A DNA stretch of 64,000 nucleotides from Kiritimatiellia bacterium. GTDB taxonomy: Bacteria; Verrucomicrobiota; Kiritimatiellia; RFP12; UBA3636. Where the stretch lies: contig JAFUOX010000043.1 in assembly GCA_017481725.1 (NCBI GenBank), forward strand, positions 12,757 through 76,756, read 5' to 3'. Positions 1-64,000 of the stretch are shown here, one piece after another (positions within the stretch are counted from its first letter, which is position 1; the number at the start of each line of letters is the position of its first letter). Below the pieces are notes generated by a model. The model saw only the letters and a program-made list of their open reading frames with translations, made no database searches and was not told the origin of the DNA. The position numbers and the translations under genes are program-made.

Positions 1-1
1 T

Positions 2-1528
2 AGTCGCACAAGTAAGCTTCTTGCCACCATTTGTAAAAGCACTGTGATTTCAATGCTTGTGCTTTGTGGCACGGTGGCTATGTTCATTTTAACGATGAAA
101 TTTGGCACTCAGGGGCTTGGCTTTACTATGATTGAAAATGATGACTGGGGTAGAGTTTTTGTTCGCCTTGAGTGTCCTAGCTATTATGACTTAAATAAGA
201 CAACTGAGAAGGCAGAGGAGGCAATTGCTCGCATTAAGGATTTGCCAGATTTAGATTATGTGCTTCTGTCTGTTGGTAAGGCTGATGCTATGGGTGGTCA
301 GGCAAATGAAGGTGTTTACCTTGCACAGCTCGAGCTTGTTTTTAAATCTGTGTATGAGCGAGATTGGAAGATAACCGATACAATCGTTGATGTGCGTAAG
401 CGCTTATCAAAGGTGACAGATGTAATTTCAACAGTATCTATTCCATCAACAACAGGTGGCACACAGAATACGCTTGATCTAAATATTTCTGGTCCAGAGC
501 TTGAGCAGCTCGCCATGCGTGCACAGCGCCTTCAACAGCTTGCTATGCACAATCCAGGCGTTGGTCAGATAGATACGACTGCGCGTGATGATAAGCCAGA
601 ATTGCTAATTACTCCAAAGCGGGCTGTGTTGAACGATATTGGCTTCACAGCACAGGGGCTTGGCACAATGCTTCGTGGCAATGTTGACGGCATTGAGGCG
701 GCTTCCTATAAGGCGGGTGAAAAGACAATTGATATTCGCGTTAAGTTCAAGGAGCAGCAGGGTGCAGCTCAGGTGGATGCTTTTGCAATTCCTGGCTACA
801 CGGGCTTTCCTGTGCCGCTAACCACAATTGCAGAGGTAAAACGCAGTGCTTCAAAGATTCTTATTTATCGCGTTGATAAGGAGAGAACAGTTAAGGTTGT
901 TGGTGCTGAAACACCAGGCTACGCATCTGGAACAGTTATCAATGAATTGCAGCAAACGGCGGTCGAAAATGAGTTAGTCGGCTCAGATGGTTACTATATT
1001 CGTCCATCTGGTCAAGCAGAAATGATTGATGAGTCTGTTGCTGATTTTGGTGAGGCTATTCTTTTGGCAATTTTGATGACATATCTAACACTTGCTGCGA
1101 TACTTGAAAGCTTTGTTCGTCCATTTATCGTGCTATTGACAATTCCGATGTCACTTATTGGAGTAATAATTGCTTTGCAGGTTTCAGGCATGAATATTTC
1201 AATTTTCGTGCTGCTCGGTATTGTGCTATTGATTGGTGTTGTGGTAAATGCTGCCGTATTGATAGTTGACCGCATGGGTCAGTTAATCGTAGAAGGATTA
1301 GGAAAGCGAGAGGCTATGCTTAAGGCTGTTGAGGATACCTTCCGTTCGGTGGTAATGGTTGTGGCAGCGTCTGGCTTAGGAATGGTTCCTATAGCAATGG
1401 CAAGTGGTATTGGTGCAGTTAATCGTATTGGTATTGGAGCTGCGTCTGTCGGTGGCATTATCTCTGCCGGCATTTTGACAGTTTTAGTAATCCCAATACT
1501 GTATGTTCGTTGTGTCAAAAAACATTAA
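2..1528 (+). CDS. RND (AcrB/HAE1-type) efflux transporter permease, C-terminal half; the 5' end lies off the left edge
   Basis: The frame is open from nt 2, with no stop upstream of the GTG at 44. The translation shows a periplasmic porter region followed by a multi-TM bundle (FVRPFIVLLTIPMSLIGV, VVNAAVLIVDR, GLGMVPIAMASGIGA) typical of RND permeases. Confidence 0.85.
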   Translation, partial: SRTSKLLATICKSTVISMLVLCGTVAMFILTMKFGTQGLGFTMIENDDWGRVFVRLECPSYYDLNKTTEKAEEAIARIKDLPDLDYVLLSVGKADAMGGQANEGVYLAQLELVFKSVYERDWKITDTIVDVRKRLSKVTDVISTVSIPSTTGGTQNTLDLNISGPELEQLAMRAQRLQQLAMHNPGVGQIDTTARDDKPELLITPKRAVLNDIGFTAQGLGTMLRGNVDGIEAASYKAGEKTIDIRVKFKEQQGAAQVDAFAIPGYTGFPVPLTTIAEVKRSASKILIYRVDKERTVKVVGAETPGYASGTVINELQQTAVENELVGSDGYYIRPSGQAEMIDESVADFGEAILLAILMTYLTLAAILESFVRPFIVLLTIPMSLIGVIIALQVSGMNISIFVLLGIVLLIGVVVNAAVLIVDRMGQLIVEGLGKREAMLKAVEDTFRSVVMVVAASGLGMVPIAMASGIGAVNRIGIGAASVGGIISAGILTVLVIPILYVRCVKKH

Positions 1529-1607
1529 ATGAAAACATGTACTTCACGTGAGATTTTTGACGAAAATATTTGCTGCTCATAGAATGAGTGTCTTATATAA
1601 TTTTGAA

Positions 1608-1636
1608 TTTACAAAGTTCCGTCTAGGTAGTATAAT
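1608..1636 (+). promoter_or_regulatory. sigma70-type promoter candidate (TTTACA-17 nt-TATAAT)
   Basis: TTTACA at 1608-1613, a 17-nt spacer, then TATAAT at 1631-1636. It sits about 40 nt upstream of the ATG at 1676. Confidence 0.4.
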
Positions 1637-1675
1637 TTCGCCTCATAAATTTTGGTTATATAAAGGAAATAGTTT

Positions 1676-2488
1676 ATGAATAGTCCATATAAAGCAATGA
1701 CAATAGCTGGCTCTGATGTTAGTGGTGGAGCTGGCTTGGAAGCAGATTTAAAAACATTTCAGGAGCATGGCGTTTATGGCATGGTTGCGCTAACCTGTAT
1801 TGTTGCACAGAATCCAACTGCCGAATGGCGTCATGATGTTTATCCTATTGAGTTGAATGTAATTGAGGCTCAATTAGCAACAATTCTTGATGGAATTGGT
1901 GTAAATGCAGCAAAGACAGGTATGCTTGCAACACATGAGTTAATTCAATTGGTTGTAAAGACAATTAAAGAGCATAACACACCAAATCTTGTAGTTGATC
2001 CTGTAATGGCATGTAAGGGGGCTGCAACACCTCTAAATCCAGAGGTTGCAAATGCTTTGCGTGATGAATTGATGCCACTTTCAACAGTTATCACACCAAA
2101 TCTTTATGAGGCTGCAATTATGTCAGGTCTCGGAGAGATTAATTCAGTTGAAGGTATGGAAAAGGCAGCAAAGGAGCTTTGCAAGGCTGGTGCACGCACT
2201 GTACTCATTAAAGGAGGAAGCAAGCTTCCAAATGCAACAAAAGCTATTGATATTGTGTGCACTGGAGGTGTGGTAAGTCGCCTTGAAAGTGATTTAATAC
2301 CTAATGCTTATACACATGGTGCCGGCTGCACAATTTCAGCAGCAATTTGTGCAAATCTTGCAAAGGGTATGCCTGTGGCTGATGCAATTATTAAGGCAAA
2401 AGAATTTGAGCAAGCAGCTCTTAAGGGGTCTTTCCCTTTAAATCGTTGGGTTGGTCCTCTACGTCATGCAGCATGGCGCGGTCTATAA
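1676..2488 (+). CDS. pdxK: pyridoxal/HMP(-P) kinase of the ThiD/PdxK family
   Basis: MTIAGSDVSGGAGLEADLKTFQEHGVYGM, DPVMACKG and THGAGCT motifs are present. End-to-end resemblance to Bacillus-type PdxK/ThiD kinases is from memory. An AAGGAAA RBS precedes the start. Confidence 0.8.
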   Translation: MNSPYKAMTIAGSDVSGGAGLEADLKTFQEHGVYGMVALTCIVAQNPTAEWRHDVYPIELNVIEAQLATILDGIGVNAAKTGMLATHELIQLVVKTIKEHNTPNLVVDPVMACKGAATPLNPEVANALRDELMPLSTVITPNLYEAAIMSGLGEINSVEGMEKAAKELCKAGARTVLIKGGSKLPNATKAIDIVCTGGVVSRLESDLIPNAYTHGAGCTISAAICANLAKGMPVADAIIKAKEFEQAALKGSFPLNRWVGPLRHAAWRGL

Positions 2489-2507
2489 TTCTAGGAAATA
2501 ATATAAT

Positions 2508-3026
2508 ATGAGTGGAGCAAGCGTACAAAAAGGCAATAGTGGTAAAGCAACCCTCCGTGATGTTGCAGAGGCTGCTGATTGCTCTATTGCGCTTGCTTCT
2601 CATGTACTCAATAAATCATACGGCAATATAAGCTGTACGCCTGAGATGTTGGCAAAGATTGAGCGTGTAGCTGAGGAGCTTGGCTATGCTTCTATGCGTA
2701 GTAAGCATTTGGCACAATCAGCACGCTCATATTGTATTGGCGTAAATATTGTCGGTCTAGAGCATAATGCAGAATTATCAAAAAATCTAGCTGAGCTTGA
2801 GCACGTGGCTATCGCAGCAGGCTATTCTTTAATGGTGTTTGGTTTTTCTGCCTCAATTGATGAAGCATTAGTTTTCTTTGAGAAAAAGATTAAAAAATCA
2901 CAAATTGATATTTTAGTAGATTTATCTGGTTCTTTAGAGCAAAAGCTTTCCACTCTAGTTGATAAATATATTTCTGCTGGGCTAGATATTGCTTCTCGTT
3001 GTAAAAAGGCAATTGCATCTCTCTAA
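2508..3026 (+). CDS. LacI-family HTH regulator, short or truncated form (172 aa)
   Basis: N-terminal ATLRDVAEAADCSIALASHVLNK is a LacI-type HTH. Only about 110 aa of the sugar-binding-like core follow, against about 270 aa in full-length members. Confidence 0.65.
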   Translation: MSGASVQKGNSGKATLRDVAEAADCSIALASHVLNKSYGNISCTPEMLAKIERVAEELGYASMRSKHLAQSARSYCIGVNIVGLEHNAELSKNLAELEHVAIAAGYSLMVFGFSASIDEALVFFEKKIKKSQIDILVDLSGSLEQKLSTLVDKYISAGLDIASRCKKAIASL

Positions 3027-3308
3027 GAGACATGAACGCTATTTTTATAGTGTCGTAGCTTATTTTCTCATTGCGTGGGAAATACCCTTTTGCCGCATTT
3101 TAGTTTTTTCATAATGCTCTTAAGCTGAAAATCATATAATTTTAGTCTTGCTCCTGCATAAATCAAGATAGTTCCCTAAAAACTTTGTTACAATTCCATC
3201 GATTATTATAAATTTGTGGTTGCATAATAATTTTATTTGTTTTATAATTATTATGTAATTTTTAATAAACATTTATATTGATTTGATTTTTTTACACAAG
3301 GAGTTGCT

Positions 3309-4670
3309 ATGTTTTTATGGTTCCCTAAATTTGGTCAGTGTGTTGCTGAACCGCAAATTGTTTTAGCTGGTAATTCTCGCTGGACGGAGCGTCATATTCA
3401 GTGTATTTGGTATGATTCATCATTACGTCCGGAACGGCTTCGTACGGATACAGGTGAAGAATTTTCTATAATAAACCCTGGTGTGTGGAATCTAGAAGAA
3501 GGTCCAGATTTTCTTGGTGCAGAAATTTTATTTCATAAAACAGGAAAAATCACAAGAGGAGATATTGAGCTCCATGTGCGCCCGTCTGATTGGGTTGCTC
3601 ATCGCCATTCTGGAGATGAAAATTATTCAAATCTCATAATGCATGTATGTTGGTTTGGTGGCTATAATTCTGCACCTTTGCCTCCACATATTTATAATGT
3701 TACCCTTAAAGAGCAGATTTTAATTCAGCAGAGCTTTTCTTTTGAAAAAATTGCTGTTGCTGCCTATCCTCATGCTGTATTAAATGAGGCTCCTCCATGT
3801 AGCGAACATGTAGCAGCTTTATCGAAAGAACAGCTCTACAAATTGTTGCTTACATCTGGTGAGAGTAGATTGCGCAGAAAAAGTGCAGATATGGCTGCAC
3901 GATATAGCGAGGTAGGGGATATTCGTCAGCTTTTTCAAGAGGAGTTTTTTGCATCCCTTGGATATAAGAATAATAAAGAGCAATTTAGGTCTGTTGCAAG
4001 GTTGCTACCTAATCATGAGCTTTGCTCAATACATAATCCAAAGGAACGATATGCTATTTTACTTGCAGTGTCGGGTTTATTGAAAAATATGGATAAGTCA
4101 CCAATGTATCGGGAATTGTGGGATTTGGCTTGGCAGCATGGCTATGCAGATGCAATTGACGCATTTCCTCTTGAATGGAAAACAAATTCTCTTCGACCAC
4201 AAAATAAACCAGAAAATCGGATGCTGCTTGCCGCATGGCTTTTTGGTGGAAAAAATCGCCTCTTTGATGACATTTTTGCTCTACCACGAAAATCTTCTAA
4301 GGGTTGGTGGCGAGCTCTCAAAAATTTGTTTAAGGAGGCTCTTAGGGATGCAGAACTATATGGTATTCGTCCAACCTTAGGTACTGCTAGAATTGTAAGC
4401 ATCGCAATAAACGTCATTATCCCAATGCTTGCTATCCAAGATCCAGATTGTATACAACTTGCAGAGGCTTTGCCAGGAGAAGCGGATAATTCCATAATAA
4501 GAGAGACAGCATTTCGGCTCATAGGAAGAGATCATAATCCCGCAATTTATAGTGGTGCCGCTTTATACCAACAAGGGCTAATAGAAATTTGGTATAGATT
4601 TTGCCTTACAGCTCGTGTAGGATGTTCAAATTGTGTCTTGGCAAAATCCCTAAAAGAATGTAAAATATAG
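3309..4670 (+). CDS. DUF2851-family protein
   Basis: An AAGGAG RBS precedes the start. The N-terminal pattern ERHIQCIW..GPDF..GDIELHVRPSDWVAHRH..YSNLIMHVCW matches my recollection of DUF2851. Confidence 0.6.
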   Translation: MFLWFPKFGQCVAEPQIVLAGNSRWTERHIQCIWYDSSLRPERLRTDTGEEFSIINPGVWNLEEGPDFLGAEILFHKTGKITRGDIELHVRPSDWVAHRHSGDENYSNLIMHVCWFGGYNSAPLPPHIYNVTLKEQILIQQSFSFEKIAVAAYPHAVLNEAPPCSEHVAALSKEQLYKLLLTSGESRLRRKSADMAARYSEVGDIRQLFQEEFFASLGYKNNKEQFRSVARLLPNHELCSIHNPKERYAILLAVSGLLKNMDKSPMYRELWDLAWQHGYADAIDAFPLEWKTNSLRPQNKPENRMLLAAWLFGGKNRLFDDIFALPRKSSKGWWRALKNLFKEALRDAELYGIRPTLGTARIVSIAINVIIPMLAIQDPDCIQLAEALPGEADNSIIRETAFRLIGRDHNPAIYSGAALYQQGLIEIWYRFCLTARVGCSNCVLAKSLKECKI

Positions 4671-4713
4671 TGCAATTTTTTGTTGAAGTTTATTATAATT
4701 TGAAGGCAATGGG

Positions 4714-5202
4714 ATGAGCAAGGAGACAAAGGAATTTCCTGTAACACCAGGTATCCGTGTGCTACGTGCAGCAAAGGTGCAATATGAGGCACATAAATAT
4801 ACCTACGAGGAGCATGGCGGCACTGGCCAATGTGCTGAGGTTTTGGGTATTGATGAGCATTATGTGATTAAAACCATTGTTTTAAAAACAGATGCAGGCA
4901 AACCATTTATTGTTCTTATGCATGGAGATAATGAGATTTCTCAAAAGGAAATGGCTCGAATCTTAAAGGTAAAGCATACAGAGCCATGCACAGTAGATGA
5001 AGCACAGAAGTATAGTGGATACTTTTGTGGAGGAATAAGCCCATTTGGATTTCGTAAGCAAGTGCCGGTGTATGCACAAAAAACAATTTTTGATTTAGAT
5101 TGGATTGTAATAAATGGTGGTGCAAGAGGCTTTTTCGTTAAAATAAAGCCTGAGATTTTGAAGACAGTTGTAAATGCAGTGCCTGTTGATGCAGAACAAT
5201 AG
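4714..5202 (+). CDS. ybaK: Cys-tRNA(Pro)/Cys-tRNA(Cys) deacylase, YbaK/EbsC family
   Basis: About 160 aa with VIKTIVLK, SGYFCGGISPFG and IVINGGARG motifs of the YbaK editing domain. Confidence 0.8.
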   Translation: MSKETKEFPVTPGIRVLRAAKVQYEAHKYTYEEHGGTGQCAEVLGIDEHYVIKTIVLKTDAGKPFIVLMHGDNEISQKEMARILKVKHTEPCTVDEAQKYSGYFCGGISPFGFRKQVPVYAQKTIFDLDWIVINGGARGFFVKIKPEILKTVVNAVPVDAEQ

Positions 5203-5214
5203 GAATTAATAATT

Positions 5215-6423
5215 ATGAGTATTTTTTCAAAGATATGTAGGAAGGATGTTGGTGCGGAATTATTTTTCCCAAGTATATTTGTTTGGGGTGTCGGTGTTGG
5301 CTGCTTTGCAGCAACACTTAATAATTTTCTTGTAGATATTCACCATGTCGGAGGAACAGAGCGCGGCATCATGGAGTTTTTCCGTGAAACACCAGGTGTT
5401 TTATTGGTGTTCATATTGGCAATGCTGCAAAGGCTTACAAATTGGAAGATTTTACGATTGGGTATTGCATTCTCTTTGCTAGCTGCCGGACTTTTGCTTA
5501 TACCAACCAAATTCATGGGAGCAGTAATTTTTATAACAATCTTTTCTCTTGGTGAGCATGTTGTTATGCCTGTAAGACAGGTGATTGCTATTAGCATTGC
5601 ACGTTCAGGGAAAGAAGGTGAATCGCAAGGACTTGTGACGAGTGCTATTAGTGCCGGAACAGTTGTGGGGTCTCTTATCGTTGCTGGTGTTTTCTTTGCT
5701 CTACCAAAATGGTTTGGAATAGAAGATATTAGGCTCATGTATAATACCGTCTGGTGTATCATAATGGGATTACTCATAATAAGTATCGGTTTGACTTTTA
5801 TGGGAAAAATTGAGGATATTAAAGGGAGAAGACCGAACCTATATTTTAATAAAAAATTCTGGAGGTTTTATACTCTTGAGCTGTTTTATGGTGCCCGTAA
5901 GCAGGTTTTTCTAACTTTTGGACCACTCCTACTCATTAAAGCATATAGTATGGATACAAAGCAGATTGCTATGCTATTTGGTGTTAGTGCTTTGATTACT
6001 GCGATTTTTGGAGGCCGTTTAATTGGTAAGCTTGTTGATTACTTTGGGTATCGCAATATTATGATTTATGATACTGTGATATTGCTTGTTGTTTGTCTTC
6101 TATATGGATTTGCAGATAAAATTTTCCCTATGCATATTGCAATATATGTTGTTTGCATCACCTATATTTTGGATATGCTTATAAGCCACGCTGCAATGGC
6201 TTCATATGTCTACGCATCAACACTTTCTAATTCGAAGGAAGAACTAACAGCAACGCTTTCCTCTGGAATTTCTGTTAATCATGTAATTTCTGTATTGGTT
6301 GCAATTGCCGGAGGAGTTGCTTATGATAAGCTTGGACCAGCATTTCTTTTCGGCTTTGCCGCCGTTATGTCCCTTGCAAATACGCTATTTGCAATAACAA
6401 TTCCAAAGGTAAAAGCAAATTAA
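5215..6423 (+). CDS. MFS-type transporter
   Basis: A 402-aa polytopic membrane protein with about 12 hydrophobic segments and a central basic loop (KGRRPNLYFNKKFWR). Confidence 0.65.
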   Translation: MSIFSKICRKDVGAELFFPSIFVWGVGVGCFAATLNNFLVDIHHVGGTERGIMEFFRETPGVLLVFILAMLQRLTNWKILRLGIAFSLLAAGLLLIPTKFMGAVIFITIFSLGEHVVMPVRQVIAISIARSGKEGESQGLVTSAISAGTVVGSLIVAGVFFALPKWFGIEDIRLMYNTVWCIIMGLLIISIGLTFMGKIEDIKGRRPNLYFNKKFWRFYTLELFYGARKQVFLTFGPLLLIKAYSMDTKQIAMLFGVSALITAIFGGRLIGKLVDYFGYRNIMIYDTVILLVVCLLYGFADKIFPMHIAIYVVCITYILDMLISHAAMASYVYASTLSNSKEELTATLSSGISVNHVISVLVAIAGGVAYDKLGPAFLFGFAAVMSLANTLFAITIPKVKAN

Positions 6424-6457
6424 TGCTACATTTGTGGCTTAACAAAGGACGCATATT

Positions 6458-7363
6458 ATGAATACAAAGGAAAATATTCTTGAGGCAGTAGGAAAAACAC
6501 CGTTGGTTCGAATCAATAGGCTTTCTAAGGACTGTAAAGCAAATATTTTTGCTAAGGTTGAGTATTTTAATCCAGGTGGCTCAGCAAAGGATCGTGTGGC
6601 ATTAAAGATGGTTGAGACAGCCGAGAAGCAAGGCTTGCTTTCACCAGGTGGATTGATTATTGAACCAACAAGCGGAAATACAGGAATTGGGCTTGCACTT
6701 GTTGCCGCAGTAAAGGGCTATCGTTTGATTTTAACAGTGCCTGATACGATGAGTATTGAACGTAGGCGTCTGCTTGCTGCGTATGGTGCCGAGGTTGTGC
6801 TAACACCAGGAGCAGAGGGCATGAGTGGTGCAATCGAAAAGGCAAAGTCTTTGCAAGAGGAAAACCCAGGCTCATTTATCCCTCAGCAATTTGAAAATCC
6901 AGCAAATTCCTATGCTCATTTTACCTCGACAGGTCCAGAAATTTTTGCTGATTTAGATGGTGAGGTTGATTGCTTTGTTGCAACAGTTGGCACCTCAGGA
7001 ACTCTCTCTGGTACAAGCCGTTATCTCCGATCAAAATGCAAGAAGCTTCATGTTGTTGCGGTTGAGCCAGCTGCTTCTCCAATGCTTTCTGAAGGCAAGT
7101 CAGGAGTGCATAAAATTCAAGGAATTGGAGCAAATTTTGTCCCTCCAATTCTAGACAAAAGTGATTATGATGAAATCATAACCGTTGCTGATGAAACAGC
7201 AATAGCACTCTCTAAGGAAACAGCTGTAAAGGAAGGCTTGCTCGTTGGAATATCCTCTGGTGCTGCATTAGCCGCTGCAATAGAGATAGGTAAACGAGAT
7301 GATTTTGCTGGAAAGAATATTGTTGTTCTTTTGCCTGATTCAGGTGAGCGTTACCTAGCATAA
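6458..7363 (+). CDS. cysK: cysteine synthase A (O-acetylserine sulfhydrylase)
   Basis: KVEYFNPGGSAKDR (PLP lysine), TSGNTGIGLA and GTSGTLSG motifs; about 300 aa. Confidence 0.92.
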   Translation: MNTKENILEAVGKTPLVRINRLSKDCKANIFAKVEYFNPGGSAKDRVALKMVETAEKQGLLSPGGLIIEPTSGNTGIGLALVAAVKGYRLILTVPDTMSIERRRLLAAYGAEVVLTPGAEGMSGAIEKAKSLQEENPGSFIPQQFENPANSYAHFTSTGPEIFADLDGEVDCFVATVGTSGTLSGTSRYLRSKCKKLHVVAVEPAASPMLSEGKSGVHKIQGIGANFVPPILDKSDYDEIITVADETAIALSKETAVKEGLLVGISSGAALAAAIEIGKRDDFAGKNIVVLLPDSGERYLA

Positions 7364-7471
7364 TTTTAAGGAAATATCATGTCGTAAAGTGTCAAATATA
7401 AAAGACATATTACGATTTTATTCATTTCCCCTTTCGGTGTCTTTTATTTTGACATATTACGAATGCCCTAG

Positions 7472-7491
7472 AATTAATTATATAATTAATT
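7472..7491. promoter_or_regulatory. perfect 20-bp AT palindrome (AATTAATTATATAATTAATT), candidate operator upstream of argJ
   Basis: Self-complementary over all 20 nt. It lies about 100 nt upstream of the argJ ATG and is flanked by inverted ATTACGA/TCGTAAT copies at 7456-7462 and 7492-7498. Confidence 0.3.
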
Positions 7492-7592
7492 TCGTAATTT
7501 ACTTTGATTTCTAATTATGGCATAATATGCAAGTTTTTAGTGCTATATTATATAGTTTAGAAAATCACGAAAATTTTTAGGGTGAACATTCG

Positions 7593-8798
7593 ATGAAAAT
7601 CATAGAAAATGGTACTGTCACTTCCGCCAAAGGATTTATGGCAAGCGGAGTAGCTGCTGGAATCAAGGTAAATAGACTTGATATGTCAATTATTGCTTCC
7701 GACCGCCCAGCAGTTTGTGCAGCAATGTTTACACAGAATCGCGTGCCTGCGGCTCCTGTTCAGTATGATAAGCCATTGGCAGCAAAAGGTAACTGCCGAG
7801 CAGTGGTTGTGAATGTTGGCTGTGCTAATGCTTGCACAGGTGAGGGTGGCTATGCAGATGCTGTCGAGATGGGTCAGCTTGCTTCTGCTGCAATCAATAT
7901 CCCAGTAGAGGAGATGCTTGTCTGCTCAACAGGCACAATCGGTCGCCGCTTGCCAATGGATCGAGTACGCAATGGTATTAAGCTTGCTGCTGAAGCTCTT
8001 TCTTATGATGGTGGTACTGCTGCCGCAGATGCAATTCTAACAACAGACCTTGTCCCAAAGAAGGCAGCTGTTTCAATTTCAATCGATGGCACAGAAGTTG
8101 TTGTTGGTGGAATTTGCAAGGGCTCTGGCATGATTTGCCCTAATCTCGCAACAACTCTTTGCTTTATCACAACAGATGCAAAGGTAAAGCAGTCTGCACT
8201 TCAGGCTGCAACTCGTGCAGCAGTTGAAAAATCTTTTAATCGCATCACTGTTGATGGCGACCAAAGCACAAATGACACATTTGTTGTTTTTGCAAATGGT
8301 GCCGCTGGTTGTGCAGAGCTTGATGAAGCACACCCAGATTGGAGCAAGTTCGTTGAAGCTCTAACTGAGGTTGCAACAAGCCTAGCAAAGCAGATTGTTA
8401 TGGATGGTGAGGGTGCAACAAAGTTTGTTGCTATCACTGTTGAGAAGGCTGTGTCAAACGCAGATGCACTTCTTGCTTGCCGCGAGATTGCAAATTCTCC
8501 TCTATTCAAGACAGCTTGTTTCGGCGGAGATCCAAACTGGGGTCGCGTAATCTCTGCTGTTGGAAACTCAGGCTGCGAGGTTGAGGAGCTAAAGACAGAA
8601 ATTTATTTTGATGATGTTTGTGTGTTCAATAAGGGTAAGCTTGCTAGTGAAGAGGATAATGAGCGCTTGGCAAAGGTTATGGCACAGCGTGCATTCAGCG
8701 TAACTGTTAAGCTAAACCTTGGCGAAGGAGAGGACACTGTTTACACGAGCGACCTTTCCTATGGCTATGTAAAAATCAATGGCGAGTACACAACATAA
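7593..8798 (+). CDS. argJ: bifunctional glutamate N-acetyltransferase / amino-acid acetyltransferase
   Basis: About 400 aa with VTSAKGF, GICKGSGMI.PNLATTLCFITTDA (autoprocessing Thr region) and a C-terminal GYVKINGEYTT. Confidence 0.92.
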   Translation: MKIIENGTVTSAKGFMASGVAAGIKVNRLDMSIIASDRPAVCAAMFTQNRVPAAPVQYDKPLAAKGNCRAVVVNVGCANACTGEGGYADAVEMGQLASAAINIPVEEMLVCSTGTIGRRLPMDRVRNGIKLAAEALSYDGGTAAADAILTTDLVPKKAAVSISIDGTEVVVGGICKGSGMICPNLATTLCFITTDAKVKQSALQAATRAAVEKSFNRITVDGDQSTNDTFVVFANGAAGCAELDEAHPDWSKFVEALTEVATSLAKQIVMDGEGATKFVAITVEKAVSNADALLACREIANSPLFKTACFGGDPNWGRVISAVGNSGCEVEELKTEIYFDDVCVFNKGKLASEEDNERLAKVMAQRAFSVTVKLNLGEGEDTVYTSDLSYGYVKINGEYTT

Positions 8799-8827
8799 GC
8801 TTCAGTAGTTTTTTAAGGTGTATTTTT

Positions 8828-9706
8828 ATGATGGAAGAATATATTAAAAAAGCAGACACTCTAATTGAGGCTTTGCCATATATTGCTCGTTTTAAGGGCG
8901 AAATGATTGTGGTAAAGCTCGGTGGCAGTGTAATGGAGAGCGAAGAGAATCTACGCTCTATTTTGACCGATATCGCATTTATGCGTATAGTCGGTATGCG
9001 CCCAATTGTGGTGCACGGAGGTGGTAAAGCCATCTCTCGTGGTTTAGCAAAGGCTGGTATTGAGACAAAGTTTGTTCAGGGCTTCCGCGTGACAGATGAG
9101 GCCTCTATGAAGGTCATGGAGGATGTTATCAAGAATGAGGTTAATGCTAGTGTTGTTAAAATTCTTCGTGAAGCTGGCGTAGATGCTCAGCCAATGTATG
9201 GCGACAATATTTATTTTACAACCCGCAAAACCGGCAAGGATTCTGAAACTGGTGCAACTATTGATTGGGGCTATGTTGGTATCCCAATGTCAGCAGATAC
9301 TGGTCCAGTGCGTGAGCTACTTCATGCAGATACAATCCCTGTGATTTGCCCAGTTGGTAGGGGTGCAGATGGTCATGCCTATAACATCAATGCTGATGTG
9401 GCAGCGTCTGCTCTTGCAAAGGCTCTAAAGCCTCGTAAGCTTGCTTTTGTTTCTGATGTGCCTGGTCTATTGCGAGATCCAGCAGACCCTAGCTCTCTAA
9501 TCAACACGATTACTGCAGAGCAAGGTCAGGAACTAATTAATCAAGGAATTGCTGGTGGCGGTATGCTACCAAAAATACAGAGCTGCCTTGAGGCTTTGGC
9601 CGCAGGCGTTCGTAAGGTTCATCTTGTTGATGGCAGAATGCCACACTCGCTTCTGCTTGAAATATTTACTAATAACGGTGTAGGAACGGAGATAGTTAGA
9701 CAATGA
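8828..9706 (+). CDS. argB: acetylglutamate kinase
   Basis: VVKLGGS, VVHGGG and YNINAD motifs. The stop overlaps the argD start (ATGA). Confidence 0.92.
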   Translation: MMEEYIKKADTLIEALPYIARFKGEMIVVKLGGSVMESEENLRSILTDIAFMRIVGMRPIVVHGGGKAISRGLAKAGIETKFVQGFRVTDEASMKVMEDVIKNEVNASVVKILREAGVDAQPMYGDNIYFTTRKTGKDSETGATIDWGYVGIPMSADTGPVRELLHADTIPVICPVGRGADGHAYNINADVAASALAKALKPRKLAFVSDVPGLLRDPADPSSLINTITAEQGQELINQGIAGGGMLPKIQSCLEALAAGVRKVHLVDGRMPHSLLLEIFTNNGVGTEIVRQ

Positions 9707-10923
9707 GTAAAAAAAATGACAATGTAGTTGAGGATTGCAGCAAATATATCATGAACACTTATGCAAGGGGTGAAGAAACTCCTGTGCTTGTTAGTGGTAA
9801 GGGTTGCCGCGTTAAGGGTAGCAATGGCAATCAGTATTTAGATTTTACATCTGGTATTGCAGTTCAGAATATCGGTCACTCAAATCCAAAATATATCGAG
9901 AAGGTTACTGCACAGCTTGAAAAGATGGTTCACTGCTCTAATCTTTTCTACAATGCAAATCAGGTTGCTCTAGCAAAGAAGCTTGTACAGCTAAGCGGTC
10001 TTGATGGTAAGGCTTTCTTCTGCAATTCTGGTGCAGAGGCAAATGAAGCAATGATTAAGCTAGCTCGCCTATATGGTAGCGAGAGTGGTCGCTATGAAAT
10101 CATTTGCATGAAAAATTCATTCCATGGTCGCACAATGGGTACTCTTTCTGCAACAGGACAGAGCAAGGTTCAGAAGGGCTATGACCCACTTCTACTTGGC
10201 TTCTCTTTTGCTGAGTTTAATGATATCGCTTCAGTAAAGGAGCAGATCACAGATAAGACAGTTGCAATTCTTCTTGAGCCAGTACAGGGTGAGGGTGGTG
10301 TGCTTCCTGCAACTCCTGAGTTTATGGAAGGCGTGCGTGCACTTTGCGATGAGCATAATCTTCTAATGCTTTGCGATGAGGTTCAGTGCGGTATGGGTCG
10401 CACAGGTAAGTGGTTTGGTTGGCAGAATTATTCTGTTGCTCCAGATGCTTTCTCTCTAGCAAAGGCTTTGGCTGGTGGTATCCCTATGGGTGCTATGATT
10501 GCTTCAAAGAAGGTTGCTGATGTATTTGTTCCGGGTTCACATGCTTCCACATTCGGTGGTGGTGCATTGGCTAGCGCAGCAGCTCTTGCTGTTATTGAGA
10601 CAATCGAGGATGATAAGCTTCTTGATAACACAAACAAGATGAGCGAGCTATTTATGACAGGCCTACAGCAGTTTGCAGACAAGTACGATCAGGTGCTTGA
10701 AATTCGCGGCTGTGGTCTTCTAATCGGCATGGTTGTTGAGGATGGCTTTGCAAAGAAGATTGTTGATGAACTTTGCTTTGGTGGCTTGCTAGCATGCGTT
10801 GCTGGACCAAATGTTGTTCGCTTCCTACCTCCTCTATCATTGACAGATAGAGACCTAGATGAGGCTTTGGATATGATCGATGAAGCTCTTGAAATCGTAT
10901 TCGAACCAGAGGAAGAAGCATAA
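9703..10923 (+). CDS. argD: acetylornithine aminotransferase
   Basis: Class-III aminotransferase motifs are present: FCNSGAEANE, DEVQCGMGRTGK and the PLP Lys context SLAKALAGG. Confidence 0.9.
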   Translation: MSKKNDNVVEDCSKYIMNTYARGEETPVLVSGKGCRVKGSNGNQYLDFTSGIAVQNIGHSNPKYIEKVTAQLEKMVHCSNLFYNANQVALAKKLVQLSGLDGKAFFCNSGAEANEAMIKLARLYGSESGRYEIICMKNSFHGRTMGTLSATGQSKVQKGYDPLLLGFSFAEFNDIASVKEQITDKTVAILLEPVQGEGGVLPATPEFMEGVRALCDEHNLLMLCDEVQCGMGRTGKWFGWQNYSVAPDAFSLAKALAGGIPMGAMIASKKVADVFVPGSHASTFGGGALASAAALAVIETIEDDKLLDNTNKMSELFMTGLQQFADKYDQVLEIRGCGLLIGMVVEDGFAKKIVDELCFGGLLACVAGPNVVRFLPPLSLTDRDLDEALDMIDEALEIVFEPEEEA

Positions 10924-10971
10924 GCTTTTTAACTTTCGAATTTTTAAAATATTTAGTTTAGGAGAATAAAA

Positions 10972-12210
10972 ATGGCTCTAACAGTTGATGAAATGAAGGG
11001 ACGCAAGATTGGTATCTGCGTATCTGGTGGTTTGGATAGTAAAACAATCGCAATTCGTTTGCGTGAGGCAGGAGCAGATGTGCTTTGCTTTACAGCTGAT
11101 CTTGGTCAGCCAGACGAGAAGGATATTCGCGATGTTCAGAAGAAGATGGCTCCTTGTGGAGTTGATACTGTTATCGTTGATGTTCGCGAGGAAATGGCAG
11201 AGGCTTGCTTCAAGACAATTATGGCAGAGGCAACCTATGATGGCGGCTACTGGAACTCAACTGGTATTGGTCGTGCTGTAACAGTTCGCAAGATTGTTCT
11301 TGAGATGAAGAAGCACGGAATCTCAACACTTGTTCATGGTGCAACAGGTCGCGGTAACGATCAGATGCGTTTCGAGCGCTACACAAATCAGTTTGCTCCA
11401 GAGATGACAGTTTATGCTCCATGGCGTGATGCAAAGCTTCTAGAGGAATTCCCTGGCCGTACTCAGATGTGCGAGTATCTAGCAAAGTATGATATTGTTG
11501 CATTCCCTGGTGGTAAGAAGCGCTATTCAACAGACTGCAATATCGCTGGTCTATCTCATGAGGCAGAGGACCTAGAGAGCATGGAAACAGCAATGACAAT
11601 CGTTGAGCCAACAATGGGCGTATGGCCAATGCAGGCTCCTGATGCAATTGAGTCTGTAAAGATTAAGTTTGAGAAGGGTCGTCCTGTTGCAATCAATGGT
11701 GTTGAGATGAAGCCATTTGATCTACTTGTTGAGGCAAACAAGATTGGTGGCCGCAATGGTATTGGTATGAGCCATGCTCTTGAAAACCGCATTATCGGCA
11801 CAAAGAGCCGTGGTGTTTATGAGGCTCCAGGTATGGAAATGCTTGGCAAGGCTCTACGCTATGTTTATCAGGCAATCATGGATAAACCATCAACAACATT
11901 GTTTGAGCAGCTATCTCGCTTTGTTGGTGTTCAGATCTACGATGGCAAATACTATGATTTGTCAACTCAGGCTGCTTTTGCTGCAATCGAGAAGTTTGCA
12001 GATAAGGCAACTGGTGAGGTAACTGTTGGCCTATATCGCGGCAATATCCTATTCCAGAGCTTGACTGGTGTTGAGGCTTCTCTATACTTTGAAGAGGATG
12101 CTTCTATGGAAGCAAGCGAGGGCTTGAATCCTGTAAGCTCTCAGGGCTTTGCTGAGATTCAGAGCGTTGAAGCTCGCTCAATGGCAAAGGCTGGTCACAT
12201 TAAGGCATAA
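10972..12210 (+). CDS. argG: argininosuccinate synthase
   Basis: ICVSGGLDS (P-loop-like), HGATGRGNDQMRFE and ENRIIGTKSRGVYE motifs. Confidence 0.93.
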   Translation: MALTVDEMKGRKIGICVSGGLDSKTIAIRLREAGADVLCFTADLGQPDEKDIRDVQKKMAPCGVDTVIVDVREEMAEACFKTIMAEATYDGGYWNSTGIGRAVTVRKIVLEMKKHGISTLVHGATGRGNDQMRFERYTNQFAPEMTVYAPWRDAKLLEEFPGRTQMCEYLAKYDIVAFPGGKKRYSTDCNIAGLSHEAEDLESMETAMTIVEPTMGVWPMQAPDAIESVKIKFEKGRPVAINGVEMKPFDLLVEANKIGGRNGIGMSHALENRIIGTKSRGVYEAPGMEMLGKALRYVYQAIMDKPSTTLFEQLSRFVGVQIYDGKYYDLSTQAAFAAIEKFADKATGEVTVGLYRGNILFQSLTGVEASLYFEEDASMEASEGLNPVSSQGFAEIQSVEARSMAKAGHIKA

Positions 12211-12214
12211 GCAT

Positions 12215-12739
12215 ATGTTGACCGCTGAACAAGAGCAAGCAGTACGCACTTGGGCACAGGAAGGCGCGAGCTTATCTGAGATACAGACGCGCCTTGCTGA
12301 AGAATTTGATATCCATCTAAGCTATATGGACACCCGTTTTCTTGTGATGGATATCAATGCAAATATCAAGGACAAAGAAACACCTGCTCCAAAGCAGCCA
12401 GAGCCACCAGCACGTGCAGAGGCACCTGCAAGTGGTGTTGTTCATGATATTGATGCAGAGAGCGAGAGTGGGGTTGCTTCAGAGATGGAAGCAATGCCAA
12501 TGGGTGGCGCAAAGCCAGTCGAAGAGGGTGAGCTAACAATTGAGCTTAGCCGCATTCAGAAGCCAGGCTTTGCACTTTGCGGAAGCCTAGTTTTCCCTGA
12601 TGGTGAGACTGCAGAATGGGGTATCACAAATGATGGCCGCATCGCTCTTGACCCTGCCACAGAAGGCTATCGCCCAAGCCAGGAATATATTCGCCAATTC
12701 CAAATGAAGCTTAAGGCTCTAATTGAGTCTGCTTATTAA
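12215..12739 (+). CDS. hypothetical protein (N-terminal HTH-like helix bundle, P/E/A-rich linker, C-terminal beta-rich domain)
   Basis: The ATG at 12215 lies 4 nt after the argG stop. The longer 12149 start would overlap argG and is unlikely. No family recognised. Confidence 0.5.
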   Translation: MLTAEQEQAVRTWAQEGASLSEIQTRLAEEFDIHLSYMDTRFLVMDINANIKDKETPAPKQPEPPARAEAPASGVVHDIDAESESGVASEMEAMPMGGAKPVEEGELTIELSRIQKPGFALCGSLVFPDGETAEWGITNDGRIALDPATEGYRPSQEYIRQFQMKLKALIESAY

Positions 12740-12751
12740 AAGCGTTATTTT

Positions 12752-12780
12752 ACCTTGGATTGCCTTTGCTAATCCAAGGT
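12752..12780 (+). other. intercistronic hairpin (10-bp perfect stem ACCTTGGATT / AATCCAAGGT, 9-nt loop)
   Basis: Read directly from the sequence. No T-run follows, so it is not a canonical intrinsic terminator. It lies between the unknown gene and proC. Confidence 0.4.
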
Positions 12781-12817
12781 GAAATGTTCTATAAATCGAC
12801 ATAACATAATTTCGAGA

Positions 12818-13621
12818 ATGACTATGCCAAAAATAGGTTTTTTAGGTGCAGGTAAAATGGGTGGAGCAATCCTAGTTGCTCTAAAAAATGCAAAGGCTGC
12901 AGAAAAGCTTTATGCTTGTGATGCTTATCAACCACGCCTTGATGAGCTAAAGAAAAAATATAAGGTTCAGCCAGCAACTGCTCTTGAAGTCGTTGAAAAA
13001 TGTGATGTCGTTTTTCTTGCAGTAAAGCCTCAGGATTTGGAACCACTCCTAAAGTCTGTGGCAGAGTCTGAATTTGCTGCACATCCTCTTTACATCTCTA
13101 TTGCGGCAGGTAGAAGATTGGAGTGGCTTGAAGCTCTTCTTCCTAAAGCTGCAATTGTCCGTGCAATGCCAAACCTTGCAGTGTCTGTTGGTGAGGGCAT
13201 GACAGGTTATGCTATCGGCTCAAAGGTAAAGAAATCTCAAGCCGCTCTCGCAGGAAAGCTTCTTGCACTAACAGGTAAAGCTGTATTGCTCCAAGAGGAG
13301 CAACTTGATGCAGTTACAGCTCTCAGTGGCTCCGGTCCCGCATTTATGGCTTATGTTCTCCAAGCAATGATTGATGGAGGAGAAGCTCTAGGTCTTCCTG
13401 CTGATGCAGCAAAAACATTAGCACTCCAAACAATGCTCGGAACAGCAAAGGTATTGCAATCCTCCGAAGGTTCAATTTCCGATTTTATTAAAGCAGTAAC
13501 ATCTGCAAAAGGAACCACGGCTGAGGGACTTGCTGTTCTTGAAAAATCTGCAATCAAAGGCACAATGAAGAGAACTCTCTCTGCTGCTGCACGCCGCAGT
13601 AAAGAGCTAAGCAAAATTTAA
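12818..13621 (+). CDS. proC: pyrroline-5-carboxylate reductase
   Basis: IGFLGAGKMGGAI Rossmann motif and SAKGTTAEG near the C-terminus. The start is at ATG 12818 or 12824; the GTG at 12779 lies inside the hairpin. Confidence 0.88.
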   Translation: MTMPKIGFLGAGKMGGAILVALKNAKAAEKLYACDAYQPRLDELKKKYKVQPATALEVVEKCDVVFLAVKPQDLEPLLKSVAESEFAAHPLYISIAAGRRLEWLEALLPKAAIVRAMPNLAVSVGEGMTGYAIGSKVKKSQAALAGKLLALTGKAVLLQEEQLDAVTALSGSGPAFMAYVLQAMIDGGEALGLPADAAKTLALQTMLGTAKVLQSSEGSISDFIKAVTSAKGTTAEGLAVLEKSAIKGTMKRTLSAAARRSKELSKI

Positions 13622-13639
13622 TTTTACTTCTGATTTAAA

Positions 13640-14479
13640 ATGACAAAAAAAAGATCGAGTTTTAATATCAATATACCTTATGGCTTACGCCACCCTGCCA
13701 CAGGATCAAAAAACACTAATAATGATGTTGCATTTGATAATATGGCAGAAATCAAGCGTCGTGCAATAATTAAAGCAGCAATAGTGCCTTTTGTCCTAGT
13801 GCTTGGATTTTGCATTTCAATAATTATTGGCTCTTGTCACAATGAAAAACCAGTAGTCACTGATGAAGAAAAAAAGCCAGAAAAACCTGTCGTTGTTAAA
13901 AGCAACACCATTGCTAAGCCTAAGTCTAAGGGGGTTGATTTAGTTAATCCTGTTCGCCCAGCTCCAGCAAAATTTCCTCGTAATTCTAAAATGCCTAATA
14001 AGCGTGAACGCGATGTTTGTGGCGAGATTGTTAATGGTAAATTCTCTCCAGGTAGAGATTTAATTTTTGTGACCGATTCCCGCGTCTGGTGGGAGAGCGA
14101 TAATGATGGAGTAAGCGATGATGAGTGCGATCATTCTATGCACCGCGCAATGGAAATTCCATTCCGTAGATTGGTCAATCTTGTTGAAGCACAAACAAAG
14201 CTCCAATTAAGAGTGCAAGAGGTTTATCGGCCCGAAGGCATTCATTCTGAAAAGTCTCTTCATAAGGAAGGTCGTGCAATTGATATGACACTCGGCTACA
14301 AGAATGGAGAAAAGCTTAAAACCGCCGCAGAAATGAATGAGGCGTATGAGCAGCTATGTAAGCTCGCTTGGCAGGCTGGCTTTGATTGGGTTTTCTATGA
14401 ATATGGCTCTGGCTCCGGCCCACATGTTCATGCCTCTATAAAGGCAACTGGTCCTTTTTTGACAGATAAGACGAAGTAG
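13640..14479 (+). CDS. membrane-anchored Hedgehog-N-like / LAS-family (DD-peptidase-type) zinc protein
   Basis: A TM anchor (aa about 42-66) and a K/P-rich linker are followed by LRVQEVYRPEGIHSEKSLHKEGRAIDMT...AGFDWVFYEYGSGSGPHVHASIKA. H208-x6-D215 plus H262-x-H264 form a zinc triad, and E254 is present. See findings. Confidence 0.75.
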   Translation: MTKKRSSFNINIPYGLRHPATGSKNTNNDVAFDNMAEIKRRAIIKAAIVPFVLVLGFCISIIIGSCHNEKPVVTDEEKKPEKPVVVKSNTIAKPKSKGVDLVNPVRPAPAKFPRNSKMPNKRERDVCGEIVNGKFSPGRDLIFVTDSRVWWESDNDGVSDDECDHSMHRAMEIPFRRLVNLVEAQTKLQLRVQEVYRPEGIHSEKSLHKEGRAIDMTLGYKNGEKLKTAAEMNEAYEQLCKLAWQAGFDWVFYEYGSGSGPHVHASIKATGPFLTDKTK

Positions 14480-14502
14480 TAATTTAGTTAAGGAGGAACA
14501 CA

Positions 14503-15231
14503 ATGAAAGGAAAGCTTAAAGGAGTGGTTGAGGGCAAAGGCTCCTCCGCTGGTAAGTACTTTGCTATAAATTATGGCCCTATGCCACGATTTAAAGCATT
14601 GCTAATGGAGCTTTGTGTTTTTCTATTTGGAAATATGGCTGGTGCCGCAGGGCTTTTCTTCCGCTCGAAGCTTTATCGCTGCTTCCTCGGTAGCTGTGGT
14701 AAGAAACTTGTTGTTGGTAGAGGCGTTACTCTAAGACATCCTTCTAAAATACATTTTGGCGATGGTGTTATTCTTGACGATAATAGCGTGGTTGATGCAA
14801 AGGGTGAGGATAACGAGGGCATTACCTTCGGTAATAATGTATATATAGGGAAAAACTCTATTGTGTATTGCAAAAATGGCAATATCACCCTTGAGGACAA
14901 GGTAAATATTTCTGCAAATTGCATAATTTTCTCTTCAAATTCACTAACCATGCACCCAGGCAGTATGGTGGGTGCATATTCATATTTTTTGAGTGGTGGT
15001 GAATATGATTATTCAGACCCAACCCCATTTGCAGAGCAAAGTGGTATGTGTACTAAGGGACCTCTTGAGATTGGTGCAAATTGCTGGTTTGGCACACGTG
15101 TCACAGTGCTAGATTCAACAGCAACAATAGGAGAGCATTGTGTGTTTGCAGCTGGTACCGTTGTCACAAAGCCAACAGAACCCAATGGCTTGTATGTAGG
15201 TGCACCAGCAAAGCTGGTTAAGTCAATTTAA
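14503..15231 (+). CDS. left-handed beta-helix (hexapeptide-repeat) acyl/acetyltransferase
   Basis: Repeated [LIV]-G-x4 hexapeptide turns (IHFGDGVILDDNSVV, ITFGNNVYIGKNSIV, IGANCWFGTRVTV, IGEHCVFAAGTVV). An AAGGAGGA RBS is present. Confidence 0.75.
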   Translation: MKGKLKGVVEGKGSSAGKYFAINYGPMPRFKALLMELCVFLFGNMAGAAGLFFRSKLYRCFLGSCGKKLVVGRGVTLRHPSKIHFGDGVILDDNSVVDAKGEDNEGITFGNNVYIGKNSIVYCKNGNITLEDKVNISANCIIFSSNSLTMHPGSMVGAYSYFLSGGEYDYSDPTPFAEQSGMCTKGPLEIGANCWFGTRVTVLDSTATIGEHCVFAAGTVVTKPTEPNGLYVGAPAKLVKSI

Positions 15232-15259
15232 AGGAAAATATTTTTTAAGGAGGAATAAA

Positions 15260-16111
15260 ATGGATTTATTAGTTCTAGCAGCTGGAATGGGTAGTCGCTA
15301 TGGAGGCTTAAAGCAGATGGACCCAGTTGGCCCTAATGGTGAATTTATTTTGGATTATAGTGTACGCTTTGCTAAGGAAGCTGGCTTTGATCGCGTTGTT
15401 TTTGTAATTCGTAAAGACATTGAAAAGGATTTTAAGGAAATCGTTGGCTCACATTGGGAGGATAAATTTAATGTTGCCTATGCAATACAGGATTTGAGCG
15501 ACCTACCTGAAGGCTTCTCTGTCCCAGAGGGAAGAACAAAGCCATGGGGAACAGCTCATGCAGTGCTAGCTGCTCGCGAAATTATTTCCGATTCCTTTGC
15601 TGTTGTAAATGCAGATGACTTTTATGGAGCAGAGGGCTTTAAGCTTGCTTATGAATATTTGAAGCAGACAGAGGCAGAACCAAACACCTTCTGTATGGTT
15701 GCCTATGAGCTTTCCAAGACACTTTCAAATTATGGTGGTGTTTCACGTGGCATTTGTGAAATTGATGAAGATAGCTTTCTCACAAAAATTACAGAACGCC
15801 TTGCATTGCAGCGTGAGGCTGATGGTGTAATTCGTGATTCAGGTGATGCCTTTGCAGATGATACTCCAGTTTCAATGAATCTCTTTGGCTTCAAGCGTAG
15901 CTATATGGATGCACTTATTGCTCGCTTCCCAGAATTCTTGAAGCAGAGCGAAGGTAATCCTAAGGCAGAATATCAAATGCCAACAGAGCTTGGAACAATG
16001 CTTAAAGCTGGTGCAGCAAAGGTAAAGCTATTGCGTACAACCTCTGAGTGGTTCGGTGTTACAAGTCGCGAGGATCGTGCAGAGGTTGTTGAGAAGCTCA
16101 AGAACATTTAA
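15260..16111 (+). CDS. sugar-phosphate nucleotidyltransferase family protein
   Basis: The ATG at 15260 is preceded by AAGGAGGA. N-terminal LVLAAGMGSRYGGLKQ is the NTP-transferase G-rich loop, and VNADDFYG is also present. Confidence 0.7.
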   Translation: MDLLVLAAGMGSRYGGLKQMDPVGPNGEFILDYSVRFAKEAGFDRVVFVIRKDIEKDFKEIVGSHWEDKFNVAYAIQDLSDLPEGFSVPEGRTKPWGTAHAVLAAREIISDSFAVVNADDFYGAEGFKLAYEYLKQTEAEPNTFCMVAYELSKTLSNYGGVSRGICEIDEDSFLTKITERLALQREADGVIRDSGDAFADDTPVSMNLFGFKRSYMDALIARFPEFLKQSEGNPKAEYQMPTELGTMLKAGAAKVKLLRTTSEWFGVTSREDRAEVVEKLKNI

Positions 16112-16126
16112 GGATAGGGGTGTGTA

Positions 16127-16555
16127 ATGGTTAAAAGAGCAGGCTTTTCTTTAGTTGAAATTCTTATTGCCATAAGCATTATGGTGCTTTTAGGAACTGT
16201 TGTTGGTATTGCTTTAAATGATTTACCGACCAAGGGTCGCTGTGATGCAGCGAAACTTCAGGTTGATGCATTTAAAACAGCAATTCAGCTTTATATTGCA
16301 GATAATGGATTAGCACCAACACAAAAGCAGGGCTTAGAGGCATTGGTTGTAAAGCCAACAGAAGCTCCTGTTCCAACAAATTATAAGCCAGGAGGCTATC
16401 TTGATTCACGCGAGGTGCCGCTTGACCCATGGGGTAATGATTATGCATATCTTGTTCCTGGTAGCAATGGTGAGCCATTTGAAATCATCTGCTATGGAGC
16501 AGATGGCGATGTCGGTGGTGAAGGCTATGATGCCGACATCTCCAGCACAAAATAG
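16127..16555 (+). CDS. gspG: type II secretion major pseudopilin GspG-like
   Basis: Prepilin signal KRAGFSLVEILIAISI (G|FSLVE), plus C-terminal DPWGNDYAY...YGADGDVGG typical of GspG. Confidence 0.85.
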   Translation: MVKRAGFSLVEILIAISIMVLLGTVVGIALNDLPTKGRCDAAKLQVDAFKTAIQLYIADNGLAPTQKQGLEALVVKPTEAPVPTNYKPGGYLDSREVPLDPWGNDYAYLVPGSNGEPFEIICYGADGDVGGEGYDADISSTK

Positions 16556-16604
16556 TAACGGACACGTATAATCCCTTTATACTAGATCTATTGGAAAATT
16601 TCTA

Positions 16605-17705
16605 ATGGGCTTGGGGTTACGCAACAAGAATATAAACTATGATGAAGGTTGGTTTTTTGTCACTTTTCAAGTGGCACAAAACAAAAGCCTTCTTGGTGCT
16701 ATTGTAGAAGAACAATGTATCCTCAATGAACTAGGAAATGCGATTGAAAAAAATATTCAAAAGCTCCCCCAAATATATAAAAATGTATATATAGACAAGC
16801 ATGTGGTGATGCCCAATCACATACACATGATAGTGAAACTGTCTGGGTCTGGGTCTGGGGGCAGAGCCCCAGACCCACGATATAATGTAGGTGTGGGATA
16901 TCGCTCTTCTTCTAATTCCGCTGGTTTGGGGCATTGCTCTTCTAATACCGTGGGGTTGGGGCTCAGCCCATCTTCTAATATCGTGGGTTTGGGGCTCTGC
17001 CCATCTTCTAATATCGTGGGTTTGGGGCTCCGCCCCCAAACCCAAACCAAAAATTTATCTCAGATTATTGGCGGCTTTAAAAGCTATACCTCTAACATTT
17101 ATTTAAAACTAAAAAAACAAAATAAATGCCCAGATATAGGTGCAAAACTATGGCAGTCAAGCTACTATGATGTTCTTATTTCAAATCATCAAAAACTTGA
17201 AAATATAAGAAATTATATAGAAAATAATCCTAGAAATTGGGAGCAGGATCGCTTCGGTTCAGTCACGCAATTTTCTCTTGGCAATATTGAGCTACTAAAT
17301 GAGCCTCTAACTGCATTTGTTGCAAGTGAAGGACTAAATGACGGCAAGATGCAATGTATAAAAAAAGGTTTTGAAAAAGATTCTGCTCAAAAGAATAATC
17401 CTGTAATTTCAACCTTTAGTAGCTATGAAGAAAGATGCGTTTTAAATAAATGCTTGGCACATAAACGCCCCATAATAAAGGTGTGCCCTGGCGGGATTCC
17501 TTCTAATCTAGAGCAAAATCTAAAGCAAGCAGTAGATGAAAATAGATGCTTATTAATTTCTCCTATCGGAGCAGAAGTAGGAATAAACAAGCAAAGAGCA
17601 AATGTGTGTAACTTTTATGTTTTAAAAAATGCTGAGGAAATATGGACAGGACACATTCGCCCAGGTGGAAGCCTAGAATCAATTTTGAAAGGAATTAGCC
17701 TATGA
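16605..17705 (+). CDS. IS200/IS605-type Y1 HUH transposase-like protein (RAYT-like) with an internal repeat insertion and an extra C-terminal domain
   Basis: GWFFVTFQ, HUH motif MPNHIHMIV (H72/H74), IIGGFKSYTS, and the catalytic-Tyr region LWQSSYYDVLI...IRNYIENNPRNW. About 65 aa of G/S/L/P repeats separate HUH from the next helix. About 150 extra aa follow NPRNW. Confidence 0.7.
   Translation: MGLGLRNKNINYDEGWFFVTFQVAQNKSLLGAIVEEQCILNELGNAIEKNIQKLPQIYKNVYIDKHVVMPNHIHMIVKLSGSGSGGRAPDPRYNVGVGYRSSSNSAGLGHCSSNTVGLGLSPSSNIVGLGLCPSSNIVGLGLRPQTQTKNLSQIIGGFKSYTSNIYLKLKKQNKCPDIGAKLWQSSYYDVLISNHQKLENIRNYIENNPRNWEQDRFGSVTQFSLGNIELLNEPLTAFVASEGLNDGKMQCIKKGFEKDSAQKNNPVISTFSSYEERCVLNKCLAHKRPIIKVCPGGIPSNLEQNLKQAVDENRCLLISPIGAEVGINKQRANVCNFYVLKNAEEIWTGHIRPGGSLESILKGISL
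16841..17043 (+). repeat. GC-rich in-frame repeat block: (GTCTGG)x3, hairpin 1, four 30-33-bp tandem units, hairpin 2
   Basis: Hairpin 1 is GGGTCTGGGG-GCAGAG-CCCCAGACCC (16851-16876). Tandem units start at 16908, 16938, 16971 and 17004 (tcttctaatatcgtgggtttggggctc..). Hairpin 2 is GGGTTTGGGG-CTCCGC-CCCCAAACCC (17018-17043). Confidence 0.85.
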
Positions 17706-17903
17706 AGCATTTATGTATAGTTTCAGACCAATTAATGCCAAATTTTTCTTCTGTTGTATAAAAACCTACCATACAACACAATGTTAGGCTTCATGAAATT
17801 TTTAGAATATACTGCATTTATTGTGTTCCATTAGCTAATAGTTTTATCATTTTGGGAATATGGGCATTGAGTTTATTTTTCGGTGTATTTTTATTTTGAC
17901 ACG

Positions 17904-17956
17904 TTCTTTTTTCCAACAAATTTCAAGTTGCACTTGAAATTTGTTGGAAAAAAGAA
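17904..17956. repeat. perfect 25-bp inverted repeat with a 3-nt spacer
   Basis: TTCTTTTTTCCAACAAATTTCAAGT-TGC-ACTTGAAATTTGTTGGAAAAAAGAA, checked base by base. Confidence 0.9.
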
Positions 17957-17962
17957 TATATT
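17934..17962 (+). promoter_or_regulatory. promoter candidate (TTGAAA-17 nt-TATATT) embedded in the right arm of the palindrome
   Basis: TTGAAA at 17934-17939, a 17-nt spacer, then TATATT at 17957-17962. It sits 30 nt upstream of the ATG at 17992. Confidence 0.35.
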
Positions 17963-17991
17963 ACTCCTTGTTATAAATGTATGGAGGTATT

Positions 17992-19152
17992 ATGATTTCT
18001 CGAAAAATAGAAACTCAGCTACGTAACCTATCAAAAATGTATCCAGTTGTAACTATTACTGGACCTCGGCAATCTGGTAAAACAACACTTGCTAAAGCCG
18101 TTTTCCCTACATATAAATATGTAAGCCTTGAGAATCTAGATGTTCGTGAAATGGCTCAAAAAGACCCAAGAGGATTTTTGAAATTATATTCTGCACCTGT
18201 AATACTTGATGAAATCCAACGCGTGCCTGAATTGTTAAGTTATATTCAAACGATTGTGGATGAAACAAATATTGCTGGACAATATATTCTTACAGGTAGT
18301 CATCAACCGCTTCTTGGCCAAAGTGTTGCACAATCGCTTGCAGGAAGAACGGGTATATTAAAATTATTACCACTTTCAATGGAAGAACTTAATAATGCAG
18401 GTATAAGCTTAGATCGTGATGAATACCTGTATAATGGCTTTATGCCTCGATTGTATGATAAAGGTATAGATTCAAGAGATCTTTATCGAGATTATTTTTC
18501 TACATATGTTGAAAAAGACTTGAGAATGATATTAAATATTAAAAACCTCTCTTCTTTTGAAACTTTTATTAAACTATTAGCAGGAAGAGTAGGGCAGTTG
18601 ATAAATTTGTCTTCGCTCAGTAATGATGTTGGGGTGTCTTCACAGACACTACAGCAGTGGTTGTCTGTGCTCGAAGCAAGCTTCATAATATTTAGATTAC
18701 CATGTTATTATGAAAACTTTGGTAAGCGGTTAGTGAAAAGTCAAAAACTTTATTTTACAGAGGTTGGGCTTGTTTCTTGGCTTTTAGGCATAAATTCTTA
18801 TGAACAGGTAGCAAGGGATCCTTTATTAGGAGGACTTTTTGAAAATATGGTAGTGATTGAAGCTCTCAAGCATCAACTAAATTTAGGAAAATTGCCAGAA
18901 CTATATTTTCTCCGTGATTCACAAGGCATGGAGGCAGATTTGGTTTATCGGGCTAATCATAACCAATTAGTGCCAGTTGAAATAAAAGCAAGTGCCACAT
19001 GGAATGATGATTTTTGTAAAAACTTGATAAAAATGAAAAAGCTTTCATCCAAGTTTACCGATGGGTATGTAATATATAGTGGAGAACTATCTCCAGAAAT
19101 AGATGGGGTTAAATTTTTAAATTATAAGAATACATCATCAATATTTTTATAA
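17992..19152 (+). CDS. AAA-type ATPase with a DUF4143-like C-terminal domain (COG1373-like)
   Basis: Walker A GPRQSGKTTL and Walker B ILDEIQ. The architecture is typical of AAA_14+DUF4143 proteins. The ATG at 17992 follows GGAGG; the 17977 start is also possible. Confidence 0.8.
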   Translation: MISRKIETQLRNLSKMYPVVTITGPRQSGKTTLAKAVFPTYKYVSLENLDVREMAQKDPRGFLKLYSAPVILDEIQRVPELLSYIQTIVDETNIAGQYILTGSHQPLLGQSVAQSLAGRTGILKLLPLSMEELNNAGISLDRDEYLYNGFMPRLYDKGIDSRDLYRDYFSTYVEKDLRMILNIKNLSSFETFIKLLAGRVGQLINLSSLSNDVGVSSQTLQQWLSVLEASFIIFRLPCYYENFGKRLVKSQKLYFTEVGLVSWLLGINSYEQVARDPLLGGLFENMVVIEALKHQLNLGKLPELYFLRDSQGMEADLVYRANHNQLVPVEIKASATWNDDFCKNLIKMKKLSSKFTDGYVIYSGELSPEIDGVKFLNYKNTSSIFL

Positions 19153-19334
19153 CCCACCACAACCAAAAACGGTAGATGTGAGTTGCTCTAACGTCTCTTG
19201 TCTAATGTTCCATCTTCGCATTTATAGCTACCACGCCAACTCTATAAAATCTAACTACTACTTTTGGGATTACACCTTAATCCCCCTAAAATAAAAAAAA
19301 TGGCATTTTTTGTTGCTGAAATTAAAAAAGAGGG

Positions 19335-19364
19335 TTGACTATTTGGGTCAAAATATCGCATAAT
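19335..19364 (+). promoter_or_regulatory. promoter candidate for rplM-rpsI (TTGACT-18 nt-CATAAT)
   Basis: Hexamers read directly from the sequence. This leaves a 5' leader of about 150 nt before rplM. Confidence 0.4.
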
Positions 19365-19515
19365 AATTGCTCATTTGTCTTATAGCCCGGTTTACTCCTG
19401 CGGGTTACATCACAAAAAAACTCGAATTTTTAAGCTGTTTGCTTTCAGAGTTCCCTCCTCTATATATAAAGTAATAGGTTTAAATAATTCTCAGCAAAAG
19501 AAATACAGGAAATAA

Positions 19516-19938
19516 ATGAAAACATTCGTACCAAAAGATCCAGGTGACAACCGCAGATGGTTAGTCGTTGATGCAGCTGGCAAGACAGTAGGTCGCCTTG
19601 CTGTACAGATCGCTAACGCACTTCGTGGCAAAGATCAGCCAACCTACACTCCATGGGTAGATACAGGCGCATTCGTAATCGTAGTAAACTGTGAGAAGAT
19701 TAAGTTCACAGGTAAAAAAGAGCAAGAGAAAATTTACCAGCACTACACAGGCTGGCGCAGTGGTCTCTATGAGACAACAGCAGCTCAGATGCGCGTAAAG
19801 CACCCAGATTGGATTATCAAGAAGGCTGTAGAAGGCATGCTCCCAGGCAACAAGCTTGCTCGTGAGATGATGCGTCGCCTTAAGGTCTATGTAGGCCCAG
19901 AGCACCCACACGCTGCTCAAAAGCCAGTAGCTATGTAA
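19516..19938 (+). CDS. rplM: 50S ribosomal protein L13
   Basis: RRWLVVDAAGKTVGRLA, YTGWRSGL and MLPGNKL motifs; 140 aa. Confidence 0.97.
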   Translation: MKTFVPKDPGDNRRWLVVDAAGKTVGRLAVQIANALRGKDQPTYTPWVDTGAFVIVVNCEKIKFTGKKEQEKIYQHYTGWRSGLYETTAAQMRVKHPDWIIKKAVEGMLPGNKLAREMMRRLKVYVGPEHPHAAQKPVAM

Positions 19939-19969
19939 TTTCACACCATTAACCGAATAAGGACAGAAT

Positions 19970-20374
19970 ATGGCAGACAAGAAAGTAGATTATATCTCAG
20001 CTGCAACAGGTCGTCGTAAGACAGCAGTCGCACGCGTTCAGCTCCTAAATGGTACTGGTGTGTGTGTAGTTAATCGCCGTGAACCAAAGGAATACTTCAA
20101 GAGCGATGCTCTTCTAAAGTATGTATTCCAGCCACTAGAGATTGCTGGTGTTGAAGGTAAGTTCGACATCAAGGCATTCGTAAAGGGCGGCGGTATCTCA
20201 GGTCAGGCAGGCGCAGTTCGCCACGCTCTTTCACGTGCTCTATGTGAAGCAGATTCTTCACTACGCGCAGCATTGAAGGCAGCAGGTTGCTTGACACGCG
20301 ATTCACGTATGAAGGAACGTAAAAAGCCAGGTTTGCGCGGTGCACGCCGTCGCTTCCAGTTCTCAAAGCGTTAA
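19970..20374 (+). CDS. rpsI: 30S ribosomal protein S9
   Basis: ATGRRKTAVARV, GGGISGQAGAVRHALSRAL and a C-terminal RRRFQFSKR. Confidence 0.97.
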   Translation: MADKKVDYISAATGRRKTAVARVQLLNGTGVCVVNRREPKEYFKSDALLKYVFQPLEIAGVEGKFDIKAFVKGGGISGQAGAVRHALSRALCEADSSLRAALKAAGCLTRDSRMKERKKPGLRGARRRFQFSKR

Positions 20375-20394
20375 TCCTACGTATTTGTTATCGG

Positions 20395-20432
20395 CAGCGG
20401 GCATCTCTTTTCGGGGGTGTCCGTTGTTGTTT
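20395..20432 (+). terminator. possible intrinsic terminator after rpsI
   Basis: A 9-bp stem, CAGCGGGCA (20395-20403) with UGUCCGUUG (20418-20426), including two G-U pairs, followed by a U-rich tract. Confidence 0.35.
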
Positions 20433-20508
20433 ATATTATACTCGTCGCTTATTAAAAAGTGTTTGTTGCCTTTAATTTTTAAATTGAGGGCATAGGTTTA
20501 ACAAAAAT

Positions 20509-20715
20509 ATGTCAATAAAGAGTTTTTTCAAAACTATAGCAACTAAGCTCAAAACTGTAGTTGCAAAACAGGACTCCCTTTCTGCTAATACAAAGCAAAA
20601 CAAAAAGGGAAAAAATCCTAATACACAAAACTCCTCTAAGAAGACAAAAAATAATAAGCAAGGTCCTAATAAAAATAAGCAACAGCAAAAAAAAACCTGC
20701 AAACAACAAGCATAA
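20509..20715 (+). other. ATG-initiated K/Q/N-rich ORF that is the probable true N-terminus of the DEAD-box helicase, displaced by 1 nt at an A9 run
   Basis: It encodes MSIKSFF...NKKGKNPNTQNSSKKTKNNKQGPNKNKQQQKK, then meets A9 (20687-20695). Removing one A joins it to ..PANNKHNQQGKKDQNNKQ.. of the helicase frame. Confidence 0.55.
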
Positions 20716-22273
20716 TCAGCAGGGTAAAAAGGACCAAAATAATAAGCAAAACTTAAAGCAAGGCAATAAGCCTCAGCAAAAGGGTGGAAATAAGCCAAAC
20801 AATAAGCAAAAGAACCACCCACAAAAGCCTCAGCAGCAAAAGCAACCACAGCAGGCTGATAAAGGCTCAATCTCACGCGAGGAAATTGCACAGGTTCTTC
20901 AAGAGGATAAATTCTTTGCAATCCCACCAGTAGAACTATCCTGGGATGCATCAGAATTTCAGGTTCCAGTAGTGGACGATAAGAAGCGCTTTCATGAATT
21001 TGATTTACCAAATCCAATCATGCACGCTATCTACGATTTAGGCTTCCAATACTGCACACCTATTCAGGCCGAAACATTAGATAAAACAATGTCTGGTCTA
21101 AATGTGGCAGGTAAGGCTCAAACCGGTACCGGTAAAACAGCTGCCTTCCTAATTTCTATTTTAAAGCGCATGCTAATCAATGTGGAAAGCCGTCCAATCA
21201 AGATTGGCCGCCCAGCAGCGCTTGTTCTAGCACCAACCCGCGAGCTAGTAATGCAAATCCAAAAGGATGCAGAGGCTCTAGGTAAATATTGTGGTCTAAG
21301 AAGTATTGCAGTATTTGGTGGTATGGACTATGATAAGCAGCTAAAGACAGTGCTTGAAGCACCAATTGATCTAGTTGCAGCCACACCTGGCCGCCTACTA
21401 GATTTCTGCAGAAATCATGTGCTAGATTTGCGCGGAATCCAAACCCTAGTTATCGATGAAGCAGATCGTATGCTAGATATGGGCTTCATCCCAGATGTTC
21501 GCCGCATTGTTCGCCTACTTCCAGAAAAGAATATGCGCCAAACACTTCTATTTTCTGCAACACTTAATGACGAGGTAATGCGCCTAGCAGAGCAGTGGAT
21601 GCCAAACCCAGTTCAGGTATCCGTTGACCCAGAGCATGGCACAGTAGATACAATTCGTCAGCTAGTATATCCTATTGCAGCACGCGAGAAGTTTACGGTT
21701 CTATATAACATTCTAAAGAGTGACAAATATGGCCGCATCATCATCTTCAGAAACCGTAAGCGCGATTGCGAAGAACTCGTCTATAGACTTGCCCGCCAAG
21801 GAATTACAGCAGAGATGCTTTCTGGAGATGTGGATCAAAAGAAGCGTTGCCGTATTCTTGAGGATTTCCGCAGTGGTAAGGTTAAGCTAGTTGTTGCAAC
21901 AGATGTTGCTGGCAGAGGAATTCATGTTGATGACATTTCTCTTGTTGTAAACTATGATTTCCCTTATGAGGCAGACGATTATATTCATCGCATCGGTCGT
22001 ACCGGACGTGCAGGAACAATGGGAACAGCTGTTTCCTTTGCCTGTGAGGATGAATCCTTTATCATCCCAGATATTGAGACACTTTTAGGAGAGCCACTTC
22101 ATTGCCAACAGCCATCTGATGAGCTATTTGCAGAGGTGCCTGCTCCAACAACAGATGTGCCACGTAAAAAGCCAGCTTCAAATAATGGAAGTGGCCCACA
22201 TGCGCGTGGCTTTGGAGGTGGACGTAAGCCTCAAGGTAATTTTAGAAGAGGACCACGTCCTCCTAAAAAATAG
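20561..22273 (+). CDS. DEAD-box ATP-dependent RNA helicase with K/Q/N-rich N-terminal and RG-rich C-terminal tails
   Basis: Q-motif region FQYCTPIQ, AQTGTGKT, VIDEADRML, SAT and HRIGRTGRAG. The listed start is a TTG with no in-frame ATG before the core. See the A9 finding. Confidence 0.85.
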   Translation: MQNRTPFLLIQSKTKREKILIHKTPLRRQKIISKVLIKISNSKKKPANNKHNQQGKKDQNNKQNLKQGNKPQQKGGNKPNNKQKNHPQKPQQQKQPQQADKGSISREEIAQVLQEDKFFAIPPVELSWDASEFQVPVVDDKKRFHEFDLPNPIMHAIYDLGFQYCTPIQAETLDKTMSGLNVAGKAQTGTGKTAAFLISILKRMLINVESRPIKIGRPAALVLAPTRELVMQIQKDAEALGKYCGLRSIAVFGGMDYDKQLKTVLEAPIDLVAATPGRLLDFCRNHVLDLRGIQTLVIDEADRMLDMGFIPDVRRIVRLLPEKNMRQTLLFSATLNDEVMRLAEQWMPNPVQVSVDPEHGTVDTIRQLVYPIAAREKFTVLYNILKSDKYGRIIIFRNRKRDCEELVYRLARQGITAEMLSGDVDQKKRCRILEDFRSGKVKLVVATDVAGRGIHVDDISLVVNYDFPYEADDYIHRIGRTGRAGTMGTAVSFACEDESFIIPDIETLLGEPLHCQQPSDELFAEVPAPTTDVPRKKPASNNGSGPHARGFGGGRKPQGNFRRGPRPPKK

Positions 22274-22331
22274 CCTCTTTTTTTCACAATAAAAATTTTA
22301 AATCAAATACTTAAAAATAAGGATAAAAATT

Positions 22332-23564
22332 ATGACAAACAATGTTAAGAAAGTTGCAATCCTAACAGCAGGTGGCTTGGCTCCTTGCCTAAGCTCAGCA
22401 ATCGCAGCTCTAATTGAGCGTTACACAGAGGTAGCACCAGAGGTAGAGATTATCTGCTACGTTGGTGGCTATAAGGGTCTTCTAGAGGGAAAGAGCATCA
22501 CAGTAACACCTGAGATGCGCAAGAACATCGCTGTTCTATACAAGCATGGTGGCTCACCAATCGGCAATAGCCGTGTTAAGCTAACAAACATCAAGGACTG
22601 CGTAAAGCGTGGCCTTGTAAAGGAGGGTCAGGACCCACAGAAGGTTGCTGCAGATCAGCTTGTTAAGGATGGAGTAGATGTGCTTCACACAATCGGTGGT
22701 GATGACACAAATACAGCTGCAGCAGATTTGGCTGCATTCCTAAAGACAAATGACTATGCTCTAACAGTTGTTGGCTTGCCAAAGACAATTGACAATGACG
22801 TATATCCAATCCGTCAGAGCCTTGGTGCTTGGACAGCAGCAGAAGAGGGTGCTAAGTTCTTCGCTAACGTAGTAGGCGAGCACAATGCAAACCCACGCAT
22901 GCTTATTGTTCACGAGGTTATGGGCCGTAACTGCGGTTGCCTAACAGCAGCAACAGCTGTTGAGTATCGTAAGTTACTAGACAAGATGGAGTTTGTTCCT
23001 GGCATCGGTCTAAGCAAGGAGCGCAAGGAAATCCACGCTATCTACATCCCAGAGCTAGCATTTGATGTTAAGGCAGAGGCTGAGCGTCTACGCAAGATTA
23101 TGGATGAGGTTGACAATGTAAACATCTTCGTTTCAGAGGGTGCTGGCGTTGAGACAATCATCAAGGAGATGGAAGCACGTGGTGAGGAAGTTCCACGCGA
23201 TGCATTTGGTCATGCAAAGCTAGATGCAATCAACCCAGGTGCATGGTTTGCTAAGCAGTTTGCTCAGATGCTAGGTGCTGAGAAGACAATGGTTCAGAAG
23301 TCTGGCTACTATAGCCGTGCAGCTGCATCAAATGCTGCTGACAAGGAGCTAATCATTAAGTGTGCTGATAAGGCAGTTGATTGTGCAATGCAGGGCATTG
23401 GCGGTGTTGTTGGTGAGGATGAGAACAACAACAATGAGCTACGTGCTTGCGAGTTTGAGCGCATCAAGGGCGGTAAGCCATTTGATACAGATCAGGCTTG
23501 GTTCAACGACCTTCTAGCTGCAATCGGTCAGCCAAAGGGTGAAAAGGTTGAAGTTAAGCACTAA
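22332..23564 (+). CDS. pfp: pyrophosphate-dependent 6-phosphofructokinase
   Basis: GGDDTNT (Asp instead of the ATP-PFK Gly) and GLPKTIDND (Lys instead of Gly) are the classic PPi-specificity signatures. MGRNCG is also present. Confidence 0.85.
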   Translation: MTNNVKKVAILTAGGLAPCLSSAIAALIERYTEVAPEVEIICYVGGYKGLLEGKSITVTPEMRKNIAVLYKHGGSPIGNSRVKLTNIKDCVKRGLVKEGQDPQKVAADQLVKDGVDVLHTIGGDDTNTAAADLAAFLKTNDYALTVVGLPKTIDNDVYPIRQSLGAWTAAEEGAKFFANVVGEHNANPRMLIVHEVMGRNCGCLTAATAVEYRKLLDKMEFVPGIGLSKERKEIHAIYIPELAFDVKAEAERLRKIMDEVDNVNIFVSEGAGVETIIKEMEARGEEVPRDAFGHAKLDAINPGAWFAKQFAQMLGAEKTMVQKSGYYSRAAASNAADKELIIKCADKAVDCAMQGIGGVVGEDENNNNELRACEFERIKGGKPFDTDQAWFNDLLAAIGQPKGEKVEVKH

Positions 23565-23593
23565 TCACATTTGATTTGCTATTCACAACAAAC

Positions 23594-23625
23594 AAGGCGT
23601 GGGCTACGGTCCACGCCTTTTTTTG
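23594..23625 (+). terminator. intrinsic terminator after pfp
   Basis: AAGGCGTGG-gctacggt-CCACGCCTT followed by T7. Confidence 0.8.
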
Positions 23626-23751
23626 TGAATGTCTTAAATTGTGGTGGCATTTAAAATCAATTGTTAGGTGGCGTGGTTTCACATTGCGGTAAATTATTAT
23701 TTATGCTAAAATACAAAGTATTTTAATAAGTAGATGTAATGTGAGGGTTTT

Positions 23752-24639
23752 ATGTCTGGTTTCACAATTTTTATTATGGTGCTTGTTGCAGCGTGCTTTA
23801 CAGGGCTCGCTTATACTGCATTGCAAGCATTCTCCTCTGCTGCACAATCTTATAATAGCACATATACAAAGGAAACCTCTCGCTCTCTTGAGGATATGTT
23901 CCTTTTTATTCCTCCCCGTCGCATTGCTGAGCTTTCATGGCTTGCTGCAATAGTTGTTTTTTTTCTTTCATTTATCCTAACAGGTGGTATTTCTGGTTCA
24001 TTAATTCAAGTTTGTATACGCATTTTGGTTTGTTTGATTTTAGGGTGTGGTGTTTTATTTCTTCCACGTTATGTTATTATGTGGCTAAAGATTCGCCGCA
24101 GGAATCGATTTAATATCCAGTTAGTAGAAGCTCTTTCCAGTATGAGTAATGCAATGAAGTCTGGATTTAGTATTATGCAGGCTATGGAGCATGTTGTCGC
24201 TAATGGTGAGAGTCCAATTTCTGAGGAGTTTGAGACAATGCTTCATCAGACACGTGTGGGTGTAGGTTTTCAAGAGGCATTGCGTAATATGGATCGCCGT
24301 GTTGGTAGTGAGGATTTAACATTGGTTGTTTTGTCAATTGAGACTGCCCGCAAAACAGGTGGTAATCTGACAGAGATTTTTGCATCAATTAGTCATACTA
24401 TCAGAGAGCGTATGCGTATAGAAAAGCGTATTGATACACTAACGGCACAGGGCCGCCTTCAGGGAATAGTATTAAGCTTGATGCCAGTTGTAATAGGGCT
24501 GGTGCTTCATCTTTTGGAGCCAGATTTGTTTGGGCCATTTTTAAAATCAACTGTAGGTATTATTTGCCTATTTGTTGTAACAATTATGCTAGTTTTGGGA
24601 GCATTAACTATCCGTAAGATTGTAAAAATTGATATTTAA
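23752..24639 (+). CDS. type II secretion system F-domain protein (TadB/TadC-like), orphan
   Basis: A T2SSF-like core (MKSGFSIMQAMEHV...GVGFQEALRNMDRRV...ETARKTGGNL) flanked by TM helices. No other tad/cpa genes are nearby. Confidence 0.65.
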   Translation: MSGFTIFIMVLVAACFTGLAYTALQAFSSAAQSYNSTYTKETSRSLEDMFLFIPPRRIAELSWLAAIVVFFLSFILTGGISGSLIQVCIRILVCLILGCGVLFLPRYVIMWLKIRRRNRFNIQLVEALSSMSNAMKSGFSIMQAMEHVVANGESPISEEFETMLHQTRVGVGFQEALRNMDRRVGSEDLTLVVLSIETARKTGGNLTEIFASISHTIRERMRIEKRIDTLTAQGRLQGIVLSLMPVVIGLVLHLLEPDLFGPFLKSTVGIICLFVVTIMLVLGALTIRKIVKIDI

Positions 24640-24701
24640 TTGCTCTAATTAATTTGCATGTTGTATTTATTCGTGAATTTTAATAGATTGAAGGAAACAA
24701 A

Positions 24702-27020
24702 ATGAAATATTCATCAAAGATAGCTACAGAGTTGGGGCTAAAGGAATTTCAGGTTGAGGCAGTTGCTGCACTTTTACAGGCGGATGCAACAGTACCATTT
24801 ATTGCTCGTTATCGTAAGGAGCAGACGGGCTCAATGGATGAGGTACAAATTGCAGAAGTGCGAGATCGCATGGCAAAGCTTGAAGAACTAGATAATCGCC
24901 GCGATTCTATTATTGCGTCTTTAACAGAACGTAATCTTCTCACAGACGAGCTAGCAGAGAAAATTGCATTGGCAGATAGTCTCACGGTGCTTGAGGATAT
25001 TTATTTGCCATTTAGACCAAAGCGTAGAACAAAGGCAATGATTGCACGTGAGCGAGGGTTAGAACCACTTGCAGAAGCAATTTTCAAGCAAGAGGGAAGT
25101 GAAACAGCAGAAGCACTTGCTGAGCAGTTTGTTGATGCATCAAAGGAAGTGCCTGATGTGTTGACAGCACTTGCTGGTGCACGTGATATTATTGCTGAGC
25201 AAATTAATGAATCATCTGAGGCACGTTCTGAAATGCGTGATTTCTATTCTCGCAGTGCTATAATTACCACAAAGGTGATAGAGGGTAAGGAAGAAGAAGG
25301 AGCAAAGTTTAGTGATTACTTTGAGTGTGCTGATCCTGTAGCTGGAATTTCTGGACATCGCTTGCTTGCAATGTTTCGTGCAGAGAAGGAGGGCTTCATT
25401 TCTATATCTTGCCGCCCAGAAGCAGAGGAAGCAATTGATTTATTAAAGCGTCGTTTTGTTTCTGGAAAGAGCTCTCTTTCAGAGCAAGTTGCACAGGCAG
25501 CAGAAGCAAGCTATAAGCGCTTAATGGCTCCATCAATGGAAGTGGAGCTACGTATGAATTTATTTAACAAGGCAGGTGACGAAGCAATTGTTGTTTTTGC
25601 AGCAAATCTTCGAGAGCTATTGATGGCATCACCACTTGGACGTAAGTCTGTGCTTGCAATTGATCCAGGTATTCGCACAGGTTGTAAGGTTGTTTGCCTT
25701 GATCCACAAGGAAAGCTTTTGTATGATTGCGTAATACAGCTTGCAGCATCAGATGTGCAGCGCCGTGAGGCAGCGGGCATTATCGTGGCATTGTGTAAAC
25801 GCTACAATATTGAGGCTATAGCAGTTGGTAATGGTACATATGGGCGTGAGGCAATAGATTTTGTTCGCTCTATCGGTTTGCCACAAACAATGGTAATTGT
25901 TTCAGTTAACGAGAGTGGAGCATCTATTTATTCAGCATCAGAGGTTGCGCGAGAGGAATTTCCTGATAAGGATGTTACAGTTCGTGGCAGTGTCTCAATT
26001 GGACGCCGCTTGATGGATCCATTGGCAGAGCTTGTAAAGCTTGATCCAAAATCTATTGGAGTTGGACAGTATCAGCATGATGTTGATCAAACAAAGCTAA
26101 AGGCTTCTCTTGATGATGTTGTTATGTCATGTGTAAACTCAGTTGGTGTAGAGGTAAATACAGCTAGTCGTCAGCTATTAACTTATGTATCAGGTATTGG
26201 TCCAACAATTGCAGAGAATATTGTAAAGTACCGCGATGAAAATGGTCCGTTTAAGGCACGTAAGGATTTGCTAAAGGTTCCACGTTTGGGTAATAAAGCA
26301 TTTGAGCAATGTGCTGGTTTTATGCGCATAGCAGATTCAGAAAATCCGCTTGATGCAAGTGCTGTTCATCCAGAGCGCTATGAGTTAGTTGGTCAGATGG
26401 CTAAAGATTTGGGCTGTGAGGTTACTGCTCTTATGAAGGATGCAGCAATGGTTTCTAAAATAAATATTAAAAACTATGTAACAGCAGAAATTGGTTTGCC
26501 AACACTTAACGATATTATTTCAGAGCTTGCAAAGCCAGGTCGAGATCCTCGTAAGGAGTTTGAGGTATTTAATTTTGCTGAAGGCATTATGAAGCCATCT
26601 GATCTATCTGCAGGGATGAAGCTACCTGGAATTGTTACAAACGTAACAAACTTTGGTGCATTTGTTGATGTTGGTGTTCATCAGGATGGTCTAGTTCACA
26701 TAAGTGAGTTGTCTGATAATTTTGTTTCTAATCCAGCGGATGTTTTAAAGGTGGGACAAAAGGTTCAGGTGACAGTGCTTGCAGTTGATGAGCAGCGTAA
26801 TCGCATCTCTCTTTCAATGAAGAGCATTCCTGGCTCTGGCGCAATGGGAGGAGTACGCCGTGAGCGTCGTGATGCACCTGCTGGTCAAAATGGTGCTCGT
26901 AGAGATGATCGTCGCTATGAAAACCGTGATAGAGGAAATGATAATCGCCGCAATAATAACCGAGGAAATGGTGGTGGTTTCGGTAGCCTTGGTAATGCCT
27001 TTGGAAATCTTAATTTTTAA
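24702..27020 (+). CDS. tex: Tex-like transcription accessory protein (YqgF/HhH/S1 domains) with an R/N/G-rich tail
   Basis: N-terminal FIARYRKE.TG, a YqgF-like LAIDPGIRTGCKV, a HhH region and a C-terminal S1 domain (GIVTNVTNFGAFVDVG..DGLVHISEL). Confidence 0.9.
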   Translation: MKYSSKIATELGLKEFQVEAVAALLQADATVPFIARYRKEQTGSMDEVQIAEVRDRMAKLEELDNRRDSIIASLTERNLLTDELAEKIALADSLTVLEDIYLPFRPKRRTKAMIARERGLEPLAEAIFKQEGSETAEALAEQFVDASKEVPDVLTALAGARDIIAEQINESSEARSEMRDFYSRSAIITTKVIEGKEEEGAKFSDYFECADPVAGISGHRLLAMFRAEKEGFISISCRPEAEEAIDLLKRRFVSGKSSLSEQVAQAAEASYKRLMAPSMEVELRMNLFNKAGDEAIVVFAANLRELLMASPLGRKSVLAIDPGIRTGCKVVCLDPQGKLLYDCVIQLAASDVQRREAAGIIVALCKRYNIEAIAVGNGTYGREAIDFVRSIGLPQTMVIVSVNESGASIYSASEVAREEFPDKDVTVRGSVSIGRRLMDPLAELVKLDPKSIGVGQYQHDVDQTKLKASLDDVVMSCVNSVGVEVNTASRQLLTYVSGIGPTIAENIVKYRDENGPFKARKDLLKVPRLGNKAFEQCAGFMRIADSENPLDASAVHPERYELVGQMAKDLGCEVTALMKDAAMVSKINIKNYVTAEIGLPTLNDIISELAKPGRDPRKEFEVFNFAEGIMKPSDLSAGMKLPGIVTNVTNFGAFVDVGVHQDGLVHISELSDNFVSNPADVLKVGQKVQVTVLAVDEQRNRISLSMKSIPGSGAMGGVRRERRDAPAGQNGARRDDRRYENRDRGNDNRRNNNRGNGGGFGSLGNAFGNLNF

Positions 27021-27082
27021 TTAGAGTTTATTAGGATTTGGAATTTGTGGTCAATAGTGATTGCATAGGAGAAATTTAAAAA

Positions 27083-28498
27083 ATGAAATTTAACCTTTCG
27101 CGTAAGGCTCGTTGGGTGCTTATGGTTGTAATTGCAATTATTGTTTTTGCAATTGCTGCATTCTTCCAAAAGAGGTCTCGTGATTTACATGCATGGCCTG
27201 CTGCTTTAATAACAGGGGATTGCATAGGAGCAACACCTGCAGGGCTTTCTTTGATTTCTCATGCAGATACAAAAGAATTGCTTGCTACTAATAAGGCACA
27301 ATCTCCTAGACTAACTCAGGCGTATAGGCATTATTTAATTAATGGTTATGACCAGGAGTTTGTTGTTCCTTATGCAGCATCACGTGCACAGGAGCTTGCT
27401 CCAGTTCATGAAAAACTTACAGCTCTTCTAGATGAGAAGCCGGGTTTTGATGCTACAGAGTATGGTTCTGTTCCTTTTACAGAAGCATCACTTCTTTTAA
27501 TGGAATATCAGCTGCTAAAAAATATTCAAGCAGCAGGTCAGTTAGAGACTCATCCAACGCCAGAATTCCAAAGTGAAGCAATAAAGCTATGGATACAGCC
27601 ATTACATTACATGCACACATCACTCCGTGGAACAGGTGTGTTTGGGCGCGGCTTGGCTGCAGAAATTGCCCGTACTTTTAATGCAGAGGTTCGTATGGGT
27701 TCTGGTAAGCATGTTTTTACGTTTGATCAGGTTAAGGCATTTAATGCAGAGGTTCGTAAATATCTTAAAGCACCAGACTCTTTAGAGCAAGCAATCCGAG
27801 ATGATTATAAGGCTTTTTCTGGTGCTGCAAAAGCAATGTACGATCAAATGGCAGGTGCTCCAGCAAATGAGATTTATGGAGGCAAGCGTATTGGTGGAGT
27901 TACAGGACTTTATGTTAAAATGCTTGGTGGCTCTCCAGCTGTAACACAGCAGCATTTAGATGGCGTGTTCTCTTATTTGATTATTAATTCACGCAAGCCA
28001 TATACTCCATCAAGCATTCTTGAGGGATTGCCAGCTTGGTGTCATGGGCTTGAGAGTGGCCCATATACCATTGACCCGATTGCAGAGGCAATTGTTAGTG
28101 CCTATTTAAATCAAGCAAGAACAGTTGTTGCAATAGAATGTCATTATGAAACAGAGCTACGTGTTGCAATGCTTAGCTTTGCAATAAATGCGTATAAGCA
28201 TGCTAAGGGTGCATATCCAACTTCTTTAAAGGTGCTTGTTGAAGAGGGGCTTTTACATGCTGATGATCTTATAGATCCATTCTCATTAAATCGTGCAACG
28301 GAGCTTCAATATTGTTTAGATAATAATGGAGTAGATTGGCGAATTTATAGTGTTGGAGTAGATCAAAAGGATAATGGTGGTGTGCTACCAATTATTAAGG
28401 CTGATTCTAAAAATCAGCAAGAGCTAGAGCGATCAGACTTGGTCTATCAATCTGGTGAAAGAGAGAGAAGAATTAAGGCAGCATCAATGCCTCAATAA
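27083..28498 (+). CDS. hypothetical membrane-anchored protein with a pseudopilin-like C-terminal motif
   Basis: An N-terminal TM anchor (WVLMVVIAIIVFAIAAFF). The C-terminal AINAYKHAKGAYPTSLKVLVEEGLL..DPFS...YSVGVDQKDNGG resembles the GspG-type C-terminal pattern. Confidence 0.45.
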   Translation: MKFNLSRKARWVLMVVIAIIVFAIAAFFQKRSRDLHAWPAALITGDCIGATPAGLSLISHADTKELLATNKAQSPRLTQAYRHYLINGYDQEFVVPYAASRAQELAPVHEKLTALLDEKPGFDATEYGSVPFTEASLLLMEYQLLKNIQAAGQLETHPTPEFQSEAIKLWIQPLHYMHTSLRGTGVFGRGLAAEIARTFNAEVRMGSGKHVFTFDQVKAFNAEVRKYLKAPDSLEQAIRDDYKAFSGAAKAMYDQMAGAPANEIYGGKRIGGVTGLYVKMLGGSPAVTQQHLDGVFSYLIINSRKPYTPSSILEGLPAWCHGLESGPYTIDPIAEAIVSAYLNQARTVVAIECHYETELRVAMLSFAINAYKHAKGAYPTSLKVLVEEGLLHADDLIDPFSLNRATELQYCLDNNGVDWRIYSVGVDQKDNGGVLPIIKADSKNQQELERSDLVYQSGERERRIKAASMPQ

Positions 28499-28556
28499 AC
28501 ACTCTTGTGTAGAATAAAAGTAACAATAAAAAACAAAATAGAAAGAAAAGAACATT

Positions 28557-30236
28557 ATGTCAATGCTAGAAGAACCAGCAGGTAACGAAGGAATTAAAGC
28601 ACGTGTAAGTGCAATTAAAATTGTTGCACAATGGATGGAGACAGGAGATTTTCCTGATAGACAGCTTTCTTTTGTTGCACCGGTATGCCGTGGCTTTGCA
28701 ATGGATTTAGTTTATACAACACTTCGTAATGTGCGTTTATTGGATAGTATTGTATCGGAATATATTACACGCACACCAAATGATACAGTGATGGCAGCAA
28801 TACTTCTCGGTGCATGCCAAATTTTTAAGTTAGATAATATGGCAGAGCACGCTGCGGTACATGCCACAGTAGAGGCTCTTAAAAAGGCAGGCGAGCCAAA
28901 TTCTGCAGGTTTTGTAAATGCAGTTCTTCGCAATTTACTTAGAGCACGCGATGTAATAGAAATAAATATGAAGGTGCTACCATTGGCGATTCGTGAATCA
29001 CATCCCGATGAGCAGGTTGAGCGCTGGCTAAAGCGTTTTGGTGAGGAAAAGACAGAGACACTTTGCAAGTGGGATAATACTTCTGCAAATGTAACTGTAT
29101 GCACAGTTCCAGGAGGAGCAACAGTGGCAGAGCTTGTTGCTTCGTTTAATGAGGCGGGTGTTTTAGCAAAGCCATCAGAGGCTGCTCCTGACTATGCTGT
29201 TGTTGTGCCACATGGTTCACATGTAGAGCAGTTGCCTGGTTTTGAAGAGGGAGCATTTGCTGTGCAAGACCCTGCCACATTAGGTGCTGTTGAATTACTT
29301 GATGTTGCACCAGGAATGCGTGTGCTTGATGCTTGCTCTGCACCGGGAGGAAAGACTGTGCAGCTTGCTTTGCGCATGTGTGGAGATGGCTATGTGCTTG
29401 CTGGAGATTGTTGGGCTGATAGATTAGGACCTTTGCGTGAAAATCTAGCACGCTTTGGCTTGGAGTCTTTTGTTGAAGTGCGCCAGCTTGATGCTCGCCG
29501 CATTTCTATTTCAGATGTAGGCATGAGATTTGATAGAATTTTGCTTGATGTTCCTTGTAGTAATACTGGTGTACAACGCCGCAGAGCTGATGCTAAATGG
29601 CGTTTTACTCCTGATAGACTTAAGGAGCTCAATGATACGCAGTATGCAATTCTTTCAAATGCGGCAAAGCTTCTTCAGCCAGGAGGTAAGTTGGTTTATA
29701 GCACATGCTCATTAGAGAAGGAAGAGAATGATGATATTGTTCGCCGTTTCCTAAAGGAGCACCCAGAATTTACTCGCGGTGAGGTTCGCTTCTCTATGCC
29801 AGCAGTATCAGGTATGGATGGAGCTTATGCTGCATGCTTAATTTTAAATTCGGATTATAAATATCCAAAAACAAGTGGTAGAGAGCACTCTTCTCGTGAG
29901 CGTGGTTCGCAGTATGGAAAATCTGATAAAAAATTTTCTCCTAGCCGTCAGGGATTATCTGCTTCTCGTGATAAAGAACTCTCTCCAGATAGAAAGACAT
30001 TCTCTTCAGACAGAAAACAATTTTCTAAGGATAGAAAACCTTTCAATAAGGATGAATATAAGAAGGAGCAAGGAAATAATCGCAGCCACGAAAATATGAA
30101 AAAGTCTGGCAATGTAGAGAAGTCAGGCTCACGTAGTAAGCGCACTTTTGATCCTCGCCCACAGGCTGCTCCAATAACTGAAGCTGCACCAAAGACACAG
30201 AAGCAACGCCCAACAGTAGGAGATACAAGATGGTAA
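28557..30236 (+). CDS. rsmB: 16S rRNA (cytosine-C5)-methyltransferase RsmB/Sun family with a K/S/R-rich C-terminal extension
   Basis: A NusB-like N-domain, the SAM site DACSAPGGKT, catalytic Cys motifs DVPCSNTG and YSTCSL, and about 130 aa of low-complexity tail. Confidence 0.85.
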   Translation: MSMLEEPAGNEGIKARVSAIKIVAQWMETGDFPDRQLSFVAPVCRGFAMDLVYTTLRNVRLLDSIVSEYITRTPNDTVMAAILLGACQIFKLDNMAEHAAVHATVEALKKAGEPNSAGFVNAVLRNLLRARDVIEINMKVLPLAIRESHPDEQVERWLKRFGEEKTETLCKWDNTSANVTVCTVPGGATVAELVASFNEAGVLAKPSEAAPDYAVVVPHGSHVEQLPGFEEGAFAVQDPATLGAVELLDVAPGMRVLDACSAPGGKTVQLALRMCGDGYVLAGDCWADRLGPLRENLARFGLESFVEVRQLDARRISISDVGMRFDRILLDVPCSNTGVQRRRADAKWRFTPDRLKELNDTQYAILSNAAKLLQPGGKLVYSTCSLEKEENDDIVRRFLKEHPEFTRGEVRFSMPAVSGMDGAYAACLILNSDYKYPKTSGREHSSRERGSQYGKSDKKFSPSRQGLSASRDKELSPDRKTFSSDRKQFSKDRKPFNKDEYKKEQGNNRSHENMKKSGNVEKSGSRSKRTFDPRPQAAPITEAAPKTQKQRPTVGDTRW

Positions 30237-30859
30237 TGAAGCGATGGGCTGATACTTGTCTTGAGGCCTTTTGTCCAGAAACAAAAATTGCATTTTTGTT
30301 TTCTGAAATTTCCGATAGTGCAAATTTAATTGCTGCACGTTTAGGTTACTCCACACTAGAGTGTACAGTGTTGGGTTCCTTGTTCTCTGCTTTTTCAATT
30401 CTTGGATTGTCGCTTAATAGGGATGGATTAGATTCTGTTGAGGTTAAATGCTGCTCAAATGGTTTAATCGGCGGATATTTTGTTAGGGTTAATTCCAAAG
30501 GTGAAATTTGTGGTTATATTCACAATAAAATAGTATTGCCTAAAAATGTTTCTCAAAACATTCAAGATAGCAGTGATTTGGATATGATTTTTGGAAATAT
30601 TGGAAAAGTCGAAGTTGCTCGCTATACTGAGAAAGGCACACGGGCTGATGTTATCACAGCAAAAGATGTATCTCCTATGCCAGATTCAATTATTAAGGAT
30701 TGCATAGAGAAATATATGAAGCACGAAGTTGAAGCAATTGTAAAAATGAGAAATCCTGGAATGCATGATTTAAGTAATACAGTTGTTGTGATAAATTTAG
30801 GAATACCAGGAAGAAATAGGACTTTTAAAAATATTGTAAGAAAAGAAGGCATAGAATAA
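30230..30859 (+). CDS. hslO: Hsp33 (HslO) N-terminal chaperone-domain fragment, ending at an in-frame TAA
   Basis: LIAARLGYSTLECTVLGSLFSAFSILGLSL...VEVKCCSNGLIGGYFVRVNSKGEICGYI matches the Hsp33 N-domain pattern. Confidence 0.6.
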   Translation: MVMKRWADTCLEAFCPETKIAFLFSEISDSANLIAARLGYSTLECTVLGSLFSAFSILGLSLNRDGLDSVEVKCCSNGLIGGYFVRVNSKGEICGYIHNKIVLPKNVSQNIQDSSDLDMIFGNIGKVEVARYTEKGTRADVITAKDVSPMPDSIIKDCIEKYMKHEVEAIVKMRNPGMHDLSNTVVVINLGIPGRNRTFKNIVRKEGIE

Positions 30860-30871
30860 ATACAGGAATTA

Positions 30872-31144
30872 TTGTCTGTTTGCCCTTCTGTTATTGCATT
30901 TAGAGTAGAATTTGATTTGCCACTATTAATGTCAGGACCTAATTTGACAATACAGCCAGGTTGTATTTGCTCAGAAGAAAAGGTAAAAAAAGAATACGAG
31001 AAGGTCTCAGATGAGGAGTTTAAGCAGATTGCTCGCTTAGTAAATAAAAATTCTACAGAAGAGCTTTATTGCTATAAGTTTCGTTGTCATTGCTGTGGAG
31101 AGCTCTATACAATTGAGCGTAGATATTCAATAGAGCATCCATAG
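30872..31144 (+). CDS. hslO: Hsp33 (HslO) C-terminal zinc/redox-switch fragment, same frame as 30230..30859
   Basis: CICSEEK (CxC) and CHCCGELYTI (CxxC) form the Hsp33 four-Cys zinc centre. The ORF has only a TTG start, 12 nt after the TAA. Confidence 0.6.
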   Translation: MSVCPSVIAFRVEFDLPLLMSGPNLTIQPGCICSEEKVKKEYEKVSDEEFKQIARLVNKNSTEELYCYKFRCHCCGELYTIERRYSIEHP

Positions 31145-31158
31145 GGAAGGATTTGTTT

Positions 31159-32049
31159 ATGTTACAGCTACCACTTCATTTTTGGTTGTTTGCTGCAATT
31201 ACTGCAGCAGTTTTTGGTGCTTGTGTTGGGTCTTTTTTAAATGTATGCATATATCGCATTCCTTTAGATCAATCTGTTGTGACTCCACGTTCGCACTGTA
31301 TGAGCTGTGGCAAGCTTATACCTTGGTATCATAATTTGCCAGTATTGAGTTATTTTATTTGTCGAGGGAGATGTTTTAATTGTAAGGAGCCATTTAGCTT
31401 TAGGTATGCCTTTGTTGAGCTATTAACAGCATTGTTTTTTGTGCTTGTTGTGGCAGCATACCCACCGATTGGAGGAAAAACAATTCTGGGGATGACACAA
31501 ATAACCTTCCCTGCACTTGTTCCAATCTATTGGATATTTATTTCAGGTTTAATTGTTGCCACAGTTGTTGATTTTGATCATTTTATTATTCCAGATAGTG
31601 TTTCTATTGGTGGAAGTGTGGCTGGTATAGTATTTTCATTTATGGTGCCAGAGCTTCATGGGCAAAGTTTTTGGTGGCAGGGTGGTTTATATGGAATTTT
31701 AGGCTTTGCTGCGGGTTTTATACCTTTGCAGCTTTTGCGTTTGGGATTTACATGGTATTTTAGAAAACGTGGCAGAATCGAGAAGGATGAATATGCGATG
31801 GGTTTTGGTGATATAAAGCTCATGGGTGCTATAGGTGCATTTCTAGGTTATCAAGCTGCCGGCTTTACAATTTTGGCTGGTGCATTAGCTGGTACACTTG
31901 TTGCATTGCCACTATTATGTACAAAGAAACGTAAGCTACTTGATAGAATTCCATTTGGGCCATATTTGGCATTTGGAGCAATTATTTATTTATTTTGGGG
32001 AGCTTCAATTATTAATGCTTATTTAAGCCTTCTTATTGGGGTAAATTAG
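31159..32049 (+). CDS. A24-family prepilin peptidase / N-methyltransferase
   Basis: N-terminal Cys-rich CMSCGKLIPWYHNLPVLSYFICRGRCFNCKEPFSFRY, plus catalytic Asp contexts VVDFDHFIIPD and GFGDIKLMGAIGAFLG. An alternative TTG start lies at 31153. Confidence 0.85.
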   Translation: MLQLPLHFWLFAAITAAVFGACVGSFLNVCIYRIPLDQSVVTPRSHCMSCGKLIPWYHNLPVLSYFICRGRCFNCKEPFSFRYAFVELLTALFFVLVVAAYPPIGGKTILGMTQITFPALVPIYWIFISGLIVATVVDFDHFIIPDSVSIGGSVAGIVFSFMVPELHGQSFWWQGGLYGILGFAAGFIPLQLLRLGFTWYFRKRGRIEKDEYAMGFGDIKLMGAIGAFLGYQAAGFTILAGALAGTLVALPLLCTKKRKLLDRIPFGPYLAFGAIIYLFWGASIINAYLSLLIGVN

Positions 32050-32144
32050 ATGTTGGTTTATAATAAGTGAGTTATTCTTGTTTTGTTAGGAAATATTGGA
32101 GTATAATCTTATTAAATCAACTATAAATAATTTGTACATAATTT

Positions 32145-33524
32145 ATGGCACGTATTATGAATCAAATAAAAAATACAATGGACATGTGTAATGGTCCATT
32201 GTTTAAACAAATTCTTTTCTATTCGCTACCATTGCTAGGAACAGTGATTTTGCAGATTACCTTTGGTATGGCGGACATGATTGTTGTGGGAAGATATAGG
32301 GGTCCTGAGAGTGTTGGTGCTGTTGGTTCGACTTCCTCATTAATAATTCTTATATTAAATTTCTTTTTTGGGTTATCAGTTGGCACAAGTATCCTAGCAG
32401 CAAATTTCTTTGGTTCAAAAAATTTATCTTTATTACGTCGGCTTTCTTATACCTCCATAGCTGTAGGAATATGGGGTGGTATTTTTTTGGCAATATTAGG
32501 TCAAATTATTTCTGAACTGATATTATCTTGGATGGGAACGCCAAAAGAAAACCTTAGCAAGGCAGTGACGTATATGAGCATATATTTTCTATGTATGCCA
32601 GCGCTTATGGTGAATGTGTTTGGATCAGCACTTTTACGAGCTGTAGGAGACACAAAACGCCCACTTTATTTTTTGATATACTCTGGAATTGTTAATGTGG
32701 TATTAAATTTTATTTTAGTAGCATATTTTGGTTTAGATGTTGATGGTGTTGCGTGGGCTACCTCTGCATCGCAATGTATATCGGCAGTGCTTGTAATGCG
32801 AGCATTAATGGAGAGGGATGGAGTTTTCCTATTTAAATTTAAATTTTTAGGAATAGATTGGAAGCTTTTGAAGCGGATGCTTTCACTTGGAATTCCAGCA
32901 TGTATTCAATCAAGCTGTTTTAGTTTCTCTAATGTGCTGATGCAATCAGCAGTAAATAGTCTTGGTGCGATAGCTGTAAATGGTAATGGTATAGCACAAA
33001 ATCTCGAGGGACTTGTTTATACAGGTTCTGGTGCTTACCATAATACGACAGTAGCATTTGTGGCACAAAATGAAGGAGGAGGGAACAGGGCTCGTTCTAT
33101 TAGGAGTATTAAATATTGCATTTTACTTGGCTTTTTGGTACCAGAAATAATGGGCTTATTGTTTACAATATTTGGGCCAGAGGTTTCTTTGTTTTATGCA
33201 CCAGCAGCAAAAGAGGAAGAGGTTGCTGCATGTATGAGTAGAATACTTGTTACATTCCCGATATATGGTCTCTGCGGAATTATGGATGTTGTGTCCGGTG
33301 CCTTGCGTGGAGTGGGCTCAACAATTAGTAGTACCATTATAATGCTATTATCAGTATGTGCTATAAGAGTTTGTTGGGTATATTTTGTATTCCCATCTCA
33401 TTCTTCTATAAAAGAATTGATGATAAGCTATCCTATTACATGGACCTTGAGTATTATCATTTGTTCGATTTATTTGATATACAAATTAATAAAGTTAAGA
33501 GGGAAGAGCGTCTCTTTTGCATAA
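32145..33524 (+). CDS. MATE-family efflux transporter
   Basis: A 12-TM protein with typical MATE N-terminal FKQILFYSLPLLGTVILQ and LRAVGDTKRP motifs. Confidence 0.85.
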   Translation: MARIMNQIKNTMDMCNGPLFKQILFYSLPLLGTVILQITFGMADMIVVGRYRGPESVGAVGSTSSLIILILNFFFGLSVGTSILAANFFGSKNLSLLRRLSYTSIAVGIWGGIFLAILGQIISELILSWMGTPKENLSKAVTYMSIYFLCMPALMVNVFGSALLRAVGDTKRPLYFLIYSGIVNVVLNFILVAYFGLDVDGVAWATSASQCISAVLVMRALMERDGVFLFKFKFLGIDWKLLKRMLSLGIPACIQSSCFSFSNVLMQSAVNSLGAIAVNGNGIAQNLEGLVYTGSGAYHNTTVAFVAQNEGGGNRARSIRSIKYCILLGFLVPEIMGLLFTIFGPEVSLFYAPAAKEEEVAACMSRILVTFPIYGLCGIMDVVSGALRGVGSTISSTIIMLLSVCAIRVCWVYFVFPSHSSIKELMISYPITWTLSIIICSIYLIYKLIKLRGKSVSFA

Positions 33525-33587
33525 ATGTTTTTCCTGACAGTAGGAGAAATGGATAAATATAATCCTTTCGGTGGTTTAAAAAAATGC

Positions 33588-33616
33588 TTGGTGTTTTTAT
33601 ATCTAAATGATATAAT
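33588..33616 (+). promoter_or_regulatory. promoter candidate for infA (TTGGTG-17 nt-TATAAT)
   Basis: Hexamers and spacing read directly from the sequence, 40 nt upstream of the ATG. Confidence 0.4.
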
Positions 33617-33656
33617 AGCGGTGTTTTTAAAAAAGATAAGGAGCTATTAGTTTTAT

Positions 33657-33896
33657 ATGGCAAAGGATGATTCAATTGAAGTTACAGGTACAGTTGTAAA
33701 GGTTCTTCCAGCAACAATGTACAAAGTACGTTTAGATAACGGACATGAGGTATTGGCTCATATTTCTGGTAAAATGCGTAAATTCTTTATTAAGATTACC
33801 ACAGGTGACGTTGTAACACTTGAAATGTCTCCATATGATTTGGAAAAGGGGCGTATCATTTATCGTCACAAATCACCAACACCACCAGCACAATAA
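33657..33896 (+). CDS. infA: translation initiation factor IF-1
   Basis: [43 protein letters not shown]....[17 protein letters not shown]. Confidence 0.97.
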
Positions 33897-33905
33897 TTTG
33901 TTCAT

Positions 33906-33933
33906 AGAGCGTGCAAGATTTGCACGCTCTTTT
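33906..33933 (+). terminator. intrinsic terminator after infA
   Basis: An 11-bp perfect stem AGAGCGTGCAA / TTGCACGCTCT with a 3-nt loop, followed by TTT. Confidence 0.75.
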
Positions 33934-33975
33934 CATATATACGACAAATTAAACTGAAGAGCTAAAAGGAAATAC

Positions 33976-34776
33976 ATGAAGTCTGTTTTAATTACAGGAG
34001 CATCAAGCGGAATTGGTGAGGCTTTTGCCTTGAAGCTTGCCTCTATGGGTATAGAACAATTATTTATTTGCGGAACAAATTTAGAGAGGCTAAAGCAGGT
34101 TCAAGAGAAGTGTCTTTCTGCTGGTGCTAAGGCGGTGTCAATAAAGCAGTTAGATGTTGTAGATCGCAGCGCTGTGGCAGAGTGGGTTTTCGCTTGTAAT
34201 GCAGAATTTCCTCTTGATTTGGTTTATGCTAATGCAGGTGTGGCGACAGGCACAGAGTATGTTAATAGTAATGTATTTCGCACCTTTGATATCAATGTAG
34301 GTGGTGTGATAAATACAGTGCTTCCAGCAGTAGAATGTTTTTTTGCTCGTGAAAATGTTGACCCTGCCACAGGGTTAAAGGGTAAAATAGCGATAACAGC
34401 CTCAATTGCTGGCTATCACGGCCTACCACAATGTCCATCCTATAGTGCTTCAAAGTCTTGTGTAAAGGCTTGGGGTGCAGGGCTTAGGGGGATGCTTGCA
34501 CGTGATAAAATAGGCGTTAGTGTTATCTGTCCTGGTTTTGTTCGCTCAAGAATAACAGATGTTAATACATGCCCTATGCCATTTTTTATGGAAGCAGATG
34601 TGTGTGCTGAAAAAATTTATAAGGGGATTATGCGCAATAAGGGTATAATTGCATTTCCTTGGCAAATGCGCTTAGTTTCTTGGTTTATGGGGACTTTGCC
34701 AGAGTGGTTGAGTGGATGGATTTATAGTAAGCTTCCAGAAAAGAATGATACAACTAAAGCATTGCACAATCTCTAA
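33976..34776 (+). CDS. SDR-family oxidoreductase
   Basis: TGASSGIGEA cofactor motif and the catalytic YSASK. Confidence 0.8.
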   Translation: MKSVLITGASSGIGEAFALKLASMGIEQLFICGTNLERLKQVQEKCLSAGAKAVSIKQLDVVDRSAVAEWVFACNAEFPLDLVYANAGVATGTEYVNSNVFRTFDINVGGVINTVLPAVECFFARENVDPATGLKGKIAITASIAGYHGLPQCPSYSASKSCVKAWGAGLRGMLARDKIGVSVICPGFVRSRITDVNTCPMPFFMEADVCAEKIYKGIMRNKGIIAFPWQMRLVSWFMGTLPEWLSGWIYSKLPEKNDTTKALHNL

Positions 34777-35041
34777 GGCAAATTAAAATTAGGAGTCAAG
34801 TATTGGCATCTCTCGCCTCGGCATCACAGGGAGGCTTTTGCCTTCAAAAAGCTCTCAATCTCTCCACAGGTAGAGCATTTCTTTTTACTTTATTATTCTA
34901 ATTTTTTACATATAATTTACCATTTCTAGATAAAATTCACAAATAATTGATGTTTTTATTCAAAATTTGCTTTTTGTTCTTGCTTGTATTTTGCAATAAA
35001 TGTTAAAATTTGAACTAGTTGTTGTGGAATAGATTTGGTAA

Positions 35042-36091
<1,050 letters not shown>

Positions 36092-36205
36092 TTAGCTGAA
36101 CAAGAATTTTTATTTAAAATACTCGGTATTTCTAAATCATTTTGTATAACGACGCACACAGCCCTTGTTTAGTAATTTATTAGTATCGCTAACAAAGGTT
36201 ATGTA

Positions 36206-37111
36206 GTGAAGAGACAAAGATTTTTAGTGATTGGCTTGCTCGCAGTTTGCATTGCGTGTCTATGCTTTTATTTAATCACTATTCTTTTTAGAGCAATCAA
36301 TAAGGCGACCACAAAGGAGTTGCTTGCACCATATGAGCGTGTGGCAAATTCTGTTGCGTCAGATGCTGCAGACTCGGAAGAGAAGCGAGATCTTCGAATT
36401 GAGGTGCATGCTGCATTGCTAGAGAAGTTCCAGCGTGAGAATGCAGAGCTTCGCCGTCAGTTAGATATTGCTCAAACCTATAAACAGTTAATTTCTGCAC
36501 AGGTGATTTCACGTGGCGGAGATGGCTGGTGGAGGGTTGTTCGTTTAGATAGAGGAAGTAAGCATGGTATCAATGTTGATGCCACAGTGGTTGCTATCCC
36601 TAGTTACCTAGAGGATCCAGAATTTAGAGGCTGGGCAGAAACAAATAAGCTGCATATTGCACTTGTTGGTCGTGTAATTGCTACAACAGCAAATACATCA
36701 GATGTGCTTTTGCTTACAGATCCTAATAGTAAGGTGGCTTGCCGCATCCGTGAAAATAATTCTACTGCACGTGGAATTCTTTGTGGAATGGGTGTTCGAG
36801 CAAATTCATCAAATTTAGACTTCTTGAGCGTGGTAGAACCACTTAGCTTAGATTATATTTCAAAGAAGCAAACCCCAGAAAAAGGTATGCTTATTGAAAC
36901 AAGTGGGCTAGGAGGAGTTTTCCCTGCACGCATCCCCGTCGGCAAAATTATTGCTGTTGAGGAGGCGCCTTCCAATTTATATTTGAGTGCAAAAATTGCA
37001 CCATTTGTGGACTTTGCTACATTAGAGCATGTGATGATTATCGCTTCAGCAAAAGCAGCTCATGCAGCAGTTGGTCCACCAGAAAAGGTGGAGCCAGAAA
37101 ATGAGAAATAA
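36206..37111 (+). CDS. mreC: rod shape-determining protein MreC
   Basis: Position after mreB, an N-terminal TM anchor, a coiled coil (ENAELRRQL), and beta-barrel domains with TSGLGGVFPARIPVG. The start is a GTG. Confidence 0.8.
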   Translation: MKRQRFLVIGLLAVCIACLCFYLITILFRAINKATTKELLAPYERVANSVASDAADSEEKRDLRIEVHAALLEKFQRENAELRRQLDIAQTYKQLISAQVISRGGDGWWRVVRLDRGSKHGINVDATVVAIPSYLEDPEFRGWAETNKLHIALVGRVIATTANTSDVLLLTDPNSKVACRIRENNSTARGILCGMGVRANSSNLDFLSVVEPLSLDYISKKQTPEKGMLIETSGLGGVFPARIPVGKIIAVEEAPSNLYLSAKIAPFVDFATLEHVMIIASAKAAHAAVGPPEKVEPENEK

Positions 37112-37628
37112 TAATAATCGAATAGTTTTATCTCTCATATTGGCATTTACATTTTCTGCCTTTTTGCAGGATAGGCTTCCGCCTTTTTCTATGTATGCTA
37201 TTAAGGTGCCTTTTGTGTTGGCTCCATTTATCTATTATGTGTTTAGACATAAATTGGTGATTGGTATAATTGCAGCAATTTGTTGTTCAATTATGGGAGA
37301 TGGGCTTTCTATTAGTAGTGGAGTGGCATATCTTATTGTTAGCATTGGAACACTTTTCTTAAACCATTATGTTTTTAAAAAGCAGCTTCCTGATAATTCG
37401 ATTTCATGCGGGTTGATAGCTATTCCTTTAACTGTGTTGGTGTTGTTAATACAATATGCATCTATAGTTATATTTACTGAGAATGCATTTCATATTAGTT
37501 TTGTTTTGGTTAAGCTAATAATTACAGCTATTTTAACAGGCGTGGCAACAATAGCACTTTCTGAAGCATTTTACCGTTTTGAATTAATTGTTGGCAATAT
37601 AGAGGTGGCAGATGAAGAACTTGGTTGA
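37101..37628 (+). CDS. mreD: rod shape-determining protein MreD (small polytopic membrane protein)
   Basis: Position between mreC and mrdA, with about 5 TM segments. The ATG at 37101 overlaps the mreC end. The call is by synteny. Confidence 0.6.
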   Translation: MRNNNNRIVLSLILAFTFSAFLQDRLPPFSMYAIKVPFVLAPFIYYVFRHKLVIGIIAAICCSIMGDGLSISSGVAYLIVSIGTLFLNHYVFKKQLPDNSISCGLIAIPLTVLVLLIQYASIVIFTENAFHISFVLVKLIITAILTGVATIALSEAFYRFELIVGNIEVADEELG

Positions 37629-39768
37629 GAAGGAAGCGGCTGCCGCACGTATACGCCTAATAGTTATGGGCGTGCTAATGCTAATAGGTGTTTTTTATTT
37701 GCTATTTTGCCTATATGATATTCAAGTGAAGCAAACTCGCACCTTTAAGTCTGCTCAAGAATTTCATTCATTGCGTAGAGTGCGCCTTCCTGCAACGCGA
37801 GGAAAAATATTAGATAGAAATGGTATTGTACTTGCAGATAATAAGCCTTCCTATTGTGTTTCAATTTATCTTGAAGAAATGCGCCAAAAGGGAGCATGGA
37901 CAAATACCATAAATCATGTTGCTGAGCGTCTTGCCGAAATATCTGAAATTGTGGGTGTCCCTTGTGAGGTTGATAAGGAAGGTATTTGGGCTCATATTCG
38001 TCGCCGTAGGGCAATACCTATGGTAGCATTCCGCGGATTAGATGATGTGGCTGTGGCTCGTTTAAGTGAAAATGCAAAGCATATCCGTGGTGTTGATATT
38101 TCTGTTCAAGCAGAGCGTGTATATCCATATGGAGATTTGGCTTGCCATCTAATAGGATATGTGGGAAAAGGCCAACCAGATAATTTAGAGCAAGAACTAA
38201 ATCCAGATGGATTAGAGGATTTTGATGCAGAAAGTCTAGAATATGATTTTCTTTTACCGGATTTTGTTGGCAAGGATGGTGTTGAAAAGGCATGTAATTC
38301 AACATTAGCAGGCGTTGGTGGAGGCGAATTAATTCGCATTAATGCTGTGGGCTACCGTCATGAATCATATATGGGAAAACAACCTGTTCTAGGTAAGGAT
38401 GTTGCCCTAACAATTGATTTACGCTTACAGAAGCTTGCAGAGGAAGCTCTTGATGGAGTTCGTGGAAGTATTATTGTTATGGATTGTGAGACAGGAGAGC
38501 TTCTTGTTGCTGCAAGTGCTCCACGATATGATTTGTCTCGTTTTGTTCCAACACTTTCAGGTAGCTATTGGAAAGAATTATTAAATGATCCAATGCGCCC
38601 ATTGTATGGTCGTGCATGTAGTGGTATTTATGCACCTGGTAGTATTTTTAAACCTCTAGTTGCACTTTCTGCTTTGCGTGAGGGTGTAATAGATGCACAG
38701 ACACATTTTTATTGTAGTGGTAGAATCGAGATAGGAGGGAGTGTTTTCCGTTGTGCTCGCCGTTCAGGTCATGGTGACATCAATTTACGTCAGGCAATCT
38801 GTGGCTCTTGCAATCCATTTTTTATAATAGCTGGAACACGTTTGCATTATGAACCGTATATTTATCAAGATGCATTAGATGTTGGTTTTGGTCAAGCACC
38901 ACAGCTTGAAATTCCTTGCTCAAAGGGAGTGCTTCCTTCCTCCGCGTGGAAGCGTAGGCGTGAGAGAGATGGCTGGCGTGATGGAGATACTGCCAATGTT
39001 TCTATGGGTCAGGGATATCTTTCTGTTAGCCCATTGCAGGTTGCGGTGTATACAGCTGCACTTGCAAACGGTGGTAAGGTGTTGCGCCCTCGCTTGGTTC
39101 TTCCTGAAGGAGGTAAAATAGAAGAGGGAGAAGTGCTTAGACACATGAATTGGAGAAGCCAGGATTTGAATTTGGTCAAGCTTGGTATGTGGGATGTGGT
39201 CAACAGCGGATGGGGAACTGGTCGCAGAGCAAAGCTTGATGGAGTGTCATTAGCAGCAAAAACAGGTACTGCAGAATATATGGATAAAGGTGAAAAGAAA
39301 AAGAATGCTTGGATGATTGGCTTTGCTCCTTTTGAAAAACCAAAATATGCTATTGTTACAATGCAGGAGGATTCAGATGCAGGTGGACTTTCCGCAGCAC
39401 GCTTAATGCGTCAAATGACTCAGGCAATTTTCCTCCCAGATACTGTTCAAGCTAATATTGAAGAACTGGTAGAGGAGGAGCGGAGCTTTGTTGAAATTAA
39501 TGAGGTGGTTCCAGTTGATGCAGATATTGATTTGGAGATACATCCAGAACAGCTTATTATTGAACCAATTTTAATTTCAGAGGAGAATAACTCACAATCA
39601 ACAAATTCTCTTATGCAGATTTCAGCTCCATTGACATCAGAGCAAATAGATTCAATTTATATGGCACCAGAAGATATTCAAGATTCCTCTGAGACCCTGC
39701 CACAATTAGAAATAGATATGCATTCAAATATGCCTCCTAACCAAGAAACAAATGAGGAGGAAGATTAA
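37612..39768 (+). CDS. mrdA: penicillin-binding protein 2 (elongasome transpeptidase) with an acidic C-terminal extension
   Basis: SxxK (GSIFKP), SxN (GSCNPFF) and KTGT motifs. An N-terminal TM anchor is present, and the gene is adjacent to rodA. Confidence 0.88.
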   Translation: MKNLVEKEAAAARIRLIVMGVLMLIGVFYLLFCLYDIQVKQTRTFKSAQEFHSLRRVRLPATRGKILDRNGIVLADNKPSYCVSIYLEEMRQKGAWTNTINHVAERLAEISEIVGVPCEVDKEGIWAHIRRRRAIPMVAFRGLDDVAVARLSENAKHIRGVDISVQAERVYPYGDLACHLIGYVGKGQPDNLEQELNPDGLEDFDAESLEYDFLLPDFVGKDGVEKACNSTLAGVGGGELIRINAVGYRHESYMGKQPVLGKDVALTIDLRLQKLAEEALDGVRGSIIVMDCETGELLVAASAPRYDLSRFVPTLSGSYWKELLNDPMRPLYGRACSGIYAPGSIFKPLVALSALREGVIDAQTHFYCSGRIEIGGSVFRCARRSGHGDINLRQAICGSCNPFFIIAGTRLHYEPYIYQDALDVGFGQAPQLEIPCSKGVLPSSAWKRRRERDGWRDGDTANVSMGQGYLSVSPLQVAVYTAALANGGKVLRPRLVLPEGGKIEEGEVLRHMNWRSQDLNLVKLGMWDVVNSGWGTGRRAKLDGVSLAAKTGTAEYMDKGEKKKNAWMIGFAPFEKPKYAIVTMQEDSDAGGLSAARLMRQMTQAIFLPDTVQANIEELVEEERSFVEINEVVPVDADIDLEIHPEQLIIEPILISEENNSQSTNSLMQISAPLTSEQIDSIYMAPEDIQDSSETLPQLEIDMHSNMPPNQETNEEED

Positions 39769-39769
39769 T

Positions 39770-40975
39770 ATGGTTTTATCAAAATACAAAAAGAATACAT
39801 CAAGCCCAAATAAAGGCTTTAGCTTCCCAAGTTTTAATTGGGTGCTTATGCTATGCATGGGGATTCTTTTAACAATCGGTGTACTATTTGTTAAAAGTGC
39901 AACAAATATGCGCACCGATAGTGTTCATTATCTATATGTTCAGATGCTTATCAAATGGATACCACTCGGTATAATCGCACATTTTGGCATCGCATTCTTT
40001 GATTATCGTAAGCTTTCAGAAAAAGCGTGGCTGTTGTATGCGCTGGGTATCTTTTTGTTAATTCTTGTTTTGATACCAGGAATAGGCACAGCAAGGCTTG
40101 GTGCTCGCCGTTGGATTTTTGGTTTATTTCAACCTTCTGAATTTATGAAGCTGTGTATAATGCCAGCAGCAGCATTGTTATTGGGAAAATATACGGGAAT
40201 AAAGGATAGATATCGCTTCGGTGCAACGCTTGTTGTTTTTGCAATCCCAATGGGTTTAATTGCAATTCAACCGGATTTGGGTAGTGCTATTGTTTTTGTT
40301 CCAGTATGTCTAGCAATGCTTTTTGTTTCTGGCTGCTCGCCACGTCTTCTTCTTACAATATGCTTAGTAGGCGTATTTTGTATTAGTGTAGTTCTTGCTC
40401 TTATTTTGATTCCAGATAAAATGCCAGAGGAAAAGCGAGCAAGGATTGAAAGTGTTACAGATAATTTTATTTTTCCGCACTGGAAAAAACGTGTGAGAGT
40501 TTTTGTTAATCCAGATCATGATCCTTTGGGTGCTGGCTGGAATAAGAAGCAATCCGAAATTGCTGTTGGTAGTGGTGGCAAATATGGAAAAGGCTATCTT
40601 AATGGCACTCAAAATATTCTAGGCTTTTTACCAAGATCTGTATCTTCAACAGATTTTATTTTCTCTGTTATAGCTGAGGAAATGGGGTTTGTTGGAAGTT
40701 GTGTCTTGTTAATTCTTTTCGGTGGCATGCTTATAAGCATTGCCGTAACCGGTATCTTTTGTGGTGACGCCTCTGGCAGATTGATTTGTGCAGGTGTCTC
40801 CGCATTGTTTTTTGCACATATATTTGTCAATATAGCTATGACAATAGGTAAGATGCCTATTACAGGTATTCCACTGCCTTTTATTAGCTATGGAGGCACT
40901 TTTACAATATCAACAATGGCATTGCTCGGATTAGTACAGAGTGTGGCTATACATAGTAAGCCATCTCAATCTTGA
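39770..40975 (+). CDS. rodA: SEDS glycosyltransferase RodA
   Basis: FtsW/RodA/SpoVE family motifs: QPSEFMKL, SDFIFSVIAEEMGF, and PITGIPLPFISYGGT. Confidence 0.9.
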   Translation: MVLSKYKKNTSSPNKGFSFPSFNWVLMLCMGILLTIGVLFVKSATNMRTDSVHYLYVQMLIKWIPLGIIAHFGIAFFDYRKLSEKAWLLYALGIFLLILVLIPGIGTARLGARRWIFGLFQPSEFMKLCIMPAAALLLGKYTGIKDRYRFGATLVVFAIPMGLIAIQPDLGSAIVFVPVCLAMLFVSGCSPRLLLTICLVGVFCISVVLALILIPDKMPEEKRARIESVTDNFIFPHWKKRVRVFVNPDHDPLGAGWNKKQSEIAVGSGGKYGKGYLNGTQNILGFLPRSVSSTDFIFSVIAEEMGFVGSCVLLILFGGMLISIAVTGIFCGDASGRLICAGVSALFFAHIFVNIAMTIGKMPITGIPLPFISYGGTFTISTMALLGLVQSVAIHSKPSQS

Positions 40976-41003
40976 GATGCCAAATTAAAGAAAGAAGATT
41001 CAA

Positions 41004-42623
41004 ATGTTTGGAAGAAATTTTTTCAAATTTAAATGGATTACTAGAGCAAGCAATCACTTGAAACGTGAAATTATCGTTAATTGTGAAAAGCTTGAAACAC
41101 GTGTTGCTGTTCTTGAAAATGGCAAATTGGAAGAATATCAAGTTGAACATCCAATGGATGAGCGCTTTGTTGGTTCAATCTTTAAAGGACGTATTCAAAA
41201 TCTAGAAAATGATTTACAGGCAGCCTTTGTAAATATTGGTATGCGTAAAAATGCTTTTCTACACTATTGGGATATGAACCCAGATGATGATGCTATTCTT
41301 GATGAAGAGGAGATGAGCGAGATTCGCCATAAGCCAAGAAATAAACGCTTCACGAATGAAGAAATAGCAGCTCGCTATCCAATAGGTTCTGTTATCACTG
41401 TGCAGGTTTCAAAGGGTGCAATCGGTACAAAGGGGCCTCGCATCACTGCAAGTCTTTCAATTCCTGGTCGCTACCTAGTGCTCATGCCTAATAGCACCTT
41501 GCGCGGTGTTTCACGCAAAATCGGTGATGCCCATGAGCGTGAGCGCCTAAAGAAAATTTTGACACGTATGCAGAAGTATATTCCTGAGGATTGTGGTCTT
41601 ATTGTTCGCACAGCAGGTATGGGTGTTTCTAAGAGTGCATTTATTAGGGATTTACGCGTTGTCCTTTCAAGCTATTCTGAAATGAAGCAAGCCATTGCGG
41701 AGCAGCCTGCACCATGCTGTGTTTATGAGGAGCCAGATTTGATTATGCGCGTTATTCGCGATTGGATGACAGAGGATGTTGACCGCATTGTAATTGATAA
41801 TCCAGTTGTTTATGAGCGTGTACGTAAGGAGGCTGCGAAGATTTCTCGTAAGGCACGTAATCTTATCACTCTATATGAGGGACATTATCCAATATTTGAT
41901 CATTTTGGAGTTGAGAAGCAGGTGGAGGATGCTTTCCATCGTAAGATACCTCTTCCTTCTGGTGCTTATCTAATTATTGATGAAACAGAAGCATTGATTT
42001 CTGTTGATGTTAATACTGGGCGTCATAAGGGTAAAGGCTCTCAAGAGGAAGCAATTCTTGAGGTAAACCTTGAGGCAGTGGAAGAGGTCGCTCGCCAATT
42101 GCGCTTACGTAATATTGGTGGCTTGGTAGTGCTTGATCTTATTGATATGAAGTCACGTAAGCACCAGCAACAGGTATATCGTGCATTCAAAAATGCCCTC
42201 CGCCGCGATAAGGCCCGCACAAATGTTATGCAAATTTCAGAGCTCGGACTTCTTGAAATGACTCGCCAACGTTTTGATGCAAGTATTCAATCTCAGATGA
42301 ATTTAGATTGCCCATATTGCCATGGTCGTGGTATAATAAAGTCACCTTTACAGCTAAGTATCGATGTTCAACGTCGCCTTCGCTCTTTGGTAAGCTTGTT
42401 TAAAGCAGAGCGCCGCGAGGTAGATATCCAAGTTTGCATTCATCCTTCTGTGTTAGATCGTATTCGTACAGAAGATGGTGATTTAATCCGTGAGCTTCAG
42501 GATAACTATAAGGGAAGACTCTCCTTTAAGGCAGACCCAATGCGCCAGGCTGAGAGTTTTTCAATTATTGATGTAAAATCATCTCAAATACTATTTAGTA
42601 CAGGTGATCAGAAGCAGATTTAA
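41004..42623 (+). CDS. rng: ribonuclease G / RNase E-G family
   Basis: An N-terminal S1 domain (GSIFKGRIQNLENDLQAAFVNIG) and the catalytic region LIIDETEALISVDVNTG...NLEA..E.ARQLRLRNIGGLVVLDLIDM. Confidence 0.85.
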   Translation: MFGRNFFKFKWITRASNHLKREIIVNCEKLETRVAVLENGKLEEYQVEHPMDERFVGSIFKGRIQNLENDLQAAFVNIGMRKNAFLHYWDMNPDDDAILDEEEMSEIRHKPRNKRFTNEEIAARYPIGSVITVQVSKGAIGTKGPRITASLSIPGRYLVLMPNSTLRGVSRKIGDAHERERLKKILTRMQKYIPEDCGLIVRTAGMGVSKSAFIRDLRVVLSSYSEMKQAIAEQPAPCCVYEEPDLIMRVIRDWMTEDVDRIVIDNPVVYERVRKEAAKISRKARNLITLYEGHYPIFDHFGVEKQVEDAFHRKIPLPSGAYLIIDETEALISVDVNTGRHKGKGSQEEAILEVNLEAVEEVARQLRLRNIGGLVVLDLIDMKSRKHQQQVYRAFKNALRRDKARTNVMQISELGLLEMTRQRFDASIQSQMNLDCPYCHGRGIIKSPLQLSIDVQRRLRSLVSLFKAERREVDIQVCIHPSVLDRIRTEDGDLIRELQDNYKGRLSFKADPMRQAESFSIIDVKSSQILFSTGDQKQI

Positions 42624-42666
42624 TGTATGTTGTGTTTGTTAAAAAATAAATAACAAGGATAAAACA

Positions 42667-43419
42667 ATGAAAGAAAAAACATCAAAAGTAAAAATGTTTG
42701 CTAATTGTGCATTTGCTGCAATAGCTATTTGTGCAATGGCATTTGCTGGTTGTGCAAAGGAAGAAAAAGTTCTTCATATGGTTACAGAGGCAACCTTCCC
42801 TCCATACGAATTTCGTGAGGGTGGTAAGATTGTTGGTATCGATGTTGATATCGTAACAGAGGCAGCACGCCGCATCGGTTATGAGGTTGAAATTCAGGAT
42901 ATGTCTTTCAATTCTGTTATTGCAGCTGTTCAGACAGGAAAGGCTGACATTGCAGCATCAGGTATTACTGTTACAGAGGAGCGTAAAAAGCAGGTTAATT
43001 TTACAATTCCATATGTTACAGCTAAGCAGGTAATTCTTGTACCAGTTGATTCTCCTATTCAGTCTGCAGAAGATTTGAAGGGTAAGCGCATTGGTGTTCA
43101 GCAGAGCACAACAGGTGATATTTATGTAACTGAGAATATCGGCGATCCAGAGCGCTTTGAGAATTCAGCTATTCTTGTTGCTACACTTGTTGCTGGTAAG
43201 CTAGATGCAGGTGTGCTTGATGGAGATCCTGCTAAGGAGTATGTAAAGACAAATCCTCAGCTTCATATCCTAAAGGAAGCATTGACTTTTGAGGATTACG
43301 CTTTTGCAATCAGCAAGAAGAATCCTGAGTTATTGGATAAGTTCAATAAGGCAATGCAAGAAATGACAGATGATGGCACAATGGCTGCTATCTTTGCAAA
43401 GTATAGCGATAAGGAATAA
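42667..43419 (+). CDS. amino-acid ABC transporter substrate-binding lipoprotein (family 3 SBP)
   Basis: A lipobox (FAGC). [18 protein letters not shown] and [17 protein letters not shown] motifs are present. Confidence 0.85.
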   Translation: MKEKTSKVKMFANCAFAAIAICAMAFAGCAKEEKVLHMVTEATFPPYEFREGGKIVGIDVDIVTEAARRIGYEVEIQDMSFNSVIAAVQTGKADIAASGITVTEERKKQVNFTIPYVTAKQVILVPVDSPIQSAEDLKGKRIGVQQSTTGDIYVTENIGDPERFENSAILVATLVAGKLDAGVLDGDPAKEYVKTNPQLHILKEALTFEDYAFAISKKNPELLDKFNKAMQEMTDDGTMAAIFAKYSDKE

Positions 43420-43443
43420 TTAATATTGTTCCTCTAATACAAT

Positions 43444-43483
43444 AAAAAACCTAAATCTTGCATCTGTGAGATTTAGGTTTTTT
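43444..43483 (+). terminator. intrinsic terminator after the free SBP gene
   Basis: A 15-bp stem AAAAAACCTAAATCT / AGATTTAGGTTTTTT with a 10-nt loop. Confidence 0.75.
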
Positions 43484-43735
43484 GTTTGTAAGTCTAGATA
43501 TCACCATACAAAATGTCCGTAAACCATCTGAATCGCTATTTTAGGCAAAATAAAGCACATGATTAGTTGGTAAATATGGTAGATATGCATATGCTTTTTT
43601 TACAGAAATTTCTTTCTTCTTTAATAATGTATGATTTTGTGCTACAATAAACTAAATTTTTAGTTTATTTTTTTGTTTCATAAATCAAATAGAAGTTTAA
43701 GCCGATTTTAGATGCTTTTTTATTAGGAGAAGTAA

Positions 43736-45205
43736 ATGAATATAAAATTAATTCTGGGTACATTGTGTATTACCGCTTTAACTGTTTTTGGAAACGTATC
43801 AAAAGCAGTTAATGTAGAGGAGGCACAGACAAAAACCCTTCGTATGGTAACAGAGGCAACATTTCCACCATATGAATATCGTGAGAATGGAAGAATTATC
43901 GGCATCGATCCAGATGTCGTTCGTGAGATAGCACGCCGCAATGGCTATGCACTTGTGATAGAGGATATGCCATTTAATTCAATTATTGCAGCGGTTCAGT
44001 CTGGTAAGGCAGATATTGCAGCATCAGGTATTACAATTACAGAGGATAGGAAAAAGATTGTTAATTTTTCTGATCCATATATTACTGCTGGTCAGTCAAT
44101 AATTATTTCAAAGAATTCAACTATTAAGTCTGCTGCAGATTTAAAGGGTAAGCGCATTGGTGTTCAAAGTGGAACTACAGGTGATATATATGTAGCAGAA
44201 AATATTGGTGAGCCAGAGCGTTTTGATAATGCAGCACTAGTATGTGCAGCAATCTCATCTGGTAGGCTTGATGCCGGTGTTGTAGACACTGCTCCTGCGA
44301 AGGAATTTGTAAAACGCAGCGAAGATATAAAAATGCTTCCAGAGCCTTTAACCTCAGAGGAATATGCTTTTGCTATAAATAAAAATCGCACAGATTTGCT
44401 AGAAATGATTAATACAACTCTAGTAGAAATGAAGGATGAAGGCTTAATTAAGCATATAGTTGCAAAGCATGAGAAAAATGTCACTAAGGATACCGAGGAA
44501 ATCAAAGAAACAGGCTTTTGGGCTGATTTTAAGGATGATTTTCATACCAACTTTGTTGATGATGATCGCTATTTGTATTTGTTAAATGGATTTGTTAAGA
44601 CAATAGAAATTTCTGCTGGTGCCGTTGTCCTCGGTATCATGATTGGTTTCTTGGTCGCAGTTATTCGAAGTGCTGCAGATCAGACAGGTAAATTAAAAAT
44701 CGCAAATTTGATTTGTAAATTTTATCTAACTGTTATCCGTGGTACTCCAGTTGTCGTTCAGCTATTGATTATCTATTTTGTTATCTTTGGTTCTGTTGAC
44801 ATAAACAAAGTGGTAATTGCAATTATTGCATTCGGTCTAAATTCTGGTGCATATGTTGCTGAAATTATTCGTTCTGGAATTATGTCTATTGATAAAGGAC
44901 AGCTTGAGGCTGGGCGTAGCCTTGGCTTGTCATATCCAAAGACAATGATTTTAATTATTCTTCCTCAAGCATTTAAGAATGTTCTTCCTGCTTTAGGTAA
45001 TGAATTTATTGTGCTTTTGAAGGAAACAAGTATTTCTGGTTATATTGCCCTTGAAGATTTGACAAAGGGTGGTGATATTATCCGAGGACAAACATATAAT
45101 GCATTTGTTCCATTGATGGCGGTTGCTATAATCTACCTAACGGTGGTTATATTCCTATCAAAATTACTCACATTGCTTGAAAAACGTTTGAAGAGAAATG
45201 AATAA
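43736..45205 (+). CDS. fused substrate-binding domain + permease of an amino-acid ABC transporter (GlnP-like)
   Basis: The N-terminal about 250 aa are paralogous to 42667..43419. The C-terminal half has the polar-amino-acid permease EAA-type motif ([22 protein letters not shown]). Confidence 0.85.
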
Positions 45206-45240
45206 ATTTGGTAGGTAAGAATAATTTAGGAGATAATATT

Positions 45241-45987
45241 ATGGAAAACAATCCAGTAATTTTTGAAGTTAAGAATTTAGTTAAGAAATATGCCAAGGTG
45301 CATGCTGTAAATGGTGCTTCTGCTGCAATTAAGAAGGGTGAGGCAGTTTTTATCGTTGGACCATCAGGCTCAGGTAAAAGTACATTTCTTCGTTGCCTAA
45401 ATAAATTGGAGCATCCAACCTCTGGAGAAATATTGTTTCACGGCAAAAAGGTGTCGGATAATCCTCGTGCAGAGAATCATTTCCGAGAAAATGTTGGTAT
45501 GGTTTTTCAGCATTTTAACCTATTCCCTCATCTAACCATTAAAGAAAATATTACTCTTGCACCAATTCAAACAAAGCGCCTTACAAAGGCGGAAGCAAGT
45601 GCTGTGGCAGATGAGCTATTAGCTCGTATTGGTTTAGCAGATAAGGCAGATGCTTATCCTCTGCAGCTTTCTGGCGGTCAAAAGCAACGCGTTGCTATCA
45701 TTCGAGCATTGGCGATGAAACCAGAGGTGATTCTTTTTGATGAACCAACAAGTGCTCTTGATCCAGAGATGGTTGGCGAGGTGCTTTCATTGATGAATGA
45801 CCTTGCGAAAGAGGGCATGACAATGATTGTTGTTACTCATGAGATTGGATTTGCATGTGAGGTGGCAGATAGAATAATCTTCATGGATAATGGCAAAATT
45901 ATTGAAGAGGGCTCTCCTGTGGATGTTACCAAGAATTCTCAAAATCCACGAGTTCGAGATTTCTTCCAGAAAATTCTAAATGTCTAA
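45241..45987 (+). CDS. glnQ: amino-acid ABC transporter ATP-binding protein
   Basis: Walker [10 protein letters not shown], signature LSGGQKQR and Walker [12 protein letters not shown]. The ATG at 45241 is preferred over the TTG-type 45208. Confidence 0.92.
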
Positions 45988-46022
45988 AAAAAGTGCGGCT
46001 TCTGCCGCACTTTTTTTAGACA
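45981..46022. terminator. bidirectional-looking intrinsic terminator (42-nt palindrome)
   Basis: TGTCT-A7-GTGCGGC-ttct-GCCGCAC-T7-AGACA. It overlaps the glnQ stop codon. Confidence 0.85.
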
Positions 46023-46204
46023 TTCTATAACCAATTTTTATGTGATTGGGTTTAACTGTCAAATAAAAAAAGTAACTAAACTCTAATAGCAGTATAACCT
46101 CAATAGCCGCTGCACTCTAGAAAACAAGCACTTGTTTTATTTGCTTCCTTTTTGATATAATAATGTTGTCTTGCTAGCAGTTTAAAATGGAGTAATTTGT
46201 TAAA

Positions 46205-48055
46205 ATGCTTTATGCTATAGTCTCAGATATACATGGTAATTATAATGCATGGGCCGCAGTGCTTGAGGATGCTCGAGCTATTGGGGTTGGCCGTATTGTA
46301 TGTTTGGGAGATGTAGTAGGGTATGGTCCAGAGCCAGGCCGATGCGTCCAATCAATTCGCGATGTTGCTCACGCATGTGTACTTGGCAATCATGATGCTG
46401 TAATTACCAAAAAATTGGATTCAATTGCATTTAATGACCATGCTCGTAAATTGATTGAGTGGACTGAACTACAATTAAATCCAGAAGAAATTGATTATTT
46501 AAATCAACTTGATTATGAGTTCTCAGAGGATTGTTTCCGCTGTGTTCATGGAGATTGTGATGCTCCACAAGAATTCAATTATATTGTAGATTGTGATGAT
46601 GCAAAATTAACTTGGGAGCGTACTTCTGAACAAATTATTTTCTGCGGACATAGTCATATCCCAGCTGTTTTTGTTGCTACAAATAATTATGAGGAAATGT
46701 GTGCTCTGCCTCCTCAAGATTTTTCTCTTGAGGATAGTAACCGTTATATTGTAAATGTTGGCTCTGTAGGTTCTCCTCGTGATGATGATTTGAGAGCAAG
46801 CTATGTCTTGTTTGATTCGGAAACAAAATCTGTATTCTTCCGTCGCGTTTGTTATAATTTTGATGAATTTCGTGCACGGGTAAAATTTGTTGGCTTGAAT
46901 GAAAACGACGTTCCTCTCCTTTGTTATGTTCTAGAGGAGGAGCCAGCAGATCATATTACCCTTGAGGAAGAAATTTCAAAAGCAGAAATTGTTGTTACAA
47001 ACGAAGCATCTGACTTGGCAAAGACTGTTCATCTTCATGAAATTGATTTGTCCGATATTTTAAAAAATGCTAATGCACCAACATTAGGAAATATAAAGGG
47101 TAATGCTAGTTCGGTTAAAAATTCAAAGAAGCTTAAAATTTTTATTAAAAAAGAAAATAACCAGACTGCTAAGGAGACAAAGAATTTCAAAGAAGCACCA
47201 AAAGCGGAGGCTCCAACAGTTTTGCATCATAAGCCAGGTGCTCGCACTAATAAGGCTGTTTTAACTGAAAAAAATAACTCTCATTCTAATAACTCAAAAA
47301 ACAAATCAAACCCTACTTTAGAATCTAAATACCTAAGACATGTTAATGCAGCTGAGAGAGCTCCAGCTAAGCTATATATTTTTATTGCTGTTTTAGTTCT
47401 TATAATAATTGTTTTTGCTAGTGTTTTCTATACAAGTGCATTTCCAAATCAAGGTCATGTTGTCAGGTATCCAAATGAAAATTTGACTATTGTTAAAACA
47501 CATGATAAATCAGAATTAGAAAATCTATTGCCTGAAATTTGGATGAGCTCTGAAAATCATAATACCATTGCTCCATATAGGCTTACCACGTCAGATAAAG
47601 TTATTGTTTCTTTTGACAATATTGATGGAATTTATGGTGCTGAATTAATTTTACAAAATGTTGAAAATCAATTTCATCAAATTTGTTTTGAATCTCCGTA
47701 TATAGAAATTGACCCAAAAGGAAAATATTTAATCTTAGCAAAGGTGTTTTTTGAACATGATAATATCGATGGAGACCTGACTATGCAGTTGGTCCATTCA
47801 GATGATTCAAATTTATATTCTGCATTACCAAGTGAAAAAATTACCAAATTTTACAAAAAAGAAATTTCAAAAAAACTCTACAAAACAAAAGATATACCTA
47901 AATGTTTTAAATATCGCCCTTCAAGTGCCGGTTGGTGGCTAGCACAGCGTACTGTAGAAGGCAAAGAGTTGAATAAATATATGCGAGTTATTGTTCGTGG
48001 CAATTTTAAAGGAAGAATATCAATTGGTGGAATATCAATTCAAAGAATTGATTAG
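46205..48055 (+). CDS. calcineurin-like metallophosphoesterase fused via a TM helix to an unknown C-terminal domain
   Basis: SDIHGN, LGDVVGYGP, GNHD and GHSH motifs in aa 1-240. A K/N-rich linker and a TM helix (LYIFIAVLVLIIIVFASVFY) follow, then about 210 aa with no recognisable family. Confidence 0.7.
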   Translation: MLYAIVSDIHGNYNAWAAVLEDARAIGVGRIVCLGDVVGYGPEPGRCVQSIRDVAHACVLGNHDAVITKKLDSIAFNDHARKLIEWTELQLNPEEIDYLNQLDYEFSEDCFRCVHGDCDAPQEFNYIVDCDDAKLTWERTSEQIIFCGHSHIPAVFVATNNYEEMCALPPQDFSLEDSNRYIVNVGSVGSPRDDDLRASYVLFDSETKSVFFRRVCYNFDEFRARVKFVGLNENDVPLLCYVLEEEPADHITLEEEISKAEIVVTNEASDLAKTVHLHEIDLSDILKNANAPTLGNIKGNASSVKNSKKLKIFIKKENNQTAKETKNFKEAPKAEAPTVLHHKPGARTNKAVLTEKNNSHSNNSKNKSNPTLESKYLRHVNAAERAPAKLYIFIAVLVLIIIVFASVFYTSAFPNQGHVVRYPNENLTIVKTHDKSELENLLPEIWMSSENHNTIAPYRLTTSDKVIVSFDNIDGIYGAELILQNVENQFHQICFESPYIEIDPKGKYLILAKVFFEHDNIDGDLTMQLVHSDDSNLYSALPSEKITKFYKKEISKKLYKTKDIPKCFKYRPSSAGWWLAQRTVEGKELNKYMRVIVRGNFKGRISIGGISIQRID

Positions 48056-48097
48056 GAACTTTGTTTTATGAGTGAGGGTTTTTTTATTGATATAGCA

Positions 48098-49465
48098 ATG
48101 GAGAAAACCATTGCTGCTATTTGCACAGCACCAGGTGCTGCAGGAATAAGTGTTGTTCGTGTTTCTGGTAAACAAGCTTTGGAGCTTGCTGCCCAACTTT
48201 GCCCCAAAAAAAAATTAAAAAAAATGGAAGGAGGTTCCTTTTTCTATACAACACTGCACTCACCTATAACAAATGAATTAATAGATGAAGCAATTGTTTT
48301 AGTATATCGTGCTCCACATAGCTATACAGGAGAAGATACAGTAGAACTTCAGGTTCATGGTGGTCATGTTTCTTCACAATTAATTTTGAAAGAACTTCTC
48401 TCATTAGGTGCAATTTCTGCTAGTGCTGGCGAATTTACTTGTCGAGCATTCTTAAATGGTCGCCTTGACCTTTCGCGTGCAGAAGCTGTGCTAGATATAA
48501 TTAATGCACAGAGTGAGCGTGCTGGACGCATAGCAGCCGAACAATTATGTGGTAGTCTTGGTAAGCGCATAGATGAATATCATTCACTTATTATGGATAT
48601 TTGTGCTGATGTTGAGGCTACTCTTGATTTTATGGATGATGAAACCTCTGGCTTGCTAGAACCAATTAATATACCAGAAAGACTGCAAAAATTTATTTAT
48701 TCTGTTCGCCAGCTTGCGGCTACATGGAGAAGTGGTCAGCTTTTGCGAGAGGGGGCACTACTTGTTTTATCTGGAGTACCGAATGCGGGGAAATCAACTT
48801 TGTTTAATGCTCTTCTAGGGCAACAACGTGCAATTGTTACAGATATTCCTGGAACAACCCGTGACTCTATCGAAGAGCATCTTATTATTGATGGAATTCC
48901 AATTCGACTTGCTGATACTGCAGGTCTGCGTGAAACAGATCATGCAATCGAACAGCTCGGTATTAATAGAACAAAAGAACTTGCAAAAGCTGCAGATATT
49001 TGTTTGGCAGTTATTGATGGTACTCAACCATTAGAGCCACAGTTAGCACAGCTTCAAAATCCAGATTTTGTTGTTCTAAATAAAGCTGATGCTTTTACAG
49101 AAGCTGAAGCAGAAAATTTAGTGTCCAAGCTAAAAGCAAATGGATATGCTGAGCCAGTCATAATTTCTGCTAAAACTGAGGCTGGTCTTACATTACTTCG
49201 AAAGCAAATAGCATCAAAGCTGCAGTCTCAAACTACAGGTAATGAGCTCGTTGCTGTGTCAGAACGCCATCATAAGCTTTTGGTTGCTGCAGCGGATTCT
49301 GCAGAAGAAGCACTGCTGCTTTATGAAGATGGGCTAGAGGCTGCCGCTGTGTTTTGTGCTCAAAAGCTGCGTGAAGCCGCAGAAGCTTTAGCAGCAATTA
49401 CGGGTAAAAATTATAACGAAGCACTTTTAAATAACATTTTTTCAAAGTTTTGTATAGGTAAGTAG
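48098..49465 (+). CDS. mnmE: tRNA modification GTPase MnmE
   Basis: TIAAICTAPG, the G-domain GVPNAGKSTLFN and DTAG, and a C-terminal FCIGK. An upstream ATG at 48068 is possible, but homologues start close to TIAA. Confidence 0.9.
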   Translation: MEKTIAAICTAPGAAGISVVRVSGKQALELAAQLCPKKKLKKMEGGSFFYTTLHSPITNELIDEAIVLVYRAPHSYTGEDTVELQVHGGHVSSQLILKELLSLGAISASAGEFTCRAFLNGRLDLSRAEAVLDIINAQSERAGRIAAEQLCGSLGKRIDEYHSLIMDICADVEATLDFMDDETSGLLEPINIPERLQKFIYSVRQLAATWRSGQLLREGALLVLSGVPNAGKSTLFNALLGQQRAIVTDIPGTTRDSIEEHLIIDGIPIRLADTAGLRETDHAIEQLGINRTKELAKAADICLAVIDGTQPLEPQLAQLQNPDFVVLNKADAFTEAEAENLVSKLKANGYAEPVIISAKTEAGLTLLRKQIASKLQSQTTGNELVAVSERHHKLLVAAADSAEEALLLYEDGLEAAAVFCAQKLREAAEALAAITGKNYNEALLNNIFSKFCIGK

Positions 49466-49573
49466 TTTTTTATTGTGATATTTTAATATTAGAATGGTAT
49501 TATGTAACAAGTGCTATAATTGTTAAGGTGGTTTGGCAAAAATGGTTTCATTGTCTTTGATATTTGTTTAAAT

Positions 49574-50287
49574 ATGAATTTTTTCTTAAAAAGCTTAGAA
49601 GGAAATCTCGTAAATGAGAGAAAGCTGATTGCTCCGGCAAATCAAAAGGATTTTGCCGCAGATTTGCTTTCTACATATTGCTTTGCTGACGATTATTTCC
49701 CTGTTGGGAAAATTAGAAGCATATACTTTGATTCATATGATCTTTCCTCCTACGATGAAAAAAGGAATGGCGACAATTTAAAGGTTAAGCTTCGTTTGAG
49801 ATGGTATGGAGAAGCAACAAATTCTGATGGAACAACACGTGCCTTTCTCGAGGCAAAGCATAGATTAGGCAGTGCACGCCGTAAGCTTAGACAGGAGTAT
49901 CTTCTTCCAGTTGATTGGTTGGAAAAGACACCTTTGGAGGACGCATCATTCTCAGATTTTATCCAAAAGGAAGTACACAACCTTGATTTATTAGAAGCTT
50001 TCTATTGGACCCCAACAGTTATTATCGCTTATGACAGAATGCGTTTCTTCTGCCCTCATTCAAAAAGTAGGGTTGCACTTGACTACAATATCTGCTGTCC
50101 AAAAATCAATAGGGTTCGCTTTGCCTATGCACCTGAACGAATAGATTTGGATACAGTGGTTTGTGAATTTAAAAATCCTGGTGGCACTCCACCATCGTGG
50201 CTTGAAACACTAACAATCGCAGGCTTTAGAGTCAAAAGTTTTTCAAAATATGGATCCATAATGGATTCTATCTTACAAAGGATATAA
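49574..50287 (+). CDS. VTC-domain (triphosphate-tunnel, polyphosphate-polymerase-like) protein
   Basis: NERK near the N-terminus, IRSIYFDS, KVKLRLRWYG and FLEAKHRLGSARRKLR are the basic-residue beta-strand pattern of VTC/CYTH tunnels. The ATG at 49574 is preferred over the TTG at 49520. Confidence 0.7.
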   Translation: MNFFLKSLEGNLVNERKLIAPANQKDFAADLLSTYCFADDYFPVGKIRSIYFDSYDLSSYDEKRNGDNLKVKLRLRWYGEATNSDGTTRAFLEAKHRLGSARRKLRQEYLLPVDWLEKTPLEDASFSDFIQKEVHNLDLLEAFYWTPTVIIAYDRMRFFCPHSKSRVALDYNICCPKINRVRFAYAPERIDLDTVVCEFKNPGGTPPSWLETLTIAGFRVKSFSKYGSIMDSILQRI

Positions 50288-50289
50288 CC

Positions 50290-50985
50290 ATGAATAAAGA
50301 ACTAATAGAGGCATTAGATTCATTTCAAGTAGTTAGAGAACAATTAGATGTAGGTCTATTTGTTTCGGCACTTTTTGCGTCATTGTTGGCGGCAATTTTT
50401 GCAAGCCTTTTATATCGCTTTTTCTATGAGCGCCGCGGAACAGGTAGTCAAGTTCATAGAGCTTTCCCGCTTCTTGCAATTTCAATTACTACGTTATTCA
50501 TTGGAGTACAGATTTCAATACCACTTTCTTTAGGCTTACTTGGTGCGCTGTCAATCATCCGTTTCCGTACGCCAATTAAAGAGCCAGAGGAGGTTGGATT
50601 TATTATGCTTGTTATTGCTTCCTCAATTGCGGCTGCAACCTTTAATTTTGCATTCCTATTCTTGCTTAATGTGTTTGCAATAATTACACTTATTTGTATG
50701 CGTGGTACAACCTCAATAAAATGGCTCAAGCGAGATGGTATGATGGTTATAATTTTTGAAACACCTGAAGCAACTGAAAAATATAAGCTTGTTGAAGAGG
50801 TTATTAAAGAAAACTTTGGTCGTTATCAGCTTGAATCAACAGCTATTAGAAATGGTCAAACCTCTTATCAATATGTATTCTCCAATCTGAAATGCTCTGT
50901 TGATGAGCTTCAGAATAAGCTTATGAAGAAAGCTAAATTCATAGCAATCAATGTTTATTTGGATAAACCTGGTGGAATTAGATAA
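50290..50985 (+). CDS. DUF4956-family membrane protein
   Basis: About 4 TM segments with the hallmark GALSIIRFRTPIKEPEEVGFI, then a soluble C-terminal domain. It starts 2 nt after the VTC stop. Confidence 0.65.
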   Translation: MNKELIEALDSFQVVREQLDVGLFVSALFASLLAAIFASLLYRFFYERRGTGSQVHRAFPLLAISITTLFIGVQISIPLSLGLLGALSIIRFRTPIKEPEEVGFIMLVIASSIAAATFNFAFLFLLNVFAIITLICMRGTTSIKWLKRDGMMVIIFETPEATEKYKLVEEVIKENFGRYQLESTAIRNGQTSYQYVFSNLKCSVDELQNKLMKKAKFIAINVYLDKPGGIR

Positions 50986-53795
50986 TGCGCACTATGCGAA
51001 AAAAAAGACTCATTCAAGCTGCAATAATTTTATTGTTGGGTGTAGCAGTTTATTTCTGTGTTAGACCATGTTTGGAAAGTCTATATCGGTCCAATAATGT
51101 TTGCCGTAGAACTATAAGTTCGACCGCAGTTAATAATTATGGATTGAAATTCTATAGCTCACTTGACTATCCCATATTATTTGATGAAACAACAGGAGGT
51201 CGGTTTGAGTCGCACTTTCTCAAATATAAAAAAGGGAAATTCGGCGGCGCAAGAAAATTTGAAAAGGGCTATAAAGGAAAAATAATATTAAATCACTCAT
51301 GGAATAATATTATGTCTGAAAACCAGACTCTCTCTTTTTTCTTTAAGCCAGATAAGAATGAAATTCCTCAAACAATTTTATCTATCCCATCATTGTCGGG
51401 AGCAGATAATGTTCTTGCGATTGAAAATGATATTATTTCTTTAAAATTTTATACAGCAGCTGGGTGTAAGGTTGCATCAGGCTCTCTTCTAAAGAAAAAT
51501 AAATGGAATCATGTTGCATTAAGAGTGCATGATAAAGTAGTGGGTTTCTACTTAAATGGTATATTGGTAGGAGAAATACCATTGGATGATGAAACTATAT
51601 CTGTTCGATCATGGATTGTTTTTGGTGGAAAAGAAGAGTTGCCATATTTAGGCTCGCTAGATGAAATTGCTATATTTTCTGAAGTGGCATCAGAAGATTT
51701 CATAAAAAAACTTGGAAAAAATTTATCAATTAGCCCTTTATCAAAAAATACTTATCACAAAACATATGTTACACGTATAGCATCAAACTTATACTCTTTA
51801 CTTAGTTCAGGAGCTAGAGTAGTTAGTATATTATATCCCTCTAAGAGTTTTTGTGCGCTAAACTCTCACGATCTACCGATAGTTTCATTTAATTTTTCAA
51901 AATCTGATGATAAGCACTTTAAAATTGCTCATGAGGACTCTATTCTTACAGGTAAAAGAATTTCGCCAGCCGCCAATATGCGTAAGATAACTATGGCAAT
52001 CAATCACGATGTGGTTCAATGCTATGCATATCTTGATGACATATATGGTGATTTATATATCAAACCCAAACGCCCTGGCTACGTAGTTATTGTGCCGGAG
52101 AATATTGACTCAGAAATAATAGTGCCAAAACGTATGTTTACGCTTACACCTCCTGAATTATATGCGGTTAAACACCCAGATGCAGATTATTTTTTACCTT
52201 CAAATTACTCGAGTTTAGTTAGATTCTATACAAATAATGAGTTAAAGGGCATATATTATTTAGAGGAATGGCAAAGTAATGGTAGAGGCTGGATGGTGTC
52301 GAGTGATGATTGCAACATTCCGAGAATGCTTTCTGCCTCGCATTCTGGAGAGCCTACTTTTGGGATAAATCCAGAGCTAGCAGAACATACTATTCTTTCA
52401 GATATTTATTTCCCATGGAGTAAAATTGAAGTTGATGTCCGTTCAAAGCAGCATGAAAAAAATCGTAAGGAAAAGAATTATGCTGGTGGAGGGCTACATG
52501 AGTTTGATTTTCTTGCAGACAATATTTCTCCATTTATGCTTAGAAGTTCATTGATAATTCCAGAGGGAATAAAAGTGGTTGCTTCCTCTAATCCTGAGCT
52601 AATAGATTTGCAAGGCAATGTATTTGCAGATAAAGTTAATGAGCCATCCTATGTAAATATAATTGTTGAAAAAGAGTCTACACATGAAGAAAAGGAGCTC
52701 AAGTTTAGAGTTGTTCCTGAGAGCCCAGATTTGCCAACATTGTCGCTTTGGATTGATAGACCTCTTCAAAAAACAACAAAGCAGGATTTCCTATGTTCAA
52801 TACAAATGCCTAATCAAACAAATTCAATTTTGAATTTTGGTTTGGCTGGCAAGCGTTCTGGAATAATGCATAGGGGAAATACTTCATATGTAAGAGGTAG
52901 GAAGCGCTCACTTGGCTTGGAGTTTGAGTTTTCTCATAATATTATAGGAGACGATGAGTCAAGACATTTGGTTCTTGTTTCAGGCTACGCAGACAAGACG
53001 CGCCTAAGGAATGCGTTTACATTTGAGATGTTCAAGAAAATGAACCCAGATGTAAATTATGCACCTAACCTAACTTTTGTAGAGGCTTGTGTAAATGGAG
53101 AATATGCAGGAATATATGAAGCAATAAATCGAATTGACGATTTGAATCTTCCATCAAATATTGTTTCTGCATTGAGAGTTAGAAGATACTCAAATCTCTT
53201 CGGTACAGAAAACTTCAATATGTTTGAAGAAATTGTTCCACGCAACAATTTTGGAGTCGGTGTTTCAAATTATTTAAACACGGTAAGCTTTTTGAAGACT
53301 TCGACACTTGAAGACTTTAGGTCTCATTTACATGAAAAGATAGTAATGGAAAATATTGTAGATTACTATTTAATGTTTAATTTTACTCAAAACATTGACA
53401 TAGTAAATGTAAATCAAGTATTGTGCTATGATGATAAAGGTAGATTGTCTATAGTCCCATGGGATTGTGATAAGAGCTTTAATAATCGAAAACGCTTCAC
53501 TATGTTAGGAAATCGTTTGTACAACAAATGCTTGAAAGATAGTCCAGAATTTAAAGCAATGGTAAAGGAACGTTGGCAGCAGCACAAGACTACAATCTTT
53601 TCAGATGAAGCAATCGATGGGTGGATAGCAGATAAGACAAGCCAAATATCAAAATATATGGACTATGAGTTAAAATATATTTCTACGCCATTAGATGGAG
53701 AAGAAGATCTTTCTTATGAGGAGAGTGTGGAGGATTTCCGTAAAACAATATATTTTATGCGTGAAAAGCTTGATGAATATGTCAAAAACTTGTAA
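50985..53795 (+). CDS. signal-anchored LamG-like + CotH-family atypical kinase protein
   Basis: The ATG overlaps the upstream TAA (ATAATG). The LamG-like region is WNHVALRVHDKVVGFYLNGILVG...GSLDEIAIFS. CotH motifs are HRGNTSY..RKRSLGLEF, FVEACVNGEYAGIYEAINRID and IVPWDCDKSF. Confidence 0.8.
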   Translation: MRTMRKKRLIQAAIILLLGVAVYFCVRPCLESLYRSNNVCRRTISSTAVNNYGLKFYSSLDYPILFDETTGGRFESHFLKYKKGKFGGARKFEKGYKGKIILNHSWNNIMSENQTLSFFFKPDKNEIPQTILSIPSLSGADNVLAIENDIISLKFYTAAGCKVASGSLLKKNKWNHVALRVHDKVVGFYLNGILVGEIPLDDETISVRSWIVFGGKEELPYLGSLDEIAIFSEVASEDFIKKLGKNLSISPLSKNTYHKTYVTRIASNLYSLLSSGARVVSILYPSKSFCALNSHDLPIVSFNFSKSDDKHFKIAHEDSILTGKRISPAANMRKITMAINHDVVQCYAYLDDIYGDLYIKPKRPGYVVIVPENIDSEIIVPKRMFTLTPPELYAVKHPDADYFLPSNYSSLVRFYTNNELKGIYYLEEWQSNGRGWMVSSDDCNIPRMLSASHSGEPTFGINPELAEHTILSDIYFPWSKIEVDVRSKQHEKNRKEKNYAGGGLHEFDFLADNISPFMLRSSLIIPEGIKVVASSNPELIDLQGNVFADKVNEPSYVNIIVEKESTHEEKELKFRVVPESPDLPTLSLWIDRPLQKTTKQDFLCSIQMPNQTNSILNFGLAGKRSGIMHRGNTSYVRGRKRSLGLEFEFSHNIIGDDESRHLVLVSGYADKTRLRNAFTFEMFKKMNPDVNYAPNLTFVEACVNGEYAGIYEAINRIDDLNLPSNIVSALRVRRYSNLFGTENFNMFEEIVPRNNFGVGVSNYLNTVSFLKTSTLEDFRSHLHEKIVMENIVDYYLMFNFTQNIDIVNVNQVLCYDDKGRLSIVPWDCDKSFNNRKRFTMLGNRLYNKCLKDSPEFKAMVKERWQQHKTTIFSDEAIDGWIADKTSQISKYMDYELKYISTPLDGEEDLSYEESVEDFRKTIYFMREKLDEYVKNL

Positions 53796-53847
53796 TTTGT
53801 TCAAACACAGATTCTCTTTTACATATATTTAGAATAAGAAAAAAATC

Positions 53848-53876
53848 TTGACTTTAAAGGGGCATAAAATTACACT
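53848..53876 (+). promoter_or_regulatory. promoter candidate for glnA (TTGACT-17 nt-TACACT)
   Basis: Hexamers and spacing read directly from the sequence. Confidence 0.35.
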
Positions 53877-53914
53877 ATTTCGCATATTTAATTCACATCT
53901 ATAAGGATAGTATT

Positions 53915-55414
53915 ATGGAAAATAAAACTTTTAGCATTCGTAGCCTAACAGCAGAGATAGGTAAAAACCCTAAAGATTTTACAAAGAGCGATATTGTTCG
54001 CTTTATTTGCGAAAACGATATTCACCACATCAACTTCCAGTATCCAGCAGGTGATGGTCGTTTGAAGACACTTAATTTTGTAATCAATAACCAGGATTAC
54101 CTAGAAGAGATACTATCCTGCGGTGAGCGCGTAGATGGTTCAAGCCTTTTCCCATTCATTGAAGCAAACAATAGCGACCTATATGTAGTTCCTCGCTTTA
54201 GAACAGCTTATATGGATCCATTCTGTGAGCTCCCAACAGTTAATTTCCTATGCTCATTCTTTAATAAGGATGGCGACCCTCTAGAGAGCTCTCCAGAATA
54301 TACTCTTCATAAGGCATGTGAAGCATTCCGTAAGTCAACCGGCCGTGAGTTTCAGGCAATGGGTGAGCTTGAGTACTATGTTATTGCTGAGGATGAGGCT
54401 GTTTATCAGGCAGTTGACCAGAAGGGCTATCATGAGTCTTCTCCTTATGCAAAATTTGGTGAGTTCCGTCAGCTTTGCATGAACTACATTGCTCAGGCTG
54501 GTGGTATGATTAAGTATGGTCACTCTGAGGTGGGTAATTTCACTCTAGATGGCAAAATCTATGAGCAGAATGAAATTGAGTTCCTTCCTACAAATGCAGA
54601 GGAAGCTGCAGAGCAGCTAACTATTGCAAAGTGGATTATCCGCAATCTTGCATATCAGAATGGTTTGAATGTAACATTTGCTCCAAAAATTACAGTTGGT
54701 AAGGCTGGCTCTGGCTTGCATGTTCACTTCCGTGTAATGAAGGACGGAAAGAACCAGATGCTAAAGGATGGTGTGCTTTCTGATGATGCAAAGCGTGCAA
54801 TCGCAGGCTTGATGAAGCTAGCTCCATCTATCACAGCATTCGGCAATTTGAATCCAACCTCATACTTCCGCCTAGTTCCTCATCAGGAGGCTCCAACAAA
54901 CGTTTGCTGGGGTGATCGCAATCGCTCAGTGCTTGTTCGCGTTCCTCTTGGTTGGACAAGCAAGAAAGATCTCTGCAGTCAGGCAAATCCTGGTGAGCCT
55001 TCTGCTAAGTATGATACAACTCAGAAGCAGACAGTTGAGATGCGCTCACCAGATGGTTCCGCAAATGTATATCTACTAATTGCTGGCTTGGCAGTTGCTT
55101 GCCGTCACGGCTTTGAAAGCGCAGATGCACTTGAGGTTGCAGAGAAAACTTATGTTAATGTTAATATTCATAAGGATGAAAATAAAGCAATCCTTGATCG
55201 CTTGAGCGTTCTACCAGATAGCTGCGCAGCATCTGCAGATTGCCTAGCAGAGCAGCGTGCAATCTATGAGGCAGAGGGCGTATTTGCTCCTGCAATGATT
55301 GATGGAATTATCGCTGGCTTGAAGGCATTCAATGATAGAACCTTGCGTGCTGACATCGGTAATGACCAAGCAAAGATTCTTGCCCTAGTGGAAGAATATT
55401 TCCACTGCGGTTAA
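53915..55414 (+). CDS. glnA: glutamine synthetase (about 500-aa GS-I-like subgroup)
   Basis: GELEYYV, KYGHSEVG, NEIEF, KAGSGLHVHF and NRSVLVRVP motifs of the GS catalytic domain. Confidence 0.85.
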   Translation: MENKTFSIRSLTAEIGKNPKDFTKSDIVRFICENDIHHINFQYPAGDGRLKTLNFVINNQDYLEEILSCGERVDGSSLFPFIEANNSDLYVVPRFRTAYMDPFCELPTVNFLCSFFNKDGDPLESSPEYTLHKACEAFRKSTGREFQAMGELEYYVIAEDEAVYQAVDQKGYHESSPYAKFGEFRQLCMNYIAQAGGMIKYGHSEVGNFTLDGKIYEQNEIEFLPTNAEEAAEQLTIAKWIIRNLAYQNGLNVTFAPKITVGKAGSGLHVHFRVMKDGKNQMLKDGVLSDDAKRAIAGLMKLAPSITAFGNLNPTSYFRLVPHQEAPTNVCWGDRNRSVLVRVPLGWTSKKDLCSQANPGEPSAKYDTTQKQTVEMRSPDGSANVYLLIAGLAVACRHGFESADALEVAEKTYVNVNIHKDENKAILDRLSVLPDSCAASADCLAEQRAIYEAEGVFAPAMIDGIIAGLKAFNDRTLRADIGNDQAKILALVEEYFHCG

Positions 55415-55432
55415 TCTAATTAAAAAAAAATT

Positions 55433-55491
55433 AAAAAAGGCTGTTGCTAACCAACTAGGGATAAGCAACAGCCTTTTTTTTGTTATGGCTT
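55433..55491. terminator. bidirectional intrinsic terminator, copy 1 of a 58/59-bp direct repeat
   Basis: A6-GGCTGTTGCT-15 nt-AGCAACAGCC-T8, then GTTATGGCTT. It lies between the glnA stop and the stop of the - strand ATPase. Confidence 0.85.
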
Positions 55492-55505
55492 GATTAGATT
55501 TTTTG

Positions 55506-56846
55506 TTATGTATGCTTTTGTTCCAAAGCTAATCCAATTAGCCGATTTGCTTGACCAACCATGAATAGAGGTATGTTTAGAACATCATCATTAATCTTTA
55601 GATTGTCAAGTGATACGCGTATACGGAGTTTAATCATGTCAGAAAATAGTTCCTTAAATTTTTTTAGGCTCTTACTTGTCGTATTGGTGTCTGATTTAAC
55701 CTCTACAGGGAAAATATCATTCTCGCGTTGAATTAGGAAATCAACTTCAAATGGGGGATTGTTCTGAGACCAATACCGAGGAATGACTTCAAATTGAGTT
55801 GCCAAGGACTGTAGCACAAAGTTTTCTGTCAATGCACCCTTGAATTCTGTGAATAGTCTATTGCCTTCTCCAAATGCAGTAGGTGCAAGTCGCGATAATC
55901 TGCGTAATAACCCCACGTCAACTAGGTATATCTTAAAAGCGGACAAGTCGTCATAAGCAGATAGTGGTAAACGTGGAGCACTGCAACGATAAATTTTGTG
56001 AACCAACTTTGCATCTACCAACCATTGTAGTGCGTTCTCATATTCTCTTGCTCTTGCTCCTTCTTTGACAACATTATAAATGAACTTTTTATTTTCCCTT
56101 GCTAATTGAGACGGAACGGATTTCCATATCATTGATAATTTTGGAAATTCGCTAATGCTCGGATGCTTTGCAAAATCACGTTCATATGCATCAATAATAT
56201 TAGATTGTACCTCCTGCATCGCGGCAACATCATGTGCTTCAGTCCACATAAGAACTGGTTCGGGCATCCCGCCCGTAATATAGTACATTTTAAGCTTTTC
56301 GCATAAAGGGTTAAAAAATGCATCTGGAATTGGTTCAAGATGTTCCCATTTGTTTAAAAAATCCAAAAGATTGTCATCTCCATTAGCCAAAAGGAATTCT
56401 TCAAAGCTCATTGGATCAATTTGCATAAAATTAACTTTGCCAACAGGGAAAGAAGATGGTTTTGAAAGAGCAATACCGAGAAGAGAACCTGCACAAGCAA
56501 TATGATACTCTGGTGCATTTTCACAAAAATATTTCATTGAGTTTATTACATTAGGACAATCTTGTATCTCATCAAAAATAATAAGAGTTTTCTCGGGTAA
56601 AATTTTTGTCCCACTAACTAGCATCAAATTTTGTAGAATTCGGTTAACGTCTTTGGTTGTATTGAAAAATTGTTTATATTCTTCATTTTCATCAAAGTTA
56701 AAATATGCGATGTTTTCATAGTGCCGCTTGCCAAATTCCTTTAGAATCCAGGTTTTACCTACTTGACGCACTCCTTTTAATATTAGTGGCTTGCGGTATT
56801 GAGAATTTTTCCAGTCTACCAGTTTTTTAAAAATAAAGCGTTCCAT
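55506..56846 (-). CDS. AAA-type ATPase with a DUF4143-like C-terminal domain (second, divergent paralogue)
   Basis: Walker A GVRQVGKTW and Walker B IIFDEIQ. C-terminal EVDFLI...PVEVKS resembles a PD-(D/E)xK-like core. Confidence 0.8.
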   Translation of the reverse strand: MERFIFKKLVDWKNSQYRKPLILKGVRQVGKTWILKEFGKRHYENIAYFNFDENEEYKQFFNTTKDVNRILQNLMLVSGTKILPEKTLIIFDEIQDCPNVINSMKYFCENAPEYHIACAGSLLGIALSKPSSFPVGKVNFMQIDPMSFEEFLLANGDDNLLDFLNKWEHLEPIPDAFFNPLCEKLKMYYITGGMPEPVLMWTEAHDVAAMQEVQSNIIDAYERDFAKHPSISEFPKLSMIWKSVPSQLARENKKFIYNVVKEGARAREYENALQWLVDAKLVHKIYRCSAPRLPLSAYDDLSAFKIYLVDVGLLRRLSRLAPTAFGEGNRLFTEFKGALTENFVLQSLATQFEVIPRYWSQNNPPFEVDFLIQRENDIFPVEVKSDTNTTSKSLKKFKELFSDMIKLRIRVSLDNLKINDDVLNIPLFMVGQANRLIGLALEQKHT

Positions 56847-57016
56847 AGTGCCTATCCCTTCTCTTTTTCTTACGGTGCAAAGCTTGTGTTAAATTTATTG
56901 TTATGATACATATATTTCTTGAAAAAATCAATGCTTATCACATAATTATATGGAATTTGTGGTGTAATTATCACACTTTTATATAAAAACTTGTGATTTA
57001 ACCGAGGAATTGCTAC

Positions 57017-57074
57017 AAAAAAGGCTGTTGCGAACCAACTAGGGATAAGCAACAGCCTTTTTTTGTTATGGCTT
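57017..57074. terminator. bidirectional intrinsic terminator, copy 2 of the direct repeat; contains the GH9 stop codon
   Basis: Identical to copy 1 except for one substitution (T to G at the stem top) and one fewer T in the T-run. Confidence 0.85.
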
Positions 57075-59495
57075 TACCCAATAACCAGGTAATTTACTAA
57101 TGTCATCGGCTGGCTCTCGCTCATAAACGGATGAAGGAACCTTTTGCTTTTCTGGTAAAATATAGGATAGAACTGCCGCAGGAGGAAGAATTGTCTCCCA
57201 TACTGTATACTCACTGGCTGCGACAGAATACTGCTCTACATTAGCAAATCGCCTAAAGAATGGCCACTTGTTAATGTTATCCCATCCATATACCATATTC
57301 TTCGCATCCATATTTACACCAAAATTCCATCTATATGGTGTAATTCCTGCTACATATTCTGGAATCTTATCTGCTACACTCTGTAGTTCCAAGAATTTAA
57401 CCGGATATACAACTCCCATTCCACTAGTTAAGCATTGCCCATTGGGATTTGCTCCATTGTGAAAATCATTAGCTAGATAAACTGCATCTAAATATTTGCT
57501 TTCCCCTGTAAAGAAATGTGCTGCAATAAGAATTTGTGCACGACGGAATGGGTGAGAATTTCCCCAGCTCATTGTATGCACAAACTTGTGATCCGATGGA
57601 TACCATGGCATGCGATATGGGTACGCTGTTTCCAATGTCTCTAGTATGGAATCTGCTTCGTTAATTCTGCGACGCATAAAATCCTTGCGATATAGCTCAA
57701 TTCCAGGATCAATAGGTTGATCTTTAAAGCCAAACTCCATAAAATCAAAAGGATTCCAGCCCCAGCTTGATTTATTGGTTTGCTGCTTCAAATCATCCAA
57801 TCGAGCAACTACTGGAGCAAAATACGACAAATCACCTGTCATCGCAGATAGATTTAATGCAGCTGTTAGGATTGGCTTAACTTCATATTTTTCTGGCTCT
57901 GTATAAACAACATCAATAGCATTCTCCGGAACCCATTTGCCAACATACCCCTTTAACTTCTGAACAACTGGTGGGTTCTTTTGAGTCCAGTCCCAAGCAC
58001 GCTTTGCACTTTCCAAAAGCTCCTGAGCCTTTTCATCTTGACCAGCTGCTTTAAATGCACGAGCAACCAAAGCAGCTGTACCAGCATAATCATAGCAGGA
58101 GTCATGGGTTGGTCTTGCAATAAAGTATTTATGATATTCACTGTCTCTTTCTGGACTGTCAGTATCGCCACCAGGGTGTCCTGTAGTTTCAATCCATGTA
58201 CCAACGCCACCATCCTCTTGCTGTGCCGCTTGAAGATGCTTAATTCCCCAGTATGCTTCATCAAGAATATCTGGGATGCCATTGCCAGATTCTGGTATTG
58301 TTAGCTGTCCGTCAAAGAACTTATCTGGATTTATCAAATATGAAATTGACAATGCACGAGGAATAATTAGGTGCATAGGGCGGCGGTCATAGTCTGCTGC
58401 ATCATGATAGCCTCCAGGAATGTGAATTGGATTTTCCAAATCACATAGCTCCATGCTGGCTTGAATTGTTGGAAAATGATTAAATTTAACTGGCTTTCCT
58501 TTATTGTCTAATATCTCCTTTCCATCTGCAGGAGAAATGCACCAGCCATACTGACCTTGATCTGAAGGATTAAGCCCGCGATATACATTCAAATGACATG
58601 CCTCAGAAGGCCACTTTGTCCAAGGCTCCTTCTTTTCAATACCACAGCGTTTGTTGAACAAACCTTGCATATGGTGCCCCCAAGCCGTCACTATCGCCTC
58701 GTTTGAGATATTAAAATTCATACTTCTTCCCAAACCATCAATAGCAAGGTAATATGTCCCCTCTTTATTTAGTGCCGTCAAATCGATTTCAAGTACCTCT
58801 TCACCGACAAATGGTGTGCCATTCTTTTCTGGATCATCACCGCGTAATGTTAAGGTTCCGGTATATACAACATCATTATTCTTGGCATTTATTACCTTAA
58901 ACTCTTTACCGGCAAACTGCTTTAATGGCAATGGACCAGTTAGACCAAGCCAATCACCAACATAAGCAAATTTACGTGCCGTTGGAATATACCCTACCTG
59001 ATTTACCTTAAAGATTGGAGTAGGCACACTTGGATCATAAGTAAACTTTCCTGCCATACCCAAATCAACAACAGTGCCTTTTTTCATTCTAGGCACCTTT
59101 ACAAACACGTTGTGAATGACCTCACCAGCCTTTATAGAAAATTGTGATCCATCAGCTTTTCTATAGCGTTTTGCACCATTAGCTTCTGGCCAATAAGAGC
59201 AAAAGCCAGGAATAGTTTTTAGACTTTCAGCAAATGGTGCTCTTACATTTTTCTCCATTTCTGCTTGAACCTCACGAAACAGTTTATCAATCTTCCAATT
59301 TCTTGGTTCATTGATAACCTCAGCAACCCGTGGTTCAGAGGCAAAAGCAACCTGCTCATCCTGGGTTATATCTGCTTGAACAAGAATGTATTTAGGGGTT
59401 AAGGCAGTGATTTTCCATTCAACTGCTTGTGCATCTGCTATGCAGCCGATTAGAAGCAAAAATGCCCATCTTGTTAATTTTGATTTTTTATACAT
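57066..59495 (-). CDS. glycoside hydrolase family 9-like lipoprotein (Ig-like CelD_N + (alpha/alpha)6 catalytic domain)
   Basis: Signal and lipobox MYKKSKLTRWAFLLLIGC. Also present: FKVNQVGYIPTARKFAYV (CelD_N-like), GGYHDAADYDRR (a variant of the GH9 DAGD motif) and GIPDILDEAYWGIKHLQAAQ. An upstream ATG at 59510 is possible. Confidence 0.75.
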   Translation of the reverse strand: MYKKSKLTRWAFLLLIGCIADAQAVEWKITALTPKYILVQADITQDEQVAFASEPRVAEVINEPRNWKIDKLFREVQAEMEKNVRAPFAESLKTIPGFCSYWPEANGAKRYRKADGSQFSIKAGEVIHNVFVKVPRMKKGTVVDLGMAGKFTYDPSVPTPIFKVNQVGYIPTARKFAYVGDWLGLTGPLPLKQFAGKEFKVINAKNNDVVYTGTLTLRGDDPEKNGTPFVGEEVLEIDLTALNKEGTYYLAIDGLGRSMNFNISNEAIVTAWGHHMQGLFNKRCGIEKKEPWTKWPSEACHLNVYRGLNPSDQGQYGWCISPADGKEILDNKGKPVKFNHFPTIQASMELCDLENPIHIPGGYHDAADYDRRPMHLIIPRALSISYLINPDKFFDGQLTIPESGNGIPDILDEAYWGIKHLQAAQQEDGGVGTWIETTGHPGGDTDSPERDSEYHKYFIARPTHDSCYDYAGTAALVARAFKAAGQDEKAQELLESAKRAWDWTQKNPPVVQKLKGYVGKWVPENAIDVVYTEPEKYEVKPILTAALNLSAMTGDLSYFAPVVARLDDLKQQTNKSSWGWNPFDFMEFGFKDQPIDPGIELYRKDFMRRRINEADSILETLETAYPYRMPWYPSDHKFVHTMSWGNSHPFRRAQILIAAHFFTGESKYLDAVYLANDFHNGANPNGQCLTSGMGVVYPVKFLELQSVADKIPEYVAGITPYRWNFGVNMDAKNMVYGWDNINKWPFFRRFANVEQYSVAASEYTVWETILPPAAVLSYILPEKQKVPSSVYEREPADDISKLPGYWVKP

Positions 59496-59654
59496 ACTAT
59501 AATACTCCAAATTTATGTTTTACTATAAACATCCTCGTTTGTTATTACTCATTATACATTTTTTTATAACGGTTGTTAATACAAAAAATGCACCAACAAA
59601 TTGTGTTTACAGCATATTGCTATAGAAACTTCCATTTACTTTAAAGTAATAATA

Positions 59655-61574
59655 TTAGCTCCAGATTGTTATGCGGGTTCCGGCATTTTTATCGTATGCG
59701 TCAAGAGCTGCTTGTCCACCTAAAACAGTTACTGTGTTTTTTGCTCGAGTTACTGCCGTATATACAATGCTTCGTGTGAGCAGAGGTGAATCTCCCTTGC
59801 TTGGTAGCAATAGCAATACATTCTTATACTGTGAACCCTGACTCTTGTGAACAGTAATAACATAAGCCTTTTCAAAAGCAGGTAAATTTTCGTATGGAAT
59901 TGAGCGTACTTGCTCGCCATCTAGAAAATATGCGTGATATCTATTAAGCTCTCCACGTAGGACAATTCCCATCTGCCCGTTGGTTAGTCCTAGTGCAGAA
60001 TTGTTCGCTGTTATAATAATTGGATAGAAGCTAGGGAAACGTTGCTTCTCGTGCCTACAGAGTGCTTCAAATAGCTTTTCATTGATATAATTACAACCCT
60101 CTGGTCCACTACGTAATACGGAAAGAGCTTGTGCTTGTTCTAGCTGTTTAAGAATTTTAATCTTTGAGTCCTCCTCATGGAGTAATGAGTTGAAGCCTAT
60201 TTCATTTATGAATTTATTTATCCAATTACGTACAGCCTTTACATAGTCAGTGGCAGTGTATGAGGCGGAATCATAGAAGCAATATGGCTTTTGCTTTTCA
60301 TCCCAAACATAATTAAGCTTGCCTTCTGCTGGTGCCGCAGCTCTTTGCTTTTCAAGTAATTGCTTTGTTTTGGCAATGTCATAAATGTCGCTAACGCCTC
60401 CACTTGCTCGATATGTTTTTGTGAGGCGTGTAATATTTTCAGTGCCGTCAAATTGCCTAATCAATGTTTGAAGCATATTTCCTGCATTAACGCTTGGGAG
60501 TTGCTGTGGGTCTCCCACAATTACTATGCGTGAATTTTTATCGACAGCAGCAAGGAATGATTCAAAAAGCTTGTTGTCTATCATTGATGCTTCGTCAATG
60601 ATAATGGTTTTGTAATGAAGAATGTTTGTGGCATTGTGTCTAAAGGTTAGTTCTGTAGAAAAGCTTTGACGTAGCAAATCGTGTATTGTTTTTGATGGAA
60701 TTGCACGAAGTAGGTCAGCATGCTCAATTTCCTTTGAACCAATTTCATTGCGAACGGCTTCACTTATGCGTTGGGCTGCTCGACCCGTTGGGGCAGCCAA
60801 AACAATTTCATTGGCAATTTGCTTTGCATCGCCAAAGTGGAGTAGTGCGCGAAGAAGCATTGTGATTGTGGTGGTTTTTCCAGTGCCTGGTCCACCTGTA
60901 ATGATAGATATATGATTTTTGCACCCATTGATTATAGCCGCAAGCTGTTCATCATTTATTTTGTCGCCTTTGTTTGATTTTACAAATGTTGCAATATCTT
61001 CTTCGCTTGTGGTCTCAAATCCTTCAAATGCACTTTTGTTGTTTTTTAGCTCCATGCAGGATTGTAAGGAGTTAAATTCGCTGAAGAAATCTGCTCTAAA
61101 GCAAAGCTTATCAATGCCGGTGCCAGTTTTGAAATAAATCAATGGTTTTGTTTCTTTTCTTAGCAGAGTAATTAACTCATCATTTGAACTAATCGCAGCA
61201 AAGCCATAGCTGATTTTCATTGGAGGCAAATCAACTATTTGTGCAGCATTGTATTTGCTAAGCTCATTGTAGAAGTCTTCTAAACTATTGAATGATATTT
61301 TCGATTCTGTAAATCTATTTAACAATTCATTGATGCTATTTGTGGCAATGTCGATTGCTGAGCCCCCATTCTTTCTTTCGATTAAAAGGTGGTAGGTAAG
61401 AATTCCTAAGATAGTATTGTAAACAAGAGTGTTGCCATTGGTTTTGCTAGAAGCAGCATCGCGCATATATTGAACATCAATTACATCAATCAATTTTTTT
61501 TCAAATAAATCTGCTGTGTATGCTTTTAATGTGTCAGCTGCGGTTTCAATCATTGATAAAGCTATATTTGTCAT
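59655..61574 (-). CDS. recD: RecD-like exodeoxyribonuclease V alpha subunit (SF1 helicase)
   Basis: ITGGPGTGKTTTI, LAAPTGRAAQR, IIIDEASMID, VGDPQQLPSV, ITVHKSQGSQY and YTAVTRAK motifs. Confidence 0.85.
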   Translation of the reverse strand: MTNIALSMIETAADTLKAYTADLFEKKLIDVIDVQYMRDAASSKTNGNTLVYNTILGILTYHLLIERKNGGSAIDIATNSINELLNRFTESKISFNSLEDFYNELSKYNAAQIVDLPPMKISYGFAAISSNDELITLLRKETKPLIYFKTGTGIDKLCFRADFFSEFNSLQSCMELKNNKSAFEGFETTSEEDIATFVKSNKGDKINDEQLAAIINGCKNHISIITGGPGTGKTTTITMLLRALLHFGDAKQIANEIVLAAPTGRAAQRISEAVRNEIGSKEIEHADLLRAIPSKTIHDLLRQSFSTELTFRHNATNILHYKTIIIDEASMIDNKLFESFLAAVDKNSRIVIVGDPQQLPSVNAGNMLQTLIRQFDGTENITRLTKTYRASGGVSDIYDIAKTKQLLEKQRAAAPAEGKLNYVWDEKQKPYCFYDSASYTATDYVKAVRNWINKFINEIGFNSLLHEEDSKIKILKQLEQAQALSVLRSGPEGCNYINEKLFEALCRHEKQRFPSFYPIIITANNSALGLTNGQMGIVLRGELNRYHAYFLDGEQVRSIPYENLPAFEKAYVITVHKSQGSQYKNVLLLLPSKGDSPLLTRSIVYTAVTRAKNTVTVLGGQAALDAYDKNAGTRITIWS

Positions 61575-61611
61575 AATTCATTCCTTGCTATGTGGTTATA
61601 GGCATCTAAGA

Positions 61612-64000
61612 TTAGTAGCTATTTTGCTGTTCAAAGGAAATTGCTTGATTTATTTCGCCTTTGATGCGCTCGCAGGTTGGAGCAAAGTCAGATGGACTCC
61701 AGACCTTTTCGTAGCAGCCCGCCTTCTCTCCTAATTGGCTTGCACCGCCGCGAACGAACATATAGATTGACCCTCCCAGTAGACTTGCTGCCTTTGTACC
61801 AAATAGTTTTTCTAACCATTGGATTGTTGCAACGGAATATATCTCATGCTGCAATGTATAATTTGCTTCTTCCATTGCCTCCAGTACTGTGGCAGAGTCA
61901 TAGCCTTGAAGCATGTTTGTCTTCCAGTCAAGAATATAGTATTTCCCATCCATACGGAAGAGTAAATCAATAAAGCCAATCATAATGTTGTTTTTTTGTT
62001 CTTCTGTTAGATAATCATTTTTGTTTATATAGAATTCTAACTCTGCCTTCATATCAGCAGTTTGAATTGAGCCTAGTGTTTTACTTCCAAGCATTTGAAT
62101 TGGAGTATTAAGTGTGTTCCATACCATTCGCTTCAATTCATTGGGGGCGGAGTCAATAATTTTATCGTTCTCGCCAAATATGTATTTATTTACTATGCCA
62201 TATTTCTGCATTGCAGTAGCAACGATTTCTTCAAGCCTCTTGTCTGTAAAAATGTAGCATTCTGGCAATTCTGCAACAGTTTTGAAATCTACACCACCCG
62301 TACCTTTTGCAAGCTGCTCCATGATTTCATGGAAGCATTTACCGAAGGTGGCTCCAGGAGGGAGTAGAGTAGGAGCTCTCTCTACTTGCTGCTTTGCTTC
62401 CTCTGGGGAATCTGTCTCGTCATTATCCTTGTCATTATCATCGCCAAAAGAAATTTCCTTTTGAGCATCCTTGTGATGCTGGTTGATTGAGCTAAAGCTA
62501 TCAAGTGAGATTTTGTTTCTCATCAAATTTGGAATGTCGTAGATAGGAGAAACAGAAGTATTATTATTTGTCTTTAGTTCAGCATCGTTATTGTTCGTGT
62601 TGTCAATATCCAAAACATTTGACTCTTCTGCTTTTGGAGAAATTAGAGTGATAATGCCGTTGTTTGTATTTTCTAGTTTTTGAAGTCTTTCGCTAATGAA
62701 TTCACATAATGGGTTGTCATCGCTTTTGCTGTGTCCTACGTTGTAATTTAATGGTAATCTAGATTCTTGTTCTTGCCCTCTTGGGAAGAAAATCATATAT
62801 TCCGCACGTGTAATAGCAACATATGTAAGCCTGCGAACTTCTCTTCTGTCATCATATTTTATAATATCTTTTATTTTGTCTGGCGCATTATCCAAATTAA
62901 AATAGAGCGTCTTAACAGTTTTGCTTCTTTCGTCATATCTTGAATAATGACAATTTCTAAGCTGTGTCGAAAGTGTTTGACAGAAACCAGCACAATAAAA
63001 GACAAATTTAAATTCAAGCCCTTTGGATGAATGCATTGTCATAATTTGGATACGAGGATCGTCAGTAACCTTTTTCAAGCTATTACCGTCTACTTCGTCT
63101 TCGTCGGATTTGTTCCTAATTCCTTTTAAGAAAGAAGGGAATTCATAAATAGACAATTGCTTTTCTTTTGTTGCAACAAGAAGCTCTTCAAATAGCTGGT
63201 TGTACGTTCCTAGTTTAATTTCTACTGTAACATCAGTCTTTGTTTTTTCTGATAGACGATAATATAATCCACTATCGTATAGCATAGAATGGAATAGTTT
63301 TTCCCAGCAGCTTGCATTAAGATATCCTAGCCACCTCTGGAAACATGGTAAGTCGAGACTGCTGATGTTTTCTAAATTTTTAATGTCGCGAGGATGTACG
63401 TCAAAGAAGTCTGTCAATAAAGCAGCATGTCTAAGCTTTCTATTATTAGGTTCAAGAAGAAACTTTAGAACAATTATTATAGCGGTTGCTTCGTCGGATT
63501 CATAAAGAGAAGAATCTTTTTTCAATATGTATGGTAGTTTGTGTCGCTTTAATACATTCGCTACTTTTATTGCATCTGAATTAGTTTTGACTAAGAAACA
63601 AAAATCACTATATTTTGTTGGTCCGACTGTTTCTTTTCCATTTTCGTTTTTTAAGTCAGTAATTTCTATACCATGTAATTTTTTAATAATAGTTGCACAA
63701 TTTTCAATGTAACAATTAAAATCTTTGAACAACTTAGTATCTACAATATTAACTGTTGAAAATCCTTCTGGAAACCATTTAGTTGTTTTTAAATTATTTT
63801 CAGGATGATCTACTTCGTTATATTCAAGTTCTTCGTTTTGTGCGCCTTCGGGTTTTTTCCCCCCATTAAACCATTCACCATTAAAAAATGTATTGAATGC
63901 CTTGACCATCTCGTTTGTGCAACGATAGGTCGTGGTCAATTGTTTTGTTTGTCCTTCAAGTTTATTTTCAATAATGTTTTTTGCTAGTAGATATGTGTTT
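61612..64000 (-). CDS. recB: RecB-like exodeoxyribonuclease V beta subunit, C-terminal part; the N-terminus lies off the right edge
   Basis: The frame stays open to nt 64000. UvrD-type C-terminal helicase motifs (IMTMHSSKGLEF, YVAITRAE) and the PD-(D/E)xK nuclease motif GFIDLLFR..YYILDWKTN are present. Confidence 0.8.
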   Translation of the reverse strand, partial: NTYLLAKNIIENKLEGQTKQLTTTYRCTNEMVKAFNTFFNGEWFNGGKKPEGAQNEELEYNEVDHPENNLKTTKWFPEGFSTVNIVDTKLFKDFNCYIENCATIIKKLHGIEITDLKNENGKETVGPTKYSDFCFLVKTNSDAIKVANVLKRHKLPYILKKDSSLYESDEATAIIIVLKFLLEPNNRKLRHAALLTDFFDVHPRDIKNLENISSLDLPCFQRWLGYLNASCWEKLFHSMLYDSGLYYRLSEKTKTDVTVEIKLGTYNQLFEELLVATKEKQLSIYEFPSFLKGIRNKSDEDEVDGNSLKKVTDDPRIQIMTMHSSKGLEFKFVFYCAGFCQTLSTQLRNCHYSRYDERSKTVKTLYFNLDNAPDKIKDIIKYDDRREVRRLTYVAITRAEYMIFFPRGQEQESRLPLNYNVGHSKSDDNPLCEFISERLQKLENTNNGIITLISPKAEESNVLDIDNTNNNDAELKTNNNTSVSPIYDIPNLMRNKISLDSFSSINQHHKDAQKEISFGDDNDKDNDETDSPEEAKQQVERAPTLLPPGATFGKCFHEIMEQLAKGTGGVDFKTVAELPECYIFTDKRLEEIVATAMQKYGIVNKYIFGENDKIIDSAPNELKRMVWNTLNTPIQMLGSKTLGSIQTADMKAELEFYINKNDYLTEEQKNNIMIGFIDLLFRMDGKYYILDWKTNMLQGYDSATVLEAMEEANYTLQHEIYSVATIQWLEKLFGTKAASLLGGSIYMFVRGGASQLGEKAGCYEKVWSPSDFAPTCERIKGEINQAISFEQQNSY

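Follow-up and report, generated by a model that had tools for sequence, protein, structure and literature searches.

A predicted membrane-tethered zinc hydrolase with a Hedgehog-N domain from a Kiritimatiellia bacterium represents a distinct branch of bacterial Hedgehog peptidases

The window, a 64,000-nucleotide stretch of a Kiritimatiellia contig, contains one gene for a 279-aa protein whose outer domain, on the evidence of profile alignments and a predicted model, is a full Hedgehog-N fold with the Hedgehog zinc site. We consider it likely that this protein is a membrane-tethered, periplasm-facing zinc hydrolase with a full Hedgehog-N (Hh/DD-peptidase, LAS) catalytic domain, probably acting on peptidoglycan peptides; the enzymatic activity, substrate and topology are predictions. 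Bacterial Hedgehog proteins (bacHh, Hh/DD-peptidase family) have already been published (Roelink 2018, PMC6027127; Jägers & Roelink 2021, PMC8052667). The family from the PVC group, to which the protein belongs, is a distinct, previously undescribed branch of these known peptidases.

The open reading frame and its translation, as given in an earlier note made from the letters alone, were confirmed from the ORF list. Conservation of the motif M.KKRS.FN..IPYGLR in homologs without an internal Met supports 13640 as the start. The identical 279-aa protein was called on eight public metagenome contigs. The gene and the regions of its product were as follows.

13640..14479, + strand: complete gene for the Hedgehog-N-like (HH) protein, stop codon included, 279 aa (ORF list, translation)
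13640..13768, + strand: residues 1-43, basic N-terminal tail, net charge +5, predicted cytoplasmic (composition, alignment A1, low pLDDT)
13769..13837, + strand: residues 44-66, predicted hydrophobic signal-anchor helix with the lipobox-like end I-I-G-S-C66 (Kyte-Doolittle, AF2, homologs)
13838..13936, + strand: residues 67-99, K/V/P/E-rich flexible stalk (composition, unaligned A1 columns, pLDDT 54-75)
13937..14455, + strand: residues 100-272, predicted globular Hedgehog-N/LAS-fold zinc hydrolase domain (pLDDT at least 90, Foldseek, hhalign, Pfam HH_signal)

The earlier note had proposed a type-II transmembrane anchor. A single strong hydrophobic segment at about residues 44-65 does follow the basic tail (Kyte-Doolittle maximum 2.9 at residues 46-64), and the AlphaFold (AF2) model has a helix at residues 35-65. 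The anchor may instead be a lipoprotein signal. Its end I-I-G-S-C66 fits the PROSITE-type lipobox pattern with the Cys at position 66, counted from the start at 13640, the range for a bacterial lipoprotein (Lgt/Lsp substrate) being about 15-35 residues from the start. An N-terminal hydrophobic segment was present in 107 of 121 homologs; a PROSITE-type lipobox with Cys closed it in 53 of the 121, with the Cys at position 35 or earlier in 34 of these. The proposed stalk was found as a K/V/P/E-rich spacer after the hydrophobic segment, and its length and sequence vary among homologs in alignment A1. The basic tail is confined in the same alignment to the protein's own sub-clade. The C-terminus lies 15 residues past the HxH motif, with no additional Pfam domain.

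The Hedgehog likeness extends beyond the generic LAS/M15 signature, as had been claimed. Pfam HH_signal (PF01085) scored 47.4 bits against a gathering cutoff of 22.1 (E=2.2e-12), versus 18.2 bits for VanY and 15.2 bits for Peptidase_M15_4 (residues 205-254), both under their cutoff of 25. The HH_signal match of the single sequence spans only profile positions 74-160 of 161, and NCBIfam gave no family match for the 279-aa protein. All 25 PDB sequence matches were Hh proteins (Shh/Ihh/Dhh/Hh), with E=4.6e-11 to Shh by single sequence (phmmer) and 2.5e-20 by family profile; at E<=1 the profile search returned Hh proteins only and no M15 chain. The phmmer alignments to PDB Shh chains agreed in the aligned segments with the Shh sequence given in the earlier note. 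The shared strings were located at residues 140-146 (DLIFVTD), 188-200 (LQLRVQEVYRPEG), 202-217 (HSEKSLHKEGRAIDMT), 246-254 (AGFDWVFYE) and 262-269 (HVHASIKA).

Profile-profile comparison by hhalign against the Hh+bacHh profile (A2) gave a probability of 99.8 and E 9.6e-28 over 148 columns, with residues 110-276 matched to Shh 41-195. The A1 profile aligned to the Shh single sequence over the C-terminal 72 columns only, and the N-terminal half needed the A2 profile. The homology reaches this non-catalytic N-terminal half of Hh-N in both MAFFT and hhalign (MPNKRERDVCGEI versus VPNKKERDVVGPI in bacHh). The two programs also agree that the pairing of DLIFVTD with DIIFKDE of Shh, drawn in the earlier note, is shifted by one beta-strand: the Shh partner of RDLIFVTD is KELTPNYN, and that of SRVWWES is PDIIFKD.

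The checks on HH_signal, on the Shh sequence and on the fold had been set beforehand in the earlier note, and none of them refuted the likeness; the predicted model matched Hh-N over the whole domain and far above other LAS enzymes. The AF2 model had a pLDDT of at least 90 over residues 100-279. In the PDB, the best 38 structures found by Foldseek were all Hedgehog N-domains (E about 1e-11, TM 0.65-0.84), with alignments of 165-178 columns to Hh-N chains of 145-165 residues. The next LAS enzymes were LysB4 (8e-3), MepA (2.6e-2) and ChiX (0.25). A phage-endolysin origin was considered separately and rejected: PHROGs gave no match below E 0.05, and the viral folds of BFVD gave only weak M15A-like matches, none at E<=1e-3.

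The zinc site is carried by two segments of the domain, placed by alignment.

14243..14284, + strand: residues 202-215, HSEKSLHKEGRAID, with H202 (= Shh H135) and the putative H-x6-D ligands H208 (= H141) and D215 (= D148)
14375..14431, + strand: residues 246-264, AGFDWVFYE...HVH, with E254 (= Shh E177), H262 (= H181) and H264 (= H183)

The residue numbers H208, D215, E254, H262 and H264 had been given correctly. H208, D215 and H264 as zinc ligands and E254 as the base were borne out, and H262, listed earlier among the ligands, corresponds to the stacking histidine (Shh H181). The LAS zinc hydrolase signature is thereby complete (H208-x6-D215, H262-x-H264, E254, H202), the ligands being predicted from sequence only. 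The Zn ligands and the equivalents of E177, H135 and H181 are identical to those of Shh, as they are in bacHh. Among 154 relatives, H208 is invariant, H202, E254 and H264 are each kept in 153, D215 in 152 and H262 in 151. Because all six catalytic positions are at least 98% conserved in these sequences, the domain is probably catalytically competent.

The calcium-site region differs more from Shh, in which six residues coordinate calcium (E90, E91, D96, E127, D130 and D132).

14219..14236, + strand: residues 194-199, EVYRPE, at the place of the Shh Ca ligands E127/D130/D132 (hhalign, conservation)
14087..14134, + strand: residues 150-165, WWESDNDGVSDDECDH, conserved acidic loop in place of the Shh Ca loop D89-D96, four residues longer than it

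The partial loss of this site had been noticed from the sequence and was confirmed: the six residues are not all identical here, unlike in bacHh. The E127 position is kept as E194 (E or D in 148 of 154 relatives) and the D96 equivalent as D164. The D130 position is Arg (R197; Arg in 145 of 154), the D132 counterpart at position 199 is variable among the 154, and E90/E91 fall within the rebuilt, enlarged acidic loop. In the same 154 sequences the loop acids are conserved at E152 (142), D154 (141), D156 (135), D160 (132), E162 (145) and D164 (144). The loop is a candidate remodelled cation site, and the roles of R197 and of the loop are putative.

To place the protein among known systems, two bacHh examples were compared, Pararhizobium gei WP_275791455.1 and Bacillus tropicus WP_270185596.1. 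Shared features are the bacterial origin, the full Hh-N fold, complete identity in the Zn triad, the Glu base and the stacked histidines, a predicted periplasmic or extracytoplasmic location, and a homology that spans the full domain (30-33% identity over 166-171 aa, E about 1e-19). Small lipoproteins also occur among bacHh (P0157, P0178). However, the identity to Shh is about 28-30% here and 44-53% for bacHh, and HH_signal scores 47 bits here and 140-175 bits per bacHh domain. The conserved Arg in place of D130, the unconserved D132 position and the four extra residues of the acidic loop are likewise differences from bacHh. BLASTP to Shh gave 44% identity over the C-terminal 82 aa, versus 52% over 139-148 aa for the bacHh controls. 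The published bacHh definition (Roelink 2018; Jägers & Roelink 2021) asks for at least about 50% identity to Shh-N over about 145 residues, a level above both this 44% and the mean of 28% to animal Hh. Finally, the PVC family forms a separate clade. Its gene is chromosomal, has housekeeping genes as neighbors and is found widely within one bacterial group; bacHh genes are accessory or plasmid-borne and lie among lytic enzymes.

The animal Hh-N domains of Shh, Ihh and Dhh (PDB 1VHH, 3M1N, 2WG4) share with the protein the fold (TM up to 0.84 normalized to the Hh chain), the Zn site with its E177/H135/H181 equivalents and an N-terminal membrane attachment, in which a parallel with lipid anchoring may be seen. 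In contrast, the bacterial protein lacks the Hint/Hog autoprocessing domain, which in animals follows the G-C-F cleavage site, and the cholesterol site. It also lacks the Ptch1-binding N-terminal peptide and the Cardin-Weintraub motif, with the stalk and TM segment lying upstream of the Shh-41 equivalent. The Ca site is partly conserved, there is a 10-residue insert (227-236) and a 4-residue insert before HxH, and the host is a bacterium in which the Hh pathway is absent. The LAS enzymes of MEROPS M15 and M74 (VanY, VanX, Streptomyces albus DD-carboxypeptidase, MepA, LysB4, ChiX) have the same H-x6-D ... H-x-H arrangement and central antiparallel sheet, and LAS-type chemistry and substrate class are presumed for the protein by analogy. 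It differs from them in marginal, sub-cutoff Pfam scores and weak fold matches (E 8e-3 to 0.25, TM no more than 0.46), and in having the N-terminal half of the Hh-N domain, which those enzymes lack.

The earlier note had called bacterial Hedgehog-like proteins sporadic. This holds for the literature, with about a dozen bacHh, but not for databases, in which the family comprises 362 clusters at 90% identity; all 120 of these clusters that were listed carry an automatic PF01085 label. At 50% identity, about 41 clusters form a separate clade at E<=1e-30, followed by a gap to the Hh/bacHh plateau. Mean identities over the trimmed domain alignment were 29.8% between PVC and bacHh, 28.4% between PVC and animal proteins, and 46.4% between bacHh and animal proteins. 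The family tree is unrooted (midpoint only), and a sister-lineage placement in it carries no ancestry information. All named clade members come from Kiritimatiellia/Lentisphaerae-type (PVC) MAGs, as do all 80 genome loci listed; this restriction is based on the named matches and on a genome scan by motifs, the motif patterns themselves having come from the same family. In syntenic loci the HH identity drops in step with the proC identity, and the family appears, from sequence, to be vertically inherited. In the literature collection searched, nothing relevant was found on Hedgehog or HH_signal proteins of Kiritimatiellae, Lentisphaerae and Verrucomicrobia. A paper from the Aravind lab (PMC3417536) covers the origins of HINT and SuFu only.

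A long-running question is whether the Hedgehog N-domain, or its ancestor, is a working peptidase. The published bacterial Hh relatives are few, accessory and uncharacterized. In the PVC family the full Hh-N fold, with all its catalytic residues in place, is encoded by a stable chromosomal gene across a whole group of bacteria. This lineage, equally distant from classical bacHh and animal Hh, widens the bacterial side of Hedgehog evolution and offers a natural variant with the calcium site rebuilt around an arginine. Its small single-domain proteins are suited to a biochemical definition of the Hh-fold substrate. The basic picture is unchanged, with bacterial Hh-like peptidases already known and Pfam labels already automatic.

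The genes flanking the HH gene were the following.

12779..13621, + strand: proC (pyrroline-5-carboxylate reductase), 18 nt upstream of the HH gene (Pfam P5CR_dimer and F420_oxidored; synteny)
14503..15231, + strand: hexapeptide-repeat acyltransferase, 23 nt downstream of the HH gene (Pfam Hexapep; tblastn neighbor survey)

The neighborhood was as first described: the gap to proC is 13622-13639 (18 nt), and the acyltransferase is followed on the + strand by NTP_transferase and T2SS-G pseudopilin genes. Gene callers start proC at 12824. The idea of a core operon stood for the protein's own sub-lineage only, in which the order unk-proC-HH-acyltransferase was found in about 17 of 80 species genomes (proC linked in about 17, acyltransferase in about 15), with NTP_transferase near the HH gene in the closest genomes. 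Across 80 loci, surveyed by tblastn with 11 reference neighbors and by clustering of flanking ORFs, there was no family-wide functional partner, only lineage-specific linkages and 62 singleton neighbors; a conserved operon as a family property was rejected. Nor was there a family-wide linkage to cell-wall (mur/pbp) genes in these loci, where the neighbors are unrelated housekeeping genes. In the promoter/terminator scan, the stretch from proC through the HH gene to the acyltransferase was free of + strand terminators, which is compatible with co-transcription but no proof of it, and promoter/terminator counts around the HH gene were not above those of shuffled sequence. No Rfam RNA family was found in the window.

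In the proposed mechanism, the basic tail (1-43) and hydrophobic helix (44-65) would anchor the protein in the inner membrane, N-in/C-out. This topology is predicted because of the basic tail, the one hydrophobic helix and the hydrophobic segment of most homologs. Through the flexible stalk of about 35 K/P/V/E-rich residues, the globular domain (100-272) would extend as far as the peptidoglycan layer. If the protein works as LAS enzymes do, H208, D215 (H-x6-D) and H264 (H-x-H) would hold Zn2+, E254 would activate water as general base, and the stacked H202 and H262 would stabilize the transition state. The substrate would most likely be a peptide bond of a peptidoglycan stem or cross-link. The two-calcium regulatory site of Hh/bacHh would have been rebuilt, with Arg197 in place of D130 and the enlarged, conserved acidic loop (E152...D164) instead of the E90/E91/D96 loop. 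A peptidoglycan substrate is favored because bacHh genes have been found near lysozyme, amidase and M23 genes (PMC8052667), PBP2 and RodA (peptidoglycan synthases) are encoded in the window, and peptidoglycan is present in Kiritimatiella (PMC5148204). Murein is also suggested by the bacHh relative P0155, since its two HH_signal domains are fused to Amidase_2, Glucosaminidase, PG_binding_1 and DUF2272/CHAP modules. The periplasmic DD-peptidase proposed earlier is supported only as far as a zinc hydrolase of cell-wall peptides, the DD-specificity being putative. Counting against the proposed mechanism, the peptidase activity of the Hh-N fold is disputed for animal Shh, and the 80 loci showed no family-wide linkage to cell-wall genes.

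That the protein is an active Hh-fold zinc hydrolase but acts on some other envelope component (for example an exopolymer carrying peptides, a lipoprotein, or a protein of the periplasm or outer membrane) is in our judgment unlikely. This reading would fit the conserved catalytic residues, the lack of a conserved mur/pbp linkage in 80 loci, and the acyltransferase downstream in about 15 of 80 genomes with NTP_transferase nearby in the closest, but this linkage is limited to one sub-lineage. It would also fit the literature, which gives the Hh-N fold no established substrate in any organism. Against this, the fusion of bacHh domains with amidase, glucosaminidase and PG-binding modules indicates murein. 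To our knowledge, every characterized LAS/M15 enzyme of bacteria has cell-wall peptides as its substrate. We consider it very unlikely that the protein is aimed at other bacteria, as a lytic weapon or for scavenging, and is not a housekeeping enzyme for the wall of its own cell. Classical bacHh do suggest such a role, being C-terminal domains of large plasmid-borne proteins (Bacillus tropicus, 1105 aa; Pararhizobium gei, 412 aa, adjoining a muramidase-domain gene), lying among lytic enzymes outside the core genome, and including the multi-hydrolase P0155. However, the present protein is small, predicted to be TM- or lipoprotein-anchored and not secreted, and encoded once in the window. Housekeeping neighbors were found in every lineage examined, with mobile-element, toxin-delivery and immunity genes absent beside the HH gene; its identity follows that of proC, and no viral endolysin-like match was obtained at E<=1e-3.

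It is extremely improbable that the protein is an ordinary M15/VanY-type D-Ala-D-Ala carboxypeptidase whose Hedgehog likeness goes no further than the LAS zinc signature common to both. Hh-N and M15 peptidases do have the zinc arrangement and LAS/DD-peptidase fold in common, and VanY and Peptidase_M15_4 did give sub-threshold scores. Yet HH_signal lies 25 bits over its own cutoff, Hh proteins alone were returned from the PDB by profile at E<=1, the Hh-N fold matches about eight orders of magnitude better than LysB4, MepA and ChiX, and the homology runs into the non-catalytic N-terminal half. Two further readings, that the domain is catalytically dead and serves in binding or structure, or that the gene is a eukaryotic contaminant or came recently from an animal, are effectively refuted by conservation and context. 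A dead domain had been proposed for Drosophila Hh, which is functional despite lost Zn and Glu residues, and animal proteins are the best PDB matches here. Even so, the catalytic residues are conserved as described, the gene GC of 41% is close to the 39.6% of the window, bacterial synteny is kept in many MAGs, and the overall identity to animal Hh is about 28%, with no Hint/Hog domain.

Beyond the preferred reading as a wall-directed zinc hydrolase, the PVC family could, as a vertically inherited part of the core genome, be the counterpart of the entire Hedgehog/bacHh lineage, with a plan prefiguring the N-terminally lipidated animal Hedgehog and possibly tuned to an ornithine-containing wall; we regard this as a quite unlikely extension. 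In this plan, a linker may join the Hh-N domain to a preceding signal peptide or anchor with a terminal Cys, which in many members would be lipidated. If this were true, the family would supply a tractable bacterial enzyme for defining the bond cut by the Hedgehog fold, and a candidate bacterial source of the Hh-N domain. An unusual ornithine-containing wall has been reported in Kiritimatiella, Victivallis and Oligosphaera, clades that carry the family. Specificity for such a wall would fit because the HH gene recurs beside ornithine/arginine/proline genes, namely proC, argF and an Orn/DAP/Arg decarboxylase.

The ORF at 13640–14479 (+), encoding the 279-residue Hedgehog-N-like protein (HH protein), was confirmed from the ORF list and its translation, and it lies 18 nt after proC, as the earlier note had reported. 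All strings quoted in that note were found at the residues given in the translated protein, the numbering of H208, D215, E254, H262 and H264 was right, and the Shh sequence given there agreed with the PDB Shh chains in the aligned segments (phmmer). The finding was correct and its interpretation essentially right. The gene is single-copy within the window, and at 41% GC it is in line with the window as a whole (39.6%).

In the Pfam assay, the single sequence scored 47.4 bits with HH_signal (E 2.2e-12; cutoff 22.1 bits), whereas VanY (18.2 bits) and Peptidase_M15_4 (15.2 bits) were both under their cutoff of 25 bits. No NCBIfam model matched the protein. All 25 PDB sequence matches were Shh, Ihh, Dhh or Hh (best E 4.6e-11). 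With a profile of 44 family members the best Hedgehog E improved to 2.5e-20, and no non-Hedgehog PDB chain appeared at E<=1. An AlphaFold2 model built on the 44-member alignment was confident at residues 100–279 (block pLDDT mostly 89–99) and aligned across essentially the whole Hh-N domain: the top 38 PDB chains in Foldseek were all Hedgehog N-domains (E ~1e-11, 165–178 aligned columns, TM 0.65–0.84 normalised to the Hh chain). The nearest other enzymes of the LAS zinc-hydrolase fold class were far weaker (LysB4 8e-3, MepA 2.6e-2, ChiX 0.25). Viral predicted structures gave no match to the model at <=1e-3, and PHROGs gave none for the protein. By Pfam score and predicted fold, the HH protein is Hedgehog-like beyond a generic zinc signature, as had been claimed.

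The Pfam match is limited to residues 166–265, and family conservation begins at about residue 100. BLASTP against two plasmid-borne bacHh (the published classical bacterial Hedgehog-like proteins) gave 30–33% identity over 166–171 residues (E ~1e-19), in an alignment that takes in MPNKRERDVCGEI of the HH protein and VPNKKERDVVGPI of bacHh. Profile-profile comparison with an alignment of animal Hh and bacHh (probability 99.8%, E 9.6e-28, 148 columns) placed residues 110–276 on Shh residues 41–195. In this register RDLIFVTD corresponds to Shh KELTPNYN, and SRVWWES to Shh PDIIFKD with DNDG inserted; therefore the earlier pairing of DLIFVTD with DIIFKDE was shifted by one hairpin strand.

Conservation was counted over 154 family sequences. 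The equivalents of Shh H135, H141, D148, E177, H181 and H183, whose roles are described in PMC6027127 and PMC8052667, are H202 (153/154), H208 (154/154), D215 (152/154), E254 (153/154), H262 (151/154) and H264 (153/154). The calcium ligands were expected to be only partly conserved, and this held: the equivalents of E127 (E194; E/D in 148/154) and D96 (D164; 144/154) are kept, D130 is replaced by Arg197 in 145/154, and the D132 position is variable. The Shh E90/E91 loop is replaced by a larger, strongly conserved acidic loop, E152-S-D154-x-D156-G-x-x-D160-D-E162-C-D164-H. These substitutions suggest that the two-calcium site of Hh and bacHh was rebuilt in this family; Arg197 possibly stands in for one cation, and the acidic loop may hold another.

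A bacterial Hedgehog is not a first here, as bacHh are published and PF01085 is automatically assigned to every member among the matches listed. Roelink 2018 (PMC6027127) described about a dozen such proteins, which share >50% identity with Shh-N across ~145 residues, have every Zn and Ca residue in common with Shh, and make up the C-terminal portion of larger proteins; they are accessory, non-core genes among lytic enzymes (Jägers & Roelink 2021, PMC8052667). The two plasmid bacHh examined, of 1105 aa (Bacillus tropicus plasmid) and 412 aa (conjugative Pararhizobium plasmid), fit this description, with 52% identity to Shh and HH_signal scores of 170–175 bits. The HH protein falls within Pfam HH_signal and the LAS class but differs from bacHh in identity level, in lacking identical Ca ligands, in architecture and in genomic status. 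Unlike animal Hedgehogs, it has neither a Hint domain nor the Ptch-binding peptide.

By word-indexed search the family comprises 362 clusters at 90% identity, with PF01085 on 120/120 among the matches listed; the named ones are Kiritimatiellae/Kiritimatiellia or Lentisphaerae MAGs, annotated 'hypothetical protein'. An HMM was also run exhaustively against 1.84 billion representatives: E<=1e-3 was reached by 646 proteins, <=1e-10 by 393 and <=1e-30 by 41. The ranking breaks off below these 41 and resumes as a plateau between 1e-15 and 1e-17, where the sampled proteins were animal Hedgehogs and classical bacHh. The one-genome-per-species scan found 89 relatives, the best 83% identical (L008); 80/80 among the matches listed were PVC-group MAGs (Kiritimatiellia, Lentisphaerae/Victivallales, 'Verrucomicrobia'), many from ruminant guts, a PVC-only result to be read within the limit that the search patterns were derived from the family itself. 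Mean identities in the trimmed domain alignment were 47.6% (PVC-PVC), 29.8% (PVC-bacHh), 28.4% (PVC-animal) and 46.4% (bacHh-animal), and an NJ tree, midpoint-rooted with no outgroup, placed PVC sequences in one cluster and bacHh with animal Hh in the other. The PVC family is a variant of its own, widespread and stably chromosomal, whose calcium site appears to have been rebuilt; our literature search found no paper describing this lineage. P0158 (251 aa, exhaustive search) is made up of the C-terminal Hh motif repeated five times in tandem, with G/R/E-rich spacers between the copies; it probably arose from a eukaryotic Hh exon through an assembly or gene-call error.

The N-terminal part of the HH protein has the following features.

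Basic N-terminal tail, net charge +5
Residues ~44–65, single strongly hydrophobic helix
13823–13837 (+), I-I-G-S-C66
K/V/P/E-rich spacer, ~35 residues, low model confidence

A hydrophobic N-terminal segment was present in 107/121 relatives and was closed by a PROSITE-type lipobox with Cys in 53; in 34 of these 53 the Cys lies within 35 residues, as in textbook lipoproteins (predicted). The sub-clade of the HH protein has a long conserved extension, M.KKRS.FN..IPYGLR, and several members have no internal Met, which speaks for 13640 as the start and for a topology with a signal anchor. The proposed type-II anchor is upheld to this extent, but the protein may instead be processed as a lipoprotein. 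Many PVC members and some bacHh (P0058, P0074, P0078, P0157, P0178) are predicted lipoproteins; once matured, they would begin with a lipidated Cys and then G-(K/R). In animal Shh, too, the lipidated Cys comes directly after the signal peptide (...SGLAC, then GPGRG). The parallel may be coincidence.

The HH gene sits among housekeeping genes everywhere. The identical protein is encoded, with unchanged neighbours, on 8 metagenome contigs, and a relative at 68% identity has the order argJ-argB-argD-argG-(173 aa)-proC-HH-NTP_transferase-rplM-rpsI. Downstream of the HH gene in the window, on the same strand, Pfam confirmed the hexapeptide acyltransferase, NTP_transferase and T2SS-G pseudopilin. 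The proposed proC and acyltransferase neighbourhood recurs in part, as (unknown ~174 aa)-proC-HH in 17/80 and a downstream acyltransferase in 15/80 listed species genomes, but the flanks of the 80 listed loci held no family-wide partner. A few species genomes have pgpA-HH-argF, and one relative has an Orn/DAP/Arg decarboxylase downstream; neighbours of more distant members were M16 peptidase (9), dprA (7), scpB (6), trpB-like (5) and singletons (62). Identity of the HH protein declines together with that of proC across syntenic loci, as expected under co-inheritance. No + strand terminator-like site was found between proC, the HH gene and the acyltransferase, in a scan no better than shuffles. 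The conserved ~174-aa protein (12215–12739, +), between argG and proC, has no Pfam family and is co-conserved with proC-HH in the 17 genomes; a start at the listed TTG, 12149, would overlap argG and is probably too far upstream.

The HH protein is probably, by analogy, a periplasmic zinc hydrolase that is tethered to the membrane and cuts peptidoglycan peptides. It could act as a DD-carboxypeptidase, a DD-endopeptidase or an L-Ala-D-Glu endopeptidase, among others. This is favoured because, to our knowledge, every characterised bacterial LAS enzyme cuts cell-wall peptides. It is favoured also by P0155, a 1127-aa bacHh from the exhaustive search with two HH_signal domains plus Amidase_2, Glucosaminidase, PG_binding_1 and DUF2272/CHAP; this putative tandem 'Hedgehog' cell-wall hydrolase is the strongest indirect sign suggesting that bacterial Hh-N domains act on murein. 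Further grounds are the location of published bacHh genes among lysozyme, amidase and M23 genes (PMC8052667), the PBP2 and RodA encoded in the window (Pfam), and the peptidoglycan of the Kiritimatiella wall (PMC5148204). Against these grounds, a non-murein envelope substrate is unlikely. An antibacterial or scavenging role, as with accessory bacHh, is less likely again; no mobile-element or toxin-immunity features surround the HH gene in the loci examined. A generic M15 enzyme would share the zinc signature but is very improbable beside the Pfam and fold results, and a dead domain or contaminant, set against the conserved zinc residues and matching GC, is the least probable.

Speculatively, and as a correlation only, the domain might represent an ancestral type of Hedgehog domain, lipid-anchored and with a specificity tied to ornithine. 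This is proposed because ornithine was detected in hydrolysates of Kiritimatiella, Victivallis and Oligosphaera (Spring et al. 2016, PMC5148204), the clades carrying the PVC family, and because arginine, proline and ornithine genes recur as neighbours. Three arrangements were seen, with an arg cluster plus proC (window 8828–13621), argF or the decarboxylase (relatives' loci L004 7684–8682 and L006 7793–9031); the linkage is missing in ~60/80 listed loci.

Elsewhere in the window, mreB/mreC/mreD-size ORFs followed by PBP2 (37612–39768) and RodA (39752–40975) form a complete-looking elongasome cluster (35072–40975, +), of which only these last two are Pfam-checked. A 366-aa ORF (16605–17705, +) matches only the second half of the IS200-like Y1 transposase domain; it is broken by three in-frame 33-nt tandem repeats (16938–17035, 93% matches), which code for SSNIVGLGL-type units, and its C-terminus is much extended. 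This ORF and the adjacent AAA_14/DUF4143 gene (17977–19152, +) are missing from syntenic locus L001, where rplM comes immediately after NTP_transferase. A second AAA_14/DUF4143 ATPase gene lies at 55506–56846 (-), and further members are found close to the HH gene in unrelated loci (L006 1–869, L007 3669–4919); the family looks multi-copy and possibly mobile in these genomes. ORFs of at least 180 aa are nearly all on the + strand over ~55 kb (44–55414), an unusually long co-directional array that switches strand at ~55.5 kb. Within it, a 936-aa protein (50985–53795, +) has both a Laminin_G_3 (concanavalin-like lectin) and a CotH kinase domain.

Follow-up and report, generated by a model that had tools for sequence, protein, structure and literature searches.

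We consider it likely that a GC-rich block inside a Y1 HUH endonuclease gene of a Kiritimatiellia bacterium is a cluster of REP-type elements, the GT[AG]G-footed single-stranded DNA hairpins of TnpA(REP)/RAYT-class enzymes, which here lie in frame in the segment encoding a surface loop of the enzyme itself. A preliminary description of the window, by which we mean the whole 64,000-nucleotide stretch analyzed, had proposed a REP/BIME-like element belonging to the class of substrates that the enzyme itself acts on. The proposal is supported by inverted, footed hairpins, by stems that covary among orthologues, by enrichment of such hairpins in this loop, and by precedent, as in-frame REPs at this site were already reported for TnpA(REP) subclass 2.4 (Quentin et al. 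2018, BMC Genomics 19:475; PMC6006769). The 2018 description of in-frame self-REP insertion dealt mainly with Cyanobacteria and Bacteroidetes (PMC6006769). The window is thus a new example of a phenomenon known for this subfamily, and it extends in-frame self-REP insertion to Kiritimatiellia (PVC group).

The host enzyme and the block within its gene

The host gene (16605 to 17705; all features are on the plus strand unless noted) is an open reading frame for a 366-residue protein with two domains, an N-terminal Y1 HUH endonuclease of the TnpA(REP)/RAYT type and a C-terminal DprA-like domain. The protein is 100% identical to P0001, "transposase [Kiritimatiellae bacterium]," and is matched by Pfam Y1_Tnp (E 4.5e-10) in two stretches, one on each side of the block. 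The AF2 model has a mean pLDDT of 79.5, with both domains mostly above 90, and its Foldseek matches are IS608/ISDra2 TnpA, TnpArep (4er8), DprA, and ShosA. A Y1 HUH fold is found both by Foldseek (2vih, E 1.2e-5; 4er8, E 2.4e-4, rmsd 3.1) and by profile comparison to the PDB (2xm3, E 1e-4; 4er8, E 6e-4). The HUH strand MPNHIHMIV (16809 to 16835; residues 69 to 77; alignments A1 and A3) pairs by profile with vmPdHvHll of ISDra2 TnpA, and its N71, H72, and H74 do not vary among 108 relatives. After the insert, the next helix starts with LSQIIGGFKS (17055 to 17084; residues 151 to 160), in which L151 and K159 are invariant, and in the LWQ motif that follows, W183 is invariant and Q184 is conserved in at least 90% of aligned relatives. 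Finally, the YIENNP motif (17214 to 17231; alignment A3) pairs with YI of ISDra2 TnpA and supplies the presumed catalytic Y204, which is invariant, as is N208, while P209 is conserved at 90% or more.

The C-terminal domain is a DprA-like Rossmann domain (17262 to 17702; approximately residues 220 to 366), as indicated by Foldseek (ShosA 8zva, E 1.8e-4; DprA 3uqz, E 3.7e-4) and PADLOC (PsyrA, E 4.5e-5, residues 223 to 345). Pfam gave no family for the domain, such that its DprA-like identity comes from structure and PADLOC only; its conserved motifs are VISTFTS, CPGG, and GINKQRAxWCN (alignments A1 and A3). We conclude that the host protein is an undescribed Y1-HUH/DprA-like fusion. The earlier label of RAYT-like is therefore only approximate: the Y1 HUH domain is of RAYT type, and the best-scoring family for the protein is NCBIfam NF047646 (REP_Tyr_transpos, REP-associated tyrosine transposase; E 1.2e-13), but the score of 51.2 bits is below the equivalog cutoff of 80 bits, and the DprA-like domain is extra. 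We note that the interdomain linker is a second hot spot of length variation, with 45 to 124 residues among relatives, and that other lineages carry their own repeats in the linker and at the ends of the gene.

The block (16836 to 17054) is 219 bp long, free of stop codons, and translated as residues 78 to 150, which connect the HUH strand to the helix that follows (beta3-alphaC in the nomenclature of Quentin et al.). Its GC content is 0.52 to 0.57 versus 0.27 to 0.36 elsewhere in the gene, and in the AF2 model it is a disordered surface loop (pLDDT 27 to 57 at approximately residues 80 to 148) flanked by a strand (residues 72 to 79) and a helix (residues 151 to 171). The preliminary description had placed a GC-rich block between the HUH motif and the next conserved helix, had divided it into (GTCTGG)x3, two hairpins, and units of 30, 33, 33, and 33 bp, and had found it in frame with three other frames open. 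Position and composition were borne out, the parts were recovered by TRF, hairpin search, and unit dissection, and in addition to the host reading frame, three further stop-free ORFs cross the block (16891 to 17106 on the plus strand; 16731 to 17045 and 16817 to 17050 on the minus strand).

Two complete hairpins bound the repeats. The hairpins as originally drawn, GGGTCTGGGG-GCAGAG-CCCCAGACCC (16851 to 16876) and GGGTTTGGGG-CTCCGC-CCCCAAACCC (17018 to 17043), were the only matches in the 64 kb when as many as 2 mismatches were allowed, with 0 expected from 100 shuffles. A footed-hairpin scan places REP 1 on the minus strand at 16853 to 16878 (GTGG foot, GTCTGGGG stem, CTCTGC loop, and CCCCAGAC stem), preceded on that strand by ATTATATC (16879 to 16886). 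Positions 16853 to 16885 are the core of the repeat unit in inverted copy, and thus the two complete REPs point in opposite directions. Upstream, a (GTCTGG)x3.2 microsatellite (16841 to 16859; TRF) iterates the distal arm, GTCTGG/CCAGAC, of REP 1, and its copy number differs among orthologues, with an extra GGGCCT/GGGTCT unit in L001 and fewer copies in L087, L085, and L086. Downstream, a spacer evident in the sequence (16887 to 16907) separates the inverted REP from the direct units, namely, a degenerate 30-bp unit, TCTTCTAATTCCGCTGGTTTGGGGCATTGC (16908 to 16937; unit dissection), two 33-bp half-REP units (16938 to 16970 and 16971 to 17003; TRF and unit dissection), and a last unit (17004 to 17041) that ends in the complete REP 2 (17016 to 17041; GTGG foot, GTTTGGGG stem, CTCCGC loop, and CCCCAAAC stem). 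TRF finds the 33-bp period 3.0 times at 16938 to 17035 (93% matches, score 168). Each half-REP unit consists of a TCTTCTAATAYC flank, a GTGG foot, a 5' arm GKTTGGGG, a CTCNGC loop, and CCA, without a 3' arm, and matches ATCGTGGGTTTGGGGCTC with 0 to 2 mismatches; the GTGG foot is present in every unit, with TATC before each.

The anatomy is that of REPs: a GC-rich hairpin with an 8-bp stem, a CTCYGC loop, and a 5' GT[AG]G tetranucleotide at the foot. Moreover, REP 1 and REP 2 are inverted, with their feet facing each other across a short spacer, as in a REPIN or BIME, and the minimum free energy DNA fold pairs approximately 25 bp, from around 16859 to 16884 with 16977 to 17002. The folding energy of the block relative to shuffles has a z score of -5.9 as DNA and -7.7 as RNA.

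Length variation and conservation among relatives

The insert is variable within the family. The preliminary description had suggested aligning orthologues for absence of the block, and indeed most relatives lack it: the loop is only 12 residues long in 75 of 114 family members, within a range of 10 to 86 residues. On this count, the insert is not ancestral to the family. The inverted REP pair is ancestral to this Kiritimatiellia lineage. The alternative earlier reading, an in-frame VNTR, also held up, as close orthologues that are 95 to 97% identical elsewhere carry 5, 4, 3, 2, or 1 units, copy numbers that are taken from short-read metagenome assemblies. The block lengths are 258, 219, 186, 156, 117, 129, and 117 nt, all multiples of 3. 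Thus, close relatives differ by whole units with the frame preserved, as in a coding VNTR; the units were amplified recently, and the translated insert forms a disordered loop for which only multiple-of-3 length variants were seen.

The hairpins are more constant than the peptide around them. A REP family of the form TATC-GTRG-stem-CTCYGY-stem recurs in orthologous genes of 43 to 100% identity (the window, L001, L004, L085 to L088, L097, L006, L098, and L099); TATC-GTRG is present in all of them, and the loop is of the CTCYGY type except for CACYGC in L098 and CTYGT in L099. Among 13 aligned REP instances, there are 10 different 8-bp stems. In alignment A2, 6 of 8 stem pairs changed on both sides, and the covariation score was 0.777 compared to 0.211 in shuffles, with 0 of 500 reaching it, and 0.17 or less in slid registers; the instances came from a scan that requires pairing, so pairing is 100% by construction, and only the diverse stems and the conservation of flank and loop are independent evidence. 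For example, the L085 equivalent of REP 2, GTAG-GCCTGAGG-CTCTGC-CCTCAGGT, is a compensatory stem change. The stems and foot of REP 1 are identical in seven of seven orthologues, the most distant of which has 76% protein identity, and only the loop changes. Moreover, the window gene and L086 share 73.6% nucleotide identity gene-wide and 53.5% identical codons at conserved residues, and within REP 1 the conserved codons are identical in 9 of 9 cases, the 9 codons on which synonymous-site conservation is based. Covarying stems, a fixed foot and loop, and frozen synonymous sites indicate that the hairpins are maintained as DNA.

The E. coli enzyme offers a model for how the array may have arisen. 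E. coli TnpA(REP) requires GTAG, cleaves beside REPs, and exchanges strands, and the number of tandem BIMEs varies between strains (PMC3333891). By analogy to its action on GTAG-footed REPs, the protein encoded around the hairpins would bind them and probably cut and rejoin them on single-stranded DNA; its catalytic H72, H74, and Y204 are invariant, and its fold matches 4er8 and IS608 TnpA. The enzyme may tend to act near its own gene, such that copies would accumulate in and beside it. Within the block, the 33-bp segment of flank, foot, 5' arm, and loop of REP 2 is tandemly repeated between the REPs, and the GTCTGG of REP 1 is iterated. Units could be gained and lost either by slippage at the hairpins or if neighboring units are cleaved and exchange strands in the manner of TnpA(REP), the latter being the model that Ton-Hoang et al. 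2012 put forward for BIME amplification.

Distribution of the hairpins and alternative explanations

Footed hairpins are concentrated where the block lies. Across 64 related loci, their density fell from 9.0/kb in this loop to 0.84/kb elsewhere in the gene, 0.36/kb in the 1-kb flanks, and 0.10/kb further out, an approximately 90-fold enrichment of the loop over the more distant DNA, and 46 of the 64 loci had at least one. The window hairpin or unit was absent outside the gene from the 64-kb window and from the 10-kb flanks of orthologous loci. A search of the translations of the four open frames against 5.8 billion clusters found the unit in no other protein, as all 9 matches were orthologues of the HUH-DprA family, one of them frameshifted. 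In the DNA and proteins covered, the REPs thus appear confined to the gene in this lineage, and the repetitive, dispersed copies that define REPs were not seen there. Moreover, as no footed hairpins of the REP family lie within 1 kb of the window gene, it does not form a REPtron. Among the loci listed from the GTDB genome collection (at least 80), the species of the window did not appear, and the best relatives listed were 38 to 47% identical. A scan of JGI metagenomes for CGTGGGTYTGGGG-N6-CCCCARAC was uninformative on dispersal, with 6 matches, none beside an HUH gene, on five unrelated high-GC contigs and one odd low-GC contig of G/C tracts. A search of Rfam (E of 1 or less) gave only spurious miRNA-like matches, nearly all on a different AT-rich palindrome.

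The same hairpins also occur outside the gene in relatives, in an upstream array in L033 and in L031, L070, and L098. In L033, a half-REP array ending in a full hairpin is found twice, upstream of the gene and within its loop, and the upstream copy is a genuine half-REP array. An upstream copy of the loop in L016 was rejected as a REP because it is a partial gene duplication. Within the two-domain clade, extragenic copies were found in L098 only, 3.6 kb downstream of the gene, where three REPs sit just past a CRISPR array.

The window protein resembles TnpA(Y1) subclass 2.4 (Bertels RAYT group 4; Quentin Table 1). It contains the NH[IFV]H, WQ, and YIxNNP motifs, and the subclass likewise carries, between beta3 (the HuH strand) and alphaC, an insertion of variable length and sequence with short DNA repeats or REPs that keep the frame, GT[AG]G-footed hairpins, and a loop modeled as peripheral and away from the active site. 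Proteins of subclass 2.4, however, have a median length of approximately 194 residues and consist of the core only, without a tail domain, whereas the window protein has 366 residues and a conserved DprA-like domain. Canonical REPs within 1,000 nt on either side, in a REPtron-like arrangement, are also counted among the traits of subclass 2.4, whereas the window gene has none there or elsewhere in 64 kb; the feet point inward in the window REPs and outward in most single-domain relatives examined; and the half-REP unit of the window gene is amplified as a 33-bp VNTR. The REP/BIME and REPtron system of E. coli (Ton-Hoang et al. 2012; Messing et al. 2012, PDB 4ER8) shares the 5' GTAG/GTGG foot, alternating REP orientation, tandem unit numbers that vary between strains, and an enzyme of the same Y1 HUH fold that retains the HUH and Tyr residues. 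The E. coli REPs, however, are extragenic, number in the hundreds, flank the gene, and have stems with an essential mismatch, whereas the window REPs lie within coding sequence, are known from one gene, and have perfect stems; the E. coli protein belongs to subclass 2.2, while that of the window is 2.4-like. REPINs (Bertels and Rainey 2011) are likewise two inverted REPs with a spacer that can fold as one long hairpin, but they form abundant, replicating intergenic populations with group 2 and 3 RAYTs, and no population was seen here in 64 kb or the orthologous flanks. Rickettsia palindromic elements (RPE) and intragenic GTAG/CGTC REPs (Di Nocera et al. 2013) are also in-frame palindromic repeats tolerated in loops, but they decorate many unrelated genes, whereas the window unit was found in one gene family only.

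The block could instead be an ordinary low-complexity, disordered loop made by a slippage-prone minisatellite, with hairpins that are incidental and unrelated to the substrate of the enzyme. The loop is indeed disordered in the AF2 model, its unit number varies like that of any VNTR, and no further copy was found in 64 kb or in other proteins. We find this improbable, however, because the same flank and loop, the GT[AG]G foot, and compensatory stems recur in orthologues with unrelated loop peptides, the roughly 90-fold enrichment at the site holds across phyla, extragenic copies exist in relatives, and nucleotides are conserved beyond the protein. Another possibility is a mobile, promiscuous palindrome similar to the Rickettsia RPEs or to intragenic REPs, inserted in frame by chance into this gene among many unrelated ones. 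In-frame palindromic insertions are documented in unrelated genes, including those of the PVC relative Opitutus terrae (PMC3733652), and the block is stop-free in 4 of 6 frames, but RPE-like spread was rejected as all four open-frame translations matched only the 9 orthologues of one family. Moreover, the second hot spot in the linker and the lineage-specific repeats of the HUH-DprA gene indicate a specific association, and a promiscuous element is highly improbable.

Retention of REP 1 across the clade with frozen synonymous sites, and the apparent confinement of the REPs to the gene in this lineage, might also suggest a selected cis-regulatory device, either autoregulation through binding of the protein to its own DNA or mRNA or tuning or switching of expression by unit number and the C run after REP 2, rather than parasitic or by-product DNA that is simply tolerated. 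Indeed, the reading frame of one orthologue, P0121, shifts precisely after the last hairpin. That single frameshift may be an assembly error, however, and ongoing renewal by the enzyme could explain the conservation equally well. Moreover, no terminator-like sites were found at the block, promoter-like sites were at shuffle expectation, and two-thirds of the family lack any insert, which is therefore dispensable for the function of the protein; regulation of this kind seems to us very unlikely. That the repeats are misassembled or chimeric is scarcely credible. The source is a short-read MAG, in which tandem 33-bp repeats can collapse or expand, but the same architecture appears in independent NCBI, ENA, and Logan assemblies, three independent samples gave identical 5-unit arrays, the reading frame is always intact, and the sequences on either side show perfect collinearity. 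A cluster of REP-type elements of the enzyme's own class remains our preferred explanation.

The CRISPR-Cas neighborhood and what the hairpins may mean

In relatives, the HUH-DprA gene lies within type III-B CRISPR-Cas operons, in several cases between the cmr genes and Card1-Cas1-Cas2. In the window, the HUH-DprA gene is abutted by a 19-codon remnant of a gene for Card1, a CARF nuclease (17702 to 17761), the ATG of which overlaps the HUH-DprA stop codon. Within this remnant, MKHLCIVSDQLMPNF is identical at 14 of 15 positions to the beginning of the Card1 gene downstream of the L086 orthologue (E 4e-10). No likeness was evident between the REP and the CRISPR repeats of the linked arrays (a 35-nt repeat in L086 and a 37-nt repeat in L098). 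We speculate, with little confidence, that the REP hairpins of this Kiritimatiellia clade are not dispersed parasites but a private, selected cis-element of the HUH-DprA fusion, the gene for which would itself be accessory to type III-B CRISPR-Cas. The enzyme would then recognize GTRG-footed hairpins of its own locus, in its own gene and, in L098, just past the CRISPR array.

Near-identical strains with 1 to 5 half-REP units, together with orthologues that carry compensatory stem changes, form a natural series that could be used to study the amplification of REP/BIME arrays by Y1 HUH enzymes or by replication slippage. The orthologues could also define a recognition code in which the foot TATC-GTRG and the loop CTCYGY are fixed and the stem is free. 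If the hairpins are indeed a cis-element, the enzyme may be loaded or regulated in cis, and its processing of single-stranded DNA may be tied to CRISPR adaptation, interference, or the mobility of cas modules. Ultimately, the broader lead is less the block than the HUH-DprA fusion that recurs within type III-B CRISPR-Cas operons.

Architecture of the block and its host protein

The block, a 219-bp segment (16836-17054) that encodes the loop between the HUH strand (MPNHIHMIV) and the following helix (LSQIIGGFKS) of the HUH-DprA gene (ORF 16605-17705, 366 aa), proved on dissection to hold more order than the preliminary description had recorded. That description of 16841-17043 as GTCTGG repeats, two hairpins, and tandem units was borne out by the sequence, TRF, and a pattern scan. 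TRF reported (GTCTGG)x3.2 at 16841-16859 and a 33-bp period x3.0 at 16938-17035 (93% matches; score, 168), and GGGTYTGGGG-N6-CCCCARACCC, with two mismatches allowed, matched the 64 kb solely at 16851-16876 and 17018-17043 and had no matches in 100 shuffles. In each unit, TCTTCTAATATC-GTGG-GTTTGGGG-CTCNGC-CCA, the flank is followed by a "foot" (GTGG), the 5' arm, the loop, and just the initial bases of the 3' arm. CCCCAAAC makes the last unit a full hairpin, REP 2 (17016-17041, plus strand), and REP 1 (16853-16878, minus strand) is the same element on the opposite strand, where it reads ATTATATC-GTGG-GTCTGGGG-CTCTGC-CCCCAGAC. Thus, the block consists of two footed hairpins in inverted orientation, their feet facing each other; the half-unit of one REP has been amplified and the GTCTGG of the other iterated.

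The block also stands out in composition and folding. Its GC content is 0.52 to 0.57 versus 0.27 to 0.36 in the gene around it, and three further reading frames are open across it. Of all perfect hairpins in the window whose stem is 9 bp or longer, its two have the highest GC content (stem GC, 0.73 and 0.64) and are the only ones of their sequence type. Relative to shuffles, the folding energy of the segment has a z of -5.9 as DNA and -7.7 as RNA. In the minimum-energy DNA fold, REP 1 and its flank pair with one direct unit over ~25 bp, a long pairing that resembles a REPIN.

The host protein, which matches a Kiritimatiellae MAG "transposase" at 100% identity, combines two domains. The Pfam Y1_Tnp match is split in two, one stretch on either side of the block, and the N-terminal domain matched IS608/ISDra2 TnpA and E. 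coli TnpA(REP) 4ER8 by Foldseek. All 108 relatives compared share H72, H74, and Y204, and the motifs NHIH, WQ, and YIENNP match the signature of TnpA(Y1) subclass 2.4; the best NCBIfam family, "REP-associated tyrosine transposase," scored 51 bits, under its 80-bit cutoff. The conserved C-terminal ~150 residues (17262-17702, plus strand) had no Pfam match, but Foldseek returned DprA and ShosA, and PADLOC returned PsyrA (E, 4.5e-5). We conclude that the protein is a Y1-HUH/DprA-like fusion, a combination found in none of the described TnpA(Y1) subclasses. It differs from subclass 2.4 in its added domain, and the window gene differs further in lacking flanking REPs. In the AlphaFold2 model (mean pLDDT, 79.5), both domains are mostly above 90, whereas the insert (residues ~80 to 148, between HUH strand 72-79 and helix 151-171) scores 27 to 57; for subclass 2.4, Quentin et al. 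2018 (PMC6006769) reported in-frame REPs at this site and modeled the region as a peripheral loop.

Variation of the block among orthologues

Six close orthologous loci were obtained as independent assemblies from NCBI, ENA, and Logan. The four that reach beyond the gene (L001-L003, L004, L088) have a T2SS pseudopilin gene on one side and, on the other, an AAA_14/DUF4143 ATPase gene adjoining rplM-rpsI; L087 has the upstream side in common with them and stops just past the gene. We note a perfect 25-bp AT-rich palindrome (TTCTTTTTTCCAACAAATTTCAAGT-TGC-...; 17904-17956) just upstream of that ATPase gene, single-copy and conserved at the corresponding position in L001, L004, and L088, which may be an operator. 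Outside the block, DNA identity to the window is 95 to 97%; inside it, the unit number is 5, 4, 3, 2, or 1, giving blocks of 258, 219, 186, 156, and 117 nt, each divisible by three. Since, moreover, the 5-unit array is identical in three different samples, the block is a real, in-frame VNTR, as had been proposed, and its presence in independent assemblies contradicts an assembly artifact. One further orthologue, P0121 from a Logan contig, is truncated at 166 aa by a frame shift exactly after the last hairpin and C-run (…GLGLCP|KPKPKIYLRLL…); the shift may be genuine, arising at the C5 tract, or may stem from faulty assembly.

More-diverged orthologues also carry both hairpins. Protein identity outside the block is 88% for L085 and 76% for L086, and in both the stems and foot of REP 1 are unchanged, differences being confined to its loop. 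At conserved residues, codons identical to those of L086 amount to 53.5% gene-wide versus 9/9 in REP 1. At the REP 2 position, both carry a full hairpin with flank, foot, and loop as in the window but a different stem (GTAG-GCCTGAGG-CTCTGC-CCTCAGGT in L085; GTGG-GGCAGAGG-CTCTGC-CCTCTGTC in L086). Across the family, the loop has a basal length of 12 residues in 75/114 proteins and 18 to 86 residues in 32/114; thus, the block, absent from most relatives, is an insertion and not an ancestral domain.

Footed hairpins across the family and the origin of the block

The block is best explained as two REPs, of the type cognate to the enzyme, that lie in frame as a doublet. The preliminary description had suggested such a REP/BIME-like element of the enzyme's own substrate class, and covariation, family-wide enrichment, and extragenic copies in relatives support it. 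Hairpins of the form TATC-GT[AG]G-stem-loop-stem, their loop of the CTCYGY type, lie inside orthologous genes of down to 43% identity (L097, L006, L098, and L099; the loop is CACYGC in L098 and a 5-nt CTYGT in L099), occupying the HUH loop as well as the linker between the domains. In an alignment of 13 distinct instances, 6/8 stem pairs were changed on both sides, plus 15 further pair types, and the covariation score was 0.777 versus 0.211 ± 0.042 for shuffles (0/500 as high) and at most 0.17 for slid registers. Because the instances came from a scan demanding pairing, their 100% pairing is by construction; the invariant flank (TC-GT-G) and loop (T-C-G positions) and the diversity of the stems are not produced by that scan. 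Moreover, in 64 related loci from many phyla with a recognizable HUH-to-helix loop, among the matches listed, GT[AG]G-footed hairpins occurred at 9.0 per kb in the loop, 0.84 in the gene outside it, 0.36 in the 1-kb flanks, and 0.10 farther out, with at least one in the loop of 46/64.

Copies outside the gene also occur. Several single-domain relatives have them (L033, L031, L070, L059): L031 carries six double-foot REPs (GTAGAGACGCGATGCATCGCGTCTCTAC) at a regular ~180-nt spacing (12043-12950), 2 kb downstream of the gene, and L033 (Chloroflexia) carries nine tandem 16-nt half-REPs (GTAGAGACGCCCCGCC) upstream of it (9618-9776), closed by a full "double-foot" hairpin. Inside its HUH loop, L033 has 21-nt half-REP units that end in a single complete hairpin (10219-10287), and this repeated occurrence of a window-like design points to a recurrent generating process. 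In the two-domain clade, extragenic copies were found only in L098, where three REPs of the clade's family (TATC-GTRG-stem-CACYGC-stem; orientation -, -, +) lie intergenically at 10685-10790, just past a CRISPR array and at a distance of 3.6 kb on the downstream side of the HUH-DprA gene. A second hot spot is the interdomain linker, which runs from DRFG to VISTFTS and spans 45 to 124 residues (two-domain proteins P0012-P0120; L095 9260-10190; L097 1900-2120). GC-rich repeats peculiar to other lineages (e.g., ISGCGAGRDSGP, GAEARHPDR, and LATAPGG) occur in this linker, behind the KKxGxxP loop, and at both termini; those at the termini probably represent flanking arrays that the ORF has taken in.

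A plain VNTR with incidental hairpins would account for the unit numbers, but it is contradicted by the covarying stems, by the enrichment across the family, and by the copies outside the gene in relatives. The idea of a promiscuous RPE-like element is likewise contradicted, as a protein-database search found the unit in no other protein in any open frame. Nor was the unit found elsewhere in the 64-kb window or in the flanks of orthologous loci; this low dispersal, in the DNA covered, fits the weak association of group 4 RAYTs with abundant flanking 16-mers (Bertels et al. 2017). The loci listed from the genome collection came from species other than that of the window, and a metagenome scan for the hairpin pattern gave unrelated matches only. 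A selected autoregulatory role of the hairpins is conceivable but unlikely; two-thirds of relatives lack any insert. We favor a REP doublet that would be tolerated because it codes for a disordered surface loop and would be retained or renewed as DNA while its half-unit expands and contracts. By analogy with E. coli, the encoded enzyme may bind and process the hairpins and may drive amplification: E. coli TnpA(REP) requires a GTAG foot and hairpin, cuts next to REPs and within linkers, and catalyzes strand exchange, and enzyme-driven amplification has been proposed for tandem BIMEs, whose number differs between strains (Ton-Hoang et al. 2012, PMC3333891). Intragenic REPs have been catalogued in unrelated genes (Di Nocera et al. 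2013, PMC3733652).

Association with type III CRISPR-Cas

Some orthologues neighbor CRISPR-Cas genes. L098 (1-10350) places its orthologue within a complete type III-B operon, Cmr2-Cmr3-RAMP-Cmr5-RAMP-RAMP-(HUH-DprA)-393-aa ORF-Cas1-Cas2, followed by a six-repeat CRISPR array. The order is RAMP-(HUH-DprA)-Card1 in L097 (302-3566), (HUH-DprA)-Card1-Cas1-Cas2 plus a two-repeat mini-array in L086 (2-4544), and RAMP-(HUH-DprA) in L085 (2-1866). No cas genes were found near the orthologue in L095, L096, L099, or L100; in L096, a diversity-generating retroelement (bAvd and reverse transcriptase, with Lcl_C-domain targets; 3214-5210) sits immediately upstream of the orthologue, P0081, probably by coincidence. 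In the window, a 19-codon ORF (17702-17761, plus strand; MKHLCIVSDQLMPNFSSVV, then stop), whose ATG overlaps the HUH-DprA stop codon, is identical at 14/15 residues to the N terminus of the Card1 downstream of the L086 orthologue. Judged by this similarity, it is a Card1 remnant, left behind by a CRISPR accessory module that has since been lost. No HUH-DprA-like gene is mentioned in the 2025 paper on CRISPR-Cas classification.

The phenomenon of the block is already published, so the window holds a new instance of it, and what is new here is the lineage and the two-domain host protein. Ultimately, the association of HUH-DprA with type III CRISPR-Cas is a more novel lead than the block itself.

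Follow-up and report, generated by a model that had tools for sequence, protein, structure and literature searches.

The yeast VTC complex makes polyphosphate (polyP) and, coupled to this synthesis, translocates it through its transmembrane domain. The characterized CotH kinases use ATP as the donor, and we know of no CotH that depends on polyP. For the CotH invasins of Mucorales, a role at the surface or in adhesion has been proposed. The wider question is how bacteria power the transfer of phosphoryl groups beyond the cytoplasmic membrane. Genes for a VTC-domain protein, a DUF4956 protein and a CotH protein are already known as an accessory trio within Gram-positive pel operons (Whitfield et al. 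2020, PMC7112168; S. intermedius SIR_1594-SIR_1592, PMC12345266). For the S. intermedius version, partial mutant phenotypes and no mechanism were reported (PMC12345266). The deletions of the DUF4956 and CotH genes alter aggregation, and the Pel levels shift in opposite directions, whereas the deletion of the VTC gene has no reported change and does not phenocopy the CotH deletion (PMC12345266). The authors called the DUF4956 homologue MgtC-like and suggested that polyP may stay in the cytoplasm, and synteny of the trio was not found outside pel loci in that mBio paper (PMC12345266).

The window analysed here is a 64,000-nucleotide stretch of DNA from a Kiritimatiellia bacterium. Positions 49574-53795 contain three consecutive + strand ORFs, for a VTC-domain protein, a DUF4956 protein and a LamG-CotH protein. 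The features of the locus are as follows.

49466..49573, + strand: mnmE-VTC intergenic region, candidate promoter region of the trio (108 nt between the mnmE stop and VTC, AT-rich)
49574..50287, + strand: VTC-domain protein, 237 aa, soluble, predicted cytoplasmic, homologue of the Vtc4-type triphosphate-tunnel polyphosphate polymerase (Pfam, profile, AF2, Foldseek)
50290..50985, + strand: DUF4956 inner-membrane protein, 231 aa (Pfam PF16316, AF2)
50350-50727, + strand: five membrane helices of DUF4956, residues 21-146 (AF2 model)
50737-50967, + strand: C-terminal ACT-like domain of DUF4956, residues 150-226 (AF2 model, fold matches)
50985..53795, + strand: signal-anchored LamG + CotH protein, 936 aa (ORF, Pfam)
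51006..51062, + strand: N-terminal signal anchor, residues 8-26, after RKKR (one hydrophobic segment, Kyte-Doolittle 2.23)
51294..51704, + strand: Laminin_G_3/concanavalin-like jelly-roll, residues 104-240 (Pfam PF13385, E 5e-12)
52866..53732, + strand: CotH atypical kinase domain, residues 628-916 (Pfam PF08757, E 4e-32)

The VTC ORF starts with ATG, and an alternative start is the upstream TTG at 49520. Between its stop codon TAA (50285-50287) and the DUF4956 ATG at 50290 lies CC, a 2-nt gap. The last A of the DUF4956 stop codon TAA is shared with the CotH ATG (...GATAATG...), and thus the two genes overlap by 1 nt (TAATG). The preliminary description of this DNA had placed the trio at the same coordinates with the same gap and with overlapping second and third genes, and every sequence motif quoted there is present in the ORF translations. 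It had also called the block AT-rich, which holds modestly: the GC content of the trio is 35.6% versus 39.6% for the whole window, among the lowest 1.3% of 4.2-kb windows. The neighbours in the window are the housekeeping genes mnmE, glnA, ABC transporter and PBP2/RodA. A single sigma-70-like match with an extended -10 is located at 49475-49503, in the mnmE-VTC gap. The number of promoter-like matches in this gap is not above the shuffled expectation, and thus the promoter evidence is weak.

The linkage of the three families was analysed in 80 species genomes of PVC bacteria, Spirochaetes, Acidobacteriota, Desulfobacterota and others. The VTC gene is located directly upstream of the DUF4956 gene in 70 of the 76 loci with room, often with overlapping stop and start codons; at least some of the remaining six, which missed the adjacency criterion, are ORF-calling artefacts. 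The pair is still together in distant family members. A CotH gene is present within 6 kb of the pair in 44/45 complete loci, and an orthologous CotH partner occupies the matching position in 40/45. The CotH-linked loci span Kiritimatiellia, Lentisphaerae, Chlamydiae, Spirochaetes, Vicinamibacteria, Desulfobacterota and candidate phyla. The gene order varies between the loci and the domains fused to CotH vary as well (LamG, LTD, FGE-sulfatase, CHB_HEX_C), whereas the three families remain together. Some VTC-DUF4956 pairs (L087, L091, L093 and L096) have no recognizable CotH neighbour. No recurrent fourth gene family was found in the trio operons of the 80 loci (at most 4 of 101 operonic neighbours), which indicates that the trio is self-contained. 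The genes flanking the trio are unlike between Kiritimatiellia lineages, which indicates that the cassette is kept as a unit. Outside pel, at least eight other phylum-level groups show the synteny. The trio is thus an autonomous, Pel-independent module that is widespread in diderm phyla, and this changes the published picture of a Pel-specific accessory block.

The VTC-domain protein matches Pfam VTC PF09359 with an E value of 5e-21 (75.7 bits, cut-off 23), and its profile matches the Vtc4 catalytic domain in the PDB (E 7e-10). The AF2 model shows a triphosphate-tunnel barrel (pLDDT 89.8, pTM 0.87), in line with the eight-stranded beta-barrel fold of Vtc4. According to the Foldseek search with this model, the best match is yeast Vtc4 3G3R (E 8e-13, TM 0.65), the top 13 matches are all VTC subunits, and the next family is ygiF (E 1e-6). 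The weaker matches include ygiF, class IV adenylate cyclases and ThTPase. Over 28-41 homologues, the residues E15, K17, K72, R74, R76, E93, K95, Y153, R155, E198, K200, S224 and K225 are invariant. In the profile alignment, R74/R76, K95, E198 and S224/K225 correspond to R264/R266, K281, E426 and S457/K458 of yeast Vtc4; K17, which is located outside the alignment, probably corresponds to Vtc4 K200 according to its position in strand 1. Hydrophobic segments were searched for in the protein and none was found, and no SPX or DUF202 Pfam match is present in the trio. From the sequence and the model, the protein is most likely a Vtc4-type enzyme that would polymerize the ATP gamma-phosphate into inorganic polyP. 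Cultured Kiritimatiellae carry ppk and ppx. As these genes already serve ordinary polyP, it is plausible that a second polymerase, coupled to the membrane, has a role of its own.

The DUF4956 protein matches Pfam PF16316 with an E value of 3e-14 (53.7 bits, cut-off 30.6), in a family of about 3,300 clusters at 50% identity. The AF2 model (pLDDT 80) consists of a short N-terminal helix, five membrane helices (residues 21-45, 55-73, 78-93, 99-116 and 120-146) and a C-terminal beta-alpha-beta-beta-alpha-beta domain, and this domain resembles ACT, MgtC-C and PII-like folds in the structure search. Among 91 diverse representatives, the invariant motif is Q74, S76, P78-LSLGLLGALS, R91-F-R93-T-P95, K97 and P99-E-E101, and the family signature PLSLGLLG..S..RFRTP.K.PEE is present in the window protein. 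The family-wide invariance is restricted to the helix 78-93 and three basic residues (Arg/Arg/Lys), and the most conserved segment shows the lowest AF2 confidence. The positive-inside rule predicts that the invariant Arg/Arg/Lys are located on the cytoplasmic face, the side of the VTC protein. No similarity of the membrane part to Vtc1/DUF202 or to a solved structure could be detected: neither the profile search against the PDB nor Foldseek with the model found a VTC chain or a VTC membrane domain, respectively. No natural VTC-DUF4956 fusion was found among the best 150 family representatives.

The CotH domain of the third protein scores 112 bits against PF08757 (cut-off 23.8), and its profile matches B. 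cereus CotH 5JD9 with an E value of 2e-20. The LamG profile matches LamG-like modules of the extracellular arabinanase 5HO0, pentraxins, sialidase lectin domains and neurotoxin Hc. Between and beside these domains, a middle region of ~350 aa and an Ig-like module are also present, and full-length homologues with the identical architecture show 50-58% identity. The full canonical set K640, D805, N810, D827 and D829 is present; by alignment to B. subtilis CotH, D805 is equivalent to the catalytic D228 and D827 to the metal-binding D251. Every aligned partner CotH protein that has a residue at the D827 position has the Asp there (67/67), which speaks for catalysis being retained, with ATP or polyP as the possible donor. 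The catalytic-loop D805 is conserved in 46/68 partners, with Asn instead in 18/68. An N-terminal export or anchor segment is found in 65/68 partners as in the window protein, and the predicted location of the kinase domain is thus outside the cytoplasm. The topological split is therefore constant across the loci: VTC without a hydrophobic segment, DUF4956 polytopic, and CotH exported or anchored.

These results bear on the preliminary description, which had recognized a soluble tunnel-domain protein and a 936-aa signal-anchored LamG + CotH protein, both borne out by the Pfam matches, the Vtc4 fold and the hydrophobic segment 8-26. It had also assigned four TM helices to DUF4956; the family was right, and the helix count is revised to five plus the short N-terminal helix. 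All the computational tests that it had named as possible refutations were passed. The HMM searches recovered VTC, DUF4956, CotH and Laminin_G_3 with scores exceeding the curated cut-offs, the trio is conserved together in many phyla, the CotH kinase is predicted to be located outside the cytoplasm, and the tunnel residues are kept at the Vtc4 positions that could be aligned. Its central proposal of polyP export to an outside kinase is in keeping with the topology and the linkage, and its interpretation as a whole is partly supported. Its statement that no function is established for the trio agrees with the searchable literature, although the trio itself had previously been described in pel operons.

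Our best explanation, held tentatively as a whole, is that the three genes are one operon-like cassette with products predicted to be divided across the inner membrane. The reading in which VTC makes polyP, DUF4956 exports it and the outside CotH uses it on an envelope substrate is possible, at somewhat less than even chances. In the cytoplasm, the VTC protein would polymerize the ATP gamma-phosphate into polyP. In the membrane, DUF4956 would be the obligatory partner of VTC and would oligomerize. Its invariant R-F-R-T-P-x-K loop, predicted to face the cytoplasm, and the helix 78-93, which is rich in glycine and serine, would take the growing chain and move it across the membrane, filling the role of the yeast Vtc1/3/4 transmembrane helices with an unrelated fold, and the ACT-like domain may gate the passage. 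Outside, where ATP is absent, the anchored LamG-CotH protein would use the exported polyP as the phosphoryl donor or as the transferred group, and the target would be a cell-envelope glycan or protein bound by the lectin-like LamG module. That polyP is made, translocated by DUF4956 and then used by CotH, and on what kind of substrate, is inferred from topology and linkage. The linkage across many bacterial phyla suggests that the cassette may be a route for phosphoryl energy to the outside of the cell.

A linear pathway from VTC through DUF4956 to CotH is at odds with the S. intermedius mutants. Their opposite Pel effects and the silent VTC deletion fit regulation better than linear supply. 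In a regulatory or phosphate-homeostasis module, polyP would stay cytoplasmic, as those authors suggest. DUF4956 would be an MgtC-like regulator with an ACT domain that senses a metabolite and tunes the envelope or exopolysaccharide, and CotH would be an exported kinase or adhesin with ATP from elsewhere, for example leaked or secreted. The three genes would then be linked by regulation and not by substrate channelling. The five TM helices with an ACT-like C-domain are arranged as in MgtC, and among ACT-like folds the C-domain matches that of MgtC. However, membership of the MgtC family was not supported by sequence, with no PF02308 match at E<=10 and nothing found by hhalign against E. coli YhiD (probability 0.15%). 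Regulation also leaves unexplained the near-constant export of the partner kinase and the frequent translational coupling of VTC and DUF4956, and no recurrent regulated target gene is located nearby. We consider this explanation unlikely.

The VTC protein may instead be another tunnel enzyme (tripolyphosphatase, nucleotide cyclase or triphosphate-transferase), whose small product DUF4956 would pass on or signal. Triphosphatases and cyclases belong to the TTM/CYTH superfamily, some of them are among the weaker structural matches above, and no assayed or characterized bacterial VTC-domain protein was found in the searchable literature. This is improbable, as the VTC subunits match about six orders of magnitude better in E value than the other TTMs, the Pfam family is VTC and not CYTH, and the residues aligned to the Vtc4 polymerization residues are invariant. 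Very improbable is a CotH that is mainly a surface structural or adhesion protein, or itself a polyP substrate or anchor, and not a polyP-using kinase. The accessory domains, which vary and are lectin-like or Ig-like, are suggestive of matrix binding, and the Asp-to-Asn replacement in the catalytic loop points the same way; the complete catalytic set of the window protein and the universal metal-binding Asp argue against it.

The VTC-DUF4956-CotH route would, if general, make VTC+DUF4956 a widespread bacterial polyP synthase-translocase, analogous to the eukaryotic VTC complex but with an unrelated membrane subunit, and the exported CotH enzymes polyP-dependent phosphotransferases, that is, a general route for envelope or matrix phosphorylation outside the cytoplasm, without ATP. 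This extension is doubtful. If the best explanation above is right, it would connect polyP biology with atypical kinases and with modification of the cell envelope or biofilm matrix, and it would bear on trio-carrying pathogens such as the Streptococcus milleri group and C. perfringens (NELoc-2 locus). The cassette is common, and from its linkage follows a concrete model that can be put to the test with three small genes, expressible in E. coli.

Like the Gram-positive pel accessory genes, the window trio consists of adjacent genes for a CotH that is secreted, a VTC-like protein of the cytoplasm and a DUF4956 protein that is polytopic and has an ACT-like C-domain. The assignment to the Pel accessory cluster (cotH-PPP-DUF4956-DUF4832 beside pelDEADAFG) was rejected, since the families are adjacent but no pel genes or DUF4832 are contiguous or nearby. 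The window CotH is membrane-anchored and fused to LamG, whereas the pel accessory CotH has FN3, and the host is a diderm in contrast to the Gram-positives. The MgtC family has a similar polytopic N-terminal membrane domain and cytoplasmic ACT-like C-domain, the latter a structural match, but shows no sequence or profile similarity to DUF4956. We know of no linkage between MgtC and genes for VTC or CotH. The Bacillus spore-coat kinase CotH (5JD9) shares the atypical kinase domain with the conserved catalytic and metal-binding Asp. It is a spore-coat protein without N-terminal extensions (CotH literature), whereas the window CotH has the extra signal anchor, LamG, middle region, Ig-like module and VTC/DUF4956 linkage. 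With the yeast VTC complex (Vtc4/Vtc3/Vtc1; 3G3Q, 7YTJ, 8I6V), the tunnel fold and the aligned catalytic residues are common, and both link a polymerase in the cytoplasm to a component in the membrane. The trio does not qualify as a yeast-type VTC complex: its tunnel domain stands alone as a soluble protein without SPX or DUF202, and the membrane partner, unlike the VTC membrane domain, has five helices and an ACT-like domain versus the three-helix DUF202-type of yeast. The polyP destination would be the periplasm or the cell surface here, versus the vacuole in yeast.

The preliminary description claimed three packed genes at 49574–53795 for VTC, DUF4956 and LamG–CotH proteins, and the ORFs were found as follows.

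49574–50287, +, VTC-domain ORF, 237 aa from ATG
50290–50985, +, DUF4956 ORF, 231 aa
50985–53795, +, CotH ORF, 936 aa

The VTC and DUF4956 genes are separated by two bases (TAA-CC-ATG), and the DUF4956 and CotH genes overlap by one base in TAATG, as had been described. For the VTC gene, a TTG at 49520 could also serve as the start, and the N-termini of the homologues speak for the ATG at 49574. Promoter and terminator scans gave no more matches than the shuffled expectation. Thus, the operon boundaries are set by gene spacing only. The trio was also said to be more AT-rich than its neighbours. Its GC content is indeed lower (35.6% against 39.6% for the window, within the lowest 1.3% of equal-sized windows), but the difference is modest.

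The trio is surrounded by housekeeping genes: PBP2, RodA, RNase G, an amino-acid ABC transporter, a membrane phosphoesterase and mnmE on the 5' side, and glutamine synthetase on the 3' side. The nearest genomes, with a DUF4956 protein 91% identical, are MAGs of uncultured Kiritimatiellia, and no relative of the DUF4956 protein was found in the plasmid collection. The PBP2–RodA–RNase G block (37612–42620) precedes the trio by a few genes, and it also does so at 1–3040 of L005, a locus from a distant Kiritimatiellia genome in which the VTC protein shares 42% identity with that of the window. This arrangement may be residual ancestral synteny. The ORF at 43736–45205 (+) contains an SBP_bac_3 periplasmic solute-binding domain and a BPD_transp_1 ABC permease domain. 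Two genes upstream of the trio, at 46205–48055 (+), a 616-aa protein is encoded with an N-terminal Metallophos_2 calcineurin-like phosphoesterase domain (residues 1–207), one transmembrane segment (residues 390–408) and a C-terminal region of about 200 aa without a Pfam match. The relative L011 has a 612-aa ORF in the corresponding position; elsewhere the gene for the 616-aa protein is not conserved with the trio. ORFs of 250 aa or longer lie almost exclusively on the + strand up to 55.4 kb and on the − strand beyond it, with the switch near 55400–55600, and the cumulative GC skew is maximal at about 55–56 kb. A pattern of this kind would be expected at a point of replication-fork convergence, and it may represent a terminus-like region or a simple strand switch.

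The gene order VTC–DUF4956–LamG/CotH is identical in three Kiritimatiellia lineages, and the flanking genes differ. A DUF4956 profile scan with one genome per species gave 80 loci from Kiritimatiellia, Lentisphaerae, Chlamydiae, Schekmanbacteria, Rokubacteria, Erginobacter, Spirochaetes, Vicinamibacteria and Desulfobacterota. According to HMMs built for this analysis, VTC is immediately upstream of DUF4956 in 70 of the 76 loci with room for it; the six remaining loci did not satisfy the criterion for adjacency, and at least some of these cases are artefacts of ORF extension. Complete loci, defined by at least 3.5 kb on each side, numbered 45. CotH was present within 6 kb in 44 of them: directly downstream in 40, upstream in three (Spirochaetes) and on the opposite strand in one, and the divergent cases were confirmed by a Pfam check. 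The domain fused to CotH varies by lineage (LamG, LTD, FGE-sulfatase or CHB_HEX_C/Fn3_assoc), and a single hydrophobic segment is present at the N-terminus in 65 of 68 CotH partners. No recurrent fourth gene was detected among 101 same-strand operonic neighbours scanned with Pfam (maximum, four occurrences). Among five distant DUF4956 members, VTC adjoins four, and the contig of the fifth has no room upstream; a recognisable CotH adjoins two, and in one of these cases three paralogues are present. Some VTC–DUF4956 pairs are present without a recognisable CotH. At the locus L095 (1918–5362), three short CotH paralogues in tandem (372–394 aa) and a beta-helix protein come after the pair, and a beta-helix protein is also located 3' of the pair at L091.

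NCBIfam models gave no match for any of the three proteins. The VTC protein matches Pfam VTC above the curated cut-off (E = 5e-21) and has no hydrophobic segment. Its homologue profile matched the yeast Vtc4 catalytic domain in the PDB (E = 7e-10). According to this alignment, R74/R76, K95, E198 and S224/K225 correspond to Vtc4 R264/R266, K281, E426 and S457/K458. All of these residues are invariant in 28–41 homologues, other phyla included, as are E15, K17, Y153 and R155. The AF2 model (pLDDT 89.8, pTM 0.87) has VTC subunits as its 13 best structural matches (top E = 8e-13, TM 0.65), and other tunnel enzymes, ygiF and class IV cyclases among them, rank lower (E = 1e-6 or worse).

The DUF4956 protein also matches its family above the curated cut-off (E = 3e-14), and neither single-sequence nor profile searches gave a solved relative. 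In the AF2 model (pLDDT 80), a short N-terminal helix is followed by five membrane helices (21–45, 55–73, 78–93, 99–116 and 120–146) and a beta-alpha-beta-beta-alpha-beta C-domain. From the charge distribution and this model, the loops 46–57 (ERRGTGSQVHR) and 91–101 (RFRTPIKEPEE) and the C-domain are predicted to be cytoplasmic. In 91 diverse representatives, the sole near-invariant stretch is Q74-x-S76-x-PLSLGLLGALS-xx-R91-F-R93-T-P-x-K97-x-P-E-E. The structural matches are confined to the C-domain: ACT domains, the MgtC C-domain and PII-like proteins. No homology to MgtC proteins was detected, and only the ACT-like C-domain fold, common to many ACT-like proteins, is shared with them. The family comprises 3,282 clusters at 50% identity, and no natural VTC–DUF4956 fusion was found among the best 150 of these representatives. 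Three long or odd proteins (PMT_2+DUF4956+BPD_transp, DUF4956+BPD_transp and DUF4956+PorA) look like chimeric gene calls.

The CotH protein has one N-terminal hydrophobic segment preceded by RKKR, a lectin-like Laminin_G_3 domain (residues 104–240, E = 5e-12), a middle stretch of roughly 350 aa that includes an Ig-like piece, and a CotH domain (residues 628–916, E = 4e-32); both Pfam matches are above the cut-offs. The CotH profile matched Bacillus cereus CotH (5JD9) with E = 2e-20. D805 and D827 correspond to D228 and D251 of B. subtilis CotH, and mutation of these residues inactivates that kinase. The metal-binding Asp is present in all 67 aligned partners with a residue in that column, and the catalytic-loop position is occupied by Asp (46 partners), Asn (18) or Glu (four). 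The CotH of the window belongs to the canonical Asp type. In the Asn type, a nearby insertion ends in H-D/E, and the catalytic base may be relocated or the chemistry altered. Asn-type partners, including those of the loci L005, L024, L029, L037, L045 and L055, show QN-x-NG-x-PF and keep PWD-x-D for metal binding. Residues ~346–433 of the middle region (window 52020–52283) can be aligned in collinear fashion to the N-lobe of CotH, although the match is not significant (hhalign E = 0.017, probability 2.7%), and may be a degenerate CotH-like duplication. The same residues are the only stretch matching large unannotated proteins beside DUF4956 at L093 and L096, which were examined as candidates for a divergent CotH.

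What is constant is a Vtc4-like enzyme in the cytoplasm, its translationally coupled polytopic partner and a kinase-fold enzyme that is exported, and no other gene nearby is conserved. The simplest reading is that the soluble enzyme and DUF4956 would deliver something across the membrane to the exported CotH. The Vtc4-specific fold and residues make polyphosphate the most likely substance. The invariant basic DUF4956 loop on the VTC side would suit an entry site for a polyanion, and, judging from the lectin-like and Ig-like modules that CotH carries, the putative target is an envelope or matrix polymer. The families named in the preliminary description (VTC, DUF4956, Laminin_G_3 and CotH), their co-conservation in other genomes, a predicted location of CotH outside the cytoplasm and the retention of the tunnel residues that could be aligned were all borne out. 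Its polyphosphate-export interpretation has thus withstood the computational attempts to refute it, yet it is unproven.

We know of no CotH that uses polyphosphate. In Streptococcus intermedius, the VTC deletion did not phenocopy the CotH deletion (PMC12345266). Because of these two points and the pairs without CotH, export of polyphosphate by VTC and DUF4956 feeding the exported CotH is favoured only tentatively as a full model. The trio might be a regulatory, MgtC-like module, as the ACT-like C-domain could suggest; we regard this as rather unlikely. We give smaller weight to a tunnel enzyme that is not a polymerase, set against the Vtc4-type residues, and to a non-catalytic CotH, for which the Asn-type partners might speak and the retained D805 and D827 do not. 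The autonomous module with its constant split makes the polyphosphate-export hypothesis directly testable.

In streptococci, clostridia and bifidobacteria, accessory genes for cotH, a polyphosphate polymerase, DUF4956 and DUF4832 are contiguous with pelDEADAFG (Whitfield et al., 2020; PMC7112168). In the work on S. intermedius (a preprint and an mBio 2025 paper), the predicted proteins were a secreted CotH-FN3, a VTC-like polymerase in the cytoplasm and an ACT-domain membrane protein; deletion of the membrane-protein or CotH gene reduced aggregation and shifted Pel levels in opposite ways, and no effect was reported for the VTC deletion (PMC12345266). Its authors suggested that polyphosphate may remain cytoplasmic, and did not find the trio synteny outside pel loci (PMC12345266). 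VTC-domain and CotH genes are present in Clostridium perfringens NELoc-2 too, and cultured Kiritimatiellae have ppk and ppx. In the literature searched, no paper gave a mechanism for the trio, and no bacterial VTC-domain enzyme was characterised. The likeness to the yeast VTC complex is an analogy of function and not membership, since the cassette has neither SPX nor Vtc1-type membrane domains, and DUF4956 is unrelated to the latter. The gene trio itself was already noted in Gram-positive bacteria. What is new is an autonomous module across many phyla, in which the inside, membrane and outside split of the proteins is constant; compared with the Gram-positive pel-linked trio, the window cassette is a diderm variant that is independent of Pel and has LamG fused to CotH.
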